Source: a virus
Taxonomy: Duplodnaviria > Heunggongvirae > Uroviricota > Caudoviricetes
Direction: 5' to 3' (one strand)
DNA: 21,526 bases
Virus record (IMG/VR): IMGVR_UViG_2778261179_000011
In this document: positions 1-21,526 of the stretch, piece after piece
How the letters are laid out: every line of letters begins with the position of its first letter
Numbering within the stretch: position 1 is the first letter of the stretch
Notes under the pieces: generated by a model
The model's input: the letters and a program-made list of their open reading frames with translations, nothing else
The model's database searches: none
Told to the model about the DNA's origin: nothing
Position numbers and translations under genes: made by a program

Positions 1-142
1 TGACAAAGTCATCGGGCATTATCTGAACATAAAACACTATCAATAAGTTGGAGTCATTACCAAACAAAAGAACGAGTTAAAAGTTGAAATTACTGGAGAT
101 AAGAAACATCCTAGTCTAGGGGATAAAATCCGCGCTGCGGCG

Positions 143-457
143 TTGCATCTCGAAATCCCCACACTGATTGAAGACAATATATGTCCTCAATTCTGGGCTA
201 TCAAGAACGATGGGCAATGGTCTGACATCCCAGAAGCTATAGCCAAATATCGTAACGACTTAGTGCACCCCAAAGCGAGGATAAAATCACAGAACCAACA
301 CGCGCTTACTATTGAGATGTGGCGATTATCTGTTTGGTATCTGGAGCTCTTTATGTTGCGCTTGATTGGATATCAGGATGTCTATTCAAACAGGCTAACG
401 GCTAAATGGCTTGGTGAGGTCGAGCATGTCCCATGGGCCGGTAGCAAATCATCCTAG
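143..457 (+). CDS. Hypothetical protein, 104 aa; doubtful gene or 5'-degraded remnant
   Basis: ORF begins with TTG and has no convincing Shine-Dalgarno sequence. The same frame is open upstream to a stop at 44-46 with no ATG/GTG/TTG. No recognisable motif. Confidence 0.25.
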   Translation: MHLEIPTLIEDNICPQFWAIKNDGQWSDIPEAIAKYRNDLVHPKARIKSQNQHALTIEMWRLSVWYLELFMLRLIGYQDVYSNRLTAKWLGEVEHVPWAGSKSS

Positions 458-490
458 CAACTAATTTGCATTCTATTGCTATCGCAAGGG

Positions 491-513
491 AATTTAGCTA
501 GTTTAGCTAAATT
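491..513. promoter_or_regulatory. Perfect 10-bp inverted repeat (AATTTAGCTA-gtt-TAGCTAAATT), candidate operator
   Basis: Read directly from sequence. Lies 30 bp upstream of the ATG at 543 and overlaps an AT-rich -10-like TATAAA at 513-518. Confidence 0.35.
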
Positions 514-542
514 ATAAAAACGAGCCGTAAGCGAACATTCAG

Positions 543-782
543 ATGAACGAGCAAGAAATTTACGCACAAATCAAAAAAGCTCTGCAAGAGGCACCTCGCA
601 ATCAATACACCGCTGAGCTGCATCTGCAAATGATCAAATATGCTGATGAGCTAAAGAACATCACAGCCAAAGAGTTTTGTGAAGGGGTGGGCCTGCGGAG
701 CAGCTTTGGCACCGAATTTAGCAAAATGCGCAATCTGACTCAGCGCTTGAAAGCTGCCGGGCTCGATACAGCCAAGCTATAA
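543..782 (+). CDS. Small hypothetical protein, 79 aa; possible regulator
   Basis: ATG start, preceded by the inverted repeat at 491-513 and followed 52 bp later by hsdM. No family recognised from sequence. Confidence 0.4.
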   Translation: MNEQEIYAQIKKALQEAPRNQYTAELHLQMIKYADELKNITAKEFCEGVGLRSSFGTEFSKMRNLTQRLKAAGLDTAKL

Positions 783-834
783 CGACTCAAATTTAATCGT
801 GCCGGGCCAATGCTCGGTAATGTAAGGAACAACC

Positions 835-3255
835 ATGGCCATTAAGAAAACCGAACTTTACTCCTCCCTTTGGGCCAGCTGCGATGAGCTGCGTGGCGGT
901 ATGGATGCCAGCCAGTACAAAGACTATGTGCTGACCATGCTGTTTATGAAGTATGTCTCCGATAAGTACAAAGGCGACCCTTACGGCATGATTGTGGTGC
1001 CGCCAGGTGCCAGCTTTGACGATATGGTTGCCTTGAAAGGCGACAAAGAAATCGGCGATAAAATCAATAAAATCATCAGCGCGCTGGCCGAAGAAAACGA
1101 CCTCAAAGGTGTCATCGACGTTGCCGACTTTAACGATGAAGACAAGCTCGGCAAAGGCAAAGAGATGATCGACCGTCTGTCTAAGCTGATCGGTATCTTT
1201 GAAGGGCTAGACCTATCTGCCAACCGCGCCGATGGCGATGACCTACTGGGTGATGCTTACGAATACCTAATGCGCCACTTTGCTACTGAATCGGGTAAAT
1301 CTAAAGGGCAGTTTTATACCCCAGCCGAAGTCTCGCGGATTATGGCGAAAATCATTGGTATTAATGCGCAAACACCACAAGACGCTACGGTCTACGACCC
1401 CACCTGTGGCTCTGGCTCGCTATTGTTAAAAGCCAGTGATGAAGCGCCGCGCGGCTTGTCGATTTTTGGCCAAGAAATGGATAACGCCACCAGTGCCTTG
1501 GCGCGTATGAACATGATCCTGCACAACAACGCCACCGCCAAAATCTGGAAAGGCAACACCATTGCTGACCCGCAATGGAAAGAGGCAAACGGCCAACTTA
1601 AGACTTTTGATTTCGCCGTGGCCAACCCGCCGTTTTCCAACAAAAACTGGACCAGCGGCATTAACCCGAACGACGACGAATTTGGCCGTTTCAGTTGGGG
1701 CATTCCACCCGAGAAAAACGGCGACTACACCTTTTTACTGCACATCATTAAAAGCCTAAAAAGCACCGGTAAAGGCGCGGTCATTCTGCCTCACGGCGTT
1801 TTGTTCCGTGGCAACGCCGAAGCGCGCATTCGTGAAAACCTGATTAAACAAGGCTACATCAAAGGCATTATCGGTTTGCCGGCCAACCTGTTTTATGGCA
1901 CCGGCATTCCTGCCTGTATTATCGTGATTGATAAAGAGCACGCGAACGCTCGCAGCGGCATCTTTATGGTCGATGCCAGCAAAGGCTTTGCCAAAGACGG
2001 CAATAAAAACCGCCTGCGCAGCCAAGATATTCATAAAATCGTTGATGTCTTTACCAAGCAGCTAGAACTGCCGCGCTACTCGCGTATGGTGCCACTCAGT
2101 GAAATCGCCGGTAACGACTACAACCTCAATATTCCGCGTTATATCGACTCCAGCGAACCGGAAGACCTGCACGATTTAAGCGCCCATCTGCAAGGCGGCA
2201 TTCCAAACCGCGATATTGATGCTTTAGAGCGTTACTGGCAGGTGTTCCCGAGTATTCGCGCCTCCTTGTTTGAGCCTGCCCGTGAAGGTTACAGCAAAGC
2301 CTTGGTCAAAGCCTCCGAGGTGAAAAGCACCATCCTGAACCATGACGAGTTCAAAACCTTCGCCGCACAAAGCTTAATACCCTTTACAGAATGGGCGCAG
2401 CGTTCAAACCTCCACGCCATAGCGCAAGATGAACCGCCAAAACAGATTATTCATCGTATCAGCGAAGACCTGTTACAAAGCTATGCGCAAACGCCACTGC
2501 TGAGTAAATACGATATTTACCAGATCCTGATGGATTACTGGGCGGAGTCAATGCAAGACGATGTGTACGTGCTAGTGCAAGACGGCTGGCCAGCAGGCAA
2601 AGTGCTGCGTGAGTTAGTCGTCAAAAAAGGCGAAAAACTGAAAGAATCGCCCGATTTAGTGATTGGCAAAGCCAAATACAAAGCCGAACTCATTCCTCCG
2701 GCGTTGATCGTCGCGCGCTTTTTTGCCGCCGAACAAGTCAAAGTCGATACGCTGCAATCGCTATTGGATAGCGCCAGCCAAGAGCTTGAAACCTACCTTG
2801 AAGAAAACTCGGGTGAAGACGGTTTACTAAACGATGCGCTGAACGACAAAGACAAAGTCACCAAAGCCACAGTCACGGCACGTTTAAAACTCGCCACCGA
2901 CTCAGATGAAAAAGCCGCGCTAAAACAAGCCAAAAAGCTGTTTGATGCTGAGGGTGATGCCAAAAAAGCCCTAAAAGACGCGCAAGACGCGCTCGATTTA
3001 GCGGTGTTTAAGCAATACCCCCAACTCAGCATCGATGAGATCAAATCCATGATTGTGGACGATAAATGGCTGGCAACACTTGAACGTAATATCGTTGCTG
3101 AAATCGAGCGCGTTACCCAGCAACTGGCCAATCGTGTCAAGGAGCTGGAAGAGCGTTATAGCGAGCCACTGCCTGCTCTTACCCAATCAGTAGAAAACTT
3201 GAGCGATAAAGTCGCAGGTCACTTAAAAGCTATGGGCTTGGAGTGGACGGTATGA
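835..3255 (+). CDS. hsdM: Type I restriction-modification system, N6-adenine DNA methyltransferase subunit HsdM (806 aa, long C-terminal extension)
   Basis: Strong RBS (AAGGAA) before the ATG. Motif I DPTCGSGSLL (about 1396-1425), catalytic motif IV NPPF (1624-1635), GQFYTPAEV motif. Extra C-terminal ~280 aa is K/E/A-rich and coiled-coil-like. Confidence 0.9.
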   Translation: MAIKKTELYSSLWASCDELRGGMDASQYKDYVLTMLFMKYVSDKYKGDPYGMIVVPPGASFDDMVALKGDKEIGDKINKIISALAEENDLKGVIDVADFNDEDKLGKGKEMIDRLSKLIGIFEGLDLSANRADGDDLLGDAYEYLMRHFATESGKSKGQFYTPAEVSRIMAKIIGINAQTPQDATVYDPTCGSGSLLLKASDEAPRGLSIFGQEMDNATSALARMNMILHNNATAKIWKGNTIADPQWKEANGQLKTFDFAVANPPFSNKNWTSGINPNDDEFGRFSWGIPPEKNGDYTFLLHIIKSLKSTGKGAVILPHGVLFRGNAEARIRENLIKQGYIKGIIGLPANLFYGTGIPACIIVIDKEHANARSGIFMVDASKGFAKDGNKNRLRSQDIHKIVDVFTKQLELPRYSRMVPLSEIAGNDYNLNIPRYIDSSEPEDLHDLSAHLQGGIPNRDIDALERYWQVFPSIRASLFEPAREGYSKALVKASEVKSTILNHDEFKTFAAQSLIPFTEWAQRSNLHAIAQDEPPKQIIHRISEDLLQSYAQTPLLSKYDIYQILMDYWAESMQDDVYVLVQDGWPAGKVLRELVVKKGEKLKESPDLVIGKAKYKAELIPPALIVARFFAAEQVKVDTLQSLLDSASQELETYLEENSGEDGLLNDALNDKDKVTKATVTARLKLATDSDEKAALKQAKKLFDAEGDAKKALKDAQDALDLAVFKQYPQLSIDEIKSMIVDDKWLATLERNIVAEIERVTQQLANRVKELEERYSEPLPALTQSVENLSDKVAGHLKAMGLEWTV

Positions 3256-4643
3256 CAAATTTTTCGGGAAAACCTCTTTCTCCAAAAACAGGGAACGCCG
3301 CTTGCGGCAGCCCGCAGGGCGGAGGCAGGGATAGCCGACGTAATGGAGTGGCGGAAGTGAGTTCGACATATCTAGCGGAAATGGCTTCGCCCACAGTTCC
3401 CGTTGGATTTAAGCCAACAGAAGTTGGGGTGATTCCTGAAAATTGGGAAGTAATTCAACTTGGTGATTGCACATCTTATGTTGGATCGGGGAAAACTAAT
3501 ACGAAATCCAGAGGTGAATACCCCCTATATGGCTCGACTGGCTTAATTGGAAGTTGCGAAAGACCTGAATACTCTGGTGAAGCGTTGCTAGTTGCGCGTG
3601 TTGGTGCAAATGCTGGAAGGTTGAATTATGTTTGTGGTGAATATGGTGTTTCGGATAACACAATATTAGTTAAAACTAAGCCAGAACATAGCATTGATTA
3701 CTTAAAATATTGGTTGATACGAAAAAATCTAAACACTCTAGTTTTTGGGTCAGGTCAGCCGCTCATAACAGGAACACAACTTAAAGAATTGGCTCTGCCT
3801 CTCCCATCGAAGACAGAACAAGCCGCCATTGCCAATGCCCTATCCGATGTCGATGCGCTGATCGGCGAGCAGGAAAAACTGATCGCCAAAAAACAGGCCA
3901 TCAAAACCGCCACCATGCAACAACTCCTCACCGGCCGCACCCGCCTGCCGCAGTTCGCCCTGCGTGAAGATGGCACGCCCAAAGGCACCAAGCCAAGTGA
4001 ATTGGGCGAAATACCTGAGGATTGGGAGGTTGTGGAGTTTGGCTGCACATTGAAGGAATTTCGAAATGGGTATGCTTTCTCGGCAAATGGATACTCCTCT
4101 ACTGGAACACCAATCATTACTATGGCTCAAATTGGACTTTCAGGCTCATTTCAGTTTGATATCTCCAAGGTGAATAAATGGGATTCGGAACAACAGGATT
4201 CGCTTAAGGAGTTTTGGGTTCGAGACGGTGATCTCCTAATAGCGATGACTGATGTGACTCCAGATAAAAATCTTATCGGTCAAATGACAATCGCTAAGTT
4301 AGGTGGTATAGCACTTCTAAACCAACGCGTTGGCTTGCTTCGGCTTAAAAATGAAATTGCTTATACGGGATACTTTAGTTTTCTGAGCTGTTTGCCTGTT
4401 TGGAAAACATATTGTAAGGGTGTTGCTTCGTTAGGGGTGCAGGCAAATATCGGTACGTCAGATATCAGAAAAGCAAAGGTGCCGCTCCCATCCATAAAAG
4501 AACAAACCGCCATTGCCTCTATCCTCTCCAATATGGACGCAGAGATTCAGGCGCTGGAACAACGCCTTGGCAAAACCCGCCAAATCAAACAAGGCATGAT
4601 GCAAGAACTGCTCACGGGTAAAACACGGCTGCCAATCACGTAA
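3252..4643 (+). CDS. hsdS: Type I restriction-modification specificity subunit HsdS (two target-recognition domains)
   Basis: ATG at 3252 overlaps the hsdM stop (ATGA). Two TRD starts (VIPENWEVIQLGD; EIPEDWEVVEFG) and two conserved repeats ending LLTG(R/K)TRLP. Start is uncertain: the first ~42 codons are low-complexity and GC-rich, and ATG at 3378 (MASPTVPVGF...) is an alternative. Confidence 0.85.
   Translation: MTNFSGKPLSPKTGNAACGSPQGGGRDSRRNGVAEVSSTYLAEMASPTVPVGFKPTEVGVIPENWEVIQLGDCTSYVGSGKTNTKSRGEYPLYGSTGLIGSCERPEYSGEALLVARVGANAGRLNYVCGEYGVSDNTILVKTKPEHSIDYLKYWLIRKNLNTLVFGSGQPLITGTQLKELALPLPSKTEQAAIANALSDVDALIGEQEKLIAKKQAIKTATMQQLLTGRTRLPQFALREDGTPKGTKPSELGEIPEDWEVVEFGCTLKEFRNGYAFSANGYSSTGTPIITMAQIGLSGSFQFDISKVNKWDSEQQDSLKEFWVRDGDLLIAMTDVTPDKNLIGQMTIAKLGGIALLNQRVGLLRLKNEIAYTGYFSFLSCLPVWKTYCKGVASLGVQANIGTSDIRKAKVPLPSIKEQTAIASILSNMDAEIQALEQRLGKTRQIKQGMMQELLTGKTRLPIT
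3809..3950 (+). repeat. HsdS central conserved repeat (direct repeat copy 1)
   Basis: Encodes TEQAAIANALSDVDALIGEQEKLIAKKQAIKTATMQQLLTGRTRLP; clearly related at the protein and DNA level to copy 2 at about 4494-4634. Confidence 0.7.
4494..4634 (+). repeat. HsdS C-terminal conserved repeat (direct repeat copy 2)
   Basis: Encodes KEQTAIASILSNMDAEIQALEQRLGKTRQIKQGMMQELLTGKTRLP; direct repeat of the 3809-3950 segment, flanking TRD2. Confidence 0.7.
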
Positions 4644-4653
4644 GGACACGAAT

Positions 4654-6072
4654 ATGTCACCAGACACCTCCACACATAGGCTGCATGAGCAAGTTAAATC
4701 GGTTTATCAGCTCCTGAGCGAGCCACAGCTGCATATTCCTAACTACCAGCGCCCATACAAATGGACAGCAGACAACCTCCAAGCGCTACTCACCGATTTA
4801 CGCAACTACCGCGATAAATCGGCGTATCGCTTGGGTACGGTGGTGTTTCATCACAACTCAGAGCATTTGGATATTGTTGATGGCCAACAACGCACCCTAA
4901 CCTTAATGCTACTGGTTAAAGCCATTGCTGAACACATGCAGGAGCATAAAGACTTAATCCAGCGCAAAGACTTAAGCGAGCAAATAGCCGAACTGGTTAC
5001 CAATATTGATGCTTTTTTAAGCACACAACCCGACAGCCCCCACAGCGGCATCACCCATACCAACCTTTATCAAAACTACCAAGCGGCTAAGCGGGCAGTG
5101 GCACAGCCTGAGTTTGGCGAAGCAGATATTGCGTTTTTACTGCATAAATGCCAAGTCGTCACCTTTGTGTTGAATGATATTTCTGAGGCGTTTCAGTTTT
5201 TTGACTCACAAAACAGCCGTGGCCGCGACTTAAACCCGCACGACTTACTCAAGGCCTATCATTTACGCGAGTTTCCCGAGCATGAAGCGGCACTCAAAGC
5301 CGAAGCCGTTAAAGACTGGGAAAGCCAAAAAAGCCACGAACTAGCCAGGGTATTTGCCCACTACCTGTATCGCATTCGCCACTGGGTTAATAACCAGCAG
5401 GCCCACTACTTTAGCAAAGACGATATTGGGCTATTTAAGGGCGTGAATCTGTATCAGGCAGCCCATTATCCTTACACCCAAGCGCTGCGCATTCAGCACG
5501 AGCAGGTGGATAACTACAATAATCACTTTCAGCGCAAGCTAGACCAAAACACGCTGGCGTTTCCGTTTCAGCTCGATCAAATCGTAATTAATGGGCGGCG
5601 CTTTTTTGAAATGATTGCGCACTACCAAGCGCTGATTAACAGCCTAACCGGCGAGGCATTAACCAAACAGTCCAGCATTCCTTTATCAGACCGTGCACAG
5701 CAGATTCTTAACGCGCTCAATAGCTATGGGGCACGGCATCGAACGGGCGATCGTTATATCCGCATGCTGTTTGACTGTGCGCTGCTGTATTACTTCGATA
5801 AATTTGGCAAAGAGCAACTATCAGAAGCGATCGAAAAGTTTTTCATCTGGGCCTATAGCTGCCGCTTAACCAGCCACGCTGTGTATATCGAAACCATGGA
5901 TAACCACGCCCGCAACAGCAAACTGTTTAAATTAATCCAGTCCGCCATTAGCCCAAAACAAGTACTGGCGCTGCCTTTAAAAACCCTCACCCCCGCTGAT
6001 CTCAAGGCAAGTAAGATGGGCGATTTGGTTAAGCTATTCGAAGGAATGAAATACTATGTCGAATCCAAATAA
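4654..6072 (+). CDS. DUF262 (ParB/Srx-like nuclease fold) protein, 472 aa, GmrS-like; no recognisable HNH C-terminus
   Basis: RBS AAGGA 8 nt upstream. N-terminal ...IPNYQRPYKW... and DGQQR motif (4879-4893), both hallmarks of DUF262. Starts 10 bp after the hsdS stop. Confidence 0.75.
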   Translation: MSPDTSTHRLHEQVKSVYQLLSEPQLHIPNYQRPYKWTADNLQALLTDLRNYRDKSAYRLGTVVFHHNSEHLDIVDGQQRTLTLMLLVKAIAEHMQEHKDLIQRKDLSEQIAELVTNIDAFLSTQPDSPHSGITHTNLYQNYQAAKRAVAQPEFGEADIAFLLHKCQVVTFVLNDISEAFQFFDSQNSRGRDLNPHDLLKAYHLREFPEHEAALKAEAVKDWESQKSHELARVFAHYLYRIRHWVNNQQAHYFSKDDIGLFKGVNLYQAAHYPYTQALRIQHEQVDNYNNHFQRKLDQNTLAFPFQLDQIVINGRRFFEMIAHYQALINSLTGEALTKQSSIPLSDRAQQILNALNSYGARHRTGDRYIRMLFDCALLYYFDKFGKEQLSEAIEKFFIWAYSCRLTSHAVYIETMDNHARNSKLFKLIQSAISPKQVLALPLKTLTPADLKASKMGDLVKLFEGMKYYVESK

Positions 6073-8086
6073 GATAACGAGCTTTTCCATTAGGCAGCTG
6101 TTAGCAGATCACGCCTCCTATCAGATCCCTATGTATCAGCGTAACTATGCGTGGGAAAAAGGCGAAATTGATCAGCTGATTCAGGATGTTGTTGATTATC
6201 AAGTCCAAAAAAAGCCTTACTACATCGGCAGCTTAGTGGTGTATCCACGGGATAATCAGCTATTTGAAGTGATTGACGGCCAGCAACGCTTTACCACGCT
6301 CACGCTAATTGCTTTATGTTTGAAGCACTTCAGCATGTTGGCTGAAAAAGAAGGGACAACGTCTGTTAATAAAGTTGACATGAGTTGGTATCAAACGCCT
6401 AATTTATGCTTTGAAAGCCGCGCTAACTCAACCCTCACCCTTGAAAAAATAACAGCCTTTAGCGCCTCTACTGCTAAGCATTTGTCACTAGATCCAGCCG
6501 ATATTAATCAGTGCAACAGCGCTATTTTAAATGGCTTTAACTTGGTGCAGCAGGCGTTATCTGAGCTTGCTAAACAGCATGACCTACATCAGTTTTGTGA
6601 GTACTTATTTGATTGGGTAAAAATCACCCGCGTCCCCGTTCCCCACGACACTGATTTAACCCATTACTTTGAGGCGATGAATAATCGCGGGGAACAGCTA
6701 GAAAAACACGAAGTGCTAAAAGCCAGAATGCTCTCTGTGCTGCAAGATGCCAGCCACCAACACCCTGAGAATAAAAGCGCGCAGGAAGTGCTCAATAAAG
6801 TGTGGAATGCCTGCGCCAATATGGAGCGTTATGTGCAGTTTGGCTTTAACCCCATCGAGCGCCAGCAGATCTTTGGCAATGAGTGGCAAAAATTTACCGC
6901 TAACAGCTTTACTGAGCTTCATCACGCGCTAATAGCCCCTGAAAACAGAGCAGCCAACACCACAGTCGACACTCATAGTGATGAGCCAGCCGCCAAATCA
7001 CTGGCTGAAATGTTGAACACACCTTATACCGATAAACAGGCAGAAACAGATAAAAATCAACCATCGCCTGAACGCTTTAACAGCGTGATTAATTTTTCTA
7101 ACTTTTTATTGCAGGTCTTAAGGGTTTACAGCCAAAAAGACATTTCTTTGGACGATAAGCAGTTAATTGATCAGTTCGAAACGCATATTTTGCACGCAGA
7201 CGAGGCAGCAGAAAAAGTTAAAGCGTTTGTGTTTGCCTTATTAAAATCCAAATACCTATTTGATCACTACGTGATAAAACGCGATGCGACGGCTCAGGAC
7301 AAGTGGGGCATCAAGCAATTAAAACGCTATGAGCGCAATAGCCAAAGCTACGTCAATACCTTTGCCCAAAACGATCAGCCTGATACCACTCACTCGCAAT
7401 TAAATCAGCGCATTGTTTTATTACTAAGCGCCTTTCATGTCTCTACGCCCACCATGAACTACAAGCACTGGTTAACCGGCGTTTTGCATATCCTGCATCA
7501 ACTGCACGCCAAGCAACTCGATGCAGACAACTATTTAAAGGCACTCGAAAAGCTCGCCAGAAGCTTTATCTATGGGCGTTATTTGGCTAAAACAGCGGCT
7601 GATTATTACACACTGATTTTTGATAACCCGAAGGACTATCAACCCTTAGCGGACACGTGTTTTTTACGGTGTCGCTTGCGCTATGGTTCGATTAAAAACA
7701 ACTTTGTATTTAACTATTTAGATTATTTGCTGTGGTGCACCACCCAAGATAAGGACCTGGTGTATCGTGAGTTTGAATTTAGTTTTAGAAGCTCGGTCGA
7801 GCATTTCTACCCACAAGATCCCTACTCTGGCGAACCATTAGAGGATGGGCCTTTGCATAGTTTTGGTAACCTATGCCTAATTAGCCACAGCAAAAACTCT
7901 AAGCTCAGCAACTACCAACCCACGGCTAAAAAAGAGCACTTTCAAGCAGCCAGCACCCAAGGCAAAATCGACTCACTCAAGCTGTATGAAATGACTCGGG
8001 TTAAAGTATGGGATGCAGATGCTATCCACAAGCATGAAACCCAAATGCTGGGATTGTTTATTAAGGATTCTGAGGGAGAAAAATGA
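6056..8086 (+). CDS. DUF262 + DUF1524 (His-Me finger/HNH-like) protein, 676 aa; GmrSD-like putative modification-dependent (Type IV-like) restriction endonuclease
   Basis: N-terminal ...IPMYQRNYAW... with DGQQR (6275-6289). C-terminal SVEHFYPQ...GNLCLISHSKNSKLSN (about 7793-7915), typical of the DUF1524 nuclease module. Overlaps the previous gene by 17 bp and hsdR by 4 bp. Confidence 0.75.
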   Translation: MSNPNKITSFSIRQLLADHASYQIPMYQRNYAWEKGEIDQLIQDVVDYQVQKKPYYIGSLVVYPRDNQLFEVIDGQQRFTTLTLIALCLKHFSMLAEKEGTTSVNKVDMSWYQTPNLCFESRANSTLTLEKITAFSASTAKHLSLDPADINQCNSAILNGFNLVQQALSELAKQHDLHQFCEYLFDWVKITRVPVPHDTDLTHYFEAMNNRGEQLEKHEVLKARMLSVLQDASHQHPENKSAQEVLNKVWNACANMERYVQFGFNPIERQQIFGNEWQKFTANSFTELHHALIAPENRAANTTVDTHSDEPAAKSLAEMLNTPYTDKQAETDKNQPSPERFNSVINFSNFLLQVLRVYSQKDISLDDKQLIDQFETHILHADEAAEKVKAFVFALLKSKYLFDHYVIKRDATAQDKWGIKQLKRYERNSQSYVNTFAQNDQPDTTHSQLNQRIVLLLSAFHVSTPTMNYKHWLTGVLHILHQLHAKQLDADNYLKALEKLARSFIYGRYLAKTAADYYTLIFDNPKDYQPLADTCFLRCRLRYGSIKNNFVFNYLDYLLWCTTQDKDLVYREFEFSFRSSVEHFYPQDPYSGEPLEDGPLHSFGNLCLISHSKNSKLSNYQPTAKKEHFQAASTQGKIDSLKLYEMTRVKVWDADAIHKHETQMLGLFIKDSEGEK

Positions 8087-11000
8087 GTAACGTCGGCCAG
8101 CGTGAACGCATGACCCAACAGCGCATTGTTGAGCTGTTTCAAACGGATTTAGGCTACCGCTATTTAGGTAACTGGGAATACCGCGATAACAATAAAAACA
8201 TAGAAGTTGAGCTACTAACGAGCTGGCTGAAAAAGCGCGGCATAAGCGAGGCGCTGATTAATCGCGTGATTCGTCAGCTAGACAGCGCAGCGGCGCTGGG
8301 CGAAGGTAAAAAGCTCTATTACGCCAACAAAGAGGTTTATCGCCTGCTGCGTTACGGCGTGAAAGATAAAGAAGGTGCTGGCCATCTTAATGAAACCGTG
8401 TGGCTGATTGACTGGAAAAATCCAGAAGCAAACGATTTTGCCATTGCCGAAGAAGTCTCTATCAAGGGTGAAAACAAAAAATGCCCAGACATAGTGCTGT
8501 ATGTCAATGGTATCGCTCTAGGTGTGATTGAGCTGAAACGCTCTTCGGTGTCTGTCTCTGAGGGTATTCGCCAGAACCTCGATAACCAAAAGAAAGATTT
8601 TATCCGTAACTTCTTCACCACCATGCAATTGGTGATGGCGGGTAACGACACGCAAGGCTTGCGTTACGGCACGATTGAAACCCCGGAGAAGTATTATCTT
8701 GAATGGAAAGAAGAGATAGAGAACGGGTATAGCCATAAGCTCGACTTTCACCTGAGCCGCGTATGCAATAAAGCGCGTTTTTTACAGATCATCCACGATT
8801 TTATTGTTTTCGATGCGGGTATTAAAAAGACCTGTCGTCACAATCAGTTCTTTGGTATTGAAGCGGCAAAACGCCATATCGCAAGGCGTGAAGGCGGCAT
8901 TATTTGGCATACGCAAGGTTCTGGCAAAAGCCTCACTATGGTGTGGTTGGCCAAATGGATACGTGAAAATGTCAAAGACGCCCGTGTATTGATCGTGACC
9001 GATCGTACCGAGCTGGATGAGCAGATAGAAAAAGTATTCACCGGTGTTGAGGAAGATATTTATCGCACCAAAAGCGGTGCCGATTTGGTGGCGACGCTCA
9101 ATCAGCCCAACCCTTGGTTGGTATGCTCTTTAGTCCATAAATTTGGTCGGCAGTCTGATTCGGAAAACGATACCGCGACGGATGAGTTTATTGCCGAGTT
9201 AAAGAAATCCCTACCATCGGACTTTAAAGCCAAAGGCGACCTATTCGTATTTGTTGATGAATGCCACCGTACTCAATCGGGCAAGTTGCACGAAGCGATG
9301 AAGTCCATTCTGCCAGAAGCCATGTTTGTCGGCTTCACCGGCACCCCCTTGATGAAGAAAGACAAGAAAAAATCGGTTGAGGTATTTGGCCCTTACATTC
9401 ACACCTATAAGTTTGATGAAGCTGTGGCCGATGGCGTTGTGCTCGATTTACGCTACGAAGCACGAGACATCGACCAAAATGTCACGTCGCAGAAAAAGGT
9501 CGATGAATGGTTTGAAGCCAAAACTCGCGGCTTATCTCGATTAGCGAAAACCCAGTTGAAACAGAAATGGGGCACCATGCAAAAGGTGCTGTCCAGTAAA
9601 TCGCGTTTGCAGCAGATTGTGAATGATATCTTGCTGGATATGGACACTAAGCCACGCCTGATGGATGGCTACGGCAATGCCATGTTGGTCTGCTCTAGTG
9701 TCTATCAAGCTTGTAAAGCTTATGAAATGTTCAGCCAAACAGATTTAGCCGGCAAGGTGGCTATTGTCACCAGTTTTCAGCCGACCGCTGCGAGCATTAA
9801 AGGGGAAGAAACCGGTGAAGGCTTAACGGAAAAGCTCTTTAAGTACGATATTTACCGCAAAATGCTTGCGGATTACTTCGAGCAACCGGAAGACAAGGCC
9901 GCTAACCGAGTTGAAGAGTTTGAAAAAGAAGTTAAAAAACAATTTATTGATGAGCCAGGGCAAATGCGCTTGCTCATCGTGGTCGATAAGTTGCTGACTG
10001 GCTTCGACGCCCCTTCGGCTACCTATTTGTATATCGACAAACAGATGGCTGATCACAATCTGTTTCAGGCCATTTGCCGCGTGAACCGCTTGGATGGCGA
10101 TGATAAAGAATACGGTTACATCATTGACTACAAAGATCTGTTCCGCTCGTTGGATAAAGCGATTTCTGATTATACTCAAGGCGCATTTGATGGTTATGAC
10201 AAGGAAGACGTTGCAGGGCTGCTGAAAGATCGTTTAGAGCAAGCCAAGCTCGATTTGGATAATGCGCTGGAAATGGTGCGCGCCTTGTGTGAGCCGGTAA
10301 AAGCGCCACGCAACACGGAAGACTACATTTATTATTTTTGTGGTAAGTCAGGTCTGAACCAAGACGAGCTCACCGAGAAAGAAGCACTGCGTTTAACGCT
10401 TTATCAGAACGTTGCCAAACTGCTGCGTGCGTTCGCCAATATCGCCAATGAAATGCCTGATGCAGGCTATTCTGCGCAAGATGTAGACTCGATAAGAACA
10501 GAAGTGGCTCATTTTGAAAAAGTCCGTGACGAAGTAAAACTGGCCAGTGGCGATTTGGTAGAAATGAAACGCTTTGAGCCTGCGATGCGCCATTTGTTAG
10601 ATATGTATATTCGTGCGGATGACAGCGAAGTACTGATGGATTTTGAAGAGCTGGGGCTTATTGAGCTCATTGTCGAAAAAGGCGCTGATGCCGTGGAGGC
10701 TTTGCCTGATAGTATTCGCAAGAATCAGGAAGCCATGGCCGAAACCATCGAAAATAACGTGCGTAAAACCATCGTTGATGAAAACCCGGTTAACCCCAAG
10801 TATTACGAGCAAATGTCGGTGTTATTGGATGAGCTGATTGAGCTTCGTCGCCAAAAAGCGATTGAATATCAAGAGTATTTGGAAAAAATCCGCGAGCTGT
10901 CTCGTAAGGTTATACGTCCGGAGCAGACAGCGGCTAACTATCCGCCATCGATGGACTCTAATCCAAAACGCGCGTTTTACGATAATTTTGGTCAAGATGA

Positions 11001-11175
11001 ATTGCTGGCTACCAAAATAGATAGTGCCATTCGTTATACCAAAAAAGCGGATTGGGTCGGAGATCGCTTTAAGGAGCGAGAAATTGCCAATGCGGTGCGA
11101 GAAGAAACGACGGGGTATGAGGTGGATATTCAGGGTGTAATGGAATTGGCAAAAGCGCAAAAAGAGTACCATTGA
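8083..11175 (+). CDS. hsdR: Type I restriction enzyme endonuclease/translocase subunit HsdR (1030 aa)
   Basis: N-terminal PD-(D/E)xK nuclease motif (PDIVLYVNGIALGVIELK). SF2 helicase motifs: Walker A HTQGSGKSLT (about 8911-8940), motif II FVDECHR (about 9253-9273), motif III FTGTP. ATGA overlap with the upstream gene. Confidence 0.9.
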   Translation: MSNVGQRERMTQQRIVELFQTDLGYRYLGNWEYRDNNKNIEVELLTSWLKKRGISEALINRVIRQLDSAAALGEGKKLYYANKEVYRLLRYGVKDKEGAGHLNETVWLIDWKNPEANDFAIAEEVSIKGENKKCPDIVLYVNGIALGVIELKRSSVSVSEGIRQNLDNQKKDFIRNFFTTMQLVMAGNDTQGLRYGTIETPEKYYLEWKEEIENGYSHKLDFHLSRVCNKARFLQIIHDFIVFDAGIKKTCRHNQFFGIEAAKRHIARREGGIIWHTQGSGKSLTMVWLAKWIRENVKDARVLIVTDRTELDEQIEKVFTGVEEDIYRTKSGADLVATLNQPNPWLVCSLVHKFGRQSDSENDTATDEFIAELKKSLPSDFKAKGDLFVFVDECHRTQSGKLHEAMKSILPEAMFVGFTGTPLMKKDKKKSVEVFGPYIHTYKFDEAVADGVVLDLRYEARDIDQNVTSQKKVDEWFEAKTRGLSRLAKTQLKQKWGTMQKVLSSKSRLQQIVNDILLDMDTKPRLMDGYGNAMLVCSSVYQACKAYEMFSQTDLAGKVAIVTSFQPTAASIKGEETGEGLTEKLFKYDIYRKMLADYFEQPEDKAANRVEEFEKEVKKQFIDEPGQMRLLIVVDKLLTGFDAPSATYLYIDKQMADHNLFQAICRVNRLDGDDKEYGYIIDYKDLFRSLDKAISDYTQGAFDGYDKEDVAGLLKDRLEQAKLDLDNALEMVRALCEPVKAPRNTEDYIYYFCGKSGLNQDELTEKEALRLTLYQNVAKLLRAFANIANEMPDAGYSAQDVDSIRTEVAHFEKVRDEVKLASGDLVEMKRFEPAMRHLLDMYIRADDSEVLMDFEELGLIELIVEKGADAVEALPDSIRKNQEAMAETIENNVRKTIVDENPVNPKYYEQMSVLLDELIELRRQKAIEYQEYLEKIRELSRKVIRPEQTAANYPPSMDSNPKRAFYDNFGQDELLATKIDSAIRYTKKADWVGDRFKEREIANAVREETTGYEVDIQGVMELAKAQKEYH

Positions 11176-11888
11176 TGCCTAAGGTAGAAATTGGTTCTAT
11201 TGCGATGCAGTTAAATCGTAAGGCAATTAAAAACCTTCATATCAGCGTGTTGCCACCTGATGGGCGTGTGCGTGTTTCTGCTCCTGAATCTATGACAGAA
11301 ACCGCAATCCGTATGGCAGTGATCAGCCGCATTCCTTGGATCAAGAAACAGCAGAGTGTTTTTGCCAAACAACCTCGCCAATCTGATCGAGCAATGGTTA
11401 GCGGTGAATGTCATTACCTGTGGGGCAGGCGTTATCGTCTGAATCTTATCGAGCGTTCCGGAAAGCATGAAATCAAGCTAGGTCGTGGTCGATTGCATTT
11501 ATATGTCAATCCCGCAACAACGCTTGAGAACAAGGCACTGGTACTGAACTCATATTATCGAGATGCACTTAAAACGCGAATCGCTGAGTTATTGCCTGTT
11601 TGGGAAGATAAGATCGGCGTTAAAGCTGTAGATTGGGGAATTAAAAAGATGAAAACCAAGTGGGGCAGCTGCAATATTCAGGCAAAGCGCATTTGGCTAA
11701 ATTTAGAGCTTGCTAAAAAGCCACCGGAGTGTTTGGAGTACATCCTAGTGCATGAATTGGTGCACTTGCTTGAGCGTAATCACAATGAACGCTTCAAGGG
11801 GTATATGGACAAGCTACTTCCCGATTGGCGAGAGCGCAGAGATTTGTTGAATCGGATGCCCTTGGCGCACAACGATTGGGTGTACTAG
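11175..11888 (+). CDS. M48-family / YgjP-like (DUF45) zinc-dependent hydrolase, ~237 aa
   Basis: HExxH zinc-binding motif HELVHLLE (11751-11774) preceded by WGSC. ATG at 11175 overlaps the hsdR stop (TGATG); the track ORF starts 3 nt earlier at TTG 11172. This family is commonly found directly downstream of hsdR. Confidence 0.75.
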   Translation: MPKVEIGSIAMQLNRKAIKNLHISVLPPDGRVRVSAPESMTETAIRMAVISRIPWIKKQQSVFAKQPRQSDRAMVSGECHYLWGRRYRLNLIERSGKHEIKLGRGRLHLYVNPATTLENKALVLNSYYRDALKTRIAELLPVWEDKIGVKAVDWGIKKMKTKWGSCNIQAKRIWLNLELAKKPPECLEYILVHELVHLLERNHNERFKGYMDKLLPDWRERRDLLNRMPLAHNDWVY

Positions 11889-12284
11889 GAAAATTATGCA
11901 GAGTTTGCATGGTTAGCCTGATTATGTATGTGGCGCGTAATTTGAGATAAACTTGATAGTAAAAGCGGGAAATGGATTTCATTTCTCCGATATTTTGCTC
12001 AGGTGCTGTCGCTAAAAGTGTCAAGATTCTATCTTTACGCTTGGCGGCCAATACTCCCGCAGTACCTACCCAGAAAATAGCCAATATTGGGATCAACTTA
12101 ACAGTTTTGGCTTTGTTTATTATAAAAACCAGCACTTTCAATTAGTTGAATGGTTTATTCGCTAGTTTATGTGAACTACCGTTCTAACGAATAGAACACC
12201 CCGAGATATTGCTTTCGCTGGTGGGAAAACATTCCTAACCAACCTGAAGGCGCAATACATCAGTTTTTAAGCAGAGAAAAGACT

Positions 12285-13079
12285 ATGACAGCACAAAATA
12301 CTAAAACAATTCAATACCGCCTGCGTAATGGCCAGAGTGTCGAAGTGACCATCAATAATGATGGTGTACCTGGCGAAAAGGTTTCTATCTCTGATCTGGC
12401 TATCGAAAAAACCATCATGTGCCACCTTGGCTTTACTGAAGAAGTGAGCAAAAAGCATGGTGTAGCTATCTGGCGCACAATGGATACTGGAATGCGCAGA
12501 TTCATTACTGCTCGTACCCCTGGTATGACCATGATGGACCTCATACAGATTGCGCCGCTGTTTGAGTGTGAACCTTTGGATGTATTCAGCAATCCAGCTA
12601 TCTGCCAGCAGTTATATGGTGAGATGAAACTCGCGGTTACCCCCATTGTGCTGCATGAAGGATCGCTTGCTGGCGTATGGAAAGTAGAGCGAATTTCAAG
12701 CTACATGCCATTCCACATCCATGTCAACGGCGTAATCGCAGGTGAAAATCAACCTGTTTCAGTTACAAAGTCAGACCTCAATCGCGCAATTCTTGAAGCA
12801 AGTTGTCGAGTTATCGGCCTGGGCAAACAGTCTTATGTTTCCTTCCCGGCTGGTCCTGAAGGCCCGGCAGAAATTCTGATTATGGATGCCGATCTGCTCT
12901 GGCAAATACAGTTTCTGATTGGCAAAAGCATCATCCGCGCTGAAGAACTCGATCAGTACATTACCTGCACGATGACGGATGAAGTCAAAAGTGTGGCTAT
13001 AGCCAATGCCCGGAAGCTATGTCGTGCTGCATTAACAGAACTGCAAGAAAACACCACGGAAGAAGTGGAAAGCGATTAA
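12285..13079 (+). CDS. Hypothetical protein, 264 aa, function unknown
   Basis: Clean ATG ORF after a ~400-bp AT-rich intergenic region; ends 3 bp before a strong hairpin terminator. No motif recognised. Confidence 0.5.
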   Translation: MTAQNTKTIQYRLRNGQSVEVTINNDGVPGEKVSISDLAIEKTIMCHLGFTEEVSKKHGVAIWRTMDTGMRRFITARTPGMTMMDLIQIAPLFECEPLDVFSNPAICQQLYGEMKLAVTPIVLHEGSLAGVWKVERISSYMPFHIHVNGVIAGENQPVSVTKSDLNRAILEASCRVIGLGKQSYVSFPAGPEGPAEILIMDADLLWQIQFLIGKSIIRAEELDQYITCTMTDEVKSVAIANARKLCRAALTELQENTTEEVESD

Positions 13080-13081
13080 AA

Positions 13082-13105
13082 AAAATCCCGCCGATTGGCG
13101 GGATT
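13082..13105. terminator. Bidirectional rho-independent terminator (10-bp perfect stem AAATCCCGCC / GGCGGGATTT, 4-nt loop)
   Basis: Read directly from sequence. Minus-strand orientation is followed by a U-run of 8 or more (A-run 13076-13084 on plus); plus-strand orientation by TTTCTTC. Sits between convergent genes 12285-13079 (+) and 13109-13426 (-). Confidence 0.65.
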
Positions 13106-13108
13106 TCT

Positions 13109-13426
13109 TCAATATACGATCTGGTCTACATGATCCCCAAAATCATCGTCGTCATCGTCGTCGTCCTCATCGCCACCCTCTACTGCTGGCCAATCAACAA
13201 ACCAGCCAGCGTAAAGATGCAGCGTTCGGAGAACATCACTTGCGGGAGCATCAAGGGTGTTAACGAATCCCATATAGCTATTGGGATTTGCCCCAGCTAT
13301 GGCTTCAGCGATCATGTCCTCGGTAATGTCACCGGAGATAATGCTTAAACGCCCGGAAACTTCTTCATTATCATCAAATTCGATAATGGCATCTCCGCCT
13401 AATGGCGCTGCGATTTTAATCTGCAT
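13109..13426 (-). CDS. Highly acidic small protein, 105 aa, with a D8 tract (DEDDDDDDDDFGD); last gene of the dar-like operon
   Basis: About 26 Asp/Glu against about 3 Lys/Arg. Poly-Asp encoded by a (GAY)n run at 13142-13171. Overlaps the upstream 995-aa gene by 11 bp. Confidence 0.5.
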   Translation of the reverse strand: MQIKIAAPLGGDAIIEFDDNEEVSGRLSIISGDITEDMIAEAIAGANPNSYMGFVNTLDAPASDVLRTLHLYAGWFVDWPAVEGGDEDDDDDDDDFGDHVDQIVY

Positions 13427-16403
13427 TATTTAGCTCCTTTGCCACACCTAATAACAGTTCCAGCAATCCGTCACCATTCATCAGTGATGCGGCAGCGGCC
13501 TCTTTGTCATGATACAACTGAAGAGCCATAGAGAATACTTCCGTTGCTGACGTTTTGGAAATAGTCGGGGATTTCTGCCGAATTTTCCCAGTGTTACTTA
13601 CTGAGGCTGGCGGGTATACCTTCGCCATATAAATATTACTCAATCGAGATCTGAAGCACCATTCAGGCTTGCCACGCCCACCGATATTAACGAAAGATGG
13701 CTTATCCCCTTCAACATTGGCCTTCAGGAATGACCGGGCTTTCTCTAACAAACCAGGGTTACTGTACTCAAGATGATGACCCAGCTCGTGCCACAGTGCA
13801 CTTGCATTTTCATCGTTCAAATTGACAGCAACAACACCATTAAGATTTGCATATGCCCTTCCCTGGTGGTGAACCACCTTTGATAAGGTCGAAATTTTAC
13901 CGCCGGTCAGGCGATAAATATCAGCAAGTTCCTTGCGCAGGTCTATCCCACCATTCTGTCCAGCGCGGGCTTCTTCCACTTCTTCCGTGATAAAAGAGTC
14001 GGCCCACTCAAGAGCTTTTTCTTCAGATACGGATGAGTTGGCGATCGCACTGTTCATGGCAGATAACACTTTCTCGTGGACCGAACCCATACTTCGCTGA
14101 TTCATTTGCCAGCGTGTCTGCGGGTTATATGAGAATCGCTTAAGTAGTTGGTCAAGCTGCTCAAGTTCTTCTTCACTGACATACTTTTTAGCCTCACCAA
14201 TAATGCCAGGGAGAATATTGCCGTTAGGATTAAACGCTCGCGAAAGGAAGAGTTTCAGCGCCCCCATGCCCTCCGATGCTTCAATATCACCAATAACCCG
14301 GTTAACAATGGCCGCACTCTTCGGATTAGCATCCGCCAACGCTCTGGCTACGATTTGCAGGGACGATACGACCTCACGCTGCATATCAGTCCTGATCTCA
14401 TCAATAAACTCTGGCGTTATGCCGTGCTCTTTAAGGATATCCCTGCCTTCCGCCGTTACCCCATCGATATCACCGACATGTTTATTAACCTGACTTTGCA
14501 ATGCCTTAAATGCCTTCAGAATTCCACGGGCATCATCAGCTTTACTAACGGCCTTCCTGAATACTGGCAAGAAGTCAGAGTTAACCTCATTTTGTTGATC
14601 GGCCCACTGAATGGAGGCTTCTTTCATCTCGTCCAGAGTCAGATCACCCAACGCGGTATGGTCTGTGAATATGAGCGACAACCTCTGAACCATTTCTGCC
14701 AATGGTGATGCCGAATGCGCCGCGCTAAGGAATGCTTTCACCCTGGTTGGGCGAATGGAAAACCAGTCAATAGCTGGTGGCATATCTCCGTTTTTTATCG
14801 CCTGCGCTATCTCATCAAAGCCGTCGCGCCCAAGGGAGGATGCGTGATTTAACAATCCGCGAAGTAACGAATTGCTGATACCGAATAATCGGCACCATTT
14901 TTTTACGTCGGCAACAGGCATTCGGACAAAATGCGCAAGCACTTGTACAAGCTGCTCATCCTGGGGATCGGTGCGGGATAGCAGCCTGATCAGATGAATA
15001 ATGTCTTTGATTCCGGATGCCCGATGTAATAGCAAGCTGGTATATGGAGCAACACCGTTGTAACTACCGCCGGAAGCTGACTCGAAAAGACCGCCGGATA
15101 TCCCTTGCATACCTTCGTTTTCCAGTTCCTGAGATACCTGGCGAAGGATATCCTGTAACGACACATCACCGCCGCCAAACATATCCCCGAGCGCCTGGCC
15201 CTGGTGCTGTAACTCATCATTGATACGTTGTGCCATCAACTTAAAGGCGGTGGCCATACGCTTCGCGCTACGGTTATTCGCGACGATAAACAACGCGAGT
15301 GCTTTCACTTCCGGGGCCGTTTCGCTGAACATATCCCCCTGAGCAATAACATCGGTAATATGTTGGCCTGACTCCTTCGATTGCCTTACCAGGTCTACCG
15401 CATCTTTCAATGCAGCCAGCGCCTTTTTATCGAGGCTATCCGCTGTTTCAATGCTATCAACGATAGTTGTCACAGCCTGCTTGTGCGCTTCTCCTGATAA
15501 AGCCTGCATCTGGACAAAATCATTGGCCGCCGCATTAAGCGCCGTCAGAACATTACGCATATCCGGATCAGGTTCTTCTGCAACCATCCTTACCAAGCGC
15601 GCATCCTTATATGCCTTGGCAAAGATCGCGTTTTGTATCCGGTCAACAAGTTGCCGTGTTGGTCGCCCATCTTCAGTTACAAGTCCAGCCGCCTGTGTGG
15701 CACCAACTTGCGTCATAAATCCGCGAATAAACGCGTCATTACTGCGGCTAAGCAGATCTCCGCTTTCTGACGGGTTAAAAAGCGCCATCATCGCCGGTGT
15801 TATGCTGTCGGCATCAACAAAAGCCTTTTCACTGGCTGCCATTTCCTGAAGATCAGAAATATTTGAGTCTTTGGCAAACTGAACGCGGTCAACCTTAGTT
15901 AACCGGCGGCGCACCAGTACCGGAGCCGTCATTGATTCAACCTTTTCAGGACGTATGCCGAATTCGCTCGCATGTTCAATCAGGTACTCCCGATACCGAT
16001 CCGCATTGCCGTCCTGATAGGCTTTAATGATCCCCATGGTTCGTCCATTACCTGACTCAACGGCATTGTCCTCACCAATTATCGGCGCTCCATGGCTGGA
16101 TAAACCGGAGTCGGTAAGCTGAGCAGGCCGCAAATCCTTGGATATCTGGTTAACCTGAAGAATACTGGATGCGCGGGTCCGGTCGCGCGGCTGAAGTTCC
16201 TGGGGATAGTCCGGATTAATTTTCCCGTCCAGAGTATTGGATACCAAAAGAGCTGAGGCATCGACGATATCAAACGCTGTTTTTACCTCGTCTCCCTTCG
16301 CTGTCACCACATACGAAACCCGCCCATAATCGGGCAGGTTCTTTAGCAGCTCGATCAGCGTTTCTATGCTGGTGGCCATTACCACCTGATCGCTTAAGCT
16401 CAT
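13416..16403 (-). CDS. ddrB: DdrB-like large protein, 995 aa, with an HExxH zincin motif near the C-terminus
   Basis: ATG start. HELGHH encoded at 13773-13790 (verified by reverse-complementing the DNA). Size and position after the ddrA-like and darA-like genes match the P1 darA operon as I recall it. Confidence 0.6.
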   Translation of the reverse strand: MSLSDQVVMATSIETLIELLKNLPDYGRVSYVVTAKGDEVKTAFDIVDASALLVSNTLDGKINPDYPQELQPRDRTRASSILQVNQISKDLRPAQLTDSGLSSHGAPIIGEDNAVESGNGRTMGIIKAYQDGNADRYREYLIEHASEFGIRPEKVESMTAPVLVRRRLTKVDRVQFAKDSNISDLQEMAASEKAFVDADSITPAMMALFNPSESGDLLSRSNDAFIRGFMTQVGATQAAGLVTEDGRPTRQLVDRIQNAIFAKAYKDARLVRMVAEEPDPDMRNVLTALNAAANDFVQMQALSGEAHKQAVTTIVDSIETADSLDKKALAALKDAVDLVRQSKESGQHITDVIAQGDMFSETAPEVKALALFIVANNRSAKRMATAFKLMAQRINDELQHQGQALGDMFGGGDVSLQDILRQVSQELENEGMQGISGGLFESASGGSYNGVAPYTSLLLHRASGIKDIIHLIRLLSRTDPQDEQLVQVLAHFVRMPVADVKKWCRLFGISNSLLRGLLNHASSLGRDGFDEIAQAIKNGDMPPAIDWFSIRPTRVKAFLSAAHSASPLAEMVQRLSLIFTDHTALGDLTLDEMKEASIQWADQQNEVNSDFLPVFRKAVSKADDARGILKAFKALQSQVNKHVGDIDGVTAEGRDILKEHGITPEFIDEIRTDMQREVVSSLQIVARALADANPKSAAIVNRVIGDIEASEGMGALKLFLSRAFNPNGNILPGIIGEAKKYVSEEELEQLDQLLKRFSYNPQTRWQMNQRSMGSVHEKVLSAMNSAIANSSVSEEKALEWADSFITEEVEEARAGQNGGIDLRKELADIYRLTGGKISTLSKVVHHQGRAYANLNGVVAVNLNDENASALWHELGHHLEYSNPGLLEKARSFLKANVEGDKPSFVNIGGRGKPEWCFRSRLSNIYMAKVYPPASVSNTGKIRQKSPTISKTSATEVFSMALQLYHDKEAAAASLMNGDGLLELLLGVAKELNNAD

Positions 16404-16415
16404 CCCTGTTACGCC

Positions 16416-16781
16416 TTATGCTGCCTCTTTAATGTTGGCGGCTATCCATGCCGCCGTGTGCTGTTTAACCTGGTCCAGGTCGATGTATGTGCCAACATAT
16501 TGACTCAAGTCCTGCAAGGTACCGATAAATGCATCTGTGCTCTGATCGACGAATTTATCAGCCAGGAAATCAGCAACCAGTTTTGGCACACCATCATGTT
16601 CCGAAGGTTGTTTTTCATCGCCACTACCACCGCCGGACGCGCCGTACCCCATCTGTTGCATGATCTGGTCAATTTCATCGCTGATATCCAGCAACTCCAT
16701 GCCACTCGCGGTGGCCGCTTTGGACATCAGAGCATCCAACTTATCGCTGAGATCCATTAACTCAATAGCTGATAGTGTCAT
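16416..16781 (-). CDS. ddrA: DdrA-like small acidic protein, 121 aa
   Basis: ATG overlaps the stop of the upstream 639-aa gene (ATGA). Called by size and operon position only. Confidence 0.5.
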   Translation of the reverse strand: MTLSAIELMDLSDKLDALMSKAATASGMELLDISDEIDQIMQQMGYGASGGGSGDEKQPSEHDGVPKLVADFLADKFVDQSTDAFIGTLQDLSQYVGTYIDLDQVKQHTAAWIAANIKEAA

Positions 16782-18697
16782 GCCGCTACCCCCGCTTTCT
16801 GGATTGCTACCAACAGATCAGCCAGGTGGCGAGCTGCGCCGTTAACCAGCTCTTCGTTTTCCTCAAAACGTCCGGCAGCCTGAAGGGCTGCAATCGCTTC
16901 CCGGACATTGCCCCGGGCGTTACGGATCTCCGCCATGTCAGTGCTTTGCATATCCATTACGTTATTGAGATATTCAATGGCTTTATTAGCCTCTGCATCT
17001 GCTTCGCTAACCGTTTCATCAGGCTGTGCCGGGGCCGGTTCTGGCTGAGTAATCTCACCGACTTCGGCCTGCAATGCATTGATCATGCTCTGCACCATTT
17101 TCTCGGTGCCAGCGCCCCCAGGAAACGCAATATTGGGGAAAGTTTTTTGAAACTGAGTTTTCAGCATTACGCGGAACTCGTCTGGTGAGCTGGTGGCCAG
17201 CTCCAGAGCTTTTTGTGCATATTTGCCAAACGGACCATTAGTAAGTGTCTTCGCCAGGAAGTCGAAAGAATCCTCGCGAGGCAATAACTTCAGGTCGTAC
17301 TCACTCATTTGCTGATCAGAAAGCGGGGTATCGTAAGTAGCAATGCCGTAGCGTGCATATTCATAATACGGGTCACCTTCATCAGGGCGCGGCAGAATTG
17401 CTTTGTTACCTTCAGGTATTGCGCCAGGGGCCGCCGGACGCATTTGCAGGGCATATCGATATGCACCTACAGAGACTTCTGGTTCAGGCGAAGAGCTACC
17501 GGTATCCTCCGCTGGTTCAGGTTCGACGTTTTCCGGTTTATGTTCTTCTGGTTGGACCTGGTATTCCGATACATTACCCGCTTTATAGGCTTTAAACAGC
17601 TTGCCGATCGCATCTGCCATGTCCACACCCTGTATGGATTTAGCCTTGATCATGTACACGCTGCCATCCGAATCGGTTAACTGGATATACCCTTCGCCGT
17701 CCTCAATGAATTGCTTCATTGATGCACCATTACTGAGCGTCACTTCCCCGTTCATATGCATACGATTTTTGATACTGGCAAGGCGATCCATCATCGCGCG
17801 AGAGTGTCCACCAGTCATCCCCGCAGGAGCAATGGTATCGCGCCCACCAGTGCGATTGAGCTGATCAATCTCCGTCTGCAAACGCTCATTCTCTTCATAA
17901 AGAGAATCCGCTTCCGATGCAACAGCGTTAATTTTCTGCTCCAGATCTGCCTTCTGCCCTTCTACCGCTGCCACCTGATCCACGAGGTCGCTCATGGCAT
18001 CCTCTTTCTGGTCACTGTCAGCCTGTAGTTGGGTTATTTCATCAACAAGGGCTTTTTTCTTCTTCTGCGCACGCTGGAATTTTGCCGAGTTTTTCTCTGC
18101 AAGGTTGGCAAGTTTCATGGTGACCTGCGCCAGCGTCATATCACGTCCACTCATCGGAGCAACGGTATGAGTAACGTCTTTTTTATTCAGTAAGAACTGG
18201 AAAGCAATCAGCGTATCGCTATTGGTGATCCGGTTTTCCGCTGTCGGGCTATGAAACAGAATGCTGATAGTCTGACCATCACTGAGCGGAATAATGGCTG
18301 GCAGGACTGGCAGCCCGTTAACGTTACGTGCCCGGCCAATTTCAGCGCCGCCGATCGCGCGCGCGCCGCTCTGGGCCACATCCCCCGTTTTATCACTCCC
18401 CGCAGATATTCCGGTACCATTCAGCTTCTGGTTCAATGCCCGGACAAATGCCTGCATGGTCCGGTGTAACTGCAAACGAGTAGAACTAATCGCCTCCAGT
18501 AAATCCGTAGCACACCAGTGGATCGGCGTGTCATAGAAGAACGTAGCCTCGATTTCTTCCAGGGTGTTGGATTCCGTCATCAGATAGCGGTCCTCACCGG
18601 CCATTAATGCGCGATATTCATCATCAGTCACTGGCGGGGGAAGCACGTCAAGCCCAGGCTTGATCGTCACCCCTTTATTGATATTGAACTGTTCCAT
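16778..18697 (-). CDS. darA: DarA-like protein, 639 aa (antirestriction / capsid morphogenesis component in P1)
   Basis: ATG with RBS AGGAAATTAAC; central coiled-coil segment. Contains a segment paralogous to the upstream 203-aa protein (shared ...DGQ...I...NSAKFQ...), the relationship that defines P1 hdf as a homologue of a DarA fragment. Confidence 0.65.
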   Translation of the reverse strand: MEQFNINKGVTIKPGLDVLPPPVTDDEYRALMAGEDRYLMTESNTLEEIEATFFYDTPIHWCATDLLEAISSTRLQLHRTMQAFVRALNQKLNGTGISAGSDKTGDVAQSGARAIGGAEIGRARNVNGLPVLPAIIPLSDGQTISILFHSPTAENRITNSDTLIAFQFLLNKKDVTHTVAPMSGRDMTLAQVTMKLANLAEKNSAKFQRAQKKKKALVDEITQLQADSDQKEDAMSDLVDQVAAVEGQKADLEQKINAVASEADSLYEENERLQTEIDQLNRTGGRDTIAPAGMTGGHSRAMMDRLASIKNRMHMNGEVTLSNGASMKQFIEDGEGYIQLTDSDGSVYMIKAKSIQGVDMADAIGKLFKAYKAGNVSEYQVQPEEHKPENVEPEPAEDTGSSSPEPEVSVGAYRYALQMRPAAPGAIPEGNKAILPRPDEGDPYYEYARYGIATYDTPLSDQQMSEYDLKLLPREDSFDFLAKTLTNGPFGKYAQKALELATSSPDEFRVMLKTQFQKTFPNIAFPGGAGTEKMVQSMINALQAEVGEITQPEPAPAQPDETVSEADAEANKAIEYLNNVMDMQSTDMAEIRNARGNVREAIAALQAAGRFEENEELVNGAARHLADLLVAIQKAGVAA

Positions 18698-18698
18698 G

Positions 18699-19310
18699 TT
18701 AATTTCCTGCTTTCAGTTGCTTAAGACGGCGTTTGAGTTCGCCATTTCGGGCCTTTTCGTTATTGAGTCGGCCTGTCTCCTTATCCAGCTTCGCCCGCAA
18801 ATCAGTGATCTGCTGTTGATTGAAAGACACCGAGTTCTGCGCTGATTTATAAGCGGCAACCACCTGAGCATTCCGCTGTTTTGCCTCTTGCAGGCGCTGA
18901 AAGTTGGATTTTACTGCCGGTTTCTTGTCTACCGGATTGGCAACACGTTTCGCTTTGGCGATCAGTGATTTCTGGAATTTTGCGGAGTTTTTGCGGGCCG
19001 CTTGCCCCATGACGGTACCAAGCGTCTTGATATCCGGCGACTGAGCGTTAGGAATAGCTTTTCCATTCAGCCTCACAGACGATATATCGCCAGTATCGTT
19101 TACCTGTATGGCAAGAATTTGTCCGTCGTTAAGAACCAGCTTTGCGGTTTTAACTTTAACGCCATCTTTCGTTGTTGCGCGGTTGCTGGAGTCAACCTCA
19201 ATTACCGTAACACCGGTTTTATTGATCGCCGCGATAAGGGATTTCAGCCCCTTTTCATTAACCTGGTCAAAATCGACCGTTGCATACTTATTTTTCGTCA
19301 TCTGACACAT
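18699..19310 (-). CDS. hdf: Hdf-like protein (homologue of DarA fragment), 203 aa
   Basis: Shares the NSAKFQ-containing segment with the 639-aa protein. Its stop TAA abuts the darA-like ATG. Lysine-rich coiled-coil C-terminus. Confidence 0.6.
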   Translation of the reverse strand: MCQMTKNKYATVDFDQVNEKGLKSLIAAINKTGVTVIEVDSSNRATTKDGVKVKTAKLVLNDGQILAIQVNDTGDISSVRLNGKAIPNAQSPDIKTLGTVMGQAARKNSAKFQKSLIAKAKRVANPVDKKPAVKSNFQRLQEAKQRNAQVVAAYKSAQNSVSFNQQQITDLRAKLDKETGRLNNEKARNGELKRRLKQLKAGN

Positions 19311-19731
19311 CCTGTGCGAGATTTATTACGTAACTTCTGCGGATTTGCTGAGTAACAGGGAAAATCCGATACAACGGGTTAATGAACGAGTCGCCATGCG
19401 TAACCATGACGTTGAAATGCCACAGTCGCTCTCCTTTACCCATATATTCAGTGGGTATGTACAACCATTCACTGTTTTCGCCCTGTTCAGCCGACGTCAA
19501 ACAACGTTGTTCGCCTTCAATCACTGTCGTCGGCTTCTGAACATCGCGGATCCAATATCTGACCGTTGCGCCGCGCAAAAACGGGAATTTAGACCGGTAT
19601 TTGAACGGCACCCGGATGAAACCCGGTTTAATTTCCACATCACCAAGTTCTAAATGCGTGATGTCCTTGCGTTTTAGCAAATAGCGATCGGCTAAGGCTA
19701 ACGCAAGAACGCATACACCCCAGCCAATCAT
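19288..19731 (-). CDS. lydB: LydB-like protein, 147 aa (lysis regulator/antiholin in P1)
   Basis: Starts 4 bp inside the end of the holin-like gene and overlaps hdf by 23 bp. Called by size and position only. Confidence 0.45.
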   Translation of the reverse strand: MIGWGVCVLALALADRYLLKRKDITHLELGDVEIKPGFIRVPFKYRSKFPFLRGATVRYWIRDVQKPTTVIEGEQRCLTSAEQGENSEWLYIPTEYMGKGERLWHFNVMVTHGDSFINPLYRIFPVTQQIRRSYVINLAQDVSDDEK

Positions 19732-20057
19732 TTCCCGCCTCCCTTTTTCACCAAACTTGTAAGAACATTCAGAATGCTATCGATATTCACTCGTTTCATC
19801 CCTGAAATCACCTCATGACCGTTATTGCTGGCTATCGTTACCATTAAGTACGTAATTGATAACTCCCAGCCCTCGTGTTGCCCCAATAGGTACGCCACCG
19901 CGCCAGCTGTCACTGCAACAAAGATCTCCGTAACCAATCCCAACAAATTGCCAGACTGGCGACCGTCTCGGACATCCATCAGGAACGTGCCTATCCCACC
20001 AATTACTGAAAGCAGGAGCGCAATAGCAACTGGAGCTAATTCCTGTGTGTCAAGCAC
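19728..20057 (-). CDS. lydA: LydA-like holin, 109 aa
   Basis: GTG start with a strong SD (TAGGAGGGAACTT-GTG). Two or three hydrophobic helices (VAIALLLSVIGGIGTFL; LLGLVTEIFVAVTAGAVAYLLG) and a charged C-terminus, typical of a small phage holin. Confidence 0.55.
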   Translation of the reverse strand: MLDTQELAPVAIALLLSVIGGIGTFLMDVRDGRQSGNLLGLVTEIFVAVTAGAVAYLLGQHEGWELSITYLMVTIASNNGHEVISGMKRVNIDSILNVLTSLVKKGGGK

Positions 20058-20131
20058 AAGTTCCCTCCTACGTTGTCAGGAGGTAATGGTATGCAAAGTA
20101 ACTTCTCAACCGGTTATGTTGCATAAGAGAC

Positions 20132-20395
20132 TTACCTATTCAACCGACTTTTGGAACCTTCAATAATAAGCCTGCTATTGGCGCTGAAAATAAGAACCAT
20201 GCAGCTCTGAAGGCTTTCATTCATGTCCTTATATTCCGCGAGATACATGCCAATAAAGCCAGCAAGTACGGCGGAAATACATTCGGCCAGCAATTTCTTG
20301 CATGAAGACTCGTAACGGTTTTCACATAGCCCACTCAAATACGAATACACCCCACCAAGAAGGGATAACATCACGATATGTACATAAAATGTCAT
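20132..20395 (-). CDS. Small membrane protein, 87 aa (two predicted transmembrane helices), holin-like
   Basis: ATG start; hydrophobic segments IVMLSLLGGVYSYLSGL and AVLAGFIGMYLAEY. First gene downstream of the 435-bp intergenic region after the invertase. Confidence 0.4.
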   Translation of the reverse strand: MTFYVHIVMLSLLGGVYSYLSGLCENRYESSCKKLLAECISAVLAGFIGMYLAEYKDMNESLQSCMVLIFSANSRLIIEGSKSRLNR

Positions 20396-20466
20396 TTTTT
20401 ACCTATACAACAGTAAGTTGAACAACATTTGAGAACGGTATGCACTTTGTGATTTCCACACACACT

Positions 20467-20485
20467 GGTTTTGTTAATTAAAACC
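20467..20485. promoter_or_regulatory. Inverted repeat GGTTTT-gttaatt-AAAACC in the lyd/dar operon upstream region
   Basis: Read directly from sequence; 6-bp arms, 7-nt AT-rich spacer, about 70 bp upstream of the 87-aa gene start. Confidence 0.25.
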
Positions 20486-20691
20486 TGTGGCTTGCAATAA
20501 ATAACGATAGTGGGCAAAAAATATGCTAATAGGCTATGTACGCATATAGACAAATGAACAAAACACAGCTATGCAGTGAAAAGCACTTGAAAGCGCAGGA
20601 TGTGAGCTAATTTTTGCGAATAAGGCGAGCAGCAAAAAGGCTGGGCACCCTGGGTTAAAAAAGGTTCTGCGTATGCTTTCCAGAGGTGATA

Positions 20692-20710
20692 CCCTAGTCT
20701 CGGACTAGGG
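20692..20710. repeat. Perfect hairpin/palindrome CCCTAGTC-tcg-GACTAGGG
   Basis: Read directly from sequence; 8-bp arms. A related sequence, CCTAGTCTAGGGG, occurs at 110-122. Confidence 0.4.
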
Positions 20711-20830
20711 ACAACATTTCGAGAACAGTTTTCATTAGCGGTCAGCAGGCGCTAGATACATCGAATTGATGTGCCGCGCGATAAATGTACCTATTCTATC
20801 AAGATAAATTACACCGACGCGGCATTAGAA

Positions 20831-21403
20831 TTACAGCTCAGATTGAGTTTGGCGCTTCTCTACAGGATGATAACGATAAATCGTCGATACACCGATATCG
20901 TAAATAATTGCCAACTGTTTCCTGCTGTAGCCATTTTCGATCAACCTCGCTATTTGCTCATGTTGTTCTTTTGTCAACTTCGGGCGACGTCCGCCAATGC
21001 GTCCCTGTTCGCGTGCAGCTGCCAGTCCGGCCAGTGTTCTCTCAACAATTAATTCACGTTCCATTTCTGCTAAAGCACCCATGACATGAAAAAAGAAACG
21101 CCCCATGGGTGTTGATGTGTCAATACTGTCTGTCAGACTACGGAAATTAACACCTTTTTCCCGCAACTCCTCTATAAGCGTGATAAGGTGTTTCATACTT
21201 CTGCCAAGCCTATCCAGCTTCCAGACAACCAGCGTATCTCCTTCTGATAACGTTCTGAGCAGCTTTTTCAAGCCTGGTCTGGCTGACTTTGTTCCGCTTA
21301 TTTTATCTTCAAAAATCAGTTCACATCCTGCGCAGTTCAGTGCATTTCTTTGTAAATCTGTGTTTTGGTCATTTGTTGACACACGAATGTAGCCAATTTG
21401 CAT
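20831..21403 (-). CDS. cin: Serine DNA invertase of the Cin/Gin/Hin/Pin family (190 aa from ATG 21403)
   Basis: N-terminus MQIGYIRVSTNDQNTDLQRNAL (catalytic Ser), then DTLVVWKLDRLGRSMKHLI and GRFFFHVMGALAEMERELI, and a C-terminal HTH: near-identical to Gin/Cin as I recall them. SD AAAGAGG 8 nt upstream of ATG 21403; the track start at 21412 is an upstream TTG. Confidence 0.9.
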   Translation of the reverse strand: MQIGYIRVSTNDQNTDLQRNALNCAGCELIFEDKISGTKSARPGLKKLLRTLSEGDTLVVWKLDRLGRSMKHLITLIEELREKGVNFRSLTDSIDTSTPMGRFFFHVMGALAEMERELIVERTLAGLAAAREQGRIGGRRPKLTKEQHEQIARLIENGYSRKQLAIIYDIGVSTIYRYHPVEKRQTQSEL

Positions 21404-21457
21404 GAAAAACAACCTCTTTGTTTAGTTAAAAATACATCGTTGGTATAGGTAGGGATT

Positions 21458-21483
21458 AAGACTAAAACGTTGGTTTGGGGGAA
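21458..21483. other. Candidate 26-bp invertase crossover site (cix/gix/hix-like)
   Basis: Plus strand AAGACTAAAACG-TT-GGTTTGGGGGAA; reverse complement TTCCCCCAAACC-AA-CGTTTTAGTCTT, fitting the family half-site consensus TTnTCnnAAACC on one side and partially on the other. Begins 55 bp upstream of the invertase ATG. Confidence 0.4.
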
Positions 21484-21526
21484 GGCTCAGCATTGCCTGT
21501 TGGCGTACCTGTTCCGTGGCCCTCAG

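Follow-up and report, generated by a model that had tools for sequence, protein, structure and literature searches.

A probable RptR repressor and its candidate TAGCTA-repeat operator ahead of a type I restriction-modification island in P1-like phage-plasmid DNA

Introduction

What does a perfect 10-bp inverted repeat do just ahead of a small open reading frame (ORF) that itself lies directly before hsdM? This is the question raised by the left end of the window, by which we mean the whole stretch of 21,526 nucleotides that was analysed. The original prediction, made from the sequence alone, was that the repeat and the 79-aa ORF resemble an operator and its controller protein, an arrangement that could time the expression of restriction-modification (R-M) genes when the element enters a new host.

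Our comparisons are with RptR, the 'RMS-proximal transcriptional regulator' described by Zhang, Schuller, Ahel, Blower, Exley and Tang (Nucleic Acids Res 2025; PMC12255303). It is encoded by the first gene of RptR-type I RMS-M48 defence islands, which in EPEC E2348/69 is the RRDM island (RptR-RMS-DarTG-M48), and its crystal structure is PDB 9R2Z (PMC12255303). Evidence from SEC, the crystal structure, EMSA and GFP reporters established that the protein is a homodimer, binds the repeats and represses the promoter (PMC12255303). The dimer binds three 9-bp direct repeats, TTTAGCTAA, that span 58-31 nt before rptR; a 6-bp palindrome, TAGCTA, held in one major groove, is sufficient as a minimal site, with TAGATA, TATCTA and TATATA tolerated (PMC12255303). 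The repeats are bound cooperatively, with a Hill coefficient of 3.4 and a KD of about 185 nM; they overlap the functional -10, two adjacent repeats suffice for repression, and in reporters the repression is about 10-fold (PMC12255303). DNA is contacted by T57-K61, with E58 and K61 invariant, and dimerisation involves E25, L65, R68, L69, A72 and L74 (PMC12255303). The promoter is repressed at rest and hsdM is induced about 15-fold on phage infection; over-expression of RptR leads to loss of defence (PMC12255303).

Two RRDM-type islands from E. coli genomes served for comparison. They are near-identical to the published EPEC island, and their DarG and/or M48 accessions match those in the paper (PMC12255303).

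The 79-aa protein

The ORF ends 52 bp before hsdM, as had been claimed; it runs from 543 to 782 and the gap from 783 to 834. Among Pfam domains at E <= 0.1 its translation matched HTH_73 (PF24718, 'HTH-like domain') and nothing else, neither HTH_3 nor any other Xre-type domain. The match has an E-value of 4.4e-32 and covers 70 of the 71 profile positions at residues 2-71. The original prediction had found no helix-turn-helix (HTH) that could be recognised with confidence, and this doubt was justified, as the fold is only HTH-like. A search of NCBIfam gave one meaningless match (0.19), and no PADLOC 2023 model covers the protein. Its RefSeq name is 'HTH-like domain-containing protein' (WP_032177719.1), and older annotations call it 'transcription factor'.

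HTH prediction and structure modelling had been proposed as checks on the regulator idea. A sequence search of the PDB with phmmer returned a single entry, 9R2Z, 'RptR transcriptional repressor', at E 5e-34. The AlphaFold model (pLDDT 92.3) has helices at residues 3-16, 19-32, 42-49 and 55-71, so that the long C-terminal helix alpha-4 and the four-helix fold are RptR-like in the prediction. With Foldseek, the model superposes on chains A and B of 9R2Z with TM 0.91-0.92 and rmsd 1.1-1.4 Å. No other PDB chain had E < 0.7, and no Xre or cI-like structure was among the best 50 matches.

The protein has 58 of 76 residues identical to RptR of the RRDM island, and EPEC-type RptR, also a 79-aa four-helix protein, is 75-76% identical to it. 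The DNA-contact residues T57, E58, F59, S60 and K61 are all there, in the run G56-T57-E58-F59-S60-K61, as are the dimer residues E25, L65, R68, L69, A72 and L74. Both sets match those of the EPEC protein and are invariant across the aligned homologues (n=28). Residue 24 is alanine in the window protein and valine in the EPEC protein. By sequence and by predicted structure, then, the 79-aa ORF encodes an RptR orthologue, and we refer to it below as rptR. That this copy acts as a DNA-binding repressor we infer from the conserved residues, together with the sites and the promoter geometry described below.

Among cluster representatives, RptR-like domains also turn up in longer proteins: P0121, of 191 aa, has two copies, and P0161, of 1060 aa, has one at residues 728-789.

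Repeat units and promoter

The features between the upstream ORF and the end of rptR, including the probable promoter, are as follows.

476 to 481, + strand: -35-like hexamer TTGCTA, placed by its alignment with the functional -35 TTGAAC of RRDM-type islands
491 to 513, no strand: 10-3-10 inverted repeat, a by-product of having two palindromic units in tandem
493 to 501, + strand: direct repeat 1, TTTAGCTAG, with a candidate RptR site TAGCTA at 495-500
499 to 504, + strand: -10-like hexamer TAGTTT, 17 nt after the -35 and spanning the junction of repeats 1 and 2
502 to 510, + strand: direct repeat 2, TTTAGCTAA, the same as the published repeat, with a candidate RptR site TAGCTA at 504-509
511 to 519, + strand: degenerate third repeat, ATTATAAAA, in 9-bp register with repeats 1 and 2
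543 to 782, + strand: probable rptR, 79 aa, ATG start, assigned from Pfam HTH_73, the PDB 9R2Z match and the superposition of the model

The inverted repeat is exactly as perfect as had been claimed. Its arms, AATTTAGCTA (491-500) and TAGCTAAATT (504-513), are 100% complementary and are separated by the 3-nt spacer gtt (local sequence gggAATTTAGCTAgttTAGCTAAATTataaaaa). By itself such a palindrome is only weakly unusual, because 20% of Markov-1 simulated windows contain at least one perfect inverted repeat of arm 10 and loop 0-10 (mean 0.25 per window); the 21.5-kb window itself contains two, at 491 and at 13083. Repeats of this kind are no great rarity, and the case for a function needs other evidence.

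That evidence comes from a finer pattern. A pair of TA[GT][CA]TA hexamers at 9-bp spacing occurs once in the window, at 495-509, where 0.023 were expected. Repeat 1 is the published 9-bp repeat save for position 9 (G for A), and position 9 is one of minor effect (PMC12255303). The two TAGCTA sites lie 48 and 39 nt before the ATG. In the third unit the hexamer is TATAAA (513-518), which lies outside the four accepted RptR hexamers and has one mismatch to the accepted variant TATATA; L008 and L009, the loci from Pseudidiomarina and Aliidiomarina, have their third unit arranged in the same way. As in EPEC, TAGCTA sites stand in 9-bp repeats over the -10; EPEC has three repeats, whereas the window has two canonical ones and the degenerate third. 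Each unit is palindromic and two in tandem inevitably give a longer inverted repeat, which accounts for the 10-3-10 form. The candidate functional unit is thus the two 6-bp TAGCTA palindromes in 9-bp direct-repeat register, not the 10-bp inverted repeat.

A generic sigma-70 scan called no promoter in 458-542, and the promoter was instead placed by alignment to the validated EPEC-type promoter. In this alignment of the window with the RRDM promoter, the -35, the 17-nt spacer, the -10 and the repeats coincide column for column. TAGTTT shares its columns with TAATTT inside the 5' '-10 box' AGCTAATTT of the RRDM promoter, and this box is needed for promoter activity (PMC12255303). The -35 differs, being TTGAAC in EPEC and TTGCTA in the window, and it is conserved as TTGC(T/A/G)A in divergent relatives. 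Against the -10 consensus TAGTTT matches at 3 of 6 positions and is weak. A -10-like element overlapping the repeat had been predicted, and two forms of it are there, TAGTTT and TATAAA (513-518), the second touching the right arm of the inverted repeat; the generic scan called neither. Going by the alignment, the TAGCTA repeats overlap a putative island -10 that corresponds to the experimentally validated -10 of EPEC.

Conservation of sites upstream of rptR

We looked at the regions upstream of rptR in 80 loci from a one-genome-per-species collection (mostly Gammaproteobacteria, some few Alphaproteobacteria and a single Flavobacteriales MAG). Across these loci 224 accepted hexamers fall within 100 nt upstream of rptR, and every locus (80/80) has at least one there. 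At least two sites are present in 77 of the 80 and an exact 9-bp pair in 73. Site density upstream of rptR is 30 times that in the rest of the loci, and the median position of a site is 42 nt before the start codon. Successive sites are 9 bp apart in 127 of 144 cases and 18 bp apart in 8 of the 144.

The 10-3-10 form fares differently as an operator unit. Only 3 of the 80 loci have the window's 23-mer, against 73 with the 9-bp register, and from locus to locus the best palindrome differs widely in arm and loop length (we tallied these with a quick routine of our own, for qualitative use only). It is therefore the register of 6-bp units that is conserved and not the hairpin. Six divergent upstream regions that are otherwise unalignable have in common only the -35-like ATTGCnAT and an invariant TTAGCTAAATTAT.

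The conserved register of 6-bp units agrees with the promoter survey in the RptR paper, which covered 80 promoters, including those of the Pseudidiomarina aquimaris and Aliidiomarina quisquiliarum homologues (PMC12255303). These two homologues share 99% and 95% identity, respectively, with the protein from the window, and have the same repeat arrangement. The published list of homologues includes proteins 95-99% identical to the window protein (PMC12255303).

The island

In the window, rptR is the first gene, on the same strand, of a type I RMS operon that ends in an M48 peptidase gene. Downstream of rptR the island is laid out as follows.

783 to 834, + strand: rptR-hsdM spacer, 52 nt, with a ribosome-binding site AAGGA at 824-828
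835 to 3255, + strand: hsdM, 806 aa, with N6_Mtase and HsdM_N domains, 73% identical to RRDM HsdM
3252 to 4643, + strand: hsdS, with two Methylase_S domains, as annotated in RefSeq
4654 to 6072, + strand: embedded DUF262/GmrSD-family gene 1, GmrSD_N with DUF7834
6131 to 8086, + strand: embedded DUF262/GmrSD-family gene 2, GmrSD_N with GmrSD_C
8083 to 11175, + strand: hsdR, 1030 aa, with HSDR_N, SWI2_SNF2 and T1R_D3-like domains, 79% identical to RRDM HsdR
11175 to 11888, + strand: M48/YgjP-like metallopeptidase, the last gene of the island (YgjP-like E 9e-62; 71% to RRDM M48 WP_001122107.1)

The scan called no + strand promoter and no terminator in the spacer, and its hairpin is weak, has no U-run and has a z-score of -0.29. 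Since the spacer has a ribosome-binding site and neither a terminator nor a called promoter, the simplest reading is that hsdM is co-transcribed with rptR from the RptR-controlled promoter.

The order rptR, hsdM, hsdS, embedded cargo, hsdR and M48 is that of the EPEC island. The cargo differs: in the RRDM-type islands L087 and L088 DarTG2 fills the slot between hsdS and hsdR, whereas the window has the two DUF262/GmrSD-family genes there (4654-8086), for which PADLOC gives matches to HEC-06, Orf5 and SspE-like. This slot has been suggested as a hotspot for embedded systems (PMC12255303). From the sequence comparison, the RptR-HsdM-HsdS-cargo-HsdR-M48 island is orthologous to the published one, with two GmrSD-like genes in place of DarTG2.

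Flanks and carrier

The window's island also differs from the EPEC one in its surroundings, being flanked by IS1 and P1-like phage-plasmid DNA. Positions 1-61 are an IS1 end according to BLAST, which led us to reject an ISCR2 end as the identity of this piece. IS1 truncates the neighbouring ORF, which is left at 62-457; its full-length form is a 437-aa 'YopA family protein' with a weak HEPN_Apea match, and this full-length gene lies directly upstream of rptR in L006, L007 and L009. IS1 is 480 nt upstream, and read-through or an outward promoter from it could add transcription that is independent of RptR.

The E. coli A29 chromosome has a 100% identical copy of positions 1-1500. Its context there does not match the right part of the window, which is P1-like instead: positions from about 12182 to 21526, with tail, holin, recombinase and darA-region genes, match P1-like phage-plasmids at about 98.5%. 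An IncY plasmid has a near-identical RptR island beside IS1-flanked mrk fimbrial genes. Taken together, the P1-like right part and the copy on the IncY plasmid indicate that the island appears to be carried by a P1-type phage-plasmid.

This right part also contains the window's other perfect 10-bp inverted repeat, at 13083-13106, just after an ORF at 12285-13079. It is of the type AATCCCGCCG attg GCGGGATT, with an A-run before it and a T-run after it, and looks like a bidirectional intrinsic terminator.

A different mobile setting is seen in some of the other loci. Three tyrosine-recombinase genes in a row, together with a 158-aa gene, immediately precede rptR or the YopA-like gene in L001 (4837-10078), and the three-integrase set is also found in L002-L004, L007, L009, L022, L023 and L033. 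The arrangement resembles a three-integrase mobile element that carries the RptR island as cargo. We considered whether rptR might be a backbone gene of that element and rejected the idea, as most loci are without those genes within 6 kb.

Regulation of the island and alternative explanations

With the protein, the sites, the promoter and the operon in place, we think it very probable that the 79-aa protein is an RptR orthologue and that the TAGCTA pair is its operator over the island -10, through which rptR and the co-transcribed island genes would be repressed. Dimers of RptR would occupy the two TAGCTA units cooperatively, perhaps bridging onto the third unit. Once bound, they would occlude the -10 (TAGTTT, 499-504) and so block RNA polymerase. 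The resulting negative feedback on rptR and on hsdM, hsdS, the GmrSD-like genes, hsdR and the M48 gene would keep the island low at rest, and removal of RptR, for example during phage infection, would release it. For the locus in the window, the two-plus-one arrangement of the sites, the weak -10 and the nearby IS1 are points that could weaken this reading.

Timing on establishment, the purpose first proposed for the arrangement, is compatible with RptR as a repressor and not exclusive of it. On this account, a naive cell has no RptR, so the promoter fires on entry; the methylase would be made first and HsdR last, and RptR would then shut the operon down. Several observations fit. The promoter is under autoregulation from the operon's first gene (PMC12255303), hsdM and hsdS come first with hsdR about 7 kb downstream, and cloning of hsdMSR behind the promoter proved impossible when rptR was absent (PMC12255303). 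Members of the RptR family with 75-99% identity occur in many genera, a spread that implies frequent transfer, and the phage-plasmid context makes the idea somewhat more attractive. However, negative autoregulation by a co-transcribed first gene does not make hsdR any later than hsdM, the phenotype described in the paper is induction when phage infect, and type I systems already include post-translational restriction alleviation (PMC12255303). We regard establishment timing as rather unlikely on balance, while keeping repression by RptR as the explanation of the locus.

Could the inverted repeat instead work as an RNA hairpin, either as the terminator of the upstream YopA-like gene or as a leader structure? 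It does fold as a 10-bp stem of -8.7 kcal/mol, and the upstream ORF stops 34 nt before it. However, the stem is A+U-rich with no U-run following it, the motif is kept in relatives that lack the upstream gene, and if the -10 is at 499-504 then most of the repeat lies upstream of the transcription start, which is predicted at about 510-512. The geometry of the hairpin is not conserved either, the 6-bp units and their 9-bp register being conserved instead, so we consider this reading very improbable.

A classical C protein of the Xre family would be another candidate, one that first activates and then represses through a C-box, as in PvuII, AhdI and Esp1396I. C proteins have an Xre-type HTH and bind C-boxes of 15-20 bp across two major grooves; the operator consists of two palindromic boxes of 11-12 bp, typically of the GACT...AGTC type. 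They usually directly precede the endonuclease gene of a type II system. The ORF in the window is of similar size, sits before R-M genes and has an upstream palindrome, and like C.PvuII, C.AhdI and C.Esp1396I the predicted regulator would be a small dimeric protein encoded with R-M genes and autoregulating through palindromic sites at its own promoter. The authors of the RptR paper themselves call the role of RptR 'akin to' that of C proteins (PMC12255303). The details differ, however. The window protein has no Xre-type domain or fold: HTH_73 is its only Pfam domain, and 9R2Z its sole significant structural match in the PDB. The motif GACT / AGTC is absent from 458-542, and the operator units are TAGCTA palindromes of 6 bp, 9 bp apart, each of a kind held in one major groove. 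The system is of type I, and the gene precedes hsdM, with hsdR 7.3 kb further on. A C protein in the strict sense is accordingly still less credible than a hairpin. What stands of the controller-protein and operator idea is a regulator-operator pair before R-M genes, for which a 76%-identical orthologue provides experimental evidence; its assignment to the C proteins does not hold.

The least plausible explanation, and to us a negligible one, is that a palindrome lies by chance beside an unrelated small ORF: as many as one in five simulated windows do hold a comparable repeat, but sites recur at least in pairs upstream of the same gene in nearly all loci, across many genera and with 30-fold enrichment, and EMSA and reporter data exist for the EPEC orthologue (PMC12255303).

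rptR ahead of other defence systems

Repression by RptR may extend to more than type I systems. The downstream genes of the 80 loci were clustered and representatives were scanned (the rptR match is at about 6001-6237 in most loci). In roughly half of the loci the gene directly downstream of rptR on the same strand is a type I hsdM, and type I systems that begin with hsdR follow rptR in L020, L022, L027, L033, L048 and L056. The other neighbours are varied. A TrlF-like ATPase with a Schlafen/AlbA_2 gene is downstream of rptR in 17 loci. Gabija (GajA and GajB) is found in L019, L021 and L050, Hma (HmaA, 2236 bits) in L068 and L085, a methyl-directed type II restriction enzyme in L059-L061, a type III mod/res pair in L084, Abi_2 in L058 and an Hsp70-like pair in L010, L011 and L014. 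A GmrSD_N gene with a type IIG-like methylase is also among the genes downstream of rptR. The RptR paper stressed type I RMS and mentioned non-RMS neighbours with function unassigned, among them the AAA-ATPase and Schlafen/AlbA_2 pair (PMC12255303).

Some loci carry 5' remnants of hsdM between rptR and the other system (L005 at 3346-3590, L013 at about 6391, L016 at about 5550 and L025 at about 6279). These remnants are 54-301 codons long and 84-93% identical to the window HsdM, and suggest that the cargo was swapped by recombination just downstream of rptR.

Repressor genes that head varied defence operons and are derepressed on infection are also seen in BrxR/CapW, the WYL repressors, and in CapH/CapP. 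Those systems have a ligand-sensing WYL domain or a partner protease. RptR differs from BrxR/CapW in being a single 79-aa HTH_73 domain with no WYL domain or sensor.

Significance

As a discovery this locus is of small importance, since a paper of July 2025 had already described the repressor and its structure, where it binds, how it is conserved and how it is linked with type I R-M (PMC12255303). For annotation it has a use: by orthology, the protein before hsdM can be named RptR and positions 493-519 can be marked as its probable operator. The GmrSD-family genes in the DarTG2 slot and the location of the island in P1-like phage-plasmid DNA are a modest extension. So is the observation that rptR heads a wider range of defence systems than was emphasised before, which leaves the published picture unchanged (PMC12255303). 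We tentatively suggest, as a possibility that falls short of being the likelier one, that rptR with its TAGCTA-repeat promoter is a portable, system-agnostic control cassette, and that on a P1-type phage-plasmid it might also serve as an establishment switch.

Follow-up and report, generated by a model that had tools for sequence, protein, structure and literature searches.

A TgvAB-type cassette in the hsdS/hsdR slot of a probably RptR-controlled Type I restriction-modification island

The window analyzed in this study, a 21,526-nucleotide stretch of a Caudoviricetes virus (IMG/VR record IMGVR_UViG_2778261179_000011), encodes what we regard, with a probability of roughly 0.8, as an RptR-controlled defence island built upon a single Type I restriction-modification (R-M) family, with a TgvAB-type cassette seated in its hsdS/hsdR slot. 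Sequence comparison shows how the genes are ordered and overlap, the orthology of the scaffold to the RRDM island of EPEC, the sharp borders of the cassette, and the differing cargo of close relatives. Such an island would oppose two classes of invader, with the Type I enzyme acting on unmodified DNA and TgvAB probably on phage DNA that is hypermodified, and because it rides mobile DNA, including the P1-like phage-plasmid on which it is located, a single transfer can confer both barriers. Furthermore, the EPEC RRDM island and the Vibrio TgvAB-containing Type I operons can now be viewed as one general design, in which an rptR/hsdM/hsdS...hsdR/M48 frame surrounds a swap-in slot with base-precise borders.

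Organization of the island

A previous sequence-only reading described six translationally coupled genes at positions 835 to 11888. All six are real, with intact and co-directional ORFs at these coordinates on the + strand, but a seventh gene, rptR, and its predicted operator were overlooked immediately upstream. The unit therefore comprises seven genes, and its features are as follows:

495-509, + strand: predicted RptR operator, a pair of TAGCTA palindromes (495-500 and 504-509) with a 9-bp period, overlapping the presumed island promoter
543-782, + strand: rptR (RMS-proximal transcriptional regulator), 79-aa repressor; 75% identity to EPEC RptR (WP_000343040.1); Pfam HTH_73, E 4e-32
835-3255, + strand: hsdM, Type I methyltransferase subunit, 806 aa; Pfam N6_Mtase 1e-103 and HsdM_N 4e-17; PADLOC MTase_I, 1422 bits, full length
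3252-4643, + strand: hsdS, specificity subunit with two target-recognition domains; Pfam Methylase_S in two stretches
4629-8082, + strand: cargo cassette, with no DNA homology to the Vibrio loci that share the flanking scaffold (L084 and L085)
4654-6072, + strand: tgvA-like gene, 472 aa, DUF262 (GmrSD_N) plus DUF7834 and no nuclease domain; Pfam and BLASTP to VC1767
6056-8086, + strand: tgvB-like gene, 676 aa, DUF262 plus a DUF1524 His-Me-finger nuclease; Pfam, including GmrSD_C 1e-11, and BLASTP to VC1766
8083-11175, + strand: hsdR, Type I restriction/translocase subunit, 1030 aa; Pfam HSDR_N, SWI2_SNF2, ResIII and T1R_D3-like; PADLOC REase_I, 1718 bits
11175-11888, + strand: YgjP-like (DUF45; "M48 family" in annotation) zinc metallohydrolase gene, 237 aa; Pfam PF01863, 9e-62; start overlaps the hsdR stop
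11967-11987, + strand: candidate terminator hairpin after the last gene, a 9-bp stem with a weak T tail, by consensus match only
12179-12185, + strand: CCGTTCT repeat, which flanks a complete 18.6-kb carrier element and marks its right end in the window

The domain calls made previously for the six genes (HsdM, HsdS, DUF262+DUF7834, DUF262+DUF1524, HsdR, and YgjP-like PF01863) are all borne out by Pfam. The Type I subunits carry the domains expected of them, with an N6-adenine methyltransferase and HsdM_N in HsdM (which also matches TIGR00497 above its cut-off), the two target-recognition domains in HsdS (PADLOC Specificity_I over 44-462), and both a nuclease and an SF2 translocase in HsdR (TIGR00348, 557 bits).

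The junctions reported earlier are likewise present. The hsdM stop codon (TGA, 3253-3255) overlaps the hsdS ATG at 3252 in an ATGA; this is the RefSeq start of hsdS, and its longest ORF begins at a GTG upstream (3243). The tgvB-like gene and hsdR have the ATGA at 8083-8086 in common, and hsdR and the last gene a TGATG, with the hsdR TGA at 11173-11175 and the next ATG at 11175. The two DUF262 genes overlap by 17 nt (tgvA-like stop at 6072, tgvB-like ATG at 6056), although this depends upon the choice of start, as some RefSeq records use an ATG at 6131, which leaves no overlap. Residues L15, Y22 and P25 of the tgvB-like protein, which are encoded upstream of 6131, show conservation of at least 95% across 68 homologues, and 6056 is therefore the true start. 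Between the hsdS stop (4643) and the tgvA-like ATG (4654) there is a 10-nt gap containing AAGGA; no overlap had been claimed at this junction.

[quoted passage not shown] As these loci come from several phyla and repeat the junction types of the window, the predicted translational coupling exceeds chance. No convincing internal terminators are apparent across the gene block, its promoter-like sites are fewer than expected from shuffled sequence (7 vs 19.4), and the hairpin at 11967-11987 is the only one on the + strand of positions 1-13500 whose stem exceeds 7 pairs. Co-transcription of the block is plausible, a single transcript being suggested by gene packing. Internal promoters within hsdS are conceivable as well, given that a V. 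cholerae tgvAB clone that includes 520 bp of the preceding hsdS sequence is still protective (bioRxiv 10.1101/2024.04.05.588314).

The window RptR carries every one of the residues named for this repressor in PMC12255303 (E25, E58, S60, K61, L69, A72 and L74). The TAGCTA pair lies 34-48 nt upstream of the rptR ATG and supplies the minimum of two 6-bp RptR sites (TAGCTA or variants) that characterizes RRDM-type islands at this location; in the EPEC island, three TAGCTA sites at -57, -48 and -39 have the same 9-bp period (PMC12255303). TAGCTA is not enriched across the window (5 found vs 3.6 expected), and it is the position and spacing of the sites, not their frequency, that identify the predicted operator. 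Neither NCBIfam nor PADLOC (2023) contains a model matching RptR.

Alignment of the junctions of the 18.6-kb carrier element yields just the 7-bp repeat CCGTTYT, and a direct-repeat search around the element found no long att repeats. At the left end of the window, bases 1-61 are the end of an IS1; their assignment to Tn10/tet sequence was considered and rejected.

The cassette between hsdS and hsdR

The two DUF262 genes are adjacent and co-oriented, and at the family level they are homologous to TgvA and TgvB by sequence comparison, with the predicted NTPase and His-Me nuclease motifs intact. Over about 400 aa, the tgvA-like protein is 25% identical to V. cholerae TgvA (VC1767; BLASTP E 4e-21) and the tgvB-like protein 24% identical to VC1766 (E 3e-24), the Vibrio sequences compared being the N-terminal 399 aa that Table S3 gives for each. 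The alignment with VC1767 spans both Pfam domains, the same two being found in each protein, and DUF7834 is matched at 3e-78 in the window protein and at 3e-38 in the VC1767 segment. The nuclease-less tgvA-like protein conserves QR (32-33) and DGQQR (76-80), and in the tgvB-like protein Q28-R29, D74GQQR78 and the His-Me-finger residues E582-H583-x-x-P586, N605, N614 and N619 reach at least 95% conservation among 68 homologues. The relationship to VC1767 and VC1766 is distant. Members of the GmrSD family vary in the DNA modification that they sense, and for this reason, together with the identity of only about 25%, glucosyl-hmC or any other target can be proposed only by analogy. Among the VC1767 homologues in Table S5 of PMC11411939 there is one with an N-terminus identical to that of the window protein.

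Both DUF262 proteins match the HEC-06, Orf5 and SspE models of PADLOC (2023), a library older than TgvAB, in their N-terminal parts only; sequence matches in the PDB are to SspE and DUF262 proteins, and NCBIfam has no model for the pair. The predicted structure of the tgvA-like protein (pLDDT 64) is confident in the N-terminal domain only, and a Foldseek search against the PDB returned nothing at E<=0.001, with just non-significant ParB matches.

It is the DNA of Vibrio relatives that defines the cassette. These loci are 92-93% identical to the window up to 4627/4628 and again from exactly 8083, the hsdR ATG. Because homology stops at 4628 and resumes at 8083, the cassette corresponds to 4629-8082, and this comparison places both borders to the base. 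Within hsdS, DNA matches to relatives are confined to two conserved regions, one central (3815-4031) and one C-terminal (4498-4628). Base composition was rejected as a cassette marker, as a GC content of 0.45 is not distinctive next to flanks of 0.46-0.50.

In close relatives of the hsdM/hsdR/M48 scaffold, the same hsdS/hsdR slot holds DarT-DarG, an SMC-like ATPase with an AlbA_2 protein, a Fic module, and others. Conversely, when the closest relatives of the window TgvA were surveyed, 77 of 79 tgvA genes were followed by tgvB, and of the 54 well-flanked loci, drawn from many phyla, 23 share the six-gene block and 29 consist of tgvAB standing alone; some loci have the pair after the Type I genes and not inside them. 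The DUF262 pair is thus an interchangeable cassette occupying a known slot and no integral part of the enzyme. The earlier contrast, according to which the six products are made together rather than resulting from a chance insertion, consequently breaks down: the pair is an inserted cassette, with sharp borders, with other cargo in its place in relatives, and with about half of all tgvAB pairs found away from hsd genes.

These observations also bear upon the possibility that the six products form one machine, with the Type I complex restraining or activating TgvAB much as EcoprrI guards PrrC, and TgvAB firing as a back-up upon R-M inhibition. The position between hsdS and hsdR is indeed that of prrC in ecoprrI (EcoSal review PMC12707154), the pair is tightly coupled translationally on both sides, and in V. 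cholerae protection by the whole cluster exceeds that by tgvAB alone 10-100 times (PMC11411939), so some functional coupling is possible. However, V. cholerae tgvAB by itself protects E. coli, both genes being required, and the HsdR K172A nuclease mutation causes no drop in protection (PMC11411939). Moreover, 29 of the 54 pairs have no hsd neighbours, and the unrelated cargo of sister loci is more in keeping with a neutral docking site than with a specific partnership. We therefore consider a single integrated machine improbable.

The opposite scenario would be that a mobile two-gene unit entered an ordinary hsdMSR operon recently and without selection, with overlaps that are incidental and with polar effects on hsdR that are either tolerated or harmful. 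Such an event would leave sharp borders like those observed, the island does lie amid IS elements on mobile DNA, and the tgvAB cargo is present in just 15 of 5426 complete E. coli genomes. Against this, the six-gene order recurs with every ORF intact across at least five phyla, where protein identities are 40-56%. It is kept in Gamma- and Betaproteobacteria, Desulfobulbus, Bacteroidota and Verrucomicrobiota, and such conservation indicates a selected arrangement and no one-off accident. The junction overlaps are conserved as well, neither a transposase nor a repeat borders the cassette, and its downstream border coincides exactly with the start codon of hsdR, which keeps the coupling. An unselected insertion is accordingly very hard to reconcile with the data, and we give it little credence.

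An exchangeable but selected cassette may also be commoner than published figures imply. Embedding is much more frequent in our sample of the closest relatives of the window TgvA (23/54) than the published census would indicate, where 79 of 1,341 tgvAB hits are embedded, perhaps because the published search models derive from the Vibrio Type I family, and embedded tgvAB may therefore be undercounted. E. coli is absent from the five-gene table S3 of Vizzarro et al. (PMC11411939), so loci like that of the window were seemingly counted as stand-alone tgvAB.

The YgjP-like metallohydrolase

The last gene had been grouped with the DUF262 pair as an accessory, whereas its distribution marks it as a member of the scaffold that travels with hsdR: ygjP directly follows hsdR in 23/23 embedded loci and in every sampled sister locus, at identities down to 41%. 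"M48 family" is its RefSeq product name, yet the protein has no Peptidase_M48 match of the Ste24/HtpX type; it has a weak SprT-like Pfam match and weak PDB sequence matches to projannalysin and Wss1. The metal-binding motif, an HExxH (H193-E-x-x-H197) with E200 and H203, is conserved. A structure model built from a 22-sequence alignment (73-95% identical) has a mean pLDDT of 58 and a pTM of 0.33, with the catalytic half below 50; neither this model nor that of the tgvA-like protein is of sufficient quality to lend support.

One tentative suggestion, to which we would give somewhat less than even odds, is that this zinc hydrolase is a dedicated protease and a working part of this Type I family. 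The constant adjacency to hsdR, the conserved HExxH-E-H, the weak SprT/Wss1 kinship, and rare M78 plus HTH fusions may point in this direction. With regard to the last, two longer PF01863 proteins carry an M78 (ImmA/IrrE-like) peptidase, one of them together with HTH_26; no HsdR-YgjP fusions occur among the best 150 of the 21,820 PF01863 cluster representatives at E<=0.001. As a protease, it could remove HsdR, a built-in and ClpXP-independent restriction alleviation that would ease establishment in an unmethylated host. Alternatively, it could cleave an RptR-type repressor and thereby switch the island on during infection, by analogy to CapP, which cleaves the CapH repressor.

The gene could also be an unrelated, housekeeping-type neighbour downstream of hsdR without any defence role, as YgjP of E. 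coli K-12 is apparently a housekeeping hydrolase. The very large size of PF01863 would agree with this, as would the absence of a match among the PADLOC defence models and NCBIfam and the lack of any functional study in our literature search for DUF45, YgjP, COG1451 or M48 with Type I restriction. It is rather unlikely, however, given the invariable position after hsdR, the 1- or 4-nt overlap, the conserved metal-binding motif, and the finding that ygjP follows hsdR even in a locus whose HsdM is short and of a different type (L101).

Proposed mode of action

Based upon related systems, a working sequence of events can be proposed. Firstly, a promoter upstream of rptR would drive the island, and RptR dimers bound to the two TAGCTA sites would repress it. 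Secondly, HsdM2S would methylate a bipartite host site, and HsdR2M2S would translocate and cut incoming DNA that is unmethylated. Thirdly, TgvA and TgvB would act jointly and independently of HsdR, their DUF262 NTPase domains presumably sensing a hypermodified cytosine (e.g. glucosyl-hmC) and the TgvB nuclease cutting, such that TgvAB would cover phages whose modification blinds the Type I enzyme. The tight overlaps would serve to fix subunit ratios, above all TgvA:TgvB and HsdR:YgjP. More speculatively, the YgjP-like zinc hydrolase would be part of the Type I scaffold, and our best guess is a protease acting upon HsdR or the repressor.

Comparison with known systems

The closest functional precedent is TgvAB, a GmrSD-family Type IV restriction system characterized by a need for both proteins and by specificity for phages with glucosylated or arabinosylated hmC, which is embedded in the VPI-2 Type I operon of V. 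cholerae (VC1769-VC1765; Vizzarro et al., J Bacteriol 2024, PMC11411939; Gomez & Waters 2024, bioRxiv 10.1101/2024.04.05.588314). Both loci have the order hsdM-hsdS-tgvA-tgvB-hsdR, the same domain composition of TgvA (DUF262+DUF7834) and TgvB (DUF262+DUF1524), DGQQR in both proteins, a His-Me finger in TgvB, and overlapping tgvA and tgvB ORFs (17 nt in the window vs 8 nt in VPI-2). They differ in the low identity of the TgvAB proteins noted above and in a distinct Type I family, the HsdM (806 aa) and HsdR of the window being only about 25-28% identical to those of VPI-2, where neither rptR nor a YgjP-like gene is reported.

The scaffold itself is orthologous to that of the RRDM island of EPEC E2348/69, rptR-hsdM-hsdS-[darTG]-hsdR-M48 (Zhang et al., NAR 2025, PMC12255303), with identities of 75% for RptR, 73% for HsdM, 79% for HsdR and 71% for the M48 protein. 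TAGCTA sites at 9-bp spacing upstream of rptR, cargo between hsdS and hsdR, and an M48 start abutting the hsdR stop are also shared. In contrast, the window has two operator sites instead of three, its HsdS differs in specificity, with only 34% identity, and its cargo is a TgvAB-type Type IV pair in place of the DarT/DarG toxin-antitoxin. As the slot holds DUF262 genes and not DarT-DarG, the window contains an RRDM scaffold and not an RRDM sensu stricto.

Like the single-chain enzymes GmrSD, BrxU and SspE, the tgvB-like protein combines a DUF262 NTPase sensor with a DUF1524 His-Me nuclease, but the window encodes a two-protein system, whose additional DUF262+DUF7834 member lacks a nuclease. 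In V. cholerae, the fused-type TgvB is inactive by itself (PMC11411939; bioRxiv 10.1101/2024.04.05.588314). Finally, the prrC-containing Type IC operon ecoprrI also harbours a foreign defence gene between hsd genes, and the rlo genes of Campylobacter hsd loci are a further case of foreign genes within a Type I operon. PrrC, however, is an anticodon nuclease activated when the R-M enzyme is inhibited, whereas the window cargo has no homology to it and no sign of guarding, and neither Pfam nor PADLOC detects a PrrC-type anticodon nuclease or ABC-ATPase-like N-domain in the window ORFs.

Organization of the island

The locus is best read as a seven-gene island in which two restriction systems are joined. 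The window falls into three parts, comprising the end of an IS1 (1-61), the restriction island (62 to ~12185), and P1-like DNA (12187-21526). Six + strand ORFs of the island lie exactly where the sequence-only reading had placed them, and their domains could be assigned by Pfam; the seventh gene, rptR, is located 52 nt 5' of hsdM.

Features of the restriction island
495-500 and 504-509: two TAGCTA palindromes, 9 bp apart, 34-48 nt 5' of the rptR start; predicted operator
543-782, + strand: rptR, 79-aa ORF, 75% identical to RptR of EPEC E2348/69
835-3255, + strand: hsdM (Pfam HsdM)
3252-4643, + strand: hsdS (Pfam HsdS)
4654-6072, + strand: gene 3, tgvA-like (Pfam GmrSD_N, DUF262, plus DUF7834)
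6056-8086, + strand: gene 4, tgvB-like (Pfam GmrSD_N plus GmrSD_C, DUF1524)
8083-11175, + strand: hsdR (Pfam HsdR)
11175-11888, + strand: YgjP-like gene, metallopeptidase-fold product (Pfam PF01863)
11967-11987, + strand: hairpin with the longest stem (9 bp), 3' of the last gene

The overlaps previously claimed for these genes were borne out as well: ATGA at hsdM/hsdS and gene 4/hsdR, TGATG at hsdR/last gene, and 17 nt between the two DUF262 genes. The latter value follows from a gene 4 start at ATG 6056 rather than ATG 6131, as given in some RefSeq records, and the upstream start is preferred because the residues encoded ahead of 6131 are at least 95% conserved across 68 homologues. Between hsdS and gene 3 is a 10-nt gap containing AAGGA. 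A simple scan of 1-13500 for transcription signals yielded 7 promoter-like sites, whereas shuffled sequences predict 19.4; only two are on the + strand inside the gene block, each with 9/12 matches, and the + strand hairpins within the block have short stems of 5-7 pairs. Such a paucity of internal signals fits a single long transcript, short of proof. In V. cholerae, a tgvAB construct that included 520 bp of the preceding hsdS was active, according to the authors from its native promoter (bioRxiv 10.1101/2024.04.05.588314). It is reasonable to regard the genes as a selected, co-expressed unit, as originally proposed.

A published scaffold carrying a TgvAB-type pair

Judged by sequence similarity, the scaffold of the island (rptR, hsdM, hsdS, hsdR, and the ygjP-like gene) is the frame of the published EPEC RRDM island, which has the order rptR-hsdM-hsdS-darT-darG-hsdR-M48 (2025; PMC12255303). 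Besides RptR, the window proteins are 73% (HsdM), 79% (HsdR), and 71% (M48) identical to their RRDM counterparts, whereas HsdS is only 34% identical, a low value expected of a specificity subunit. The window RptR possesses all residues named conserved or functionally important in the same study, which also defined TAGCTA as the minimal RptR site; the EPEC promoter contains three such sites, while the window has two with equal spacing. Among 5426 complete E. coli genomes, 247 encode the hsdR-M48 pair, with most records falling in a ~74%-identity band, and DarTG was present in both records examined from this band (n=2). The DUF262 cargo of the window was found in 15 of the 5426, where it occupies 12 chromosomal and 8 plasmid positions.

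Genes 3 and 4 encode a TgvAB-type pair. TgvA (VC1767) and TgvB (VC1766) of V. cholerae together form a Type IV restriction system of the GmrSD-like kind, in which both proteins are required and glucosylated hmC phages are targeted (2024; PMC11411939; bioRxiv 10.1101/2024.04.05.588314). In alignments to the N-terminal 399 residues of these two proteins, as given in Table S3 of PMC11411939, the gene 3 product showed 25% identity to TgvA (E 4e-21) and the gene 4 product 24% identity to TgvB (E 3e-24). VC1767 shares the GmrSD_N plus DUF7834 architecture of gene 3. Both window proteins contain the QR and DGQQR motifs, the gene 4 product additionally has an EHxxP...N...N His-Me finger, and the residues of all these motifs are conserved across 68-75 homologues.

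An exchangeable cargo slot

Comparison with hsd loci lacking the inserted genes, as had been suggested for placing the insertion boundaries, gave sharp borders. Vibrio loci chosen via YgjP-like proteins 94% identical to that of the window share 92-93% DNA identity over hsdM and the two conserved parts of hsdS, ending at 4627/4628, after which homology restarts exactly at 8083, the hsdR ATG, and runs to 11887, again at 92-93%. No homology between the window and these loci was detected in the DNA comparison from 4629 to 8082. In its place the Vibrio loci have one of two gene sets. The first encodes an 875-aa SMC/AAA_21-like ATPase with an AlbA_2/HATPase_c_4 protein; the second comprises genes for a short DUF262 protein, an AAA_15/DUF3696 ATPase, and an AlbA_2 protein, with an unknown gene before the last. 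In further relatives the slot holds a Fic module, whole or as remnants, or the ATPase pair again. None of the sampled loci had an empty slot. With such borders and such other cargo in relatives, the sequence-only reading erred in setting co-production against insertion: the two DUF262 genes form an exchangeable unit within a slot already known, and the hsdS|hsdR site had been termed a potential recombination hotspot (PMC12255303). When loci L084-L088 are compared with window 835-3255 and 8083-11887, the hsdM, hsdR, and YgjP-like genes prove 92-93% identical in DNA between E. coli and Vibrio (cholerae, parahaemolyticus, fluvialis), and the YgjP-like proteins 93-95% identical, around unrelated cargo. 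A shared scaffold around unrelated cargo points to recent intergenus scaffold transfer with cassette swapping.

To survey the arrangement, one genome per species was scanned with a TgvA-homologue alignment, and ORFs called in the resulting 80 loci were classified by phmmer against the window proteins. Omitting L004 as an identical copy left 79 tgvA loci, and in 77 of these tgvB is directly 3' of tgvA; in the other two (L060 and L065) the sequence ends at or just past tgvA. The tgvA/tgvB overlap is most often 8 nt (47/76), equal to the reported V. cholerae value. Of the 54 loci flanked on each side by 4.5 kb or more, 23 show the order hsdM-hsdS-tgvA-tgvB-hsdR-ygjP, another 29 consist of a stand-alone pair, and 2 are arranged otherwise. 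Embedded loci come from Gamma- and Betaproteobacteria, Desulfobulbus, Bacteroidota, and Verrucomicrobiota; their TgvA is 42-56% identical to that of the window, and their YgjP-like protein 41-97%. The pair is 3' of the Type I genes, not within them, in three viral-collection contigs (L101, L103, and L105), and L101 has the order hsdM-hsdS-hsdR-ygjP-tgvA-tgvB. Locus L095 has an added DUF1016/YhcG nuclease gene (492-1589) between hsdM and hsdS. L004 (CALJDJ010000001.1), an 18.6-kb contig labelled as an uncultured Collinsella MAG, matches the window island in the order of all seven genes and encodes a tgvA-like product 100% identical to the window's, with hsdR broken into two ORFs (locus position 13702-13705). 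Mis-binning of an enterobacterial contig, together with a frameshift or sequencing error, is the probable explanation.

The HsdR-coupled predicted protease

The sixth gene had been considered accessory, but it belongs to the frame, being located 3' of hsdR in 23/23 embedded loci. The two genes overlap by 1 or 4 nt in 25/30 measurable cases. Across the survey as a whole, some overlaps are overestimated because the ORF caller picks the longest ORF. Since the YgjP-like protein yielded no Pfam match to the Peptidase_M48 domain, "M48" is merely an annotation label; the gene is mentioned as such in PMC12255303. The protein has a conserved H193-E-x-x-H197, E200, and H203, and a weak SprT-like Pfam match; at the sequence level it is also weakly similar to projannalysin and proabylysin, both minimal metallopeptidases, and to MJ1213 and Wss1. 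PF01863 is a very large family (21,820 cluster representatives, E<=0.001), and no HsdR-YgjP fusion was present among the best 150 of these. Two rare longer relatives, P0305 and P0327, have an added M78 (ImmA/IrrE-like) peptidase domain, one with HTH_26 too, and these fusions hint at a role in regulatory proteolysis.

For EcoKI, restriction alleviation is provided by ClpXP. Because the YgjP-like gene is strictly coupled to hsdR, we favour a putative protease that would act upon HsdR and so bring about restriction alleviation of a similar kind. Alternatively, it may cleave the repressor, proteolysis being one option named for the lifting of RptR repression on infection (PMC12255303).

The carrier element and its P1-like flank

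The island forms the right-hand two-thirds of an 18.6-kb element, whose left part was lost from the window through IS1. The right end of IS1 occupies 1-61, where the junction is identical to an IS1A junction on the chromosome of E. coli A29, and IS1 truncates a 437-aa hypothetical gene to its last 131 codons (62-457).

Features of the carrier element and flank
62-12185: part of the 18.6-kb element (element also in L092 2545-21147, and in L002 plus L093)
12179-12185: right end of the element, CCGTTCT
13416-16403, - strand: ddrB
16416-16781, - strand: ddrA
16778-18697, - strand: darA
18699-19310, - strand: hdf
lydB and lydA, - strand (ddrB to lydA, darA anti-restriction operon)
20831-21412: invertase gene, strand opposite to cin in P1

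The element starts with three tandem tyrosine-recombinase-like genes (391, 532, and 669 aa), only the first of which passes the Pfam cut-off. Its start also includes a gene matching DUF6262 weakly, below cut-off. Strain Z1323CEC0011 has two copies that are 100% identical, one chromosomal, between ssb and yjcB, the other on a P1-like plasmid, behind the P1 ssb. CCGTTYT flanks both copies, each of which sits at the last codons of an ssb gene, and the SSB C-terminus is kept because the element brings a new stop codon. Such placement suggests that ssb 3' ends are targeted site-specifically, and this could shuttle the element between chromosome and phage-plasmid. The right end in the window joins P1-like DNA ~100 nt downstream of where P1 would predict it, at the end of ssb, and the junction sequence in empty P1-like sites, CGYTTTTMACGAA, resembles the CCGTTCT core; the shifted junction (12179-12200) may reflect integration at a secondary site or else a small deletion. 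Beyond it are isaA-like, hxr, ddrB, ddrA, darA, hdf, lydB, lydA, lydC, and invertase genes, with homology to P1 itself ending at 20699. As this segment carries the darA operon, a Type I R-M island adjoins the genes with which the phage itself counters Type I restriction.

Comparison with known systems

Presumably, the Type I enzyme would mark self DNA and cut unmarked DNA, the TgvAB-type pair would probably cut DNA with hypermodified cytosines, which escapes Type I enzymes, and RptR would repress the entire island until infection. HsdR activity is dispensable for TgvAB action in V. cholerae (PMC11411939). Escherichia is absent from the "Type I + TgvAB" table of that study (Table S3), while E. 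coli QEP81666.1 and Salmonella QHN43830.1 are listed as VC1767 homologues among its "TgvAB only" hits (Table S5). Both match the window TgvA-like protein across all of the >110 N-terminal residues shown. In the window and the relatives examined, however, the pair sits between hsdS and hsdR, so that the published embedded count seems to miss the Type I family of the window. The Type I system surrounding TgvAB on VPI-2 is of another family, to which the window HsdM and HsdR are only 28% and 24% identical.

Follow-up and report, generated by a model that had tools for sequence, protein, structure and literature searches.

The window analysed here is the whole 21,526-nt stretch of IMG/VR record IMGVR_UViG_2778261179_000011 (Caudoviricetes), and all coordinates refer to positions in it. 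It contains a Type I restriction operon, located on an island of a P1-like phage-plasmid, in which two genes for DUF262 proteins, hereafter A and B, are inserted between hsdS and hsdR. The genes of this operon are on the plus strand. The first of them (543–782) encodes a 79-aa protein matching Pfam HTH_73 (4.4e-32) and lies directly upstream of hsdM, an arrangement also found in loci of V. cholerae, Pseudoalteromonas and Shewanella; its product is a possible operon regulator. It is followed by hsdM (835–3255), encoding the Type I methyltransferase subunit of 806 aa (Pfam N6_Mtase, 1.1e-103, and HsdM_N; full-length PADLOC MTase_I), and by hsdS (3243–4643), encoding the specificity subunit with two stretches of Pfam Methylase_S and a PADLOC Specificity_I match. 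The hsdS reading frame opens here with GTG at 3243; the RefSeq start is the ATG equivalent to window position 3252. Genes A (4654–6072; 472 aa) and B (6056–8086; 676 aa), both with ATG starts, occupy exactly the positions given in the earlier note. Downstream of them are hsdR (8083–11175), encoding the Type I restriction subunit of 1030 aa (Pfam HSDR_N, SWI2_SNF2 and T1R_D3-like; full-length PADLOC REase_I), and, as the last gene of the Type I module, a gene for a YgjP-like/SprT-like metallopeptidase (11172–11888; Pfam YgjP-like, 8.8e-62). According to Pfam and PADLOC, HsdM, HsdS with its two target-recognition domains and HsdR with its nuclease and SF2 motor are all intact and co-oriented.

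Direct reading of the sequence bears out the 10-bp gap, the 17-bp overlap and the ATGA overlap described earlier for the three junctions around the pair. The hsdS stop codon (TAA, 4641–4643) is separated by 10 bp from the ATG of A at 4654, which is preceded by AAGGA; the ATG of B at 6056, preceded by GAAGGAA, begins 17 bp before the end of A (TAA, 6070–6072); and the ATG of hsdR overlaps the stop codon of B in the tetranucleotide ATGA at 8083–8086. In some RefSeq records the start of B is placed at an internal ATG (window 6131), but the alignment of homologues and the Shine-Dalgarno sequence favour 6056. A consensus scan detected a terminator-like hairpin 3' of the last gene of the operon (11967–11987, plus strand) and no comparable sites at the gene junctions inside it. 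The promoter scan returned fewer sigma-70-like sites than shuffled controls, and no such site where an operon might plausibly begin. A and B are probably transcribed within an HTH-hsdM-hsdS-A-B-hsdR-ygjP operon.

Pfam profile searches assigned DUF262 (PF03235) to both proteins and DUF1524 (PF07510) to B. In A, the GmrSD_N domain (1.7e-30, residues 18–203) is followed by the all-helical DUF7834 (PF25202; 2.6e-78, residues 215–450). Thus, the view that the first protein lacks a recognisable nuclease domain holds, as A has neither a nuclease motif nor DUF1524, but DUF262 is not its only domain, since the C-terminal half belongs to a Pfam family of its own. B has the GmrSD architecture that had been proposed for it, with a DUF262 domain (GmrSD_N; 1.4e-30, residues 12–225), a helical linker and a C-terminal DUF1524 His-Me finger nuclease (GmrSD_C; 9.8e-12, residues 553–665). 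The YQR...W and DGQQR motifs noted earlier in both proteins are intact (YQR31..W37 and DGQQR76 in A, YQR27..W33 and DGQQR74 in B), as are FDSQN183 of A and FEAMN205 of B. The His-Me finger of B comprises E582-H583, G604-N605 and N614. Within alignments of 28 homologues each of A and B, the catalytic and NTP-pocket residues are invariant, including E582/H583, N605 and N614 of B, and the DUF7834 domain of A contains an invariant patch (N313-G-R-R-F-F-E319, R363/G365/D366, W399). AF2 models of A and B are of moderate quality (pLDDT 73 and 76, respectively), and residues 178–313 of A are poorly predicted. The best Foldseek matches of the B model are SspE (3e-9), DndI (4e-8) and, in eighth place, BrxU; the low TM-scores (~0.3) reflect a different orientation of the domains and the moderate quality of the model. 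Sequence searches against PDB matched only the DUF262 regions of SspE, DndI and one DUF262 protein, and PDB holds no structure of a two-protein system. NCBIfam has no model for either A or B.

A and B had been described as paralogous, which can be upheld for the DUF262 domain (BLASTP, 25% identity; hhalign, A 14–208 with B 9–231) and not beyond it. In the profile–profile comparison of the two families DUF262 alone was aligned, and DUF7834 therefore cannot be equated by sequence with the linker of B. B lies directly 3' of A in all 69 related loci with room for it, and the sequence identities of the two proteins co-vary closely (Spearman 0.94), whereas the correlation between A and HsdR is weak (0.42). 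Among the 41 loci with full flanks, the pair is embedded in a Type I operon in 17, 16 of which have a ygjP-like gene 3' of hsdR, and at the remaining 24 no Type I genes accompany it. Relatives of A and B outside E. coli are at most ~50% identical, and no phage record contained a copy of the pair in a megablast search.

On the left, the island is truncated inside its 437-aa gene by an IS1 element, of which the terminal 61 nt (1–61, minus strand; 98.4% identical over 61 nt to the IS1 end in phage P1) are present in the window; homology to intact islands starts at position 62. The right end was located by comparing the window, the chromosome of E. coli WEM25, plasmid pZ1323CEC0011-3 and P1. Its core, CCGTTCT (12179–12185), repeats the last codons of ssb, and P1 backbone homology begins at 12187. 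The ssb stop codon is the integration site of the island in chromosomes as well as in P1-like plasmids. Within one conserved Type I frame, in which HsdR is 95–97% identical at the amino acid level, the cargo consists either of divergent alleles of the pair or of an unrelated trio. The hsdS-hsdR junction of this frame is a slot whose cargo can be exchanged. We judge it almost as likely as not that the slot is recombinational, the A-B cassette and the hsdS target-recognition domains being exchanged between near-identical operons. The conserved 3' segment of hsdS and the 5' end of hsdR would serve as homology arms, the Type IV part would diversify as an allele series, plausibly escaping inhibitors of the Ip type that phages inject, and the whole island would move between chromosomes and P1-like phage-plasmids via the last ssb codons.

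The domain composition and organisation of the pair point to a modification-dependent (Type IV) restriction enzyme with two subunits, in the same class as TgvAB and GmrS1/GmrSD2, an assignment that we consider very likely. TgvAB, encoded on V. cholerae VPI-2 and reported in 2024 by two labs (PMC11411939; PMC11014532, Gomez & Waters), cuts sugar-modified phage DNA, and phages without glucosylation escape it; defence needs both genes, both DGQQR motifs, H571 and N602, and tgvAB alone is sufficient in E. coli (PMC11411939, PMC11014532). GmrS1/GmrSD2, or GmrSD_ECOR17 (clusters CLS_003/CLS_004), was described in 2025 from E. coli ECOR17 (PMC12373910). Neither of its genes protects alone, and the B-type protein is ineffective by itself even when overexpressed, whereas T2, T6 and T4 lacking ip2/ip3 are restricted when the two genes are expressed together at leaky levels; GmrSD2 with the E582A/H583A substitutions is inactive (PMC12373910). 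Among T4 forms only the one with glucosyl-hmC is restricted, and the pair is blocked by T4 Ip3, one of the highly specific Ip inhibitors (PMC12373910). The two-protein arrangement, which the earlier note regarded as the least characterised part of the locus, has thus already been published, named and mutagenised.

By analogy, both subunits of the window pair would bind and hydrolyse NTP through the DUF262 (ParB-like) domain and its DGQQR pocket. The obligatory A-then-B order, the 17-bp overlap and the tight A–B co-variation suggest that they act as a hetero-complex, in which the His-Me finger of B (E582/H583, N605, N614) would cut incoming DNA carrying hypermodified cytosines, with glucosyl-5hmC of T-even phages as the most likely target. 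Through its helical DUF7834 domain, A would most likely be an essential partner with a structural, sensing or licensing role. For the window locus, activity and target modification are inferences, as are complex formation and co-transcription. The action of the pair would not depend on the Type I enzyme, whose substrate is unmethylated DNA, and the locus could thereby cover both unmodified and hypermodified invaders. This agrees with the earlier proposal of a Type IV enzyme complementing the Type I system, and the experiments in its favour come from TgvAB and the 46–52% identical ECOR17 pair. Because identity is just 46–52% to the ECOR17 pair and ~25% to TgvAB, target and inhibitor sensitivity may differ, and the truncation of the left side of the island by IS1 makes the native regulation of this copy uncertain.

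Instead of being a co-sensor, A could restrain a toxic B in the manner of an antitoxin, or absorb phage inhibitors such as Ip proteins as a decoy. Such a role would fit the lack of a nuclease domain in A and the gross toxicity of the ECOR17 pair upon co-induction (PMC12373910), and an anti-inhibitor function is among the possibilities considered for the nuclease-less partner by the authors of the TgvAB studies (PMC11411939, PMC11014532). However, B-type proteins of TgvAB and ECOR17 give no defence alone, even when overexpressed, and have not been reported to be toxic alone; mutations in DGQQR of TgvA abolish defence, implying that the NTPase pocket of A contributes positively; and both ECOR17 genes are still needed to restrict T2 and T6, phages without Ip3 (PMC12373910). 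A brake or decoy is accordingly rather unlikely. The pair could also be a Type IV enzyme directed at another modification (arabinosyl-hmC, 7-deazaguanine, phosphorothioate or 5mC, for instance) instead of glucosyl-hmC, in which case the ECOR17 and TgvAB specificities would not carry over to it. Within the operon, it is the A-B cassette that changes fast, its proteins reach only ~50% identity with relatives outside E. coli, and targets vary among GmrSD relatives, with BrxU also cutting 5mC/hmC DNA, SspE sensing phosphorothioate and GrwAB hitting deazaguanine phages. Moreover, the best structural matches of B, SspE and DndI, are phosphorothioate sensors. Still, glucosylated hmC is the target of both tested pairs despite their mutual identity of only ~25% (PMC11411939, PMC11014532, PMC12373910), which makes another target improbable, and an SspE-like phosphorothioate-sensing role was rejected as the main reading since the window has no dnd or ssp modification genes.

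Functional coupling of the pair to the Type I enzyme, either as a PrrC-like guard responding to inhibition of HsdMSR or through docking of DUF7834 on Hsd subunits, would account for the tight placement between hsdS and hsdR with overlapping reading frames and for the recurrence of the seven-gene module in Gammaproteobacteria, Bacteroidota and Verrucomicrobiota, and PrrC provides a precedent for an embedded guard. By contrast, TgvAB and the ECOR17 pair each confer protection from clones that lack hsd genes (PMC11411939, PMC11014532, PMC12373910), and the standalone occurrence of the pair at the majority of fully flanked loci argues for mechanistic autonomy. Furthermore, the swapping of cargo within one conserved Type I frame fits a passive slot and not a co-adapted partner. 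The weak A–HsdR correlation, compared with that of A and B, also speaks against coupling. Coupling is thus very improbable, and a glucosyl-hmC-directed, autonomous two-subunit Type IV enzyme is the reading we prefer.

Judged by its sequence, the window pair is a set of real defence-system genes of an already described type, and the locus does not reveal a new kind of system. Rather, it represents a divergent allele, ~50% identical to the nearest characterised two-protein Type IV system and carried by a P1-like phage-plasmid and by a chromosomal island in a few E. coli strains. As such, it offers a natural variant for studying the role of the DUF262-DUF7834 partner and the specificity of phage Ip inhibitors. 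The locus also shows that Type I and Type IV modules can travel together on a temperate phage-plasmid, as a package probably directed against unmodified as well as hypermodified DNA.

The closest characterised relative is the ECOR17 pair, whose sequences were rebuilt for comparison from the alignment files of PMC12373910. A is 52% identical to GmrS1 over 481 aligned positions and B is 46% identical to GmrSD2 over 697, in both cases over the full length, and the EHF motif is at position 582 in both B and GmrSD2. The two pairs share a sequence subfamily, the two-gene architecture, the E582/H583 numbering and an E. coli host. They differ in setting, since the ECOR17-type allele is located next to Type I genes or their remnants in the genomes examined, and not between intact hsdS and hsdR, and in frequency, the ECOR17-type allele being found in 276 and the window allele in 15 of 5426 E. 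coli genomes. Given the ~50% identity and the high specificity of Ip proteins, cross-inhibition of the window allele by Ip3 is uncertain.

TgvAB resembles the window locus in gene order (hsdM-hsdS-[DUF262 protein]-[DUF262+DUF1524 protein]-hsdR), in its two overlapping, co-oriented ORFs (overlap of 8 bp in tgvAB; PMC11411939, PMC11014532), in the QR, DGQQR, FxxxN and H..N..N motifs and in the logic of combining a Type I with a Type IV system. BLASTP against residues 1–399 of VC1767 (TgvA) and VC1766 (TgvB) yielded colinear matches for A (~25% identity, E 4e-21) and B (~24%, E 3e-24), respectively, and TgvA also scores for DUF7834 (132 bits); by these measures, the proteins are distant homologues. 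Nevertheless, the Type I family is different, HTH_73 and YgjP genes are absent from the description of the VPI-2 operon, and TgvAB is located on VPI-2 between Zorya and DdmDE, whereas the window pair belongs to a three-recombinase island on a P1-like plasmid. Two other V. cholerae matches (P0140 and P0199) were considered as TgvB itself, which residue numbering (H571/N602) and gene neighbourhoods ruled out; they represent separate loci, one embedded in the Type I frame that the window also has and one standalone.

GrwAB of the V. cholerae WASA lineage, another GmrSD-like Type IV system of two proteins, likewise depends on both of its DUF262 proteins (PMC12137116; reviewed in PMC12409362), but its nuclease-less partner, unlike A, has a long C-terminus with several domains of no known function, its range is broader and includes 7-deazaguanine phages, and it is not within a Type I operon. 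Single-chain GmrSD enzymes (Eco94GmrSD/GmrSD_CT596, BrxU, SspE, HEC-06) have the same DUF262-helical linker-DUF1524 layout as B, yet they are single polypeptides forming homodimers, whereas in the A-B type a nuclease-less DUF262 protein is always encoded upstream and is essential in the two-protein homologues tested (PMC11411939, PMC11014532, PMC12373910). Embedding in other defence systems is also seen for BrxU (in BREX) and HEC-05/06 (in Hma), and the occurrence of GmrSD-like genes within Type I R-M systems has been recognised as a pattern (Payne et al. preprint). Finally, PrrC of the EcoprrI Type IC locus likewise lies between hsdS and hsdR as a second anti-T4 line. However, PrrC is an anticodon nuclease that the Type I enzyme keeps latent until the enzyme itself is inhibited, whereas A and B have no homology to PrrC, show no sign of being coupled in this way and, in Pfam and PADLOC searches, have no anticodon-nuclease or other latent toxin domain.

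Two genes encoding DUF262 proteins lie between hsdS and hsdR of the Type I operon, here designated A (4654–6072, + strand, 472 aa) and B (6056–8086, + strand, 676 aa). Their presence at this junction, claimed in the earlier note, is confirmed by Pfam E-values far beyond chance: the profile search that the note had proposed matched DUF262 in A (GmrSD_N/DUF262, 1.7e-30) and, in B, both DUF262 (GmrSD_N, 1.4e-30) and the fused DUF1524 (GmrSD_C/DUF1524, 9.8e-12). The frame consists of hsdM (835–3255, 806 aa), hsdS (3243–4643, 466 aa) and hsdR (8083–11175, 1030 aa), all on the + strand, identified by ORF call and Pfam and matched in full length as Type I components by PADLOC; a gene for a YgjP/SprT-like metallopeptidase follows (11172–11888, + strand, 238 aa; ORF call and Pfam). 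PADLOC also matched A and B with the GmrSD-like models HEC-06, SspE and 'Orf5'. The YQR and DGQQR motifs described for both proteins are indeed present (YQR31, DGQQR76 and FDSQN183 in A; YQR27, DGQQR74 and FEAMN205 in B), as are the HNH-like residues of B (E582-H583, N605 and N614). Two points of that description hold in part. A and B are paralogous within DUF262 (25% identity) but not elsewhere, as hhalign aligns this domain alone. Similarly, A does contain DUF262, but its C-terminal half is also a known Pfam family, DUF7834 (2.6e-78). This family was found in 564 clusters at 50% identity, is always located at the C-terminal end of full-length proteins, after about 200 residues, and has strongly conserved patches at N313-G-R-R-F-F-E-M320, R363/G365/D366 and W399-A-Y401.

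The gene junctions agree with the earlier reading. A is separated from hsdS by a 10-bp gap and preceded by the Shine-Dalgarno sequence AAGGA, A and B overlap by 17 bp, with GAAGGAA 5' of the ATG of B, and B is joined to hsdR by an ATGA overlap. In a consensus scan, the first terminator-like site in the operon is a hairpin at 11967–11987, with none before it. Together, the junctions and the terminator scan suggest that the A–B cassette is co-transcribed with hsdMSR. Several RefSeq records of identical sequence start B at an internal ATG, 6131, which is 25 codons late and drops 25 N-terminal residues kept in homologues; other records use 6056. Both the homologues and the ribosome-binding site point to 6056, overlapping A, as the true start. 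In the intergenic region 5' of the HTH_73 gene (458–542), the repeat TTTAGCTA-G-TTTAGCTAAA stands beside TATAAA, an AT-rich sequence resembling a -10 box, and may serve the small HTH protein as operator or promoter. No promoter was called at 458–542 in the consensus scan.

The operon resides on a mobile island carried by P1-like DNA. Positions 12187–21526 are P1 backbone (isaA, hxr-like, ddrB, ddrA, darA, hdf, lydB, lydA and on toward cin), sharing 96–98% identity with P1 and numerous IncY P1-like plasmids, and 62–12185 are the right-hand part of the island. Positions 1–61 are the end of an IS1, 98% identical to that of P1, which cuts the 437-aa gene of the island, so that in this copy the operon does not adjoin the stretch with the recombinase genes. 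The intact island has the order three tandem tyrosine recombinases, 158-aa gene, 437-aa gene, HTH_73, hsdM, hsdS, A, B, hsdR and ygjP. It is inserted directly after the ssb stop codon, both in E. coli chromosomes (uvrA-ssb-[island]-yjcB, e.g. strain WEM25) and in P1-like plasmids (lyz-ssb-[island]-isaA, e.g. pZ1323CEC0011-3). The core, CCGTT(C/T)T, consists of the last ssb codons and is repeated at the right end of the island (12179–12185). An identical or 98.6%-identical A–B pair is found in 15 of 5426 complete E. coli genomes, on chromosomes and plasmids, and some strains have chromosomal and plasmid copies together. An 18.6-kb contig binned as 'uncultured Collinsella sp.' (CALJDJ010000001.1) encodes operon proteins 100% identical to those studied here and is most likely Enterobacterial DNA that was mis-binned into a Collinsella MAG. 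About 1.2 kb past the right end of the island lies the P1 Dar antirestriction operon (ddrB, ddrA, darA and hdf; 13416–19310, - strand). Dar proteins shield P1 DNA against Type I restriction, and one phage-plasmid thus combines an anti-Type I function with Type I and Type IV systems of its own. Because hmC is absent from P1-type genomes, the A–B pair should do the phage-plasmid no harm, and it would be expected to protect the lysogen from T-even superinfection.

Comparison of 3255–8083 with one V. cholerae and two E. coli loci revealed sharp breaks of identity. Relative to the V. cholerae locus, HTH and hsdM are 86% identical in DNA up to the hsdM stop, conserved hsdS segments 93%, and hsdR and ygjP 92% exactly from the hsdR ATG, whereas A–B can be aligned only as 64–71% patches; at the protein level, HsdR and HsdM are 96% and 91% identical, A and B 54.5% and 51%. 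E. coli 25-07338 combines a 95% identical HsdR with an A–B allele of only 53% and 49% identity, whose A protein (WP_033802991) appears in cluster CLS_004 (PMC12373910). In E. coli C10, the island occupies the same ssb-yjcB site, with HsdR and HsdM 97% and 94% identical, and the cargo between hsdS and hsdR is an unrelated trio of a short DUF262 protein, an AAA_15/AAA_21/DUF3696 ATPase and a 325-aa protein. Such near-identical HsdR/HsdM frames with divergent or unrelated cassettes indicate that, at the level of sequence, the hsdS-hsdR junction behaves as a slot for interchangeable cargo within a conserved Type I frame. Six further loci (L040, L034, L045, L044, L038 and L056) have an extra 1.3–4.3 kb between the B homologue and hsdR, which points to a stack of additional embedded genes in the slot. 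The analysis thus adds two modest new points: this cargo-slot pattern and the shuttling of the ssb-targeted island between the chromosome and P1-like plasmids.

A and B have thousands of relatives, and the best 120 for each, including those from Vibrio, Pseudoalteromonas, Shewanella, Proteus and Undibacterium, keep the architecture at 47–57% identity. Among the matches found, there were no homologues between the 97–100% identical E. coli proteins and those at ~56% (A) or ~52% (B). Gene context was analysed in 80 species-representative loci, a biased sample comprising the best-scoring of 388. In each of the 69 loci with room, B is the gene immediately after A; where full flanks were available, the pair has hsdS upstream and hsdR downstream in 17 of 41 loci (16 of these 17 with a YgjP-like gene), and the other 24 are not embedded, most being standalone and a few adjoining Type I genes. 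V. cholerae has the same seven-gene module at non-VPI-2 loci and the pair alone at another locus. GmrSD-like proteins were reported to be encoded frequently within Hma and Type I R-M systems (Payne et al. preprint). AlphaFold2 models from 28-sequence alignments were of moderate quality (pLDDT 73 for A and 76 for B), and the best PDB matches of the B model were SspE, DndI and BrxU; the PDB search found no solved structure of any two-protein system.

On the best-supported reading, A and B probably form a two-subunit, NTP-dependent, modification-dependent endonuclease, in which the DUF262 NTP pockets of both proteins would be needed and DNA would be cut by the His-Me finger of B. A would be an obligatory non-catalytic partner, as the invariant gene order, overlapping ORFs and A–B co-variation (0.94) suggest. 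The target may well be glucosylated 5hmC DNA, although our confidence here is lower, given the ~50% divergence of the allele and the differing targets of GmrSD relatives. The embedded pair might instead depend on the Type I enzyme, but this is unlikely, since homologous pairs function alone and frequently occur alone.

The earlier assignment to GmrSD-type modification-dependent Type IV enzymes is supported by the match to V. cholerae TgvAB and E. coli ECOR17 GmrS1/GmrSD2, but the two-protein arrangement, considered there the least characterised part, had already been published for both (2024 and 2025, respectively), and location within Type I systems was noted in 2024. In TgvAB, DUF262 is common to the two proteins and DUF1524 is confined to TgvB; defence needs both genes and is abolished by DGQQR mutations in either protein and by TgvB H571A and N602A. 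TgvAB alone protects E. coli from T2, T4 and T6, phages that lose 5hmC glucosylation escape it, and the VPI-2 Type I enzyme acts independently, methylating the genome and restricting plasmids (PMC11411939, PMC11014532). Over the first 399 residues, taken from Table S5 of the TgvAB paper, VC1767 (TgvA) has DUF7834 (132 bits, cut-off 27) and is colinear with A at 25% identity, and VC1766 (TgvB) is 24% identical to B. The architecture and position are thus like those of TgvAB, but the sequences are distant. TgvAB and GrwAB were reviewed in 2025 as unusual two-protein GmrSD-like systems (PMC12409362).

The ECOR17 system is closer. It was described as 'a distinct Type IV RE [that] requires two GmrS-like genes': GmrS1 and GmrSD2 are inactive singly, their leaky joint expression restricts T2, T6 and T4 lacking ip2/ip3, and the E582A/H583A mutant is inactive. 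Among T4 forms only glucosyl-hmC T4 is restricted, and the pair is specifically inhibited by T4 Ip3 (PMC12373910). The ECOR17-type allele occurs in 276 of 5426 E. coli genomes and on hundreds of Klebsiella plasmids, most of them conjugative IncF; both loci inspected have it adjacent to Type I genes or their remnants. In K. pneumoniae pKP18-2113-1, it lies immediately downstream of a Type I hsdR-SprT gene pair and not in an hsdS-hsdR junction. Against protein sequences rebuilt from the alignment files of that study, A is 52% identical to GmrS1 (481 aligned positions) and B 46% identical to GmrSD2 (697 aligned positions), and the catalytic EH is at residues 582–583 in both B and GmrSD2, which places the A–B pair, as judged from sequence, in the same subfamily. 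The A–B locus thus appears to be a new, divergent member of a known two-protein class.

Follow-up and report, generated by a model that had tools for sequence, protein, structure and literature searches.

Introduction

For Type I enzymes, the founding restriction systems, self-protection is to our knowledge known in detail only in the EcoKI type, where it runs via host ClpXP; for the other Type I families we know either of assembly control or of no explanation at all. Few unexplained features of Type I operons are as common as a protease-fold gene joined to hsdR. Makarova et al. are said to have noted a link of COG1451 to Type I systems in their 2011 work on defence islands.

The closest described system is the EPEC RRDM island, which has the order RptR-HsdM-HsdS-DarTG2-HsdR-M48 and for which the binding site of RptR was defined experimentally (PMC12255303). 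Zhang et al., who described it (Nucleic Acids Res 2025), name the terminal "M48" gene and report no test of it. The pairing of hsdR with this protease gene is thus already noted in print, and it is conserved from bacteria to archaea. A literature search on metalloproteases of the YgjP/COG1451/DUF45/PF01863 type together with hsdR found this one paper naming the gene and no functional test, and the gene is absent from reviews of Type I and host-dependent restriction-modification (R-M) systems from 2013 (PMC3874165) and 2025 (PMC12707154). This agrees with the first-pass annotation of the DNA studied here, which had called the role of the family beside hsdR not established.

Proteolytic control of HsdR as such has precedents, with ClpXP acting for Types IA and IB and another mechanism for Type IC (PMC12707154; PMC4231737), and with Lon-like proteases acting on HsdR in P. 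aeruginosa. The role of ClpXP on EcoKI and EcoAI, and of the Lon-like proteases, is the one that we propose below, namely removal of HsdR against self-restriction. However, these are general ATP-dependent host proteases encoded elsewhere, whereas the protein described here is a small zincin of the ATP-independent type encoded inside the R-M operon. PrrC in EcoprrI is likewise the product of an extra gene in a Type I operon and is functionally tied to the enzyme, but it is an anticodon nuclease encoded between the hsd genes, as the cargo is here, whereas our protease gene is a constant terminal gene. The anti-restriction protein ArdC of plasmid R388 also has a zincin fold, a nucleic-acid-binding N-terminal domain and a functional connection to HsdRMS.

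Organisation of the island

The window, a 21,526-nt stretch of a Caudoviricetes virus record (IMG/VR IMGVR_UViG_2778261179_000011), contains an island with the order rptR-hsdM-hsdS-(GmrSD-like pair)-hsdR-protease, carried by a P1-like phage-plasmid (Table 1). We found every element of an RRDM-type island on one strand, that is, rptR with TAGCTA operators, hsdM, hsdS, cargo, hsdR and a terminal M48-like gene. The operon plan and the gene position after hsdR are alike in the window and in EPEC, as is the regulator, given the RptR homologue and the two TAGCTA sites of the window, and the window protease is 70% identical to the "M48" orthologue of the RRDM-type island in E. coli 1303. The two differ in their hsdS-hsdR cargo, which is DarTG2 in EPEC and a GmrSD-like pair in the window, and in their setting, a chromosomal IS-flanked island in the one case and a P1-like phage-plasmid in the other. 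Judged by its sequence, the window island represents the RRDM island with another cargo.

The best solved relative of the window HsdR is EcoR124I HsdR, at an E value of only 5e-35. An intergenic scan of the island found no internal promoter and one weak terminator. The P1 backbone picks up again at about 12180, a boundary taken from match limits, and the island adjoins P1's own anti-Type-I dar operon within the window.

Table 1. Features of the island, in window coordinates.
Feature	Position	Strand	Remarks
RptR operator repeats	493..510	+	two TTTAGCTA(G/A) repeats with TAGCTA, the palindrome of RptR, at 495 and 504; 34-50 nt upstream of rptR
rptR homologue	543..782	+	HTH_73, 79 aa; opens the island
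hsdM	835..3255	+	806 aa; C-terminal extension of about 360 aa without a Pfam domain
hsdS	3243..4643	+	
Cargo	4654..8086	+	two overlapping genes, GmrSD_N+DUF7834 (4654-6072) and GmrSD_N+GmrSD_C (6056-8086)
hsdR	8083..11175	+	1030 aa; HSDR_N + SWI2_SNF2 + T1R_D3-like; constant upstream partner
AAAGAG, Shine-Dalgarno-like run	11161..11166	+	within the hsdR 3' end, 8 nt before the ATG; read from sequence
TGATG junction	11173..11177	+	hsdR stop and protease start with one common base; translational coupling; sequence
Protease gene, YgjP-like (PF01863) zinc metallopeptidase fold	11175..11888	+	237 codons + TAG; last gene of the island
N-terminal basic domain	11175..11519	+	residues 1 to about 115; strand-rich, two helices; pI 10.96
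Long helix and minimal zincin catalytic domain	11520..11885	+	residues about 116-237
HELVHLLERNH	11751..11783	+	HExxHx5H metal-binding/catalytic motif (H193, E194, H197, H203)
Terminator-like hairpin, weak	11967..11987	+	3' of the protease gene; 1 site found against 1.5 expected by chance

The protease gene and its junction with hsdR

The first-pass annotation had described a protein of about 237 aa whose start overlaps the hsdR stop, and both the length and the overlap were borne out. The A that ends the hsdR TGA (11173-11175) also begins the protease ATG (11175-11177), giving a 1-nt overlap, and the gene follows hsdR directly in the same orientation, the placement of an HsdR-coupled accessory gene. 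Translational coupling to HsdR in turn restricts the protein to the times and places of HsdR synthesis. The AAAGAG run ahead of the junction is a putative Shine-Dalgarno-like element of the protease gene. The ATG is the start annotated in RefSeq for a plasmid copy of the gene (protein 99.6% identical), and it matches the N-termini of 19 homologues. Among five unsaturated pairs, dN/dS lay between 0.07 and 0.27, values that indicate purifying selection on the gene.

Family, fold and active site

In a profile search, the 237-aa protein matched Pfam PF01863 (YgjP-like) with an E value of 8.7e-62 and 209.2 bits (cut-off 26), and the match spanned residues 25-227 of the protein and positions 5-206 of the 207 in the model; a full-length match with this score can be taken as far beyond chance. 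The first-pass annotation had proposed such a search, for DUF45/M48, and had named the lack of a zinc-hydrolase fold on structure prediction as grounds for abandoning its reading of a YgjP-like zincin. That reading stands, since the AlphaFold model (pLDDT 95), built from a diverse alignment of 141 sequences, contains a zincin domain. This model superseded one from just 20 close homologues, which was unusable at pLDDT 46.

The catalytic domain consists of a three-stranded sheet, the active-site helix and then further helices, so that HExxH on the active-site helix, a third ligand and the sheet-plus-helices catalytic fold of a zincin are all found. The HELVHLLE motif pointed out earlier was confirmed within HELVHLLERNH (residues 193-203). 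Across 141 diverse homologues, conservation was 0.99 for H193, 1.00 for E194, 0.99 for H197 and 0.99 for H203, compared with only 0.84 for E200, and the His of the projannalysin NH motif is the counterpart of H203 in the alignment. Because the metal-binding and catalytic residues are conserved at 0.99-1.00 and dN/dS is low, the enzyme is predicted to be active.

All six of the best structural neighbours of the model are peptidases, the nearest being the minigluzincins (proabylysin 4jiu, projannalysin 4jix, selecase 4qhf) and the next Spartan and Wss1. The minigluzincins, of about 105 aa, are archaeal and stand alone, whereas the window protein is tied to hsdR and bears a further basic domain of about 115-130 aa at its N terminus. 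To Wss1 and Spartan, of DNA-protein crosslink repair, and to other SprT-like and WLM proteins (PF10263, PF08325), its sequence similarity is marginal; unlike them it has no ubiquitin, SUMO or PCNA module, and its added domain is a different one. This very basic N-terminal domain has no solved relative. Across 81 orthologues the median pI was 9.9 and the net charge about +15, and the N-terminal domain (pI 10.96) contrasts with HsdR at pI 5.4.

The protein falls outside M48 (Ste24, HtpX, Oma1, BepA), which is defined by a Peptidase_M48 (PF01435) match and a membrane-embedded or envelope location, and outside Peptidase_M78 (CapP, ImmA, IrrE), whose members match the M78 profile and always come paired with the gene of a cognate repressor. 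NCBIfam, PADLOC and PHROGs include no model for it. With the PF01863 namesake, YgjP of E. coli K-12, it has the C-terminal HExxH core in common, but that protein has 167 aa, covers Pfam positions 146-200 only, is 26% identical over 80 of the 237 residues and has housekeeping neighbours (rlmG, ygjQ) with no R-M link. We therefore rejected a transfer of function by orthology with E. coli YgjP (b3085), on the grounds of length, partial alignment and neighbourhood.

Linkage to hsdR across genomes

The earlier claim that the family recurs beside Type I hsdR genes was borne out. Among 80 related loci from Proteobacteria, Cyanobacteria, Chloroflexi, Bacillota and Methanoculleus (50-100% identity), an hsdR orthologue ends directly upstream of the protease gene in 78, and 59 of these 78 show an overlap of the two genes, of 1 nt (n = 32), 4 nt (n = 9), 11 nt (n = 10) or 14 nt (n = 8). 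Linkage is still present at 38% identity. Among ten distant plasmid homologues (23-36% identity), nine lie beside hsdR of other HsdR subfamilies, eight of them immediately 3' on the same strand and one, in Bacillus, adjacent but convergent; the hsdR-linked plasmids include those of the haloarchaea Haloferax and Natronosalvus, and of Deinococcus and Synechocystis. In E. coli, 280 of the 281 records with any match to the junction probe contain both the hsdR and the protease halves.

The gap between hsdS and hsdR, by comparison, varies in its cargo across the family, with lengths from 3 bp to 5.9 kb and many different defence genes, and RptR was found in only 8 of 34 loci, which rules it out as a general conserved partner or substrate. 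That linkage is independent of cargo and of RptR and is kept with hsdR points, at the level of gene order, to HsdR as the conserved partner of the protease gene. Taken together, we consider it nearly certain that this is a conserved accessory gene of widespread Type I operons of the form hsdM-hsdS-(variable cargo)-hsdR-protease, encoding a soluble, strongly basic protein that has a minimal zincin domain with an intact HExxHx5H motif and is translationally coupled to HsdR.

A few loci (L052, L056 and L064) have an intact protease gene beside hsdR remnants only. In a further locus, L018, HsdR is 92% identical and the protease only 66% identical, so that tight pairwise co-adaptation is not evident. 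A search with a concatenated query for natural HsdR-protease fusions returned two singletons (P0314 and P0317), which we dismissed as artefacts because hsdM and hsdR are frameshift-broken in both source assemblies. The HsdR termini are the least conserved parts of that protein (column identity 0.56-0.67), and no clear docking motif was found in the conservation of its C terminus, where the penultimate Tyr is invariant. Some YgjP-like family members apparently carry a fused M78/IrrE-like domain together with an HTH.

A proposed role in the control of HsdR

We propose that the product is a DNA-associated metalloprotease that acts on HsdR, or on the Type I complex engaged on DNA, as a self-encoded control of restriction, a reading to which we assign a probability of roughly 0.38, the highest of those weighed here. 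The gene, its fold, the conserved active site, the basic charge, the coupling and the phyletic linkage to hsdR are observed; protease activity, DNA binding, HsdR as substrate and the physiological role are inferred from them. The conserved basic charge would be in keeping with association with DNA. The protease would cut HsdR, or the complex while engaged on DNA, where motors translocate or stall on DNA of the cell itself that is unmodified or half repaired, and also where motors are still locked on DNA after cutting. The outcome would be restriction alleviation or turnover that is self-encoded and independent of the host, in effect the job that ClpXP performs on EcoKI, but with a mode of action like that of Wss1 and Spartan, which are DNA-dependent proteases. 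Such a role would fit single-operon systems on phage-plasmids, plasmids and islands that enter naive hosts, archaea included. The EcoKI locus, which relies on ClpXP, lacks a YgjP-like gene, and its hsdR is separately controlled.

Several observations are counterpoints to cleavage of HsdR: the nearest solved relative of the window HsdR is of Type IC, and alleviation in Type IC has been explained through assembly control without proteolysis (PMC12707154). The intact protease genes beside hsdR remnants, the L018 pairing with its lack of evident tight co-adaptation, and the lack of genuine HsdR-protease fusions are further counterpoints, and the high pI of the protease may be a sign of binding to acidic HsdR instead of to DNA.

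If control or recycling of HsdR is indeed the role, the establishment of single-operon Type I systems in naive hosts after transfer, including in archaea, would be explained. The protease would also extend the textbook R2M2S enzyme by a fourth component and provide a bacterial model of DNA-dependent proteolysis. More tentatively, the protein might be a one-client prokaryotic counterpart of Wss1 and Spartan, a DNA-activated zincin that cuts the engaged or stuck Type I motor and a true fourth subunit; Type I systems of a very large class, bacterial as well as archaeal, would then have alleviation or turnover built in, with no need of the host.

Alternative explanations

The first-pass annotation had also raised a separate effector. 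As a latent guard resembling PrrC, the protease would be kept inactive by HsdR or the complex until an anti-restriction protein frees it to cut an essential host or phage protein, leading to abortive infection. Type I operons do house such effectors, PrrC among them (PMC3874165), the minigluzincins, as nearest structural relatives, were crystallised as zymogens according to their structure entry titles, and a sequestered effector would suit 1:1 coupling to HsdR. We nevertheless regard this as unlikely, as effector-like cargo occupies the variable hsdS-hsdR slot whereas the protease is constant and follows hsdR, an intact protease beside hsdR remnants would be unexpected for a toxin without its keeper, and PADLOC has no model for it. 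Somewhat less likely again is a maturation or assembly factor needed for restriction, which would trim HsdR or aid its loading onto the M2S core; nuclease activity would then arise only after processing. The strict linkage, the translational coupling and the conserved active site would all suit such a factor, but no conserved cleavable extension is evident in HsdR, whose termini are its least conserved parts, and Type I enzymes of families without a YgjP-like gene, such as that of the EcoKI locus, function unprocessed.

There is a slim chance that the protease defends the enzyme by degrading anti-restriction proteins aimed at it, such as DNA mimics of the Ocr/ArdA type or Dar-type capsid proteins. 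Attraction of a very basic protein to highly acidic DNA mimics is plausible, the position beside the protected subunit fits, and the adjoining dar operon of P1 makes the arms race local; but known DNA-mimic inhibitors bind the M2S core rather than HsdR, and near-universal presence across phyla, archaea included, favours in-system housekeeping over a reply to particular inhibitors. A hydrolase that is not a protease, acting with a metal on nucleotides or on nucleic acid, as the zincin-like RNase YbeY does, seems very improbable. E. coli YgjP is reportedly (UniProt entry) a UTP pyrophosphatase, but it is a short outlier with low partial identity and an unrelated context, and the HExxH with its invariant Glu and the six peptidase neighbours speak against this reading. 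We place just as little weight on a signal-activated derepressor that, as CapP does on CapH or as ImmA/IrrE do, would cleave RptR on infection and so turn the island on. Proteolysis is one of the options that the RRDM paper names for the removal of RptR on infection, a step it leaves unexplained (PMC12255303); rptR and its operator are present in the window, and the family members with apparent M78/IrrE-like and HTH fusions would be in keeping with such a mechanism.

Abundance of the family

A phage origin or an anti-restriction use was rejected, as only 13 of 50,697 phage records match, mostly weakly, and BFVD has no match at E <= 0.001. With a threshold of E <= 1e-30 the homologue search returned about 1,160 sequence clusters, a figure that rose to about 21,800 with E <= 1e-3, and the protease gene is present in about 5% of complete E. 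coli genomes.

Gene layout and family assignment

The island genes form a plus-strand run, closely packed or overlapping, with domains assigned by Pfam and PADLOC profile matches (table below). The first-pass annotation had placed a zinc hydrolase of about 237 aa at 11175-11888, with a HELVHLLE motif and a start overlapping the hsdR stop, and every one of these details agrees with the window sequence. The RefSeq annotation of a plasmid copy, whose protein is 99.6% identical, uses this frame and start too. Its label "M48/YgjP-like" stood in its second half only. The product, a putative protease referred to below as the protease, matches the YgjP-like family PF01863 over nearly the whole model (209 bits, E = 8.7e-62) and has a marginal match to the SprT-like Pfam profile. 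It is a genuine member of PF01863 and does not fall within M48 as MEROPS defines that family. E. coli YgjP is not its orthologue either: the K-12 namesake, an outlier of 167 aa in a housekeeping gene neighbourhood, is 26% identical over just 80 residues and matches Pfam positions 146-200 only.

Features of the island and of the P1 genes 3′ of it
Feature	Position	Strand	Remarks
Two TTTAGCTA repeats	493-510		34-50 nt 5′ of rptR; TAGCTA palindrome at 495 and 504
HTH_73 gene (rptR)	543-782	+	79 aa; RptR homologue; first island gene; profile match
hsdM	835-3255	+	profile match
hsdS	3243-4643	+	profile match
GmrSD_N+DUF7834 gene	4654-6072	+	profile match
GmrSD_N+GmrSD_C gene	6056-8086	+	profile match; overlaps preceding GmrSD-like gene
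hsdR	8083-11175	+	profile match
hsdR stop (TGA)	11173-11175	+	TGATG junction
protease ATG	11175-11177	+	TGATG junction
protease gene	11175-11888	+	237 aa; PF01863; HELVHLLERNH at residues 193-203
ddrB, ddrA, darA, hdf, lydB, lydA	13416-20057	-	P1 genes
cin		-	P1 gene

The segment is part of a P1-like (IncY) E. coli phage-plasmid. The P1 backbone picks up at about 12180, so the protease gene is the last of the inserted island. Since the island directly adjoins the P1 dar operon, which includes DdrA-like (ddrA) and Hdf-like (hdf) anti-restriction proteins, followed by lydB and lydA, the phage-plasmid has a Type I system next to genes that shield P1 DNA from Type I restriction. An 18.6-kb contig labelled "uncultured Collinsella sp." (CALJDJ010000001.1) encodes island proteins 100% identical to those of the window; it probably derives from an Enterobacterales phage-plasmid and was binned wrongly.

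The gene plan is that of the EPEC island RptR-HsdM-HsdS-DarTG2-HsdR-M48 (RRDM), of which RptR is the repressor, acting at a promoter with three such TAGCTA-bearing repeats; its terminal gene was named "M48-family metallopeptidase" and co-occurs in the neighbourhood plots (Zhang et al., 2025; PMC12255303). By sequence, the protease is an orthologue-level relative of that gene. Because the plan is shared and the protease of the RRDM-type island in E. coli 1303 is 70% identical to ours, we regard the window as a cargo variant of this island type, with a GmrSD-like pair where RRDM has DarTG2.

Three further features of the Type I genes were observed. The methylase domains of HsdM (806 aa) stop near residue 443; the remaining ~360 residues match no Pfam domain. 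This C-terminal extension is conserved in this Type I family, and PADLOC MTase_I matches over the full length. The mechanically called hsdS ORF begins with GTG, and neither the Methylase_S nor the PADLOC match takes in its first ~45-60 residues (3243-3380); translation may really begin at an internal Met near residue 47. The penultimate HsdR residue, Tyr1029 (11170-11172), is invariant among 66 orthologues, although nowhere is HsdR less conserved than in the rest of its C-terminal tail; this Tyr may be a docking residue, or the ribosome-binding site and protease start that overlap here may constrain it.

Linkage to hsdR

When genomes were scanned at one per species, at least 596 relatives of the protease were recovered, and the best 80 (50-100% identity) were examined; these span Gamma-, Beta- and Zetaproteobacteria, Cyanobacteria, Chloroflexi, Bacillota, Omnitrophota, Fibrobacterota and one Methanoculleus. 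The recurrence of the family beside Type I hsdR, noted at first pass, proved general: an orthologue of the window HsdR ends just 5′ of the protease gene, on the same strand, in 78 of these 80 loci, and nine of ten plasmid homologues at 23-36% identity are linked to hsdR genes of other HsdR subfamilies (hosts Klebsiella, Vibrio, Acetobacter, Phyllobacterium, Deinococcus, Synechocystis, Haloferax and Natronosalvus). One of the two exceptions has too short an upstream sequence, and the other (L058) is a truncated copy adjoining unrelated genes; the tenth plasmid homologue is a short 178-aa form from Lachnospira, amid housekeeping genes. In one of the nine linked plasmid homologues, from Bacillus, the two genes are adjacent but convergent. 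The linkage also holds for a 38%-identical relative. Upstream HsdR best-segment identity was mostly 57-100%, and 43-48% at loci keeping only a 3′ hsdR fragment. The hsdR stop and protease start overlap in 59 of the 78 loci, by 1 nt (32 loci), 4 nt (9), 11 nt (10) or 14 nt (8); judged by this overlap, the protease is co-translated with HsdR.

At five further loci the protease gene is intact although hsdR is interrupted or survives as no more than a 3′ remnant. At three with intact protease genes (L052, L056, L064) the remnant comprises 60-170 codons and follows a truncated hsdM, Fic and YhcG cargo, or an unrelated surface protein gene. Among complete E. coli genomes, 275 of 5,426 have the hsdR-3′/protease junction, with both halves in 280 of 281 junction-matching records. 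The gene is absent from the EcoKI locus and rare in phages (13 of 50,697 phage records).

The gap between hsdS and hsdR is a cargo hot spot of this Type I family (window 4654-8086; loci L003-L081). Across 63 loci it measures 3 bp to 5.9 kb and holds GmrSD-like, Schlafen/AlbA_2, AbiEii-like ATPase, DarT with Macro domain (DarTG), Zeta toxin, Fic or OLD/UvrD-pair genes, and the protease stays fixed to hsdR whatever the cargo. The two window cargo genes also gave partial PADLOC HEC-06/Orf5/SspE hits. A distantly related Type I operon on K. pneumoniae pKP121-2 (L084 7535-11021) has a DUF262 gene pair 3′ of the protease gene, unlike the cargo placed between hsdS and hsdR; the conjugative plasmids of Klebsiella that bear this operon are widespread, with Klebsiella accounting for 355 of 567 matching plasmid records.

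Selection, fold and active site

Against five relatives unsaturated at synonymous sites, the protease gave dN/dS of 0.07-0.27. Structure prediction from close homologues alone reached pLDDT 46, and an alignment of 141 diverse sequences, 131 of them from a search of a 50%-clustered library, yielded a confident model (pLDDT 95.2) with the zincin fold expected of a zinc hydrolase. Structural neighbours aligned over ~100 residues each, a length close to that of the C-terminal catalytic domain, and sequence-level matches fell at residues 146-221. The N-terminal domain (~115-130 residues), modelled with eight strands and two helices that lead into a long helix, has no counterpart among solved structures.

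Since H193, E194, H197 and H203 are conserved at 0.99-1.00 across these 141 sequences and E200 at just 0.84, the metal site is likely HExxHx5H; H203 aligns with the NH-motif His of projannalysin. A sequence scan found no hydrophobic segment. The protease has a pI of 9.98 (N-terminal domain 10.96; HsdR 5.4), and 81 orthologues have a median pI of 9.9 and a median charge of +15. Cys166 (11670-11672), in the motif MKTKWGSC, is 0.96 conserved across the alignment. Because a cysteine switch is reported for Wss1, Cys166 could by analogy be regulatory rather than structural.

Proposed function

The protease is a conserved, selected, soluble and basic zincin-fold protein with an intact catalytic motif, linked to HsdR across bacteria and archaea regardless of regulator and cargo. 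From the fold, motif, co-translation and this linkage, we infer that the protease acts in connection with HsdR itself. The specific reading with most support, to which we give a probability of roughly 0.4, is that it would proteolyse HsdR or DNA-engaged Type I complexes, limiting self-restriction on entry into an unmodified host or following DNA damage, or alternatively clearing Type I complexes still locked on DNA. HsdR proteolysis is an established alleviation route (ClpXP for Types IA and IB, Lon-like proteases in P. aeruginosa), which favours this reading, as does the extra, highly basic domain. Further support comes from the nearest characterised structural relatives after minimal archaeal zincins, the DNA-dependent proteases Spartan and Wss1, and from the organisation of these systems as single operons on mobile elements, archaea included. 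Haloarchaea and methanogens are not known to have ClpXP. Counting against HsdR proteolysis are the lack of genuine HsdR-protease fusions in a search with a concatenated query, the few intact protease copies beside hsdR remnants, and one locus (L018) where HsdR and protease identities to the window are discordant.

Among other roles, a PrrC-like guard effector appears unlikely, an HsdR maturation factor slightly more so, and a degrader of anti-restriction proteins is less probable again. A non-peptidase hydrolase would be a long shot. We set equally low a derepressor acting on RptR, for the RptR-bearing clade only: RptR removal upon infection was left unexplained in EPEC, with the CapH/CapP precedent cited (PMC12255303). 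Of 34 loci whose upstream sequence is complete, RptR is detectable in just 8, all of them from close relatives within the Gammaproteobacteria, which excludes it as a general partner of the protease.

Databases and one paper already record the gene, how it is annotated and that it is linked to hsdR, and its mere presence will not surprise specialists. The present analysis adds how widely and how tightly the two genes are linked, excludes RptR and cargo as partners, and contributes a confident predicted fold and the conserved basic N-terminal domain. A protease both HsdR-directed and DNA-dependent, which we hold only tentatively, would if demonstrated notably extend what is known of Type I systems.

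Spartan and Wss1 are grouped with minigluzincins in published work (PMC4559962). Apparent fusions of the HsdR C-terminus to the protease (L096 7001-9073; L097 7001-8728) come from metagenome assemblies with hsdM and hsdR split into several ORFs, and are most likely frameshift errors. Two homologues, P0185 (628 aa) and P0207 (854 aa), seem to carry a fused Peptidase_M78 (IrrE/ImmA-like) domain, one also with a Cro/C1 HTH.

Follow-up and report, generated by a model that had tools for sequence, protein, structure and literature searches.

A complete Type I restriction-modification (R-M) system and a phage P1-like anti-restriction operon lie near each other in the 21,526-nt stretch of viral DNA analysed here (IMG/VR record IMGVR_UViG_2778261179_000011; hereafter the window). 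With high probability, the best explanation is a P1-like backbone with its dar operon, into whose ssb gene a genomic island of the GInt type was inserted and later truncated by IS1. The Dar/R-M juxtaposition is not a designed pairing; the R-M genes belong to the cargo of an island that targets ssb.

The dar operon and its P1-like surroundings

Judged by its sequence, the right-hand 9.3 kb (12186-21526) is most probably backbone DNA of a P1-like (Punavirus) phage-plasmid. The preliminary description had recognised minus-strand genes of 109, 147, 203, 639, 121 and 995 aa between 13109 and 20057, and these are found with exactly the positions and sizes that it gave. Its reading of them as lydA, lydB, hdf, darA, ddrA and ddrB was right for all six, and the protein comparison with phage P1 that it proposed gave 97-100% identity in the P1 order. 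In ascending coordinates, the genes on this strand are hxr, ddrB, ddrA, darA, hdf, lydB and lydA, the lowest of which (hxr) had been left unnamed. lydA (19728-20057, 109 aa) encodes a holin identical to P1 LydA (100%; Pfam Phage_holin_3_3), and lydB (19288-19731, 147 aa) encodes the LydA holin antagonist (98.6% to P1 LydB; Pfam LydB, E 8e-104). They are followed by hdf (18699-19310, 203 aa; 98.5%), the internal head protein gene darA (16778-18697, 639 aa; 97.7%; Pfam DarA_N and DarA_C) and ddrA (16416-16781, 121 aa; 97.5%). ddrB (13416-16403, 995 aa) encodes a protein with an N-terminal ddrB-ParB domain (Pfam) and 98.4% identity to P1 DdrB; the gene contains an internal ORF on the plus strand, iddB (15451-15849). 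The distal gene hxr (13109-13426, 105 aa), for a putative Xre-like repressor 97.1% identical to P1 Hxr, overlaps ddrB by 11 bases.

At the DNA level, the region 13111-20699 is 96.3% identical to P1 (NC_005856), and 96-98% identity to the dar region is found in P1, P7, SJ46, RCS47 and other P1-like phages. The gene order, sizes, overlaps and abutments are those of the P1 darA operon (NC_005856 24244-31230), as is the late promoter: the -22 and -10 elements of the Lpa-dependent LPdar lie upstream of lydA (20086-20104, minus strand) as an exact 19-nt match to the annotated P1 sequence AAGTTACTTTGCATACCAT. The paralogous segment that had been noticed in the 203-aa and 639-aa proteins is also shared with P1. 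Pfam DarA_N occurs in both Hdf (E 1.5e-21) and DarA (E 2.7e-42), and the two proteins align directly by BLASTP (31% identity over 90 aa, E 8e-4), so that the Hdf/DarA paralogy is real. The Dar operon itself is a known system.

The operon had also been placed next to a Type I R-M cassette. The cassette is confirmed by Pfam and PADLOC, but it is not immediately adjacent, since hxr and an isaA-like backbone gene (12285-13079, plus strand, 264 aa; 95.8% to P1 IsaA) separate it from ddrB. The preliminary description also proposed a check of the wider surroundings for P1 backbone genes. The DNA to the right of the operon is P1-like, with lydC, a Hin/Cin-family invertase gene and tail-fibre cassettes. 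P1 genes for replication, partition and immunity are absent from the window, which contains 9.3 kb of backbone. Likewise, darB and ulx are absent within the window, and only the darA-operon part of the Dar system is present.

Compared with P1, the window lacks IS1 and isaB between isaA and hxr. Its lydC (20132-20395, minus strand, 87 aa; Pfam Phage_holin_3_3) is a divergent allele with 62.8% identity to P1 LydC. Its invertase gene, belonging to a tail-fibre inversion system (20831-21412, minus strand; Pfam Resolvase and HTH_7; 74% to P1 Cin), is Hin/Min-like, runs opposite to cin and is 98.5% identical in DNA to the gene annotated 'Hin' in the P1-like phage vB_EcoM-673R5. These variants are common to many other P1-like phage-plasmids. 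The exact IsaA-like protein was found only on P1-like contigs of about 48-95 kb, between ssb and hxr, and the exact DdrB protein is listed in 299 blocks, with all contigs examined being P1-like. The contigs with either allele are about 48-100 kb long and share the order darB-prt-pro-lyz-ssb-(Tad2-like)-isaA-hxr-ddrB-...-lydC-invertase-tail fibres, in which a darB-like gene of 2255 aa lies upstream of prt-pro-lyz-ssb.

The R-M genes as cargo of a GInt-type island

The 12-kb left block with the R-M genes is not P1 DNA. All its genes are on the plus strand, and the cargo order is hsdM, hsdS, two GmrSD-like genes, hsdR and a gene for a YgjP-type peptidase. hsdM (835-3255) encodes a Type I methyltransferase of the long form (806 aa; Pfam HsdM_N and N6_Mtase), which PADLOC matches at full length as MTase_I with 1422 bits. 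The specificity gene hsdS (3243-4643; PADLOC Specificity_I) shows Pfam Methylase_S in two stretches and is the most divergent part among the island copies; in relatives its start is annotated at what corresponds to window position 3252. hsdR (8083-11175) encodes a 1030-aa restriction subunit with HSDR_N, SWI2_SNF2/ResIII and T1R_D3-like domains (Pfam; PADLOC REase_I, 1718 bits). An intact HsdM, an HsdS with two target recognition domains and an HsdR with nuclease and SF2 motor are therefore all present (Pfam, PADLOC), and the R-M ORF lengths equal those in chromosomal copies that are 99.98-99.99% identical.

Between hsdS and hsdR lie genes for a 472-aa protein (4654-6072), whose N-terminal domain resembles PADLOC HEC-06, Orf5 and SspE, and for a 676-aa GmrSD-like putative Type IV restriction enzyme (6056-8086; Pfam GmrSD_N and GmrSD_C), labelled 'GmrSD restriction endonuclease domain-containing protein' in RefSeq. 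The latter has the N-terminal, ParB-like DUF262 domain and the C-terminal DUF1524 HNH-like nuclease domain of GmrSD Type IV enzymes, whereas in the 472-aa neighbour Pfam finds only DUF262 (GmrSD_N) and DUF7834. The last island gene (11175-11888) encodes a YgjP-like/M48 zinc metallopeptidase (Pfam YgjP-like, E 9e-62), and the exact protein is listed for public assemblies in about 1500 blocks, most of which place it next to yjcB. Upstream of hsdM, a 79-aa HTH-like protein (543-782) is a possible regulator; its equivalent in a full chromosomal island copy (L004, 10482-10721) matches Pfam HTH_73 with E 4e-32.

Among solved structures, EcoR124I HsdR is the closest relative of the window HsdR (E 5e-35), and EcoR124II M is among the closest for HsdM (230 bits; EcoKI M scores 78 bits). 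The Type IC systems EcoR124I/II have the same three-subunit organisation, although the relationship is distant: the window HsdM carries a C-terminal extension of about 350 aa, and the window has the GmrSD-like pair between hsdS and hsdR and the peptidase gene after hsdR.

The R-M genes belong to a GInt-type island ("genomic island with three integrases"), of which the window has the cargo and the right end (62-12185, plus strand). This segment is 99.98-99.99% identical to two chromosomal copies between ssb and yjcB. In the published account, GInts carry at one end, the 5' end, the ginABCD operon for two tyrosine recombinases, a third recombinase-like protein and a small protein, and their cargo frequently includes R-M systems (Bardaji et al. 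2017, PMC5385486). They are flanked by imperfect direct repeats and are described there as favouring insertion at the very end of ssb, with the SSB product unaltered (PMC5385486). The near-identical full copies of the window's island follow this plan, with three consecutive genes of the tyrosine-recombinase family and a small fourth one at the 5' end, variable cargo that includes a Type I R-M system, an AT-rich 3' end, imperfect direct repeats and insertion at the very end of ssb with SSB unchanged. On the ssb side they encode integrase-family proteins of 391, 532 and 669 aa and a 158-aa protein, and Pfam Phage_integrase matches all three integrase-family proteins of L004. ginABCD is present in five full copies that are 97-100% identical to the window.

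The window's own copy is, by its gene content, a truncated, non-autonomous remnant. Its left side is cut off by the terminal 61 bases of an IS1 (1-61), which many records match with 98-100% identity at their IS1 ends. Homology to full islands begins at window position 62, equivalent to position 10001 of L004 and lying inside a gene for a 435-aa 'YopA family'/hypothetical protein (L004 9089-10396), the C-terminal remnant of which is found at 143-457 (plus strand). The recombinase module ginABCD is absent from the window, with the IS1 end in its place, and neither attL nor ssb is within it; since all three are lacking, membership in the GInts rests on near-identity to the full copies. The same IS1/island junction occurs on the chromosome of E. 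coli A29.

Three kinds of replicon have full copies, inserted exactly at the stop codon of their ssb gene: chromosomes of E. coli (in the arrangement uvrA-ssb|island|yjcB), F-like plasmids (two plasmids of isolate AF43, with the same island ends) and one P1-like plasmid. The sites in published GInt accounts, in the parts drawn on here, are chromosomal, in contrast to the phage-plasmid ssb of the window and the F-like conjugative plasmid ssb of its relatives. The literature already describes GInts together with their R-M cargo and their preference for ssb, to which the location of one in the ssb of a phage-plasmid adds modestly.

The ssb junction and competing explanations

The attL and attR junctions were set against the unoccupied sites in K-12 and P1, the window supplying attR only. 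The island's right end with attR (12166-12187, plus strand) contains the core CCGTTCT (12179-12185), which is followed by AA completing the stop codon of the target ssb. This junction, CCGTTCT|AACGAATAG..., agrees in every base with the unoccupied ssb site in related P1-like phage-plasmids: three empty backbones read ...ATTCCGTTTT|AACGAATAGAACACC, and the window is identical to them after the core. In E. coli, the empty K-12 site is ...ATTCCGTTCTGA|TTTGTC, and occupied chromosomal sites have ...CCGTTCTAG|CCCTGATAAAT at attL and ...GTGAACTACCGTTTTGA|TTTGTC at attR. Altogether, the island end ...GTGAACTACCGTTYT abuts at least 7 different flanks, each of which opens with the last two bases of the stop codon. 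The attR core, joined to the base that follows ssb in those backbones, agrees with the site-specific insertion of GInts at the 3' end of ssb, between imperfect direct repeats and with SSB unaltered. The exact island/P1 junction of the window was in no public record searched.

A related case is the P1-like plasmid pZ1323CEC0011-3 (NZ_CP148442.1), in which an island of the same family sits at the P1 ssb stop codon with the same ends and is followed by isaA-hxr-ddrB-ddrA-darA-hdf-lydB-lydA, as in the window. Unlike the window's copy, this island is complete, with ginABCD, both att sites and no IS1. It is also another allele, about 97% identical and with a different hsdS, and its backbone keeps a spacer of about 100 bp and a DUF2829/Tad2-like gene, both of which the window lacks. 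Because allele and backbone differ, it looks like an insertion independent of the window's.

The position of the R-M genes follows from the target. The ginABCD tyrosine-recombinase module is expected to insert the island where ssb ends, at its last codons and its stop codon, and to regenerate the stop, so that SSB would be unchanged. In P1, ssb lies about 1 kb from the end of the dar operon, upstream of its distal end and separated from it by one gene, isaA. In this reading, the island landed at this ssb, whose position fully accounts for R-M genes lying beside Dar genes. A later IS1 event presumably removed the recombinase module and left the cargo immobile.

Other origins of this arrangement have to be weighed. 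The two units could form a selected module of defence plus counter-defence, adaptively paired on the phage-plasmid. Both functions concern restriction, defence and anti-defence genes are both common on P1-like phage-plasmids, and pZ1323CEC0011-3 carries a different island allele in the same place. However, site-specific integration at the ssb stop codon fully explains the position, and where this island occupies the ssb of chromosomes and F plasmids, dar genes are missing from the neighbourhood, on which ground the pairing is not regarded as designed. In addition, the R-M and Dar units are convergent with separate promoters, and in complete E. coli genomes the P1 side of the junction has about 280 matches on plasmids, with island and dar operon together in only 1 record. 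Adaptive pairing is therefore very improbable. Still less credit is given to a gain of the cassette through IS1-mediated capture of chromosomal DNA, not site-specific, as in the classical specialised transducing derivatives of P1 that arose via its resident IS1. An IS1 end does form the left boundary of the cassette, and P1 has an IS1 in the same neighbourhood, between isaA and isaB, but the backbone of the window has neither IS1 nor isaB there. The right boundary is the island's own end instead of an IS1, its CCGTTYT core is joined to the exact base following ssb in empty P1-like backbones, and the complete island of pZ1323CEC0011-3 has both att sites at the P1 ssb and no IS1. Such capture is already disfavoured.

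It is unlikely, too, that the window is part of a chromosome or cointegrate, in which an island-bearing P1-like plasmid recombined with an IS1-truncated chromosomal copy like that of A29, which would make the left side chromosomal and the right side an integrated P1-like element, or that the two were fused during assembly by way of the 12-kb island that they share. Window positions 1-12183, IS1 junction included, are 99.99% identical to the A29 chromosome (100% in the R-M part), strains exist with identical island copies on chromosome and plasmids, which offer long homology for recombination or assembly collapse, and at least one chromosome record (H113) matches P1-backbone sequence. Against this, the island/P1 junction has the exact form of an attR at the ssb of a P1-like backbone. 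Whatever lies to the left of the IS1, such a backbone with the island integrated in it must therefore have existed, and an independent complete plasmid, pZ1323CEC0011-3, has the same architecture.

Restriction and anti-restriction on one element

As the preliminary description proposed, a restriction system and a means of evading restriction are encoded on one element, the former as a complete Type I R-M system and the latter as the part of Dar that the darA operon encodes. P1 itself already combines the two, and P1-like phage-plasmids have been reported to carry defence systems, Type I R-M among them. P1 Dar proteins are packaged into the head and ejected with the DNA, which they protect in cis from Type I restriction (PMC12707154, PMC12810830). 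From the 97-98% identity to P1, we infer the same packaging and cis protection for the Dar proteins of the window. Near-identity also suggests that LPdar would drive expression of a holin and its antagonist for lysis together with internal head proteins, among which DarA and Hdf would line the inner capsid surface and be needed for loading the other Dar proteins. Ejected with the DNA, these proteins would protect it in cis in the next host. If the cargo enzymes are expressed and active, a lysogen would restrict unmethylated incoming DNA, the GmrSD-like enzyme possibly restricting hypermodified DNA, and the phage-plasmid's own DNA would bear the methylation pattern of the island.

The systems against which Dar has been shown to protect are EcoA, EcoB, EcoK and StySA, and protection from BREX is cited in a review (PMC12707154, PMC12810830). 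The HsdR and HsdM of the island are closer to EcoR124 than to EcoKI.

The dar operon

Six ORFs on the minus strand between 13109 and 20057, which the preliminary description had assigned to lydA, lydB, hdf, darA, ddrA and ddrB of phage P1, were found with the positions and sizes reported, a match far beyond chance. Protein comparison to P1 bears out all six assignments at 97-100% identity (LydA, 100%; LydB, 98.6%; Hdf, 98.5%; DarA, 97.7%; DdrA, 97.5%; DdrB, 98.4%). The gene list itself was one short: the lowest ORF (13109-13426, minus strand) is hxr, whose product is 97.1% identical to the P1 protein. The paralogy of Hdf and DarA, also part of that description, is seen in direct alignment (31% identity over 90 residues, E = 8e-4) and in Pfam, where the 639-aa protein carries DarA_N and DarA_C and the 203-aa protein DarA_N. 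LydB, ddrB-ParB and holin family III domains were also matched in the operon proteins. At the DNA level, 13111-20699 is 96.3% identical to phage P1 (NC_005856, 24246-31836) and 97-98% identical to the P1-like phages vB_EcoM-813R1, SJ46, RCS47 and P7. The P1 reference annotation of the matching region lists hxr, ddrB (with internal iddB), ddrA, darA, hdf, lydB and lydA, preceded by LPdar and lydC. As in the P1 dar operon, genes of the window overlap or abut in the same manner, and a 19-nt element of the late promoter LPdar is exactly conserved at 20086-20104. Judged by this degree of identity, the dar operon is P1's own and already known, and holds nothing new.

In P1, six virion proteins (DarA, DarB, Ulx, DdrA, DdrB and Hdf) act in cis to shield the packaged DNA against BREX and several Type I systems (PMC12707154). 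DarA-Hdf pairs lie on the inner capsid surface at penton-hexon junctions, touching DNA; emptied heads are without DarA-Hdf, and loading of the remaining Dar proteins requires the pair (PMC12810830). According to P1 annotation and Pfam, LydA is a holin and LydB its antagonist. From near-identity and this published work, the operon of the window would act as in P1. Within the window, darB, ulx, ssb and the P1 replication, partition and immunity genes are absent.

The restriction cassette as part of a probable GInt

The Type I R-M cassette was not found in P1-like phages. Window 62-12183 instead matches loci on the chromosomes of E. coli A29, PO06101 and WEM25 at 99.98-99.99% identity, and many further E. 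coli chromosomes at about 97%. It contains, by Pfam, an HTH-like gene (543-782), hsdM (835-3255, 806 aa), hsdS (3243-4643), a gene with DUF262 and DUF7834 (4654-6072), a GmrSD-like gene with both GmrSD_N and GmrSD_C (6056-8086), hsdR (8083-11175, 1030 aa) and a YgjP-like/M48 peptidase gene (11175-11888). The three hsd products were also matched at full length in PADLOC, as Type I methyltransferase, specificity subunit and restriction enzyme. Because the ORFs are intact and nearly identical to widespread chromosomal copies (about 1500 assembly blocks list the exact peptidase protein), the island is suggested to encode a working Type I R-M system and a GmrSD-like enzyme. Expression, activity of the enzymes and any interplay of this particular system with Dar are inferences from sequence. 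Among solved structures, EcoR124 (Type IC) is nearer than EcoKI to HsdR and HsdM, the relationship being distant. In HsdM, the methyltransferase domains stop near residue 450. For the ~350 C-terminal residues beyond, Pfam gave no match, although the PADLOC model covers the full length.

In chromosomes, this block is placed between ssb and yjcB, which are neighbours in K-12; on this ground, an identification of the cassette with the classical hsd locus of E. coli ('immigration control') was rejected. In full copies, four genes precede the block, three of them (391, 532 and 669 aa) with Pfam Phage_integrase matches and one small (158 aa). [quoted passage not shown] Published work on GInts describes preferred insertion at the end of ssb without change of the product, flanking imperfect direct repeats and frequent R-M cargo (PMC5385486; PMC10214605). 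The empty site of K-12 reads ...GATGACATTCCGTTCTGA/TTTGTCATT..., and occupied chromosomes have ...ATTCCGTTCTAG/CCCTGATAAAT... at the left junction (attL) and ...GTGAACTACCGTTTTGA/TTTGTCATT... at the right (attR). The island provides a new stop codon at attL, so that SSB is unaltered. In the loci compared (L-numbers below, from other records), GTGAACTACCGTTYT at the end of the island leads into the final two bases of a stop codon, after which the sequence differs, with at least seven flanks distinguished. Other flanks of this end are one next to lambdoid-phage-like head and tail genes (L016, 10992-20714; GCA_015329525.1) and two in other chromosomal contexts (L012 and L019, from 10992); these may be further ssb targets.

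Junctions of the island in the window

On the right, the island of the window ends in ...GTGAACTACCGTTCT/AACGAATAGAACACCCCGAG.... In P1 and many P1-like plasmids, about 100 bp separate the ssb stop from ...ACGAA(A/T)AGAACACC. In a 'short' backbone variant (L010, L022, L025 and L030), ssb ends ...ATTCCGTTTT/AACGAATAGAACACCCCGAG, with AACGAATAG directly after ssb, and the IsaA proteins of L022, L025 and L030 are identical to that of the window. By this comparison, the junction is the attR expected from site-specific integration into ssb of a 'short' backbone. The gap of ~100 bp relative to P1 and to pZ1323CEC0011-3, a P1-like plasmid with a complete island copy, had been read as an imprecise junction; this reading was rejected, since the 'short' variant accounts for the gap.

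The left edge is of another kind. The last 61 bases of an IS1 interrupt the island inside its 435-aa gene, and this cut removed ginABCD, attL and anything beyond from the copy in the window. The A29 chromosome has the identical IS1/island junction. Capture of the island via the resident IS1 of P1 was considered and rejected: where P1 has its IS1 and isaB, this backbone carries neither, and on the right the island is bounded by its own att end. Two unrelated replicons, the A29 chromosome (L003, 5550-8046) and a 116-kb plasmid (L005, 1-6636; NZ_CP061756.1), contain IS1-truncated island copies with IS1 elements and a cluster for type 3 fimbriae (mrk) next to them, and in the plasmid hsdR is further broken by IS30 and cut by IS26. 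Such arrangements suggest IS1-mediated reshuffling of the island between replicons.

That 1-12183 equals the A29 chromosome, IS1 junction included, also lends some probability to a different account of the window, as a chromosome-plasmid cointegrate or an assembly join through a shared island. No place in complete E. coli genomes covered at least 80% of a query spanning the island/P1 junction, PLSDB and INPHARED gave partial matches only, and no exact 35-mer match turned up in scans of viral, genome and metagenome contigs. Among the contigs read for exact copies of the peptidase, IsaA and DdrB, all showed either a chromosomal island or a P1-like context without the island. The match of attR to the ssb site of the 'short' backbone argues that the island/P1 junction is biological, and we regard a cointegrate or assembly join as unlikely.

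With regard to the origin of the 'short' backbone, the ssb stop and AACGAATAG are closer together there by about 100 bp (L010, 2450-2620; L022, L025 and L030, around 9903), and in the long form (L009, 2340-2620) the bases just ahead of AACGAATAG are GCTTTT, similar to the att core CCGTTTT. Recombinase activity at a secondary site could have left the short form as a scar.

Occupation of ssb genes and possible spread

Integration into ssb of a P1-like element has a counterpart in pZ1323CEC0011-3 (NZ_CP148442.1), where a complete island lies at the stop codon of the P1 ssb gene and is followed by a DUF2829 gene, isaA, hxr, ddrB, ddrA, darA, hdf, lydB and lydA. Since island allele, spacer and DUF2829 content all differ between the two, the window is probably an independent insertion. 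In E. coli AF43, the island occupies all three intact ssb genes, at the stop codon, on the chromosome (L042, NZ_OZ547259.1) and on two different F-like conjugative plasmids (L008, NZ_OZ547260.1; L031, NZ_OZ547261.1), with the same RefSeq protein accessions for most genes. The plasmid copies are in the leading regions, upstream of psiB and psiA. On the AF43 chromosome, a second, different GInt with four gin-like genes follows the R-M island directly in tandem (L042, 21806-30476) and carries the DRT3 antiviral reverse transcriptases drt3a and drt3b; thus the 3′ end of ssb accumulates defence islands. Together, these AF43 copies fit and suggest copy-type spread inside one cell, with plasmids as vehicles.

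Chromosomes, F-like conjugative plasmids (in the leading region) and P1-like phage-plasmids all carry ssb, so that the island could copy from the first onto the other two. We put forward, tentatively and at somewhat less than even probability, that this is an active GInt with a universal landing pad in the conserved final codons of ssb (the ...D-I-P-F-stop tip), and that it copies from the chromosome onto F-like and P1-like vehicles and then reaches new hosts by conjugation or phage infection. If true, this would be the missing route of horizontal transfer for GInts, which have been described as non-mobilizable, and a P1-like phage with a common chromosomal R-M allele would be pre-methylated against restriction in every strain with the same island. 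Plasmids and phage-plasmids bearing ssb would be transfer vehicles if the island is active in full copies. P1-like elements matter as carriers of virulence and resistance genes in Enterobacteriaceae. Entry of an ssb-targeting defence island (Type I R-M and GmrSD-like genes) via the phage's own ssb, probable here, shows a route of chromosomal defence cargo into them. Type I R-M is among the defence systems reported on P1-like phage-plasmids, and P1 itself combines restriction with anti-restriction. GInts have already been published, along with their preference for ssb and their R-M cargo (PMC5385486), and keyword-retrieved passages of GInt papers made no mention of a GInt in ssb of a phage-plasmid or conjugative plasmid. 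Such a location is a modest extension and offers these islands a possible transfer route.

The position of R-M next to dar follows from the backbone. P1-like elements have the order darB-prt-pro-lyz-ssb-(Tad2-like)-isaA-hxr-ddrB-ddrA-darA-hdf-lydB-lydA-lydC, and about 1 kb lies between the stop codon of ssb and the distal end of dar, so any ssb-targeting island lands beside the operon. The island and the operon are convergent with separate promoters, and the island is also found at ssb genes without dar neighbours. For these reasons, the adjacency is the outcome of target-site choice and is no evidence of a functional module, and gene adjacency near an integration hotspot should not be read as function. 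The interval between ssb and hxr is variable in P1-like elements, with a Tad2-like gene, a porin gene, or IS1 and isaB. A 225-aa Tad2-like gene (DUF2829, anti-Thoeris family) lies between ssb and the isaA-like gene in many P1-like backbones (L032-L041; L002, 20345-21022); the window is without it, and L034 has a porin gene in the ssb-isaA interval instead.

At the other end of the window, the invertase (20831-21412) is Hin/Min-like and 74% identical to P1 Cin, in the orientation opposite to P1 cin. At least six places in a related plasmid (L007, 14725-18817), inside short C-terminal cassettes of tail fibres or at their ends, match the final 63 bases of the window (21464-21526). Together, the invertase and these matches, with L034 (1-5502) as a further locus of comparison, point to a multiple-inversion tail-fibre system, unlike the single C segment of P1.

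Follow-up and report, generated by a model that had tools for sequence, protein, structure and literature searches.

The Dar system of phage P1 is the classic example of a defence against type I restriction that is delivered by the virion; its mechanism is still described as unclear (PMC12707154). Packaging of its proteins follows a set order, with DarA lining the inner surface of the capsid. One of them, DdrB, was recovered from the P1 virion head with 39 unique peptides and 59.5% sequence coverage (Gonzales 2022, PMC9024508), which bears out the supposition of an earlier sequence-only reading of the locus studied here that its DdrB-like product is carried in the virion. Table 1 of the same paper lists DdrB as aiding the addition of DarB to the capsid, and ddrB belongs to the group of genes needed against EcoB and EcoK. 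A passage of Iyer 2017 (PMC5512222), which cites Lobocka 2004 and Walker & Walker 1981, gives 76 kDa as the size to which DdrB is processed. Processing of the capsid protein (E120/S121) and of the N-terminus of DarA is credited to Pro, the prohead protease of P1 and an enzyme of the T4 gp21 type. Like DdrB, Pro is associated with the head, where it trims these internal head proteins; however, it is an unrelated, non-zincin enzyme encoded elsewhere in P1 (pro, beside the portal gene).

The idea that DdrB contains a metallopeptidase (MPTase) is already known, having been predicted in 2004, 2013, and 2017. The P1 RefSeq note on DdrB reads "unknown protein function; possible metallopeptidase," the annotation of phage JL22 reads "putative metallopeptidase," and the family was named by Lenart 2013. 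The C-terminal MPTase of P1 DdrB was explicitly identified by Iyer, Burroughs, Anand, de Souza, and Aravind in 2017, in a paper that had also independently proposed autoproteolysis of MPTase polyvalent proteins (PMC5512222). Among the surveyed papers that name both DdrB and DarB, none reports zinc binding or proteolysis by DdrB. [quoted passage not shown] Both ArdC and DdrB fuse a nucleic-acid-related N-terminal module to a C-terminal HExxH peptidase, and both counter type I restriction on incoming DNA, whereas the ArdC-N ssDNA-binding domain has no Pfam match in DdrB, whose N-terminus is a ddrB-ParB module instead.

Results

The window, by which we mean the whole stretch of 21,526 nucleotides analysed here (IMG/VR record IMGVR_UViG_2778261179_000011), encodes a 995-residue protein that is, by sequence comparison, the orthologue of P1 DdrB. 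Its gene aligned over the whole length with ddrB of P1, P7, and other Punavirus records at 97.6-98% nucleotide identity, the comparison with P1 giving 97.6% identity and 100% coverage across all 2988 bases. P1 DdrB (YP_006491.1, P1_gp022) is equal in length and operon position and diverges by only ~2%, and phrog_2299 matched the protein end to end. The gene order, hxr-ddrB-ddrA-darA-hdf-lydB-lydA, is that of P1, whereas the variable region beside ddrB holds a type I restriction-modification island in the window and IS1/isaB in P1. The products of ddrA, darA, and hdf (16416..19310) are likely partners or substrates of DdrB (Table 1).

Table 1. Features of ddrB and the adjoining Dar genes in the window
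Feature	Residues	Position	Strand	Description or basis
ddrB CDS	995 aa + stop	13416..16403	(-)	Dar antirestriction / internal head protein of a P1-like phage
ddrB-like ParB domain	36-167	15903..16298	(-)	Pfam PF18763, E 3.4e-39
Variable all-alpha middle region	447-769	14097..15065	(-)	AF2 model; low conservation in alignment A3
Zincin-like MPTase domain	~770-995	13419..14096	(-)	C-terminal
HELGHH	872-877	13773..13790	(-)	Encoded as CACGAGCTGGGTCATCAT
E879	879	13767..13769	(-)	Invariant acidic residue, 3 positions past the motif (HExxHxxE)
Y925 to Y930	925-930	13614..13631	(-)	PYVGKVY-type motif with the family tyrosines
E955	955	13539..13541	(-)	TEVFSM motif; invariant Glu at the N-terminus of helix aa 956-962
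ddrA		16416-16781	(-)	ORF list; P1 and JL22 annotation; Dar operon, upstream of ddrB
darA		16778-18697	(-)	ORF list; P1 and JL22 annotation; Dar operon, upstream of ddrB
hdf		18699-19310	(-)	ORF list; P1 and JL22 annotation; Dar operon, upstream of ddrB

The full-length AF2 model of DdrB (pLDDT 82, pTM 0.53) and the alignments revealed three parts. A highly conserved N-terminal module runs to about aa 445 in alignment A3, a low-confidence linker (aa 431-446) precedes the variable middle region, and the stretch homologous to other MPTase proteins begins ahead of the C-terminal domain, at about aa 640-660. Two weak spots, at aa 711-730 and aa 751-770, could be where processing takes place. Matches to [LIV]-x-E-[ASG] occur at aa 439, 735, and 809 and adjoin low-confidence linkers. 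Residues 1-700 have a calculated mass of 76.4 kDa and residues 301-995 one of 75.8 kDa; the 76 kDa form fits either a product of aa 1 to ~700, which lacks the protease domain, or one of aa ~300-995, which keeps it.

HELGHH is the sole HExxH in DdrB, and the count expected by chance, given how much His and Glu the protein contains, is 0.026. The 15 main ORFs that were translated from the window contain just one other HExxH, the HELVH of a YgjP-like metallopeptidase at 11172-11888. The sequence-only reading had set the motif about 120 residues before the C-terminus, and translation agrees, giving 124 residues with H872 included. HELGH (aa 872-876) lies inside a predicted helix spanning aa 867-881. 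A word-index homologue search with the domain returned close relatives only, and an exhaustive search was used for the wider set. That reading also turned on the motif being kept in homologues and belonging to a zincin-like fold, and both hold: H872, E873, and H876 were invariant in all 152 matches covering the site, and the predicted structure is zincin-like. These three residues, together with E879, Y925, and E955, were likewise invariant in the alignments of full-length homologues (A1, 80 sequences) and of the domain only (A2, 30 sequences), in A3 (42 sequences), and in 73 of 73 distinct IMG/VR viral domain sequences; Y930 was conserved at ≥99%.

The predicted domain has the gluzincin core fold: a mixed beta-sheet, then the active-site helix, then a second helix. 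The last ~225 residues of DdrB would form an intact gluzincin-type zinc metallopeptidase, with H872 and H876 on the HExxH helix as predicted zinc ligands, E873 as the predicted general base, and E955, on the next long helix, as the predicted third zinc ligand. E879, E914, Y925, and Y930 would line the site, E879 as a second-shell or active-site residue. The two tyrosines may resemble the catalytic Tyr of M34 peptidases. Both the model and the conservation pattern agree with the description of polyvalent MPTases as a three-stranded sheet, an HExxH helix, and a third-ligand Glu on a second C-terminal helix (Iyer 2017, PMC5512222). The same paper describes an acidic residue at HExxH+3 for phage-type MPTases, and in one phage MPTase clade that it defines, strand 2 ends in a conserved His and position HExxH+3 is Asp, whereas the DdrB family has the invariant E879 at that position and, in A2, no conserved His before the motif. 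From these residues, DdrB probably belongs to another of the 12 MPTase clades. Taken as a whole, the C-terminus of DdrB is very probably a true peptidase domain of zincin fold that selection has maintained.

We assign this domain to the phage "polyvalent-protein MPTase" group, since it is a zincin domain fused to ddrB-ParB in a virion protein encoded in the late Dar operon; in its homologues the fusion partner is ParB or MuF. Pfam returned no family for the C-terminal domain at E≤1, nor at E≤10 with DdrB itself as the query, NCBIfam has no model matching it, and other members of the family gave only sub-threshold Pfam matches. The M34 ATLF profile (PF07737) left DdrB itself unmatched and matched 2 of 30 family members (E 0.021). 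No solved structure is close to the domain by sequence or Foldseek. Its nearest structural neighbours are M34 peptidases, namely anthrax lethal factor and the Pro-Pro endopeptidases PPEP-2 and PPEP-3, together with MtfA, at a sequence identity of only 12-15%; these are secreted toxins or peptidases, whereas DdrB, a phage protein, is intracellular and associated with the virion. The DdrB MPTase domain is a divergent, phage-specific clade. When PDB sequences were searched with the domain-only profile A2, one weak zincin match appeared, a botulinum-like light chain (E 0.41). Full-length DdrB gave only noise against PDB chains (e.g., saposin, E~1), and the full-length profile A1 was dominated by coiled-coil artefacts (MutS2, septin, dynactin) and was set aside. 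Alignment of A2 with the YgjP-like zincin of the window by hhalign paired the motif helix alone, at an uninformative probability of 3%.

An initial scan of viral contigs yielded near-identical P1-like loci only and was repeated from a distant first sequence. Across 80 loci, a DarA-like gene was present in 45, a DarB-like gene in 29, and both in 28. In 33 of 59 diverse viral loci, a DdrB-type MPTase without the ParB module closely followed a DarA_N gene (Pfam DarA_N in the upstream neighbour), usually as the very next gene, and a DarB-like gene often lay beyond it. Uncultured phages carry MPTase-only proteins of ~600 aa at the position of DdrB, in the order DarA_N, small ORF, MPTase, with a DarB-like gene further downstream; at one such locus (L003), the small ORF between the DarA_N and MPTase genes gave E 0.026 in a single comparison with P1 DdrA. 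Dar operons of Vibrio P1-like phages contain hdf, darA, a ParB+InPase DdrB, and darB, and lack the MPTase; the protease is therefore dispensable for Dar assembly in general.

Discussion

Because the metallopeptidase prediction was first printed in 2004 and received its formal statement in 2017, the present result is a confirmation rather than a discovery. What is new in this analysis is that the MPTase clade is linked, in many uncultured phages, to DarA_N/DarB cassettes; the Vibrio counter-example, a confident model, and the list of invariant residues are further contributions.

In our assessment, the best explanation, at a probability of roughly 0.55, is that DdrB carries an intact gluzincin peptidase that performs limited proteolysis of Dar internal-head cargo. 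The cuts would fall either in DdrB itself, at an inter-domain linker, or in co-packaged DarA-like or DarB-like polyvalent proteins; they would be made during head assembly or ejection and would leave the cargo correctly packaged or released. Counting cis and trans cleavage together, we would give even odds that Dar cargo is indeed the substrate. Processing of other Dar components is plausible and is supported by the conserved pairing of DarA_N and MPTase genes. A purely cis role in separating domains is weakened by the MPTase-only homologues, in which there is no second recognised domain to be set free. By analogy with DarA and the capsid protein, Pro could equally be the trimmer of DdrB.

An alternative that we consider unlikely is that the folded module serves as an adaptor, docking DdrB to DarA-Hdf or recruiting DarB into the prohead, with catalysis irrelevant to the Dar phenotype. 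ArdC offers a precedent, as its metalloprotease activity is not required against HsdRMS (PMC7213743), and such a role would suit the description of DdrB as helping DarB incorporation (PMC9024508), the strong gene-order coupling to DarA_N proteins, and the location of DarA on the inner capsid surface. However, it leaves unexplained why E873, both His, E955, and two Tyr are absolutely invariant in hundreds of sequences that are only 22-40% identical overall. Absolute invariance at this level of divergence is a signature of selection on catalysis.

It is quite improbable that the domain is an injected effector protease that travels into the cell along with the DNA and breaks down proteins of host defence, for example the type I subunits HsdR, HsdS, and HsdM, an activity that the sequence-only reading had envisaged and that the evidence now disfavours. 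Dar acts in cis only, shielding no DNA but that of its own virion, and Dar+ phages fail to rescue co-infecting Dar- phages (PMC12707154), whereas a soluble protease that destroys the restriction enzyme should act in trans. The dispensability of protease activity in ArdC and the Vibrio Dar operons without the domain point the same way, and the Table 1 entry for ddrB in Gonzales 2022 gives aid to DarB capsid addition as its phenotype, with no direct activity listed. In addition, the 76 kDa form of DdrB may or may not keep the C-terminal domain. In favour of host attack, DdrB is a virion protein whose gene belongs to the anti-EcoB/EcoK group, and host targeting is listed as one possible MPTase role (Iyer 2017, PMC5512222). 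Lethal factor and the PPEPs, to which the domain is closest in structure, have specific foreign or exogenous proteins as their targets, and in Vibrio the C-terminal module is swapped for another enzymatic effector-type domain, InPase.

We regard it as very doubtful that Pro, and not DdrB, trims DdrB while the MPTase has some other target, on which it acts exclusively in trans or not until after ejection. The processing of the capsid protein and of DarA held to be the work of Pro, along with the [LIV]-x-E-[ASG] sites beside low-confidence linkers of DdrB, would fit this arrangement; however, the motif search was permissive, and three matches in 995 residues are unremarkable. Finally, the notion that HExxH arose by chance in a non-enzymatic region, to which the shortness of the motif and the lack of a Pfam or NCBIfam model for the region lend a little colour, has a negligible probability and is refuted by the invariance of the motif and four further residues in every homologue and by the confidently predicted zincin-like fold.

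Limited proteolysis of Dar cargo by DdrB, if true, would account for how very large internal proteins come to be packaged and released in order, and it would be relevant to the engineering of P1 as a protein-delivery particle. Few catalytic sites of the Dar system lend themselves to testing by a single point mutation, and the protease domain of DdrB is among them.

DdrB carries a conserved zincin-like domain

The phage was P1-like (Punavirus), and its ddrB was 97.4-98.0% identical at the nucleotide level, over its full length, to ddrB of P1, P7, SJ46, RCS47, and 15 more records. Gene order around it was that of P1 (hxr-ddrB-ddrA-darA-hdf-lydB-lydA), and the start of hxr overlapped the 3′ end of ddrB by 11 nt (13416-13426), an arrangement shared with P1 and suggestive of translational coupling. 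A candidate ORF also lay antisense within ddrB. The HELGHH motif stood where the sequence-only reading had placed it in the 995-aa ORF and was the sole HExxH in DdrB (0.026 expected from protein composition).

That DdrB may be a metallopeptidase is already known from the literature and reference annotation. The P1 RefSeq record notes "unknown protein function; possible metallopeptidase," phage JL22 ddrB is annotated "putative metallopeptidase," and Lenart et al. are among the earlier sources. Iyer et al. identified "the C-terminal MPTase domain," proposed that it autoprocesses DdrB to a 76-kDa head protein, and discussed effector roles as an alternative (2017; PMC5512222). DdrB is still "hypothetical" in automatic annotation, and no protease-activity test was found in eight papers mentioning both DdrB and DarB.

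An exhaustive phmmer search of 1.84 billion representative proteins with aa 750-995 returned 392 homologues at E≤1e-3, of which 34 reached E≤1e-10. HExxH was kept in all 152 of the 155 sequences taken whose match covers the site; the other three were fragments whose match stops short of it. Across alignments of 80, 30 (domain-only), and 42 (full-length) sequences, 22-60% identical to DdrB, H872, E873, H876, E879, Y925, and E955 were invariant, and G835, R849, E914, K928, Y930, T954, S958, and G986 were at least 90% conserved. An independent set of distinct IMG/VR-contig domain sequences kept all six invariant residues (73/73), so the motif is clearly retained among homologues. The sole domain recognised by Pfam was ddrB-ParB at the N-terminus (aa 36-167, E 3e-39), with nothing in the DdrB C-terminus, NCBIfam matched nothing anywhere in DdrB, and a BFVD search yielded uncharacterised phage proteins only. 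Several family members had sub-threshold Pfam matches to the zincin families M91, ATLF, and reprolysin.

An AlphaFold2 model of aa 750-995, built with the 80-sequence alignment (mean pLDDT 90, pTM 0.87), placed strands first and then a long helix (aa 867-881) bearing H872, E873, H876, and E879, followed by a second helix, a small sheet with E914, Y925, and Y930, and a helix directly past E955. Its top structural neighbours were PPEP-3 (7.9), PPEP-2 (7.3), the Certhrax N-terminal domain (6.7), anthrax lethal factor (6.6, 6.3, 6.0), MtfA (6.5), edema factor (6.1), aminopeptidase N (5.5), Wss1 (5.4), Spartan (5.3), and M32 carboxypeptidase (5.3), all of them zincin peptidases or a degenerate lethal-factor-like domain. 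Domains of the lethal-factor N-terminal type are derived from zincins. Lower-ranked neighbours included thermolysin, astacin, botulinum light chain, IrrE/PprI, and minigluzincins. Foldseek against the PDB gave nothing significant, and the domain-only profile matched a single PDB sequence, a botulinum-like light chain (E 0.41, aligned on the motif). The modeled domain is thus zincin-like, as the metallopeptidase reading implied, with a gluzincin layout nearest structurally to M34 and MtfA; the family is a distinct phage clade without a curated model or solved structure. E955 is the predicted third ligand on three grounds: it is invariant, it sits at the start of a helix, and it agrees with the published account of the family (PMC5512222). 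Invariant motif and fold together support a metallopeptidase whose activity is predicted.

Whole-protein architecture

The full-length model (pLDDT 82, pTM 0.53) had three parts. Among the 42 full-length homologues, aa 1-445 were strongly conserved, aa 445-780 were variable, and conservation in the peptidase fell mostly at catalytic positions. The all-alpha middle region (~320 aa) was poorly conserved even in P1-like homologues, with conserved modules on either side; it had no significant family match and a single weak Pfam match (E 0.064). A 76-kDa form is compatible with either aa 1-~700 (76.4 kDa) or aa ~301-995 (75.8 kDa), so its size is consistent with the virion either retaining or losing the protease. 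P1 virion LC-MS/MS recovered 39 DdrB peptides covering 59.5% of the 995 residues (PMC9024508), equivalent to 85% of a 700-residue fragment; this coverage faintly hints that most of DdrB is present in the virion.

Coordinates of features in the window, in DdrB, and in other loci
Feature	Position	Strand	Remarks
Type I R-M island	835-11888	+	complete
HsdM	835-3255	+	
HsdS	3243-4643	+	
Two DUF262/GmrSD-type genes	4654-6072, 6056-8086	+	between hsdS and hsdR
HsdR	8083-11175	+	
YgjP-like zinc metallopeptidase	11172-11888	+	HELVH at aa 194
264-aa ORF	12285-13079	+	P1 isaA, 95.7% nt identity; no Pfam match
hxr	13109-13426	-	
ddrB	13416-16403	-	995 aa
HELGHH	13773-13790	-	residues 872-877; 124 residues from H872 through C-terminal end, inclusive
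Middle region	14097-15065	-	aa 447-769
132-aa candidate ORF	15451-15849	+	position of P1 iddB ("unknown protein function")
ParB + helical module	aa 1-430		full-length model
Disordered linker, then all-alpha region	aa 431-446, 450-760		full-length model
Peptidase	from ~aa 770		full-length model; lower confidence at aa 711-730 and 751-770
L003, viral locus	81-11358		DarA_N protein, 113-aa ORF, MPTase protein, 98-aa ORF, 2068-aa methylase/helicase (DarB-like), portal gene
L004, viral locus	5716-17998		DarA_N+InPase protein, MPTase protein, ORFs of 131 and 1178 aa, 2122-aa SNF2 helicase
L167, Vibrio P1-like element (GCA_016817535.1)	3983-21824		Hdf 207 aa; enlarged DarA 1485 aa; 230-aa ORF; DdrB homologue 614 aa; DarB 2247 aa, opposite strand

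Genomic context

The type I R-M island occupied the place of P1's IS1/isaB; neither IS1 nor isaB, which follow isaA in P1, matched the isaA-like region of the window. The island occurred in P1-like E. coli plasmids (NZ_CP148442.1, 92% coverage; NZ_CP061756.1) and in 0 of 50,697 phage records. One phage thus packages an anti-type-I system and carries its own type I system ~1.5 kb away.

Most MPTase homologues were ~600-650 aa, with the peptidase mid-protein and no other Pfam domain; ddrB-ParB occurred in only 11 of 80 and MuF in only 3 of 80. Batch Pfam scanning of 59 upstream same-strand neighbours from 80 diverse IMG/VR loci found DarA_N in 33 (best E 5e-50), InPase in 15, and a portal protein in 7; in these last, the MPTase gene follows the portal gene, where a minor head protein is usually encoded. 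By local profile search, a DarA-like gene was present at 45 of the 80 loci, a DarB-like gene at 29, and both at 28; what accompanies DarA and DarB is thus the peptidase portion of DdrB, not its ParB module. Dar-like cassettes occurred in uncultured phages of 60-100 kb (L003, L004, L087-L166) in the order DarA_N protein (often InPase-fused), small ORF, ~600-aa MPTase-only protein, and, further downstream, a giant methylase/helicase. The small ORF weakly resembled P1 DdrA (E 0.026).

The Vibrio P1-like DdrB homologue combined ddrB-ParB with InPase, whereas P1-type DdrB combines ParB with MPTase; the C-terminal module is therefore exchangeable. None of the Vibrio Dar proteins contained an MPTase or HExxH. 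The MPTase is modular and not obligatory for a Dar operon.

Function of the domain

We favor, at a probability of about 0.5, limited proteolysis of Dar cargo, which the domain would carry out in cis and/or in trans. The ddrB gene lies within the late Dar/head operon, Dar proteins enter the capsid in a fixed order, the MPTase is conserved beside large multi-domain DarA_N and DarB-like proteins, and Iyer et al. gave the same rationale (PMC5512222). MPTase-only homologues have nothing else to release, which makes purely cis cleavage less appealing for them and is why trans cleavage is included. A structural role in which antirestriction does not need catalysis appears unlikely; the invariant putative general base, ligands, and tyrosines argue for a working enzyme. 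Of the targets suggested by the sequence-only reading, Dar components gain support from the late operon and the DarA_N/DarB pairing. Its other target, host restriction subunits attacked by a host-directed effector, fares poorly and is improbable: Dar shields only same-particle DNA (PMC12707154), a limit that a soluble protease does not account for, the ddrB phenotype is currently taken to reflect defective DarB packaging (PMC9024508), and, by analogy, the protease activity of ArdC is dispensable for defeating HsdRMS (PMC7213743). It is also quite improbable that Pro, the P1 prohead protease, trims DdrB while the MPTase acts on something else. A DNA-tethered, cis-acting protease clearing restriction complexes off the incoming genome is a long shot, but if true would be the interesting outcome. 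What is new here is the context of the MPTase with DarA_N and DarB-like genes in other phages.

What the first reader, a model, noticed from the sequence alone, without database searches (positions are those of the whole stretch)
20831..21526. Cin/Gin-family invertase with a candidate crossover site at the window edge
The invertase is transcribed leftward and a 26-bp site with a strong TTCCCCCAAACC half-site lies 55 bp upstream of its start (21458-21483). By analogy with the Gin/G-segment and Cin/C-segment arrangements, an invertible tail-fibre host-range segment should begin just beyond 21483 and mostly fall outside this window.
Basis: partly seen in the sequence, partly recalled or inferred. 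Interest (0 to 1): 0.55.

Follow-up and report, generated by a model that had tools for sequence, protein, structure and literature searches.

The report
Min invertase and tail-fibre shuffling site
This is the already described Min DNA-invertase of p15B-type P1-like phage-plasmids with its first crossover site, marking the start of a many-cassette invertible region that swaps the tip of the phage tail fibre; it is real but ordinary.

Summary
Window 20831-21403 (-) encodes an intact 190-aa serine invertase: 74% identical to P1 Cin, 73.5% to Mu Gin. A 26-bp 12-2-12 site lies at 21458-21483, 54 nt upstream of its ATG. The last 55 nt of the window encode GLGEGSALPVGVPVPWPS, the conserved start of a tail-fibre tip cassette.

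The window comes from a P1-like phage-plasmid. The arrangement is not P1's Cin/C-segment. It is the Min multiple-inversion system first described on plasmid p15B. The invertase is antiparallel to a truncated, stop-containing cin remnant (20434-20699). The spacing matches the p15B map recorded in the P1 GenBank entry to the nucleotide.

In ≥99.3%-identical E. coli plasmids, the DNA right of the site holds 8-10 head-to-tail tip cassettes of about 470 bp. Each starts with a copy of the site. They sit in two opposed blocks that end at the constant tail-fibre gene S. The same cassettes occur in both orientations and many orders. At least six different cassettes abut the fixed invertase-proximal half-site.

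The window's own right flank could not be seen. The system is already known and interest is low.

The parts
20831..21403 (-). min-type serine DNA invertase gene (190 aa; catalytic Ser9; wild-type-like His106 and Met114)
   Evidence: Translation. Pfam Resolvase plus HTH_7. 74% identity to P1 Cin. 73.5% identity to Mu Gin, PDB 4m6f/3uj3, E 4e-92. Protein identical to RefSeq WP_001165547.1 in relatives L002, L007, L010 and L013. Exact sequence lies in a cluster carrying the UniRef label DNA-invertase Q05517_ECOLX.
21309..21379 (-). candidate recombinational (Fis) enhancer inside the 5' part of the invertase gene; function inferred only
   Evidence: Nucleotides 19-90 of the gene are 58/72 identical to the annotated P1 cin enhancer. 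The P1 GenBank record notes 83% identity of this cin segment to p15B nt 6463-6533, which maps exactly onto window 21379-21309. Coding constraint confounds this, and no strict Fis consensus was found.
21458..21483 (-). 26-bp crossover (mix-type) site: fixed outer half 21458-21469, central dinucleotide 21470-21471, inner half 21472-21483 that travels with the cassette
   Evidence: In 12 of the 13 fetched relatives the outer half AAGACTAAAACG is constant next to the invertase, while the inner half (G/A variant) and the cassette behind it change. The thirteenth, L004, carries a one-base homopolymer difference in the inner half. The site matches the family consensus quoted in PMC4134206.
21472..21526 (+). 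first 55 nt of a promoterless tail-fibre tip cassette (reads GLGEGSALPVGVPVPWPS), cut by the window end; most likely cassette type A
   Evidence: Direct translation of the sequence. The 55 nt are identical only to type-A cassettes (WP_001408994.1) in relatives, wherever and in whichever orientation they lie. Full cassettes carry the Pfam Collar domain PF07484.
20434..20699 (+). psi-cin: remnant of the P1 cin promoter region plus the first ~59 codons (ATG 20523); catalytic Ser codon is TAG (20547-20549), second stop TGA (20577-20579)
   Evidence: 93% nucleotide identity to P1 31570-31836. The P1 record notes the same remnant in p15B at nt 7147-7408.
20811..20825 (-). terminator-like hairpin just after the invertase stop codon (consensus match only)
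   Evidence: L002 3698-3684 on the minus strand, equal to window 20825-20811. The number of such matches in the region is not above shuffled expectation.

Best explanation
Window 20434-21526 is the invertase end of a Min-type multiple DNA inversion system of a P1-like phage-plasmid, the system first described on E. coli plasmid p15B.

Shown: the Min invertase is a small serine recombinase of the Hin/Gin/Cin/Pin/Min family.

Inferred from family knowledge: it binds 26-bp sites, cuts at their central 2-bp core, and exchanges strands between sites in inverted orientation, probably with the help of a Fis-bound enhancer inside its own 5' coding region.

Shown: the site at 21458-21483 is the fixed boundary of the invertible region. 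Its outer half stays with the invertase gene. Its inner half is the first 12 nt of a promoterless cassette of about 470 bp that encodes an alternative C-terminal, Collar-domain tip of tail-fibre protein S.

Shown in relatives: 8-10 such cassettes, each beginning with a site, form two opposed blocks between min and the constant 5' part of S. Any inversion between a site in one block and a site in the other swaps the inner ends of the two blocks. This places a different cassette in frame behind S.

Inferred: the phage progeny thereby carry different receptor-binding tips, that is, different host ranges.

Inferred for this molecule: the array itself lies off the window, and inversion was not observed in reads.
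For: 1. Invertase identity.

2. p15B-type layout. An intact invertase lies antiparallel to a dead cin remnant. Using the p15B coordinates written in the P1 GenBank record, psi-cin 7147-7408, the min enhancer-like stretch 6463-6533 and lydC 7483-7638 map onto window 20434-20695, 21309-21379 and 20204-20359 with no offset.

3. Source. The window region is 99.3-99.7% identical to about 170 E. coli plasmids of about 97 kb. There the site is followed by genes annotated 'phage tail protein'.

4. Sites in relatives. Each cassette starts with [outer 12 nt]-TT-GGTTT(G/A)GGGGAA. The outer half is AAGACTAAAACG next to min, TTCTTGATTACC at the S constant junction, and GGCATAAAAACG (holding the previous cassette's stop codon) internally.

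5. Shuffling. Signed cassette orders differ in every plasmid with a clean assembly, for example:
- L002: A+B+C+D+E+|F-G-H-I-
- L011: G+H+B+A+F+|E-I-C-D-
- L010: G+H+B+C+F+|E-A-D-
The cassette fused to S is I, D, D, C, B, G or E. The cassette next to min is A, G, H, I, L, J or D.

6. Invariants predicted by inversion-only exchange all hold. All + cassettes lie on the min side and all - cassettes on the S side. E and F-tfa always form the convergent centre, in either orientation.

7. Exchange at the site. The type-A-specific 55-nt leader is found exactly (0 mismatches) behind three kinds of outer half-site and in both orientations. Identity breaks within the 8 nt left of the central TT.

8. Isomer count. 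A tail-swap model gives 240 isomers for six cassettes. From my own knowledge, that is the number published for p15B.

9. Literature. Min is summarised in PMC6109161 as a serine-recombinase shufflon generating variable tail fibres. A Min-like invertase in reverse orientation is reported in P1-like plasmid pJIE250-3 in PMC6906374.
Against: The window stops 55 nt past the crossover point. No partner site, cassette array or S gene of this very molecule was seen. No public record matching the whole window was found.

Differences between plasmids show that rearrangement has happened in the lineage, not that it is ongoing here.

Some relatives have arrays full of frameshifted fragments (L001, L003, L009, L014), so decay is possible.

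Cassette leaders share about 200 nt, so RecA-dependent exchange could contribute. Some cassettes are mosaics in that leader (types H and L).

The p15B Min protein sequence itself (X62121) could not be retrieved for a direct comparison.

Enhancer function is inferred from 81% identity within coding sequence only.
Confidence: 0.86

Rival explanations
1. A simple two-state switch as in Mu G or P1 C: one inverted partner site a few kb to the right, with two opposed tail-fibre C-terminal arms.
For: This is the commonest layout in the family. According to PMC6906374, the P1-like plasmid pJIE250-3 has a Min-like invertase with only one tail-fibre gene plus 2 inverted repeats, so reduced versions exist. 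The window's own right flank is unseen.
Against: All 13 relatives fetched with ≥98.5% identity to window 20400-21526 carry multi-cassette arrays, intact or degraded. The psi-cin plus antiparallel invertase layout is that of p15B, which from my own knowledge has six sites (map).
Confidence: 0.07
2. A frozen relic: invertase and site are intact, but the array in this molecule is decayed or no longer inverts, so the tail fibre is fixed.
For: Several relatives have arrays annotated as frameshifted or truncated fragments (L001, L003, L009, L014). IS elements sit inside one array (L007). PMC6906374 argues that the switch is impaired in some P1-like plasmids.
Against: The invertase protein is identical, with no substitutions, across all four relatives compared. 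The site is perfect. Clean assemblies show intact cassettes in many different orders. The frameshifts may be consensus artefacts of mixed isomers in long-read assemblies; this is an inference.
Confidence: 0.05
3. The permutations seen among plasmids arise mainly by RecA-dependent homologous recombination between the ~200-nt conserved cassette leaders. On this view the 26-bp site and the invertase play a minor role.
For: Leaders are 85-98% identical inverted repeats of 100-250 nt. Some cassettes combine one leader haplotype with another cassette's variable part (types H versus L).
Against: Homology between junction types starts at the central dinucleotide of the site, not at a variable point in the leader. 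The A-specific leader stays linked to the A variable part in five of the seven relatives scanned and breaks exactly at the site. An intact dedicated invertase is conserved next to the array.
Confidence: 0.02

Closest known systems
Min multiple DNA inversion system of E. coli 15T- plasmid p15B (Iida et al. 1990; Sandmeier et al. 1990, 1991, 1992; sequence X62121/ECP15BG)
   Same: Both sit on a P1-related plasmid prophage. In both, the intact invertase is antiparallel to a truncated psi-cin, and the spacing of lydC, psi-cin and the enhancer-like segment is identical. Both have sites of the same type. In both, a constant S gene with repeated segments is fused to alternative short 3' cassettes. 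The inversion-only model reproduces the 240 isomers recalled from the p15B papers.
   Different: From my own knowledge p15B has six sites and cassettes in 3.5 kb. The relatives examined here have 8-10 cassettes, and the region in L002 is about 1.5 kb longer than the p15B map implies. Direct protein identity to p15B Min could not be computed because the sequence was not retrievable.
Cin/C-segment of phage P1 and Gin/G-segment of phage Mu
   Same: Same recombinase family: 74% identity to Cin and 73.5% to Gin. Same 26-bp site architecture. Same biological target, the variable C-terminus of the tail fibre, and in P1 the same genomic position between the lyd/dar genes and S.
   Different: Those systems have two sites bounding one segment of 3-4.2 kb with two long Sv+U arms. 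Here there are many sites and short Collar-domain cassettes, and only one cassette has an assembly-protein gene. Here the invertase points away from the invertible DNA, whereas P1 cin points towards it, and the cin gene itself is dead.
R64-type shufflon (Rci)
   Same: Both use several invertible segments to give alternative C-terminal ends to one surface-recognition protein. Both allow exchange only between inverted sites.
   Different: The R64 system uses a tyrosine recombinase (Rci) and sfx sites, and its target is the PilV pilus adhesin. Here the enzyme is a serine invertase and the target is a phage tail fibre.

Membership tests
Din family of serine DNA invertases (Hin/Gin/Cin/Pin/Min) | Protein of about 190 aa with an N-terminal resolvase catalytic domain carrying the Ser nucleophile near position 9-10, and a C-terminal HTH | tested here: met
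   Pfam Resolvase 3-135 and HTH_7 138-180.
Din family of serine DNA invertases (Hin/Gin/Cin/Pin/Min) | High sequence identity to characterised members | tested here: met
   74% identity to P1 Cin over 186 aa. 73.5% identity to Mu Gin over 185 aa, E 4e-92. Resolvases score far lower (E 1e-31).
Din family of serine DNA invertases (Hin/Gin/Cin/Pin/Min) | 26-bp crossover site: two imperfect 12-bp inverted halves (…AAACC / GGTTT…) around a 2-bp core | tested here: met
   TTCCCCCAAACC-AA-CGTTTTAGTCTT at 21458-21483. The core motif is enriched over chance. It agrees with the consensus and examples in PMC4134206.
Din family of serine DNA invertases (Hin/Gin/Cin/Pin/Min) | Partner site in inverted orientation on the same molecule | not testable with these tools
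   There is none in the window, and the expected position is off the right end. In relatives, 1-8 inverted partners are present.
Din family of serine DNA invertases (Hin/Gin/Cin/Pin/Min) | Fis-dependent recombinational enhancer within the 5' part of the invertase gene | tested here: inconclusive
   58/72 identity to the annotated cin enhancer. This is coding sequence and no strict Fis consensus was found. Fis binding cannot be tested here.
Din family of serine DNA invertases (Hin/Gin/Cin/Pin/Min) | Both orientations of the segment occur | not testable with these tools
   No reads are available for the source. Across relatives the same cassettes occur in both orientations.
Min system of p15B | Intact invertase antiparallel to an adjacent truncated cin (psi-cin) | tested here: met
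   psi-cin lies at 20434-20699 (+) with two in-frame stops. The invertase lies at 20831-21403 (-).
Min system of p15B | Collinearity with the published p15B sequence map | tested here: met
   p15B coordinates given in the P1 GenBank record map onto lydC, psi-cin and the enhancer-like stretch of the window with zero offset (computed).
Min system of p15B | Cluster of at least 6 crossover sites that fuse alternative 3' cassettes to a constant tail-fibre 5' part | not testable with these tools
   The array is off the window. Clean relatives have 8-10 cassettes. The constant S has Phage_fiber_2 repeats and the cassettes have the Collar domain.
Min system of p15B | Protein identity to p15B Min (X62121) | not tested
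   The sequence was not retrievable. The exact protein belongs to a cluster labelled with UniRef representative Q05517_ECOLX 'DNA-invertase', whose origin I could not verify.
P1 Cin/C-segment (two-site switch) | Functional cin gene reading towards a 4.2-kb segment with Sv/U and Sv'/U' arms | tested here: not met
   cin is reduced to a 5' remnant whose catalytic Ser codon has changed to TAG. Relatives carry short cassettes instead of Sv/U arms.
R64-type shufflon | Tyrosine recombinase Rci acting on sfx sites | tested here: not met
   The recombinase is of the serine/resolvase type.

The most novel reading that the evidence does not exclude
The only mildly new reading is this. In this widespread lineage of E. 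coli P1-like phage-plasmids, the Min array has grown from the six cassettes of p15B to 8-10. Cassettes are sometimes duplicated or interrupted by an IS. This gives 8-10 alternative receptor-binding tips and, for a nine-cassette array, 80,640 DNA isomers, more for ten. Recent surveys of P1-like phage-plasmids treat the region simply as a 'variable region'. The array may also cause the frequent 'frameshifted' annotations and contig breaks there. This concerns the relatives' arrays, not anything visible in the window.
Probability: 0.6. Interest if true: 0.3.

Novelty: already known. Interest (0 to 1): 0.15.

Why it matters
The finding mainly improves annotation. Hundreds of E. coli P1-like plasmids label this gene only as 'recombinase family protein' and the cassettes as 'phage tail protein' or pseudogenes. 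Recognising the Min system has three practical consequences:
- It explains why this region is hypervariable, why it assembles badly, and why contigs such as this one end there.
- It warns that the tail-fibre tip, and hence the host range, read from one assembly is only one of many states of the same phage-plasmid.
- It matters for predicting the spread of resistance genes carried by P1-like elements.

It does not open a new biological question.

Tried and rejected
- Searched for the window's own continuation: the whole window against complete E. coli genomes and PLSDB, and window 12000-21526 against PLSDB. No record holds the whole window. The best covers 89% at 97.1% and lacks the min end. 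The right flank therefore had to be inferred from relatives.
- Tried to read the original p15B papers and two key secondary sources: PMC53420, PMC206102, the Johnson review PMC4384473 and the P1 genome paper PMC523184. None is held. What I state about six sites and 240 isomers is from my own knowledge.
- Tried to fetch pJIE250-3 (MN510445) to link the protein to '98.5% Min p15B'. It is not in the collections.
- The promoter and terminator consensus scan around the invertase gave no more hits than shuffles, so no promoter claim is made.
- The strict Fis-consensus scan of the 5' coding region was uninformative.
- Considered whether the invertase could act on the type I hsdS gene in the same window. 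Rejected: there is no second site or half-site anywhere in the window.
- Considered a tyrosine-recombinase shufflon. Rejected by Pfam.
- Large protein-database, structure-prediction and fold searches were not run, because identity was already settled by near-identical annotated records.

Full report
**1. The observation**

The minus strand of window 20831-21403 is an open reading frame starting at ATG 21403, preceded by AAGAGG. It encodes 190 aa beginning MQIGYIRVSTNDQ. Pfam finds a resolvase catalytic domain (E 2e-51) and the resolvase HTH_7 domain (E 3e-15).

The 26-mer TTCCCCCAAACC-AA-CGTTTTAGTCTT is at 21458-21483 on the minus strand, 54 nt from the ATG.
- It is unique in the window at up to 3 mismatches, against 0 expected.
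- The family core AAACSNNSGTTT occurs twice against 0.08 expected. The other copy, inside hsdR, has no half-site similarity.
- No second half-site exists in the window.

On the plus strand, 21472-21526 reads GLGEGSALPVGVPVPWPS.

**2. Where the window comes from**

Window 20400-21526 is 99.3-99.7% identical to plasmids of about 91-101 kb in E. coli. 169 of 5,426 complete genomes hold at least 80% of it. The features under the match are annotated 'recombinase family protein | phage tail protein'.

The rest of the window has two parts:
- The right part carries the P1 dar/lyd genes: ddrB-ParB domain protein at 13416-16403, DarA at 16778-18697, and holins.
- The left 12 kb is a type I restriction-modification operon with two DUF262/GmrSD genes. 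It is 100% identical to chromosomal loci.

The window is therefore a P1-like phage-plasmid. No record in the searchable collections holds the whole window.

**3. Which invertase it is**

The protein is 74% identical to P1 Cin and 73.5% identical to Mu Gin, whose structures 4m6f and 3uj3 are the best PDB matches at E 4e-92. It is not cin.

Immediately to its left, on the opposite strand, window 20434-20699 is 93% identical to the P1 cin promoter region and the first ~59 codons. The catalytic serine codon has changed to TAG, a second stop follows, and homology then ends.

The P1 GenBank record documents exactly this remnant in plasmid p15B (nt 7147-7408 of ECP15BG). It also notes an 83%-identical copy of the cin enhancer segment at p15B 6463-6533 and lydC at 7483-7638. 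Mapping these coordinates onto the window gives 20434-20695, 21309-21379 and 20204-20359. These fall on psi-cin, on nt 25-95 of the intact invertase gene, and inside the lydC ORF, with zero offset. The layout is that of the p15B Min system.

From my own knowledge of Sandmeier, Iida, Arber and colleagues (1990-1992):
- p15B Min acts on six crossover sites in a 3.5-kb region and gives 240 isomers.
- It fuses one of six 3' ends to a constant tail-fibre 5' part.
- It lies next to a truncated psi-cin.

Held papers agree in outline. PMC6109161 describes Min as a serine-recombinase shufflon producing variable tail fibres. PMC6906374 reports a Min-like invertase (98.5% to p15B Min) in reverse orientation in a P1-like plasmid. 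PMC4134206 tabulates the family's crossover-site consensus and near-identical sites, for example GAGAGATAAACG-TT-GGTTTGGGGGAA.

**4. What lies beyond the window edge, from relatives**

I fetched the region from 13 relatives plus the homologous P1 region as reference (L001-L015).

In the clean assembly L002 (p64EVA-6) the order is:
- invertase (-)
- site
- five cassettes on the plus strand
- a tail-fibre assembly gene and three cassettes on the minus strand
- a 793-aa tail-fibre gene whose last 143 aa are a ninth cassette

Viewed in coding direction, every cassette starts with [12-nt outer half]-TT-GGTTT(G/A)GGGGAA and reads GLGEGSALPVGVPVPWP... It ends ...RPRNIAFNYIVRAA-stop, with the stop codon lying in the outer half of the next site. 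The outer half takes three forms:
- AAGACTAAAACG next to the invertase
- TTCTTGATTACC at the junction with the constant part of S (…SVLDYL|GLGEGS…)
- GGCATAAAAACG or close variants internally

Cassettes are 143-169 aa and carry the Pfam Collar domain. The constant part is made of Phage_fiber_2 repeats. One cassette is followed by a Caudo_TAP assembly gene.

**5. Evidence that the site is used**

The signed orders are:

| Locus | Order |
|---|---|
| L002 | A+B+C+D+E+ \| F-G-H-I- |
| L011 | G+H+B+A+F+ \| E-I-C-D- |
| L010 | G+H+B+C+F+ \| E-A-D- |
| L008 | H+B+D+E+ \| F-D-I-G-A-C- |
| L007 | G+E+ \| F-C-J-A-K-D-I-B- |
| L012 | I+B+D+F+ \| E-H-A-G- |
| L013 | L+G+B+H+L+I+F+ \| E- |

- The cassette fused to S is I, D, D, C, B, G or E.
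- The cassette next to the invertase is A, G, H, I or L in these seven, J in L003 and D in L015.
- The invertase protein is identical in all four relatives compared.

Two invariants expected if only inverted sites recombine hold without exception. All + cassettes lie on the invertase side and all - cassettes on the S side. E and F-tfa, which have no site between them, always form the convergent centre, in either orientation.

The 55 nt inside the window are identical only to the leader of type A. In five of the seven relatives scanned that A leader is found. It sits behind the min-proximal outer half in L002 and behind internal outer halves in L007, L008, L010 and L011, on the - strand in the first three of those and the + strand in L011. 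Identity stops within 8 nt of the central TT. This places the exchange point at the site rather than somewhere in the ~200-nt shared leader.

A simple model has each inversion swap the inner ends of the two blocks. It gives 240 reachable states for six cassettes and 80,640 for nine. L002 and L011, which hold the same nine cassettes, are seven inversions apart.

**6. Mechanism**

Shown:
- the recombinase type
- the site architecture
- the fixed outer half and mobile inner half
- the reading-frame logic that joins S to whichever cassette follows the S-junction site
- population-level shuffling

Inferred from knowledge of Hin, Gin and Cin:
- cleavage at the central dinucleotide
- the requirement for inverted sites in a supercoiled synapse
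- Fis and enhancer dependence

The enhancer-like segment (window 21309-21379) is 81% identical to the cin enhancer, but it is coding sequence. The protein keeps the wild-type-like His106 and Met114. In Gin, changes at these positions give Fis independence; this is from my own knowledge, and the 4m6f chain aligned has Val where the window protein has Met114.

That different tips change host range is inferred from P1 and Mu and from the Collar domain. It was not tested here.

**7. Limits**

The array, partner sites and S gene of this particular molecule are not in the window. The window ends 55 nt into the repeated leader, which looks like a short-read contig break (inference).

Some relatives have arrays annotated as frameshifted fragments (L001, L003, L009, L014), so decay or assembly artefacts occur.

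Direct identity to the p15B Min protein could not be computed. The exact protein sits in a cluster whose UniRef label is Q05517_ECOLX 'DNA-invertase'. I could not trace that entry.

**8. Comparison and verdict**

The element works like, and by layout is, the Min system of p15B. It belongs to the Hin/Gin/Cin/Pin/Min invertase family.

It is not the P1 Cin/C-segment, because cin is dead and the cassettes are different. It is not an Rci shufflon, because the enzyme is a serine recombinase, not a tyrosine recombinase.

The system has been known since 1990. The only mildly new point is that current E. coli relatives carry 8-10 cassettes instead of six. Recent surveys treat the region only as 'variable'.

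Interest is low (0.15). Novelty: already known.

Noticed in passing
window 1-12187: A type I restriction-modification operon: hsdM 835-3255, hsdS 3243-4643, hsdR 8083-11175. Two DUF262/GmrSD-type genes (4654-6072, 6056-8086) are inserted between hsdS and hsdR, and a YgjP-like metallopeptidase gene follows (11172-11888). Window 1-12183 is 100% identical to E. coli chromosomal loci. It sits where P1 carries res/mod, and the P1-like backbone resumes at about 12183-12187.
   Followed up: partly
window 21472-21526 (right end): The window ends exactly 55 nt into the conserved cassette leader, which relatives repeat 8-10 times. This looks like a short-read contig break caused by the repeated, invertible array. 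The 55 nt match only cassette type A (WP_001408994.1).
   Followed up: partly
L001 10076-16000; L003 11139-14024; L009 10057-13065; L014 10570-12672; L004: In several otherwise near-identical plasmids the cassette array is annotated as a string of frameshifted or truncated 'phage tail protein' pseudogenes. This could be real decay, or a consensus artefact of assembling a mixed population of isomers from long reads.
   Followed up: no
L007 13186-15437; L001 3769-4977: There are mobile-element insertions in relatives. An ISEc10 (IS21 family) element lies inside the cassette array of pe1-39_A and truncates one cassette. A TnpB/InsQ gene lies between the ddrB-like gene and the gene next to darA in pHeN100_02.
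   Followed up: no
L008 10586 and 13150; L013 10594 and 12545: The same cassette type occurs twice within one array: type D in L008, in opposite orientations, and type L in L013, in direct orientation. Arrays therefore also change by duplication or acquisition, not only by inversion.
   Followed up: no
L002 6789-7858 and equivalents: Only one cassette type (F) is followed by a tail-fibre assembly (Caudo_TAP) gene. The other cassettes end directly at the next site. All cassettes share the C-terminal motif RPRNIAFNYIVRAA, which may make a separate chaperone unnecessary.
   Followed up: no
cassette types H (L002 start 7861) and L (L007 start 11638): Two cassettes have the same variable part but different leader haplotypes (PWPLETPP…SSEMYPKLAKA versus PWPSATPP…SSEKYPNLAKV). 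This indicates occasional homologous exchange or gene conversion within the shared leader, in addition to site-specific inversion.
   Followed up: no
window 12285-13079 (+): A 264-aa ORF with no Pfam match lies at the junction between the restriction-modification island and the P1-like backbone.
   Followed up: no
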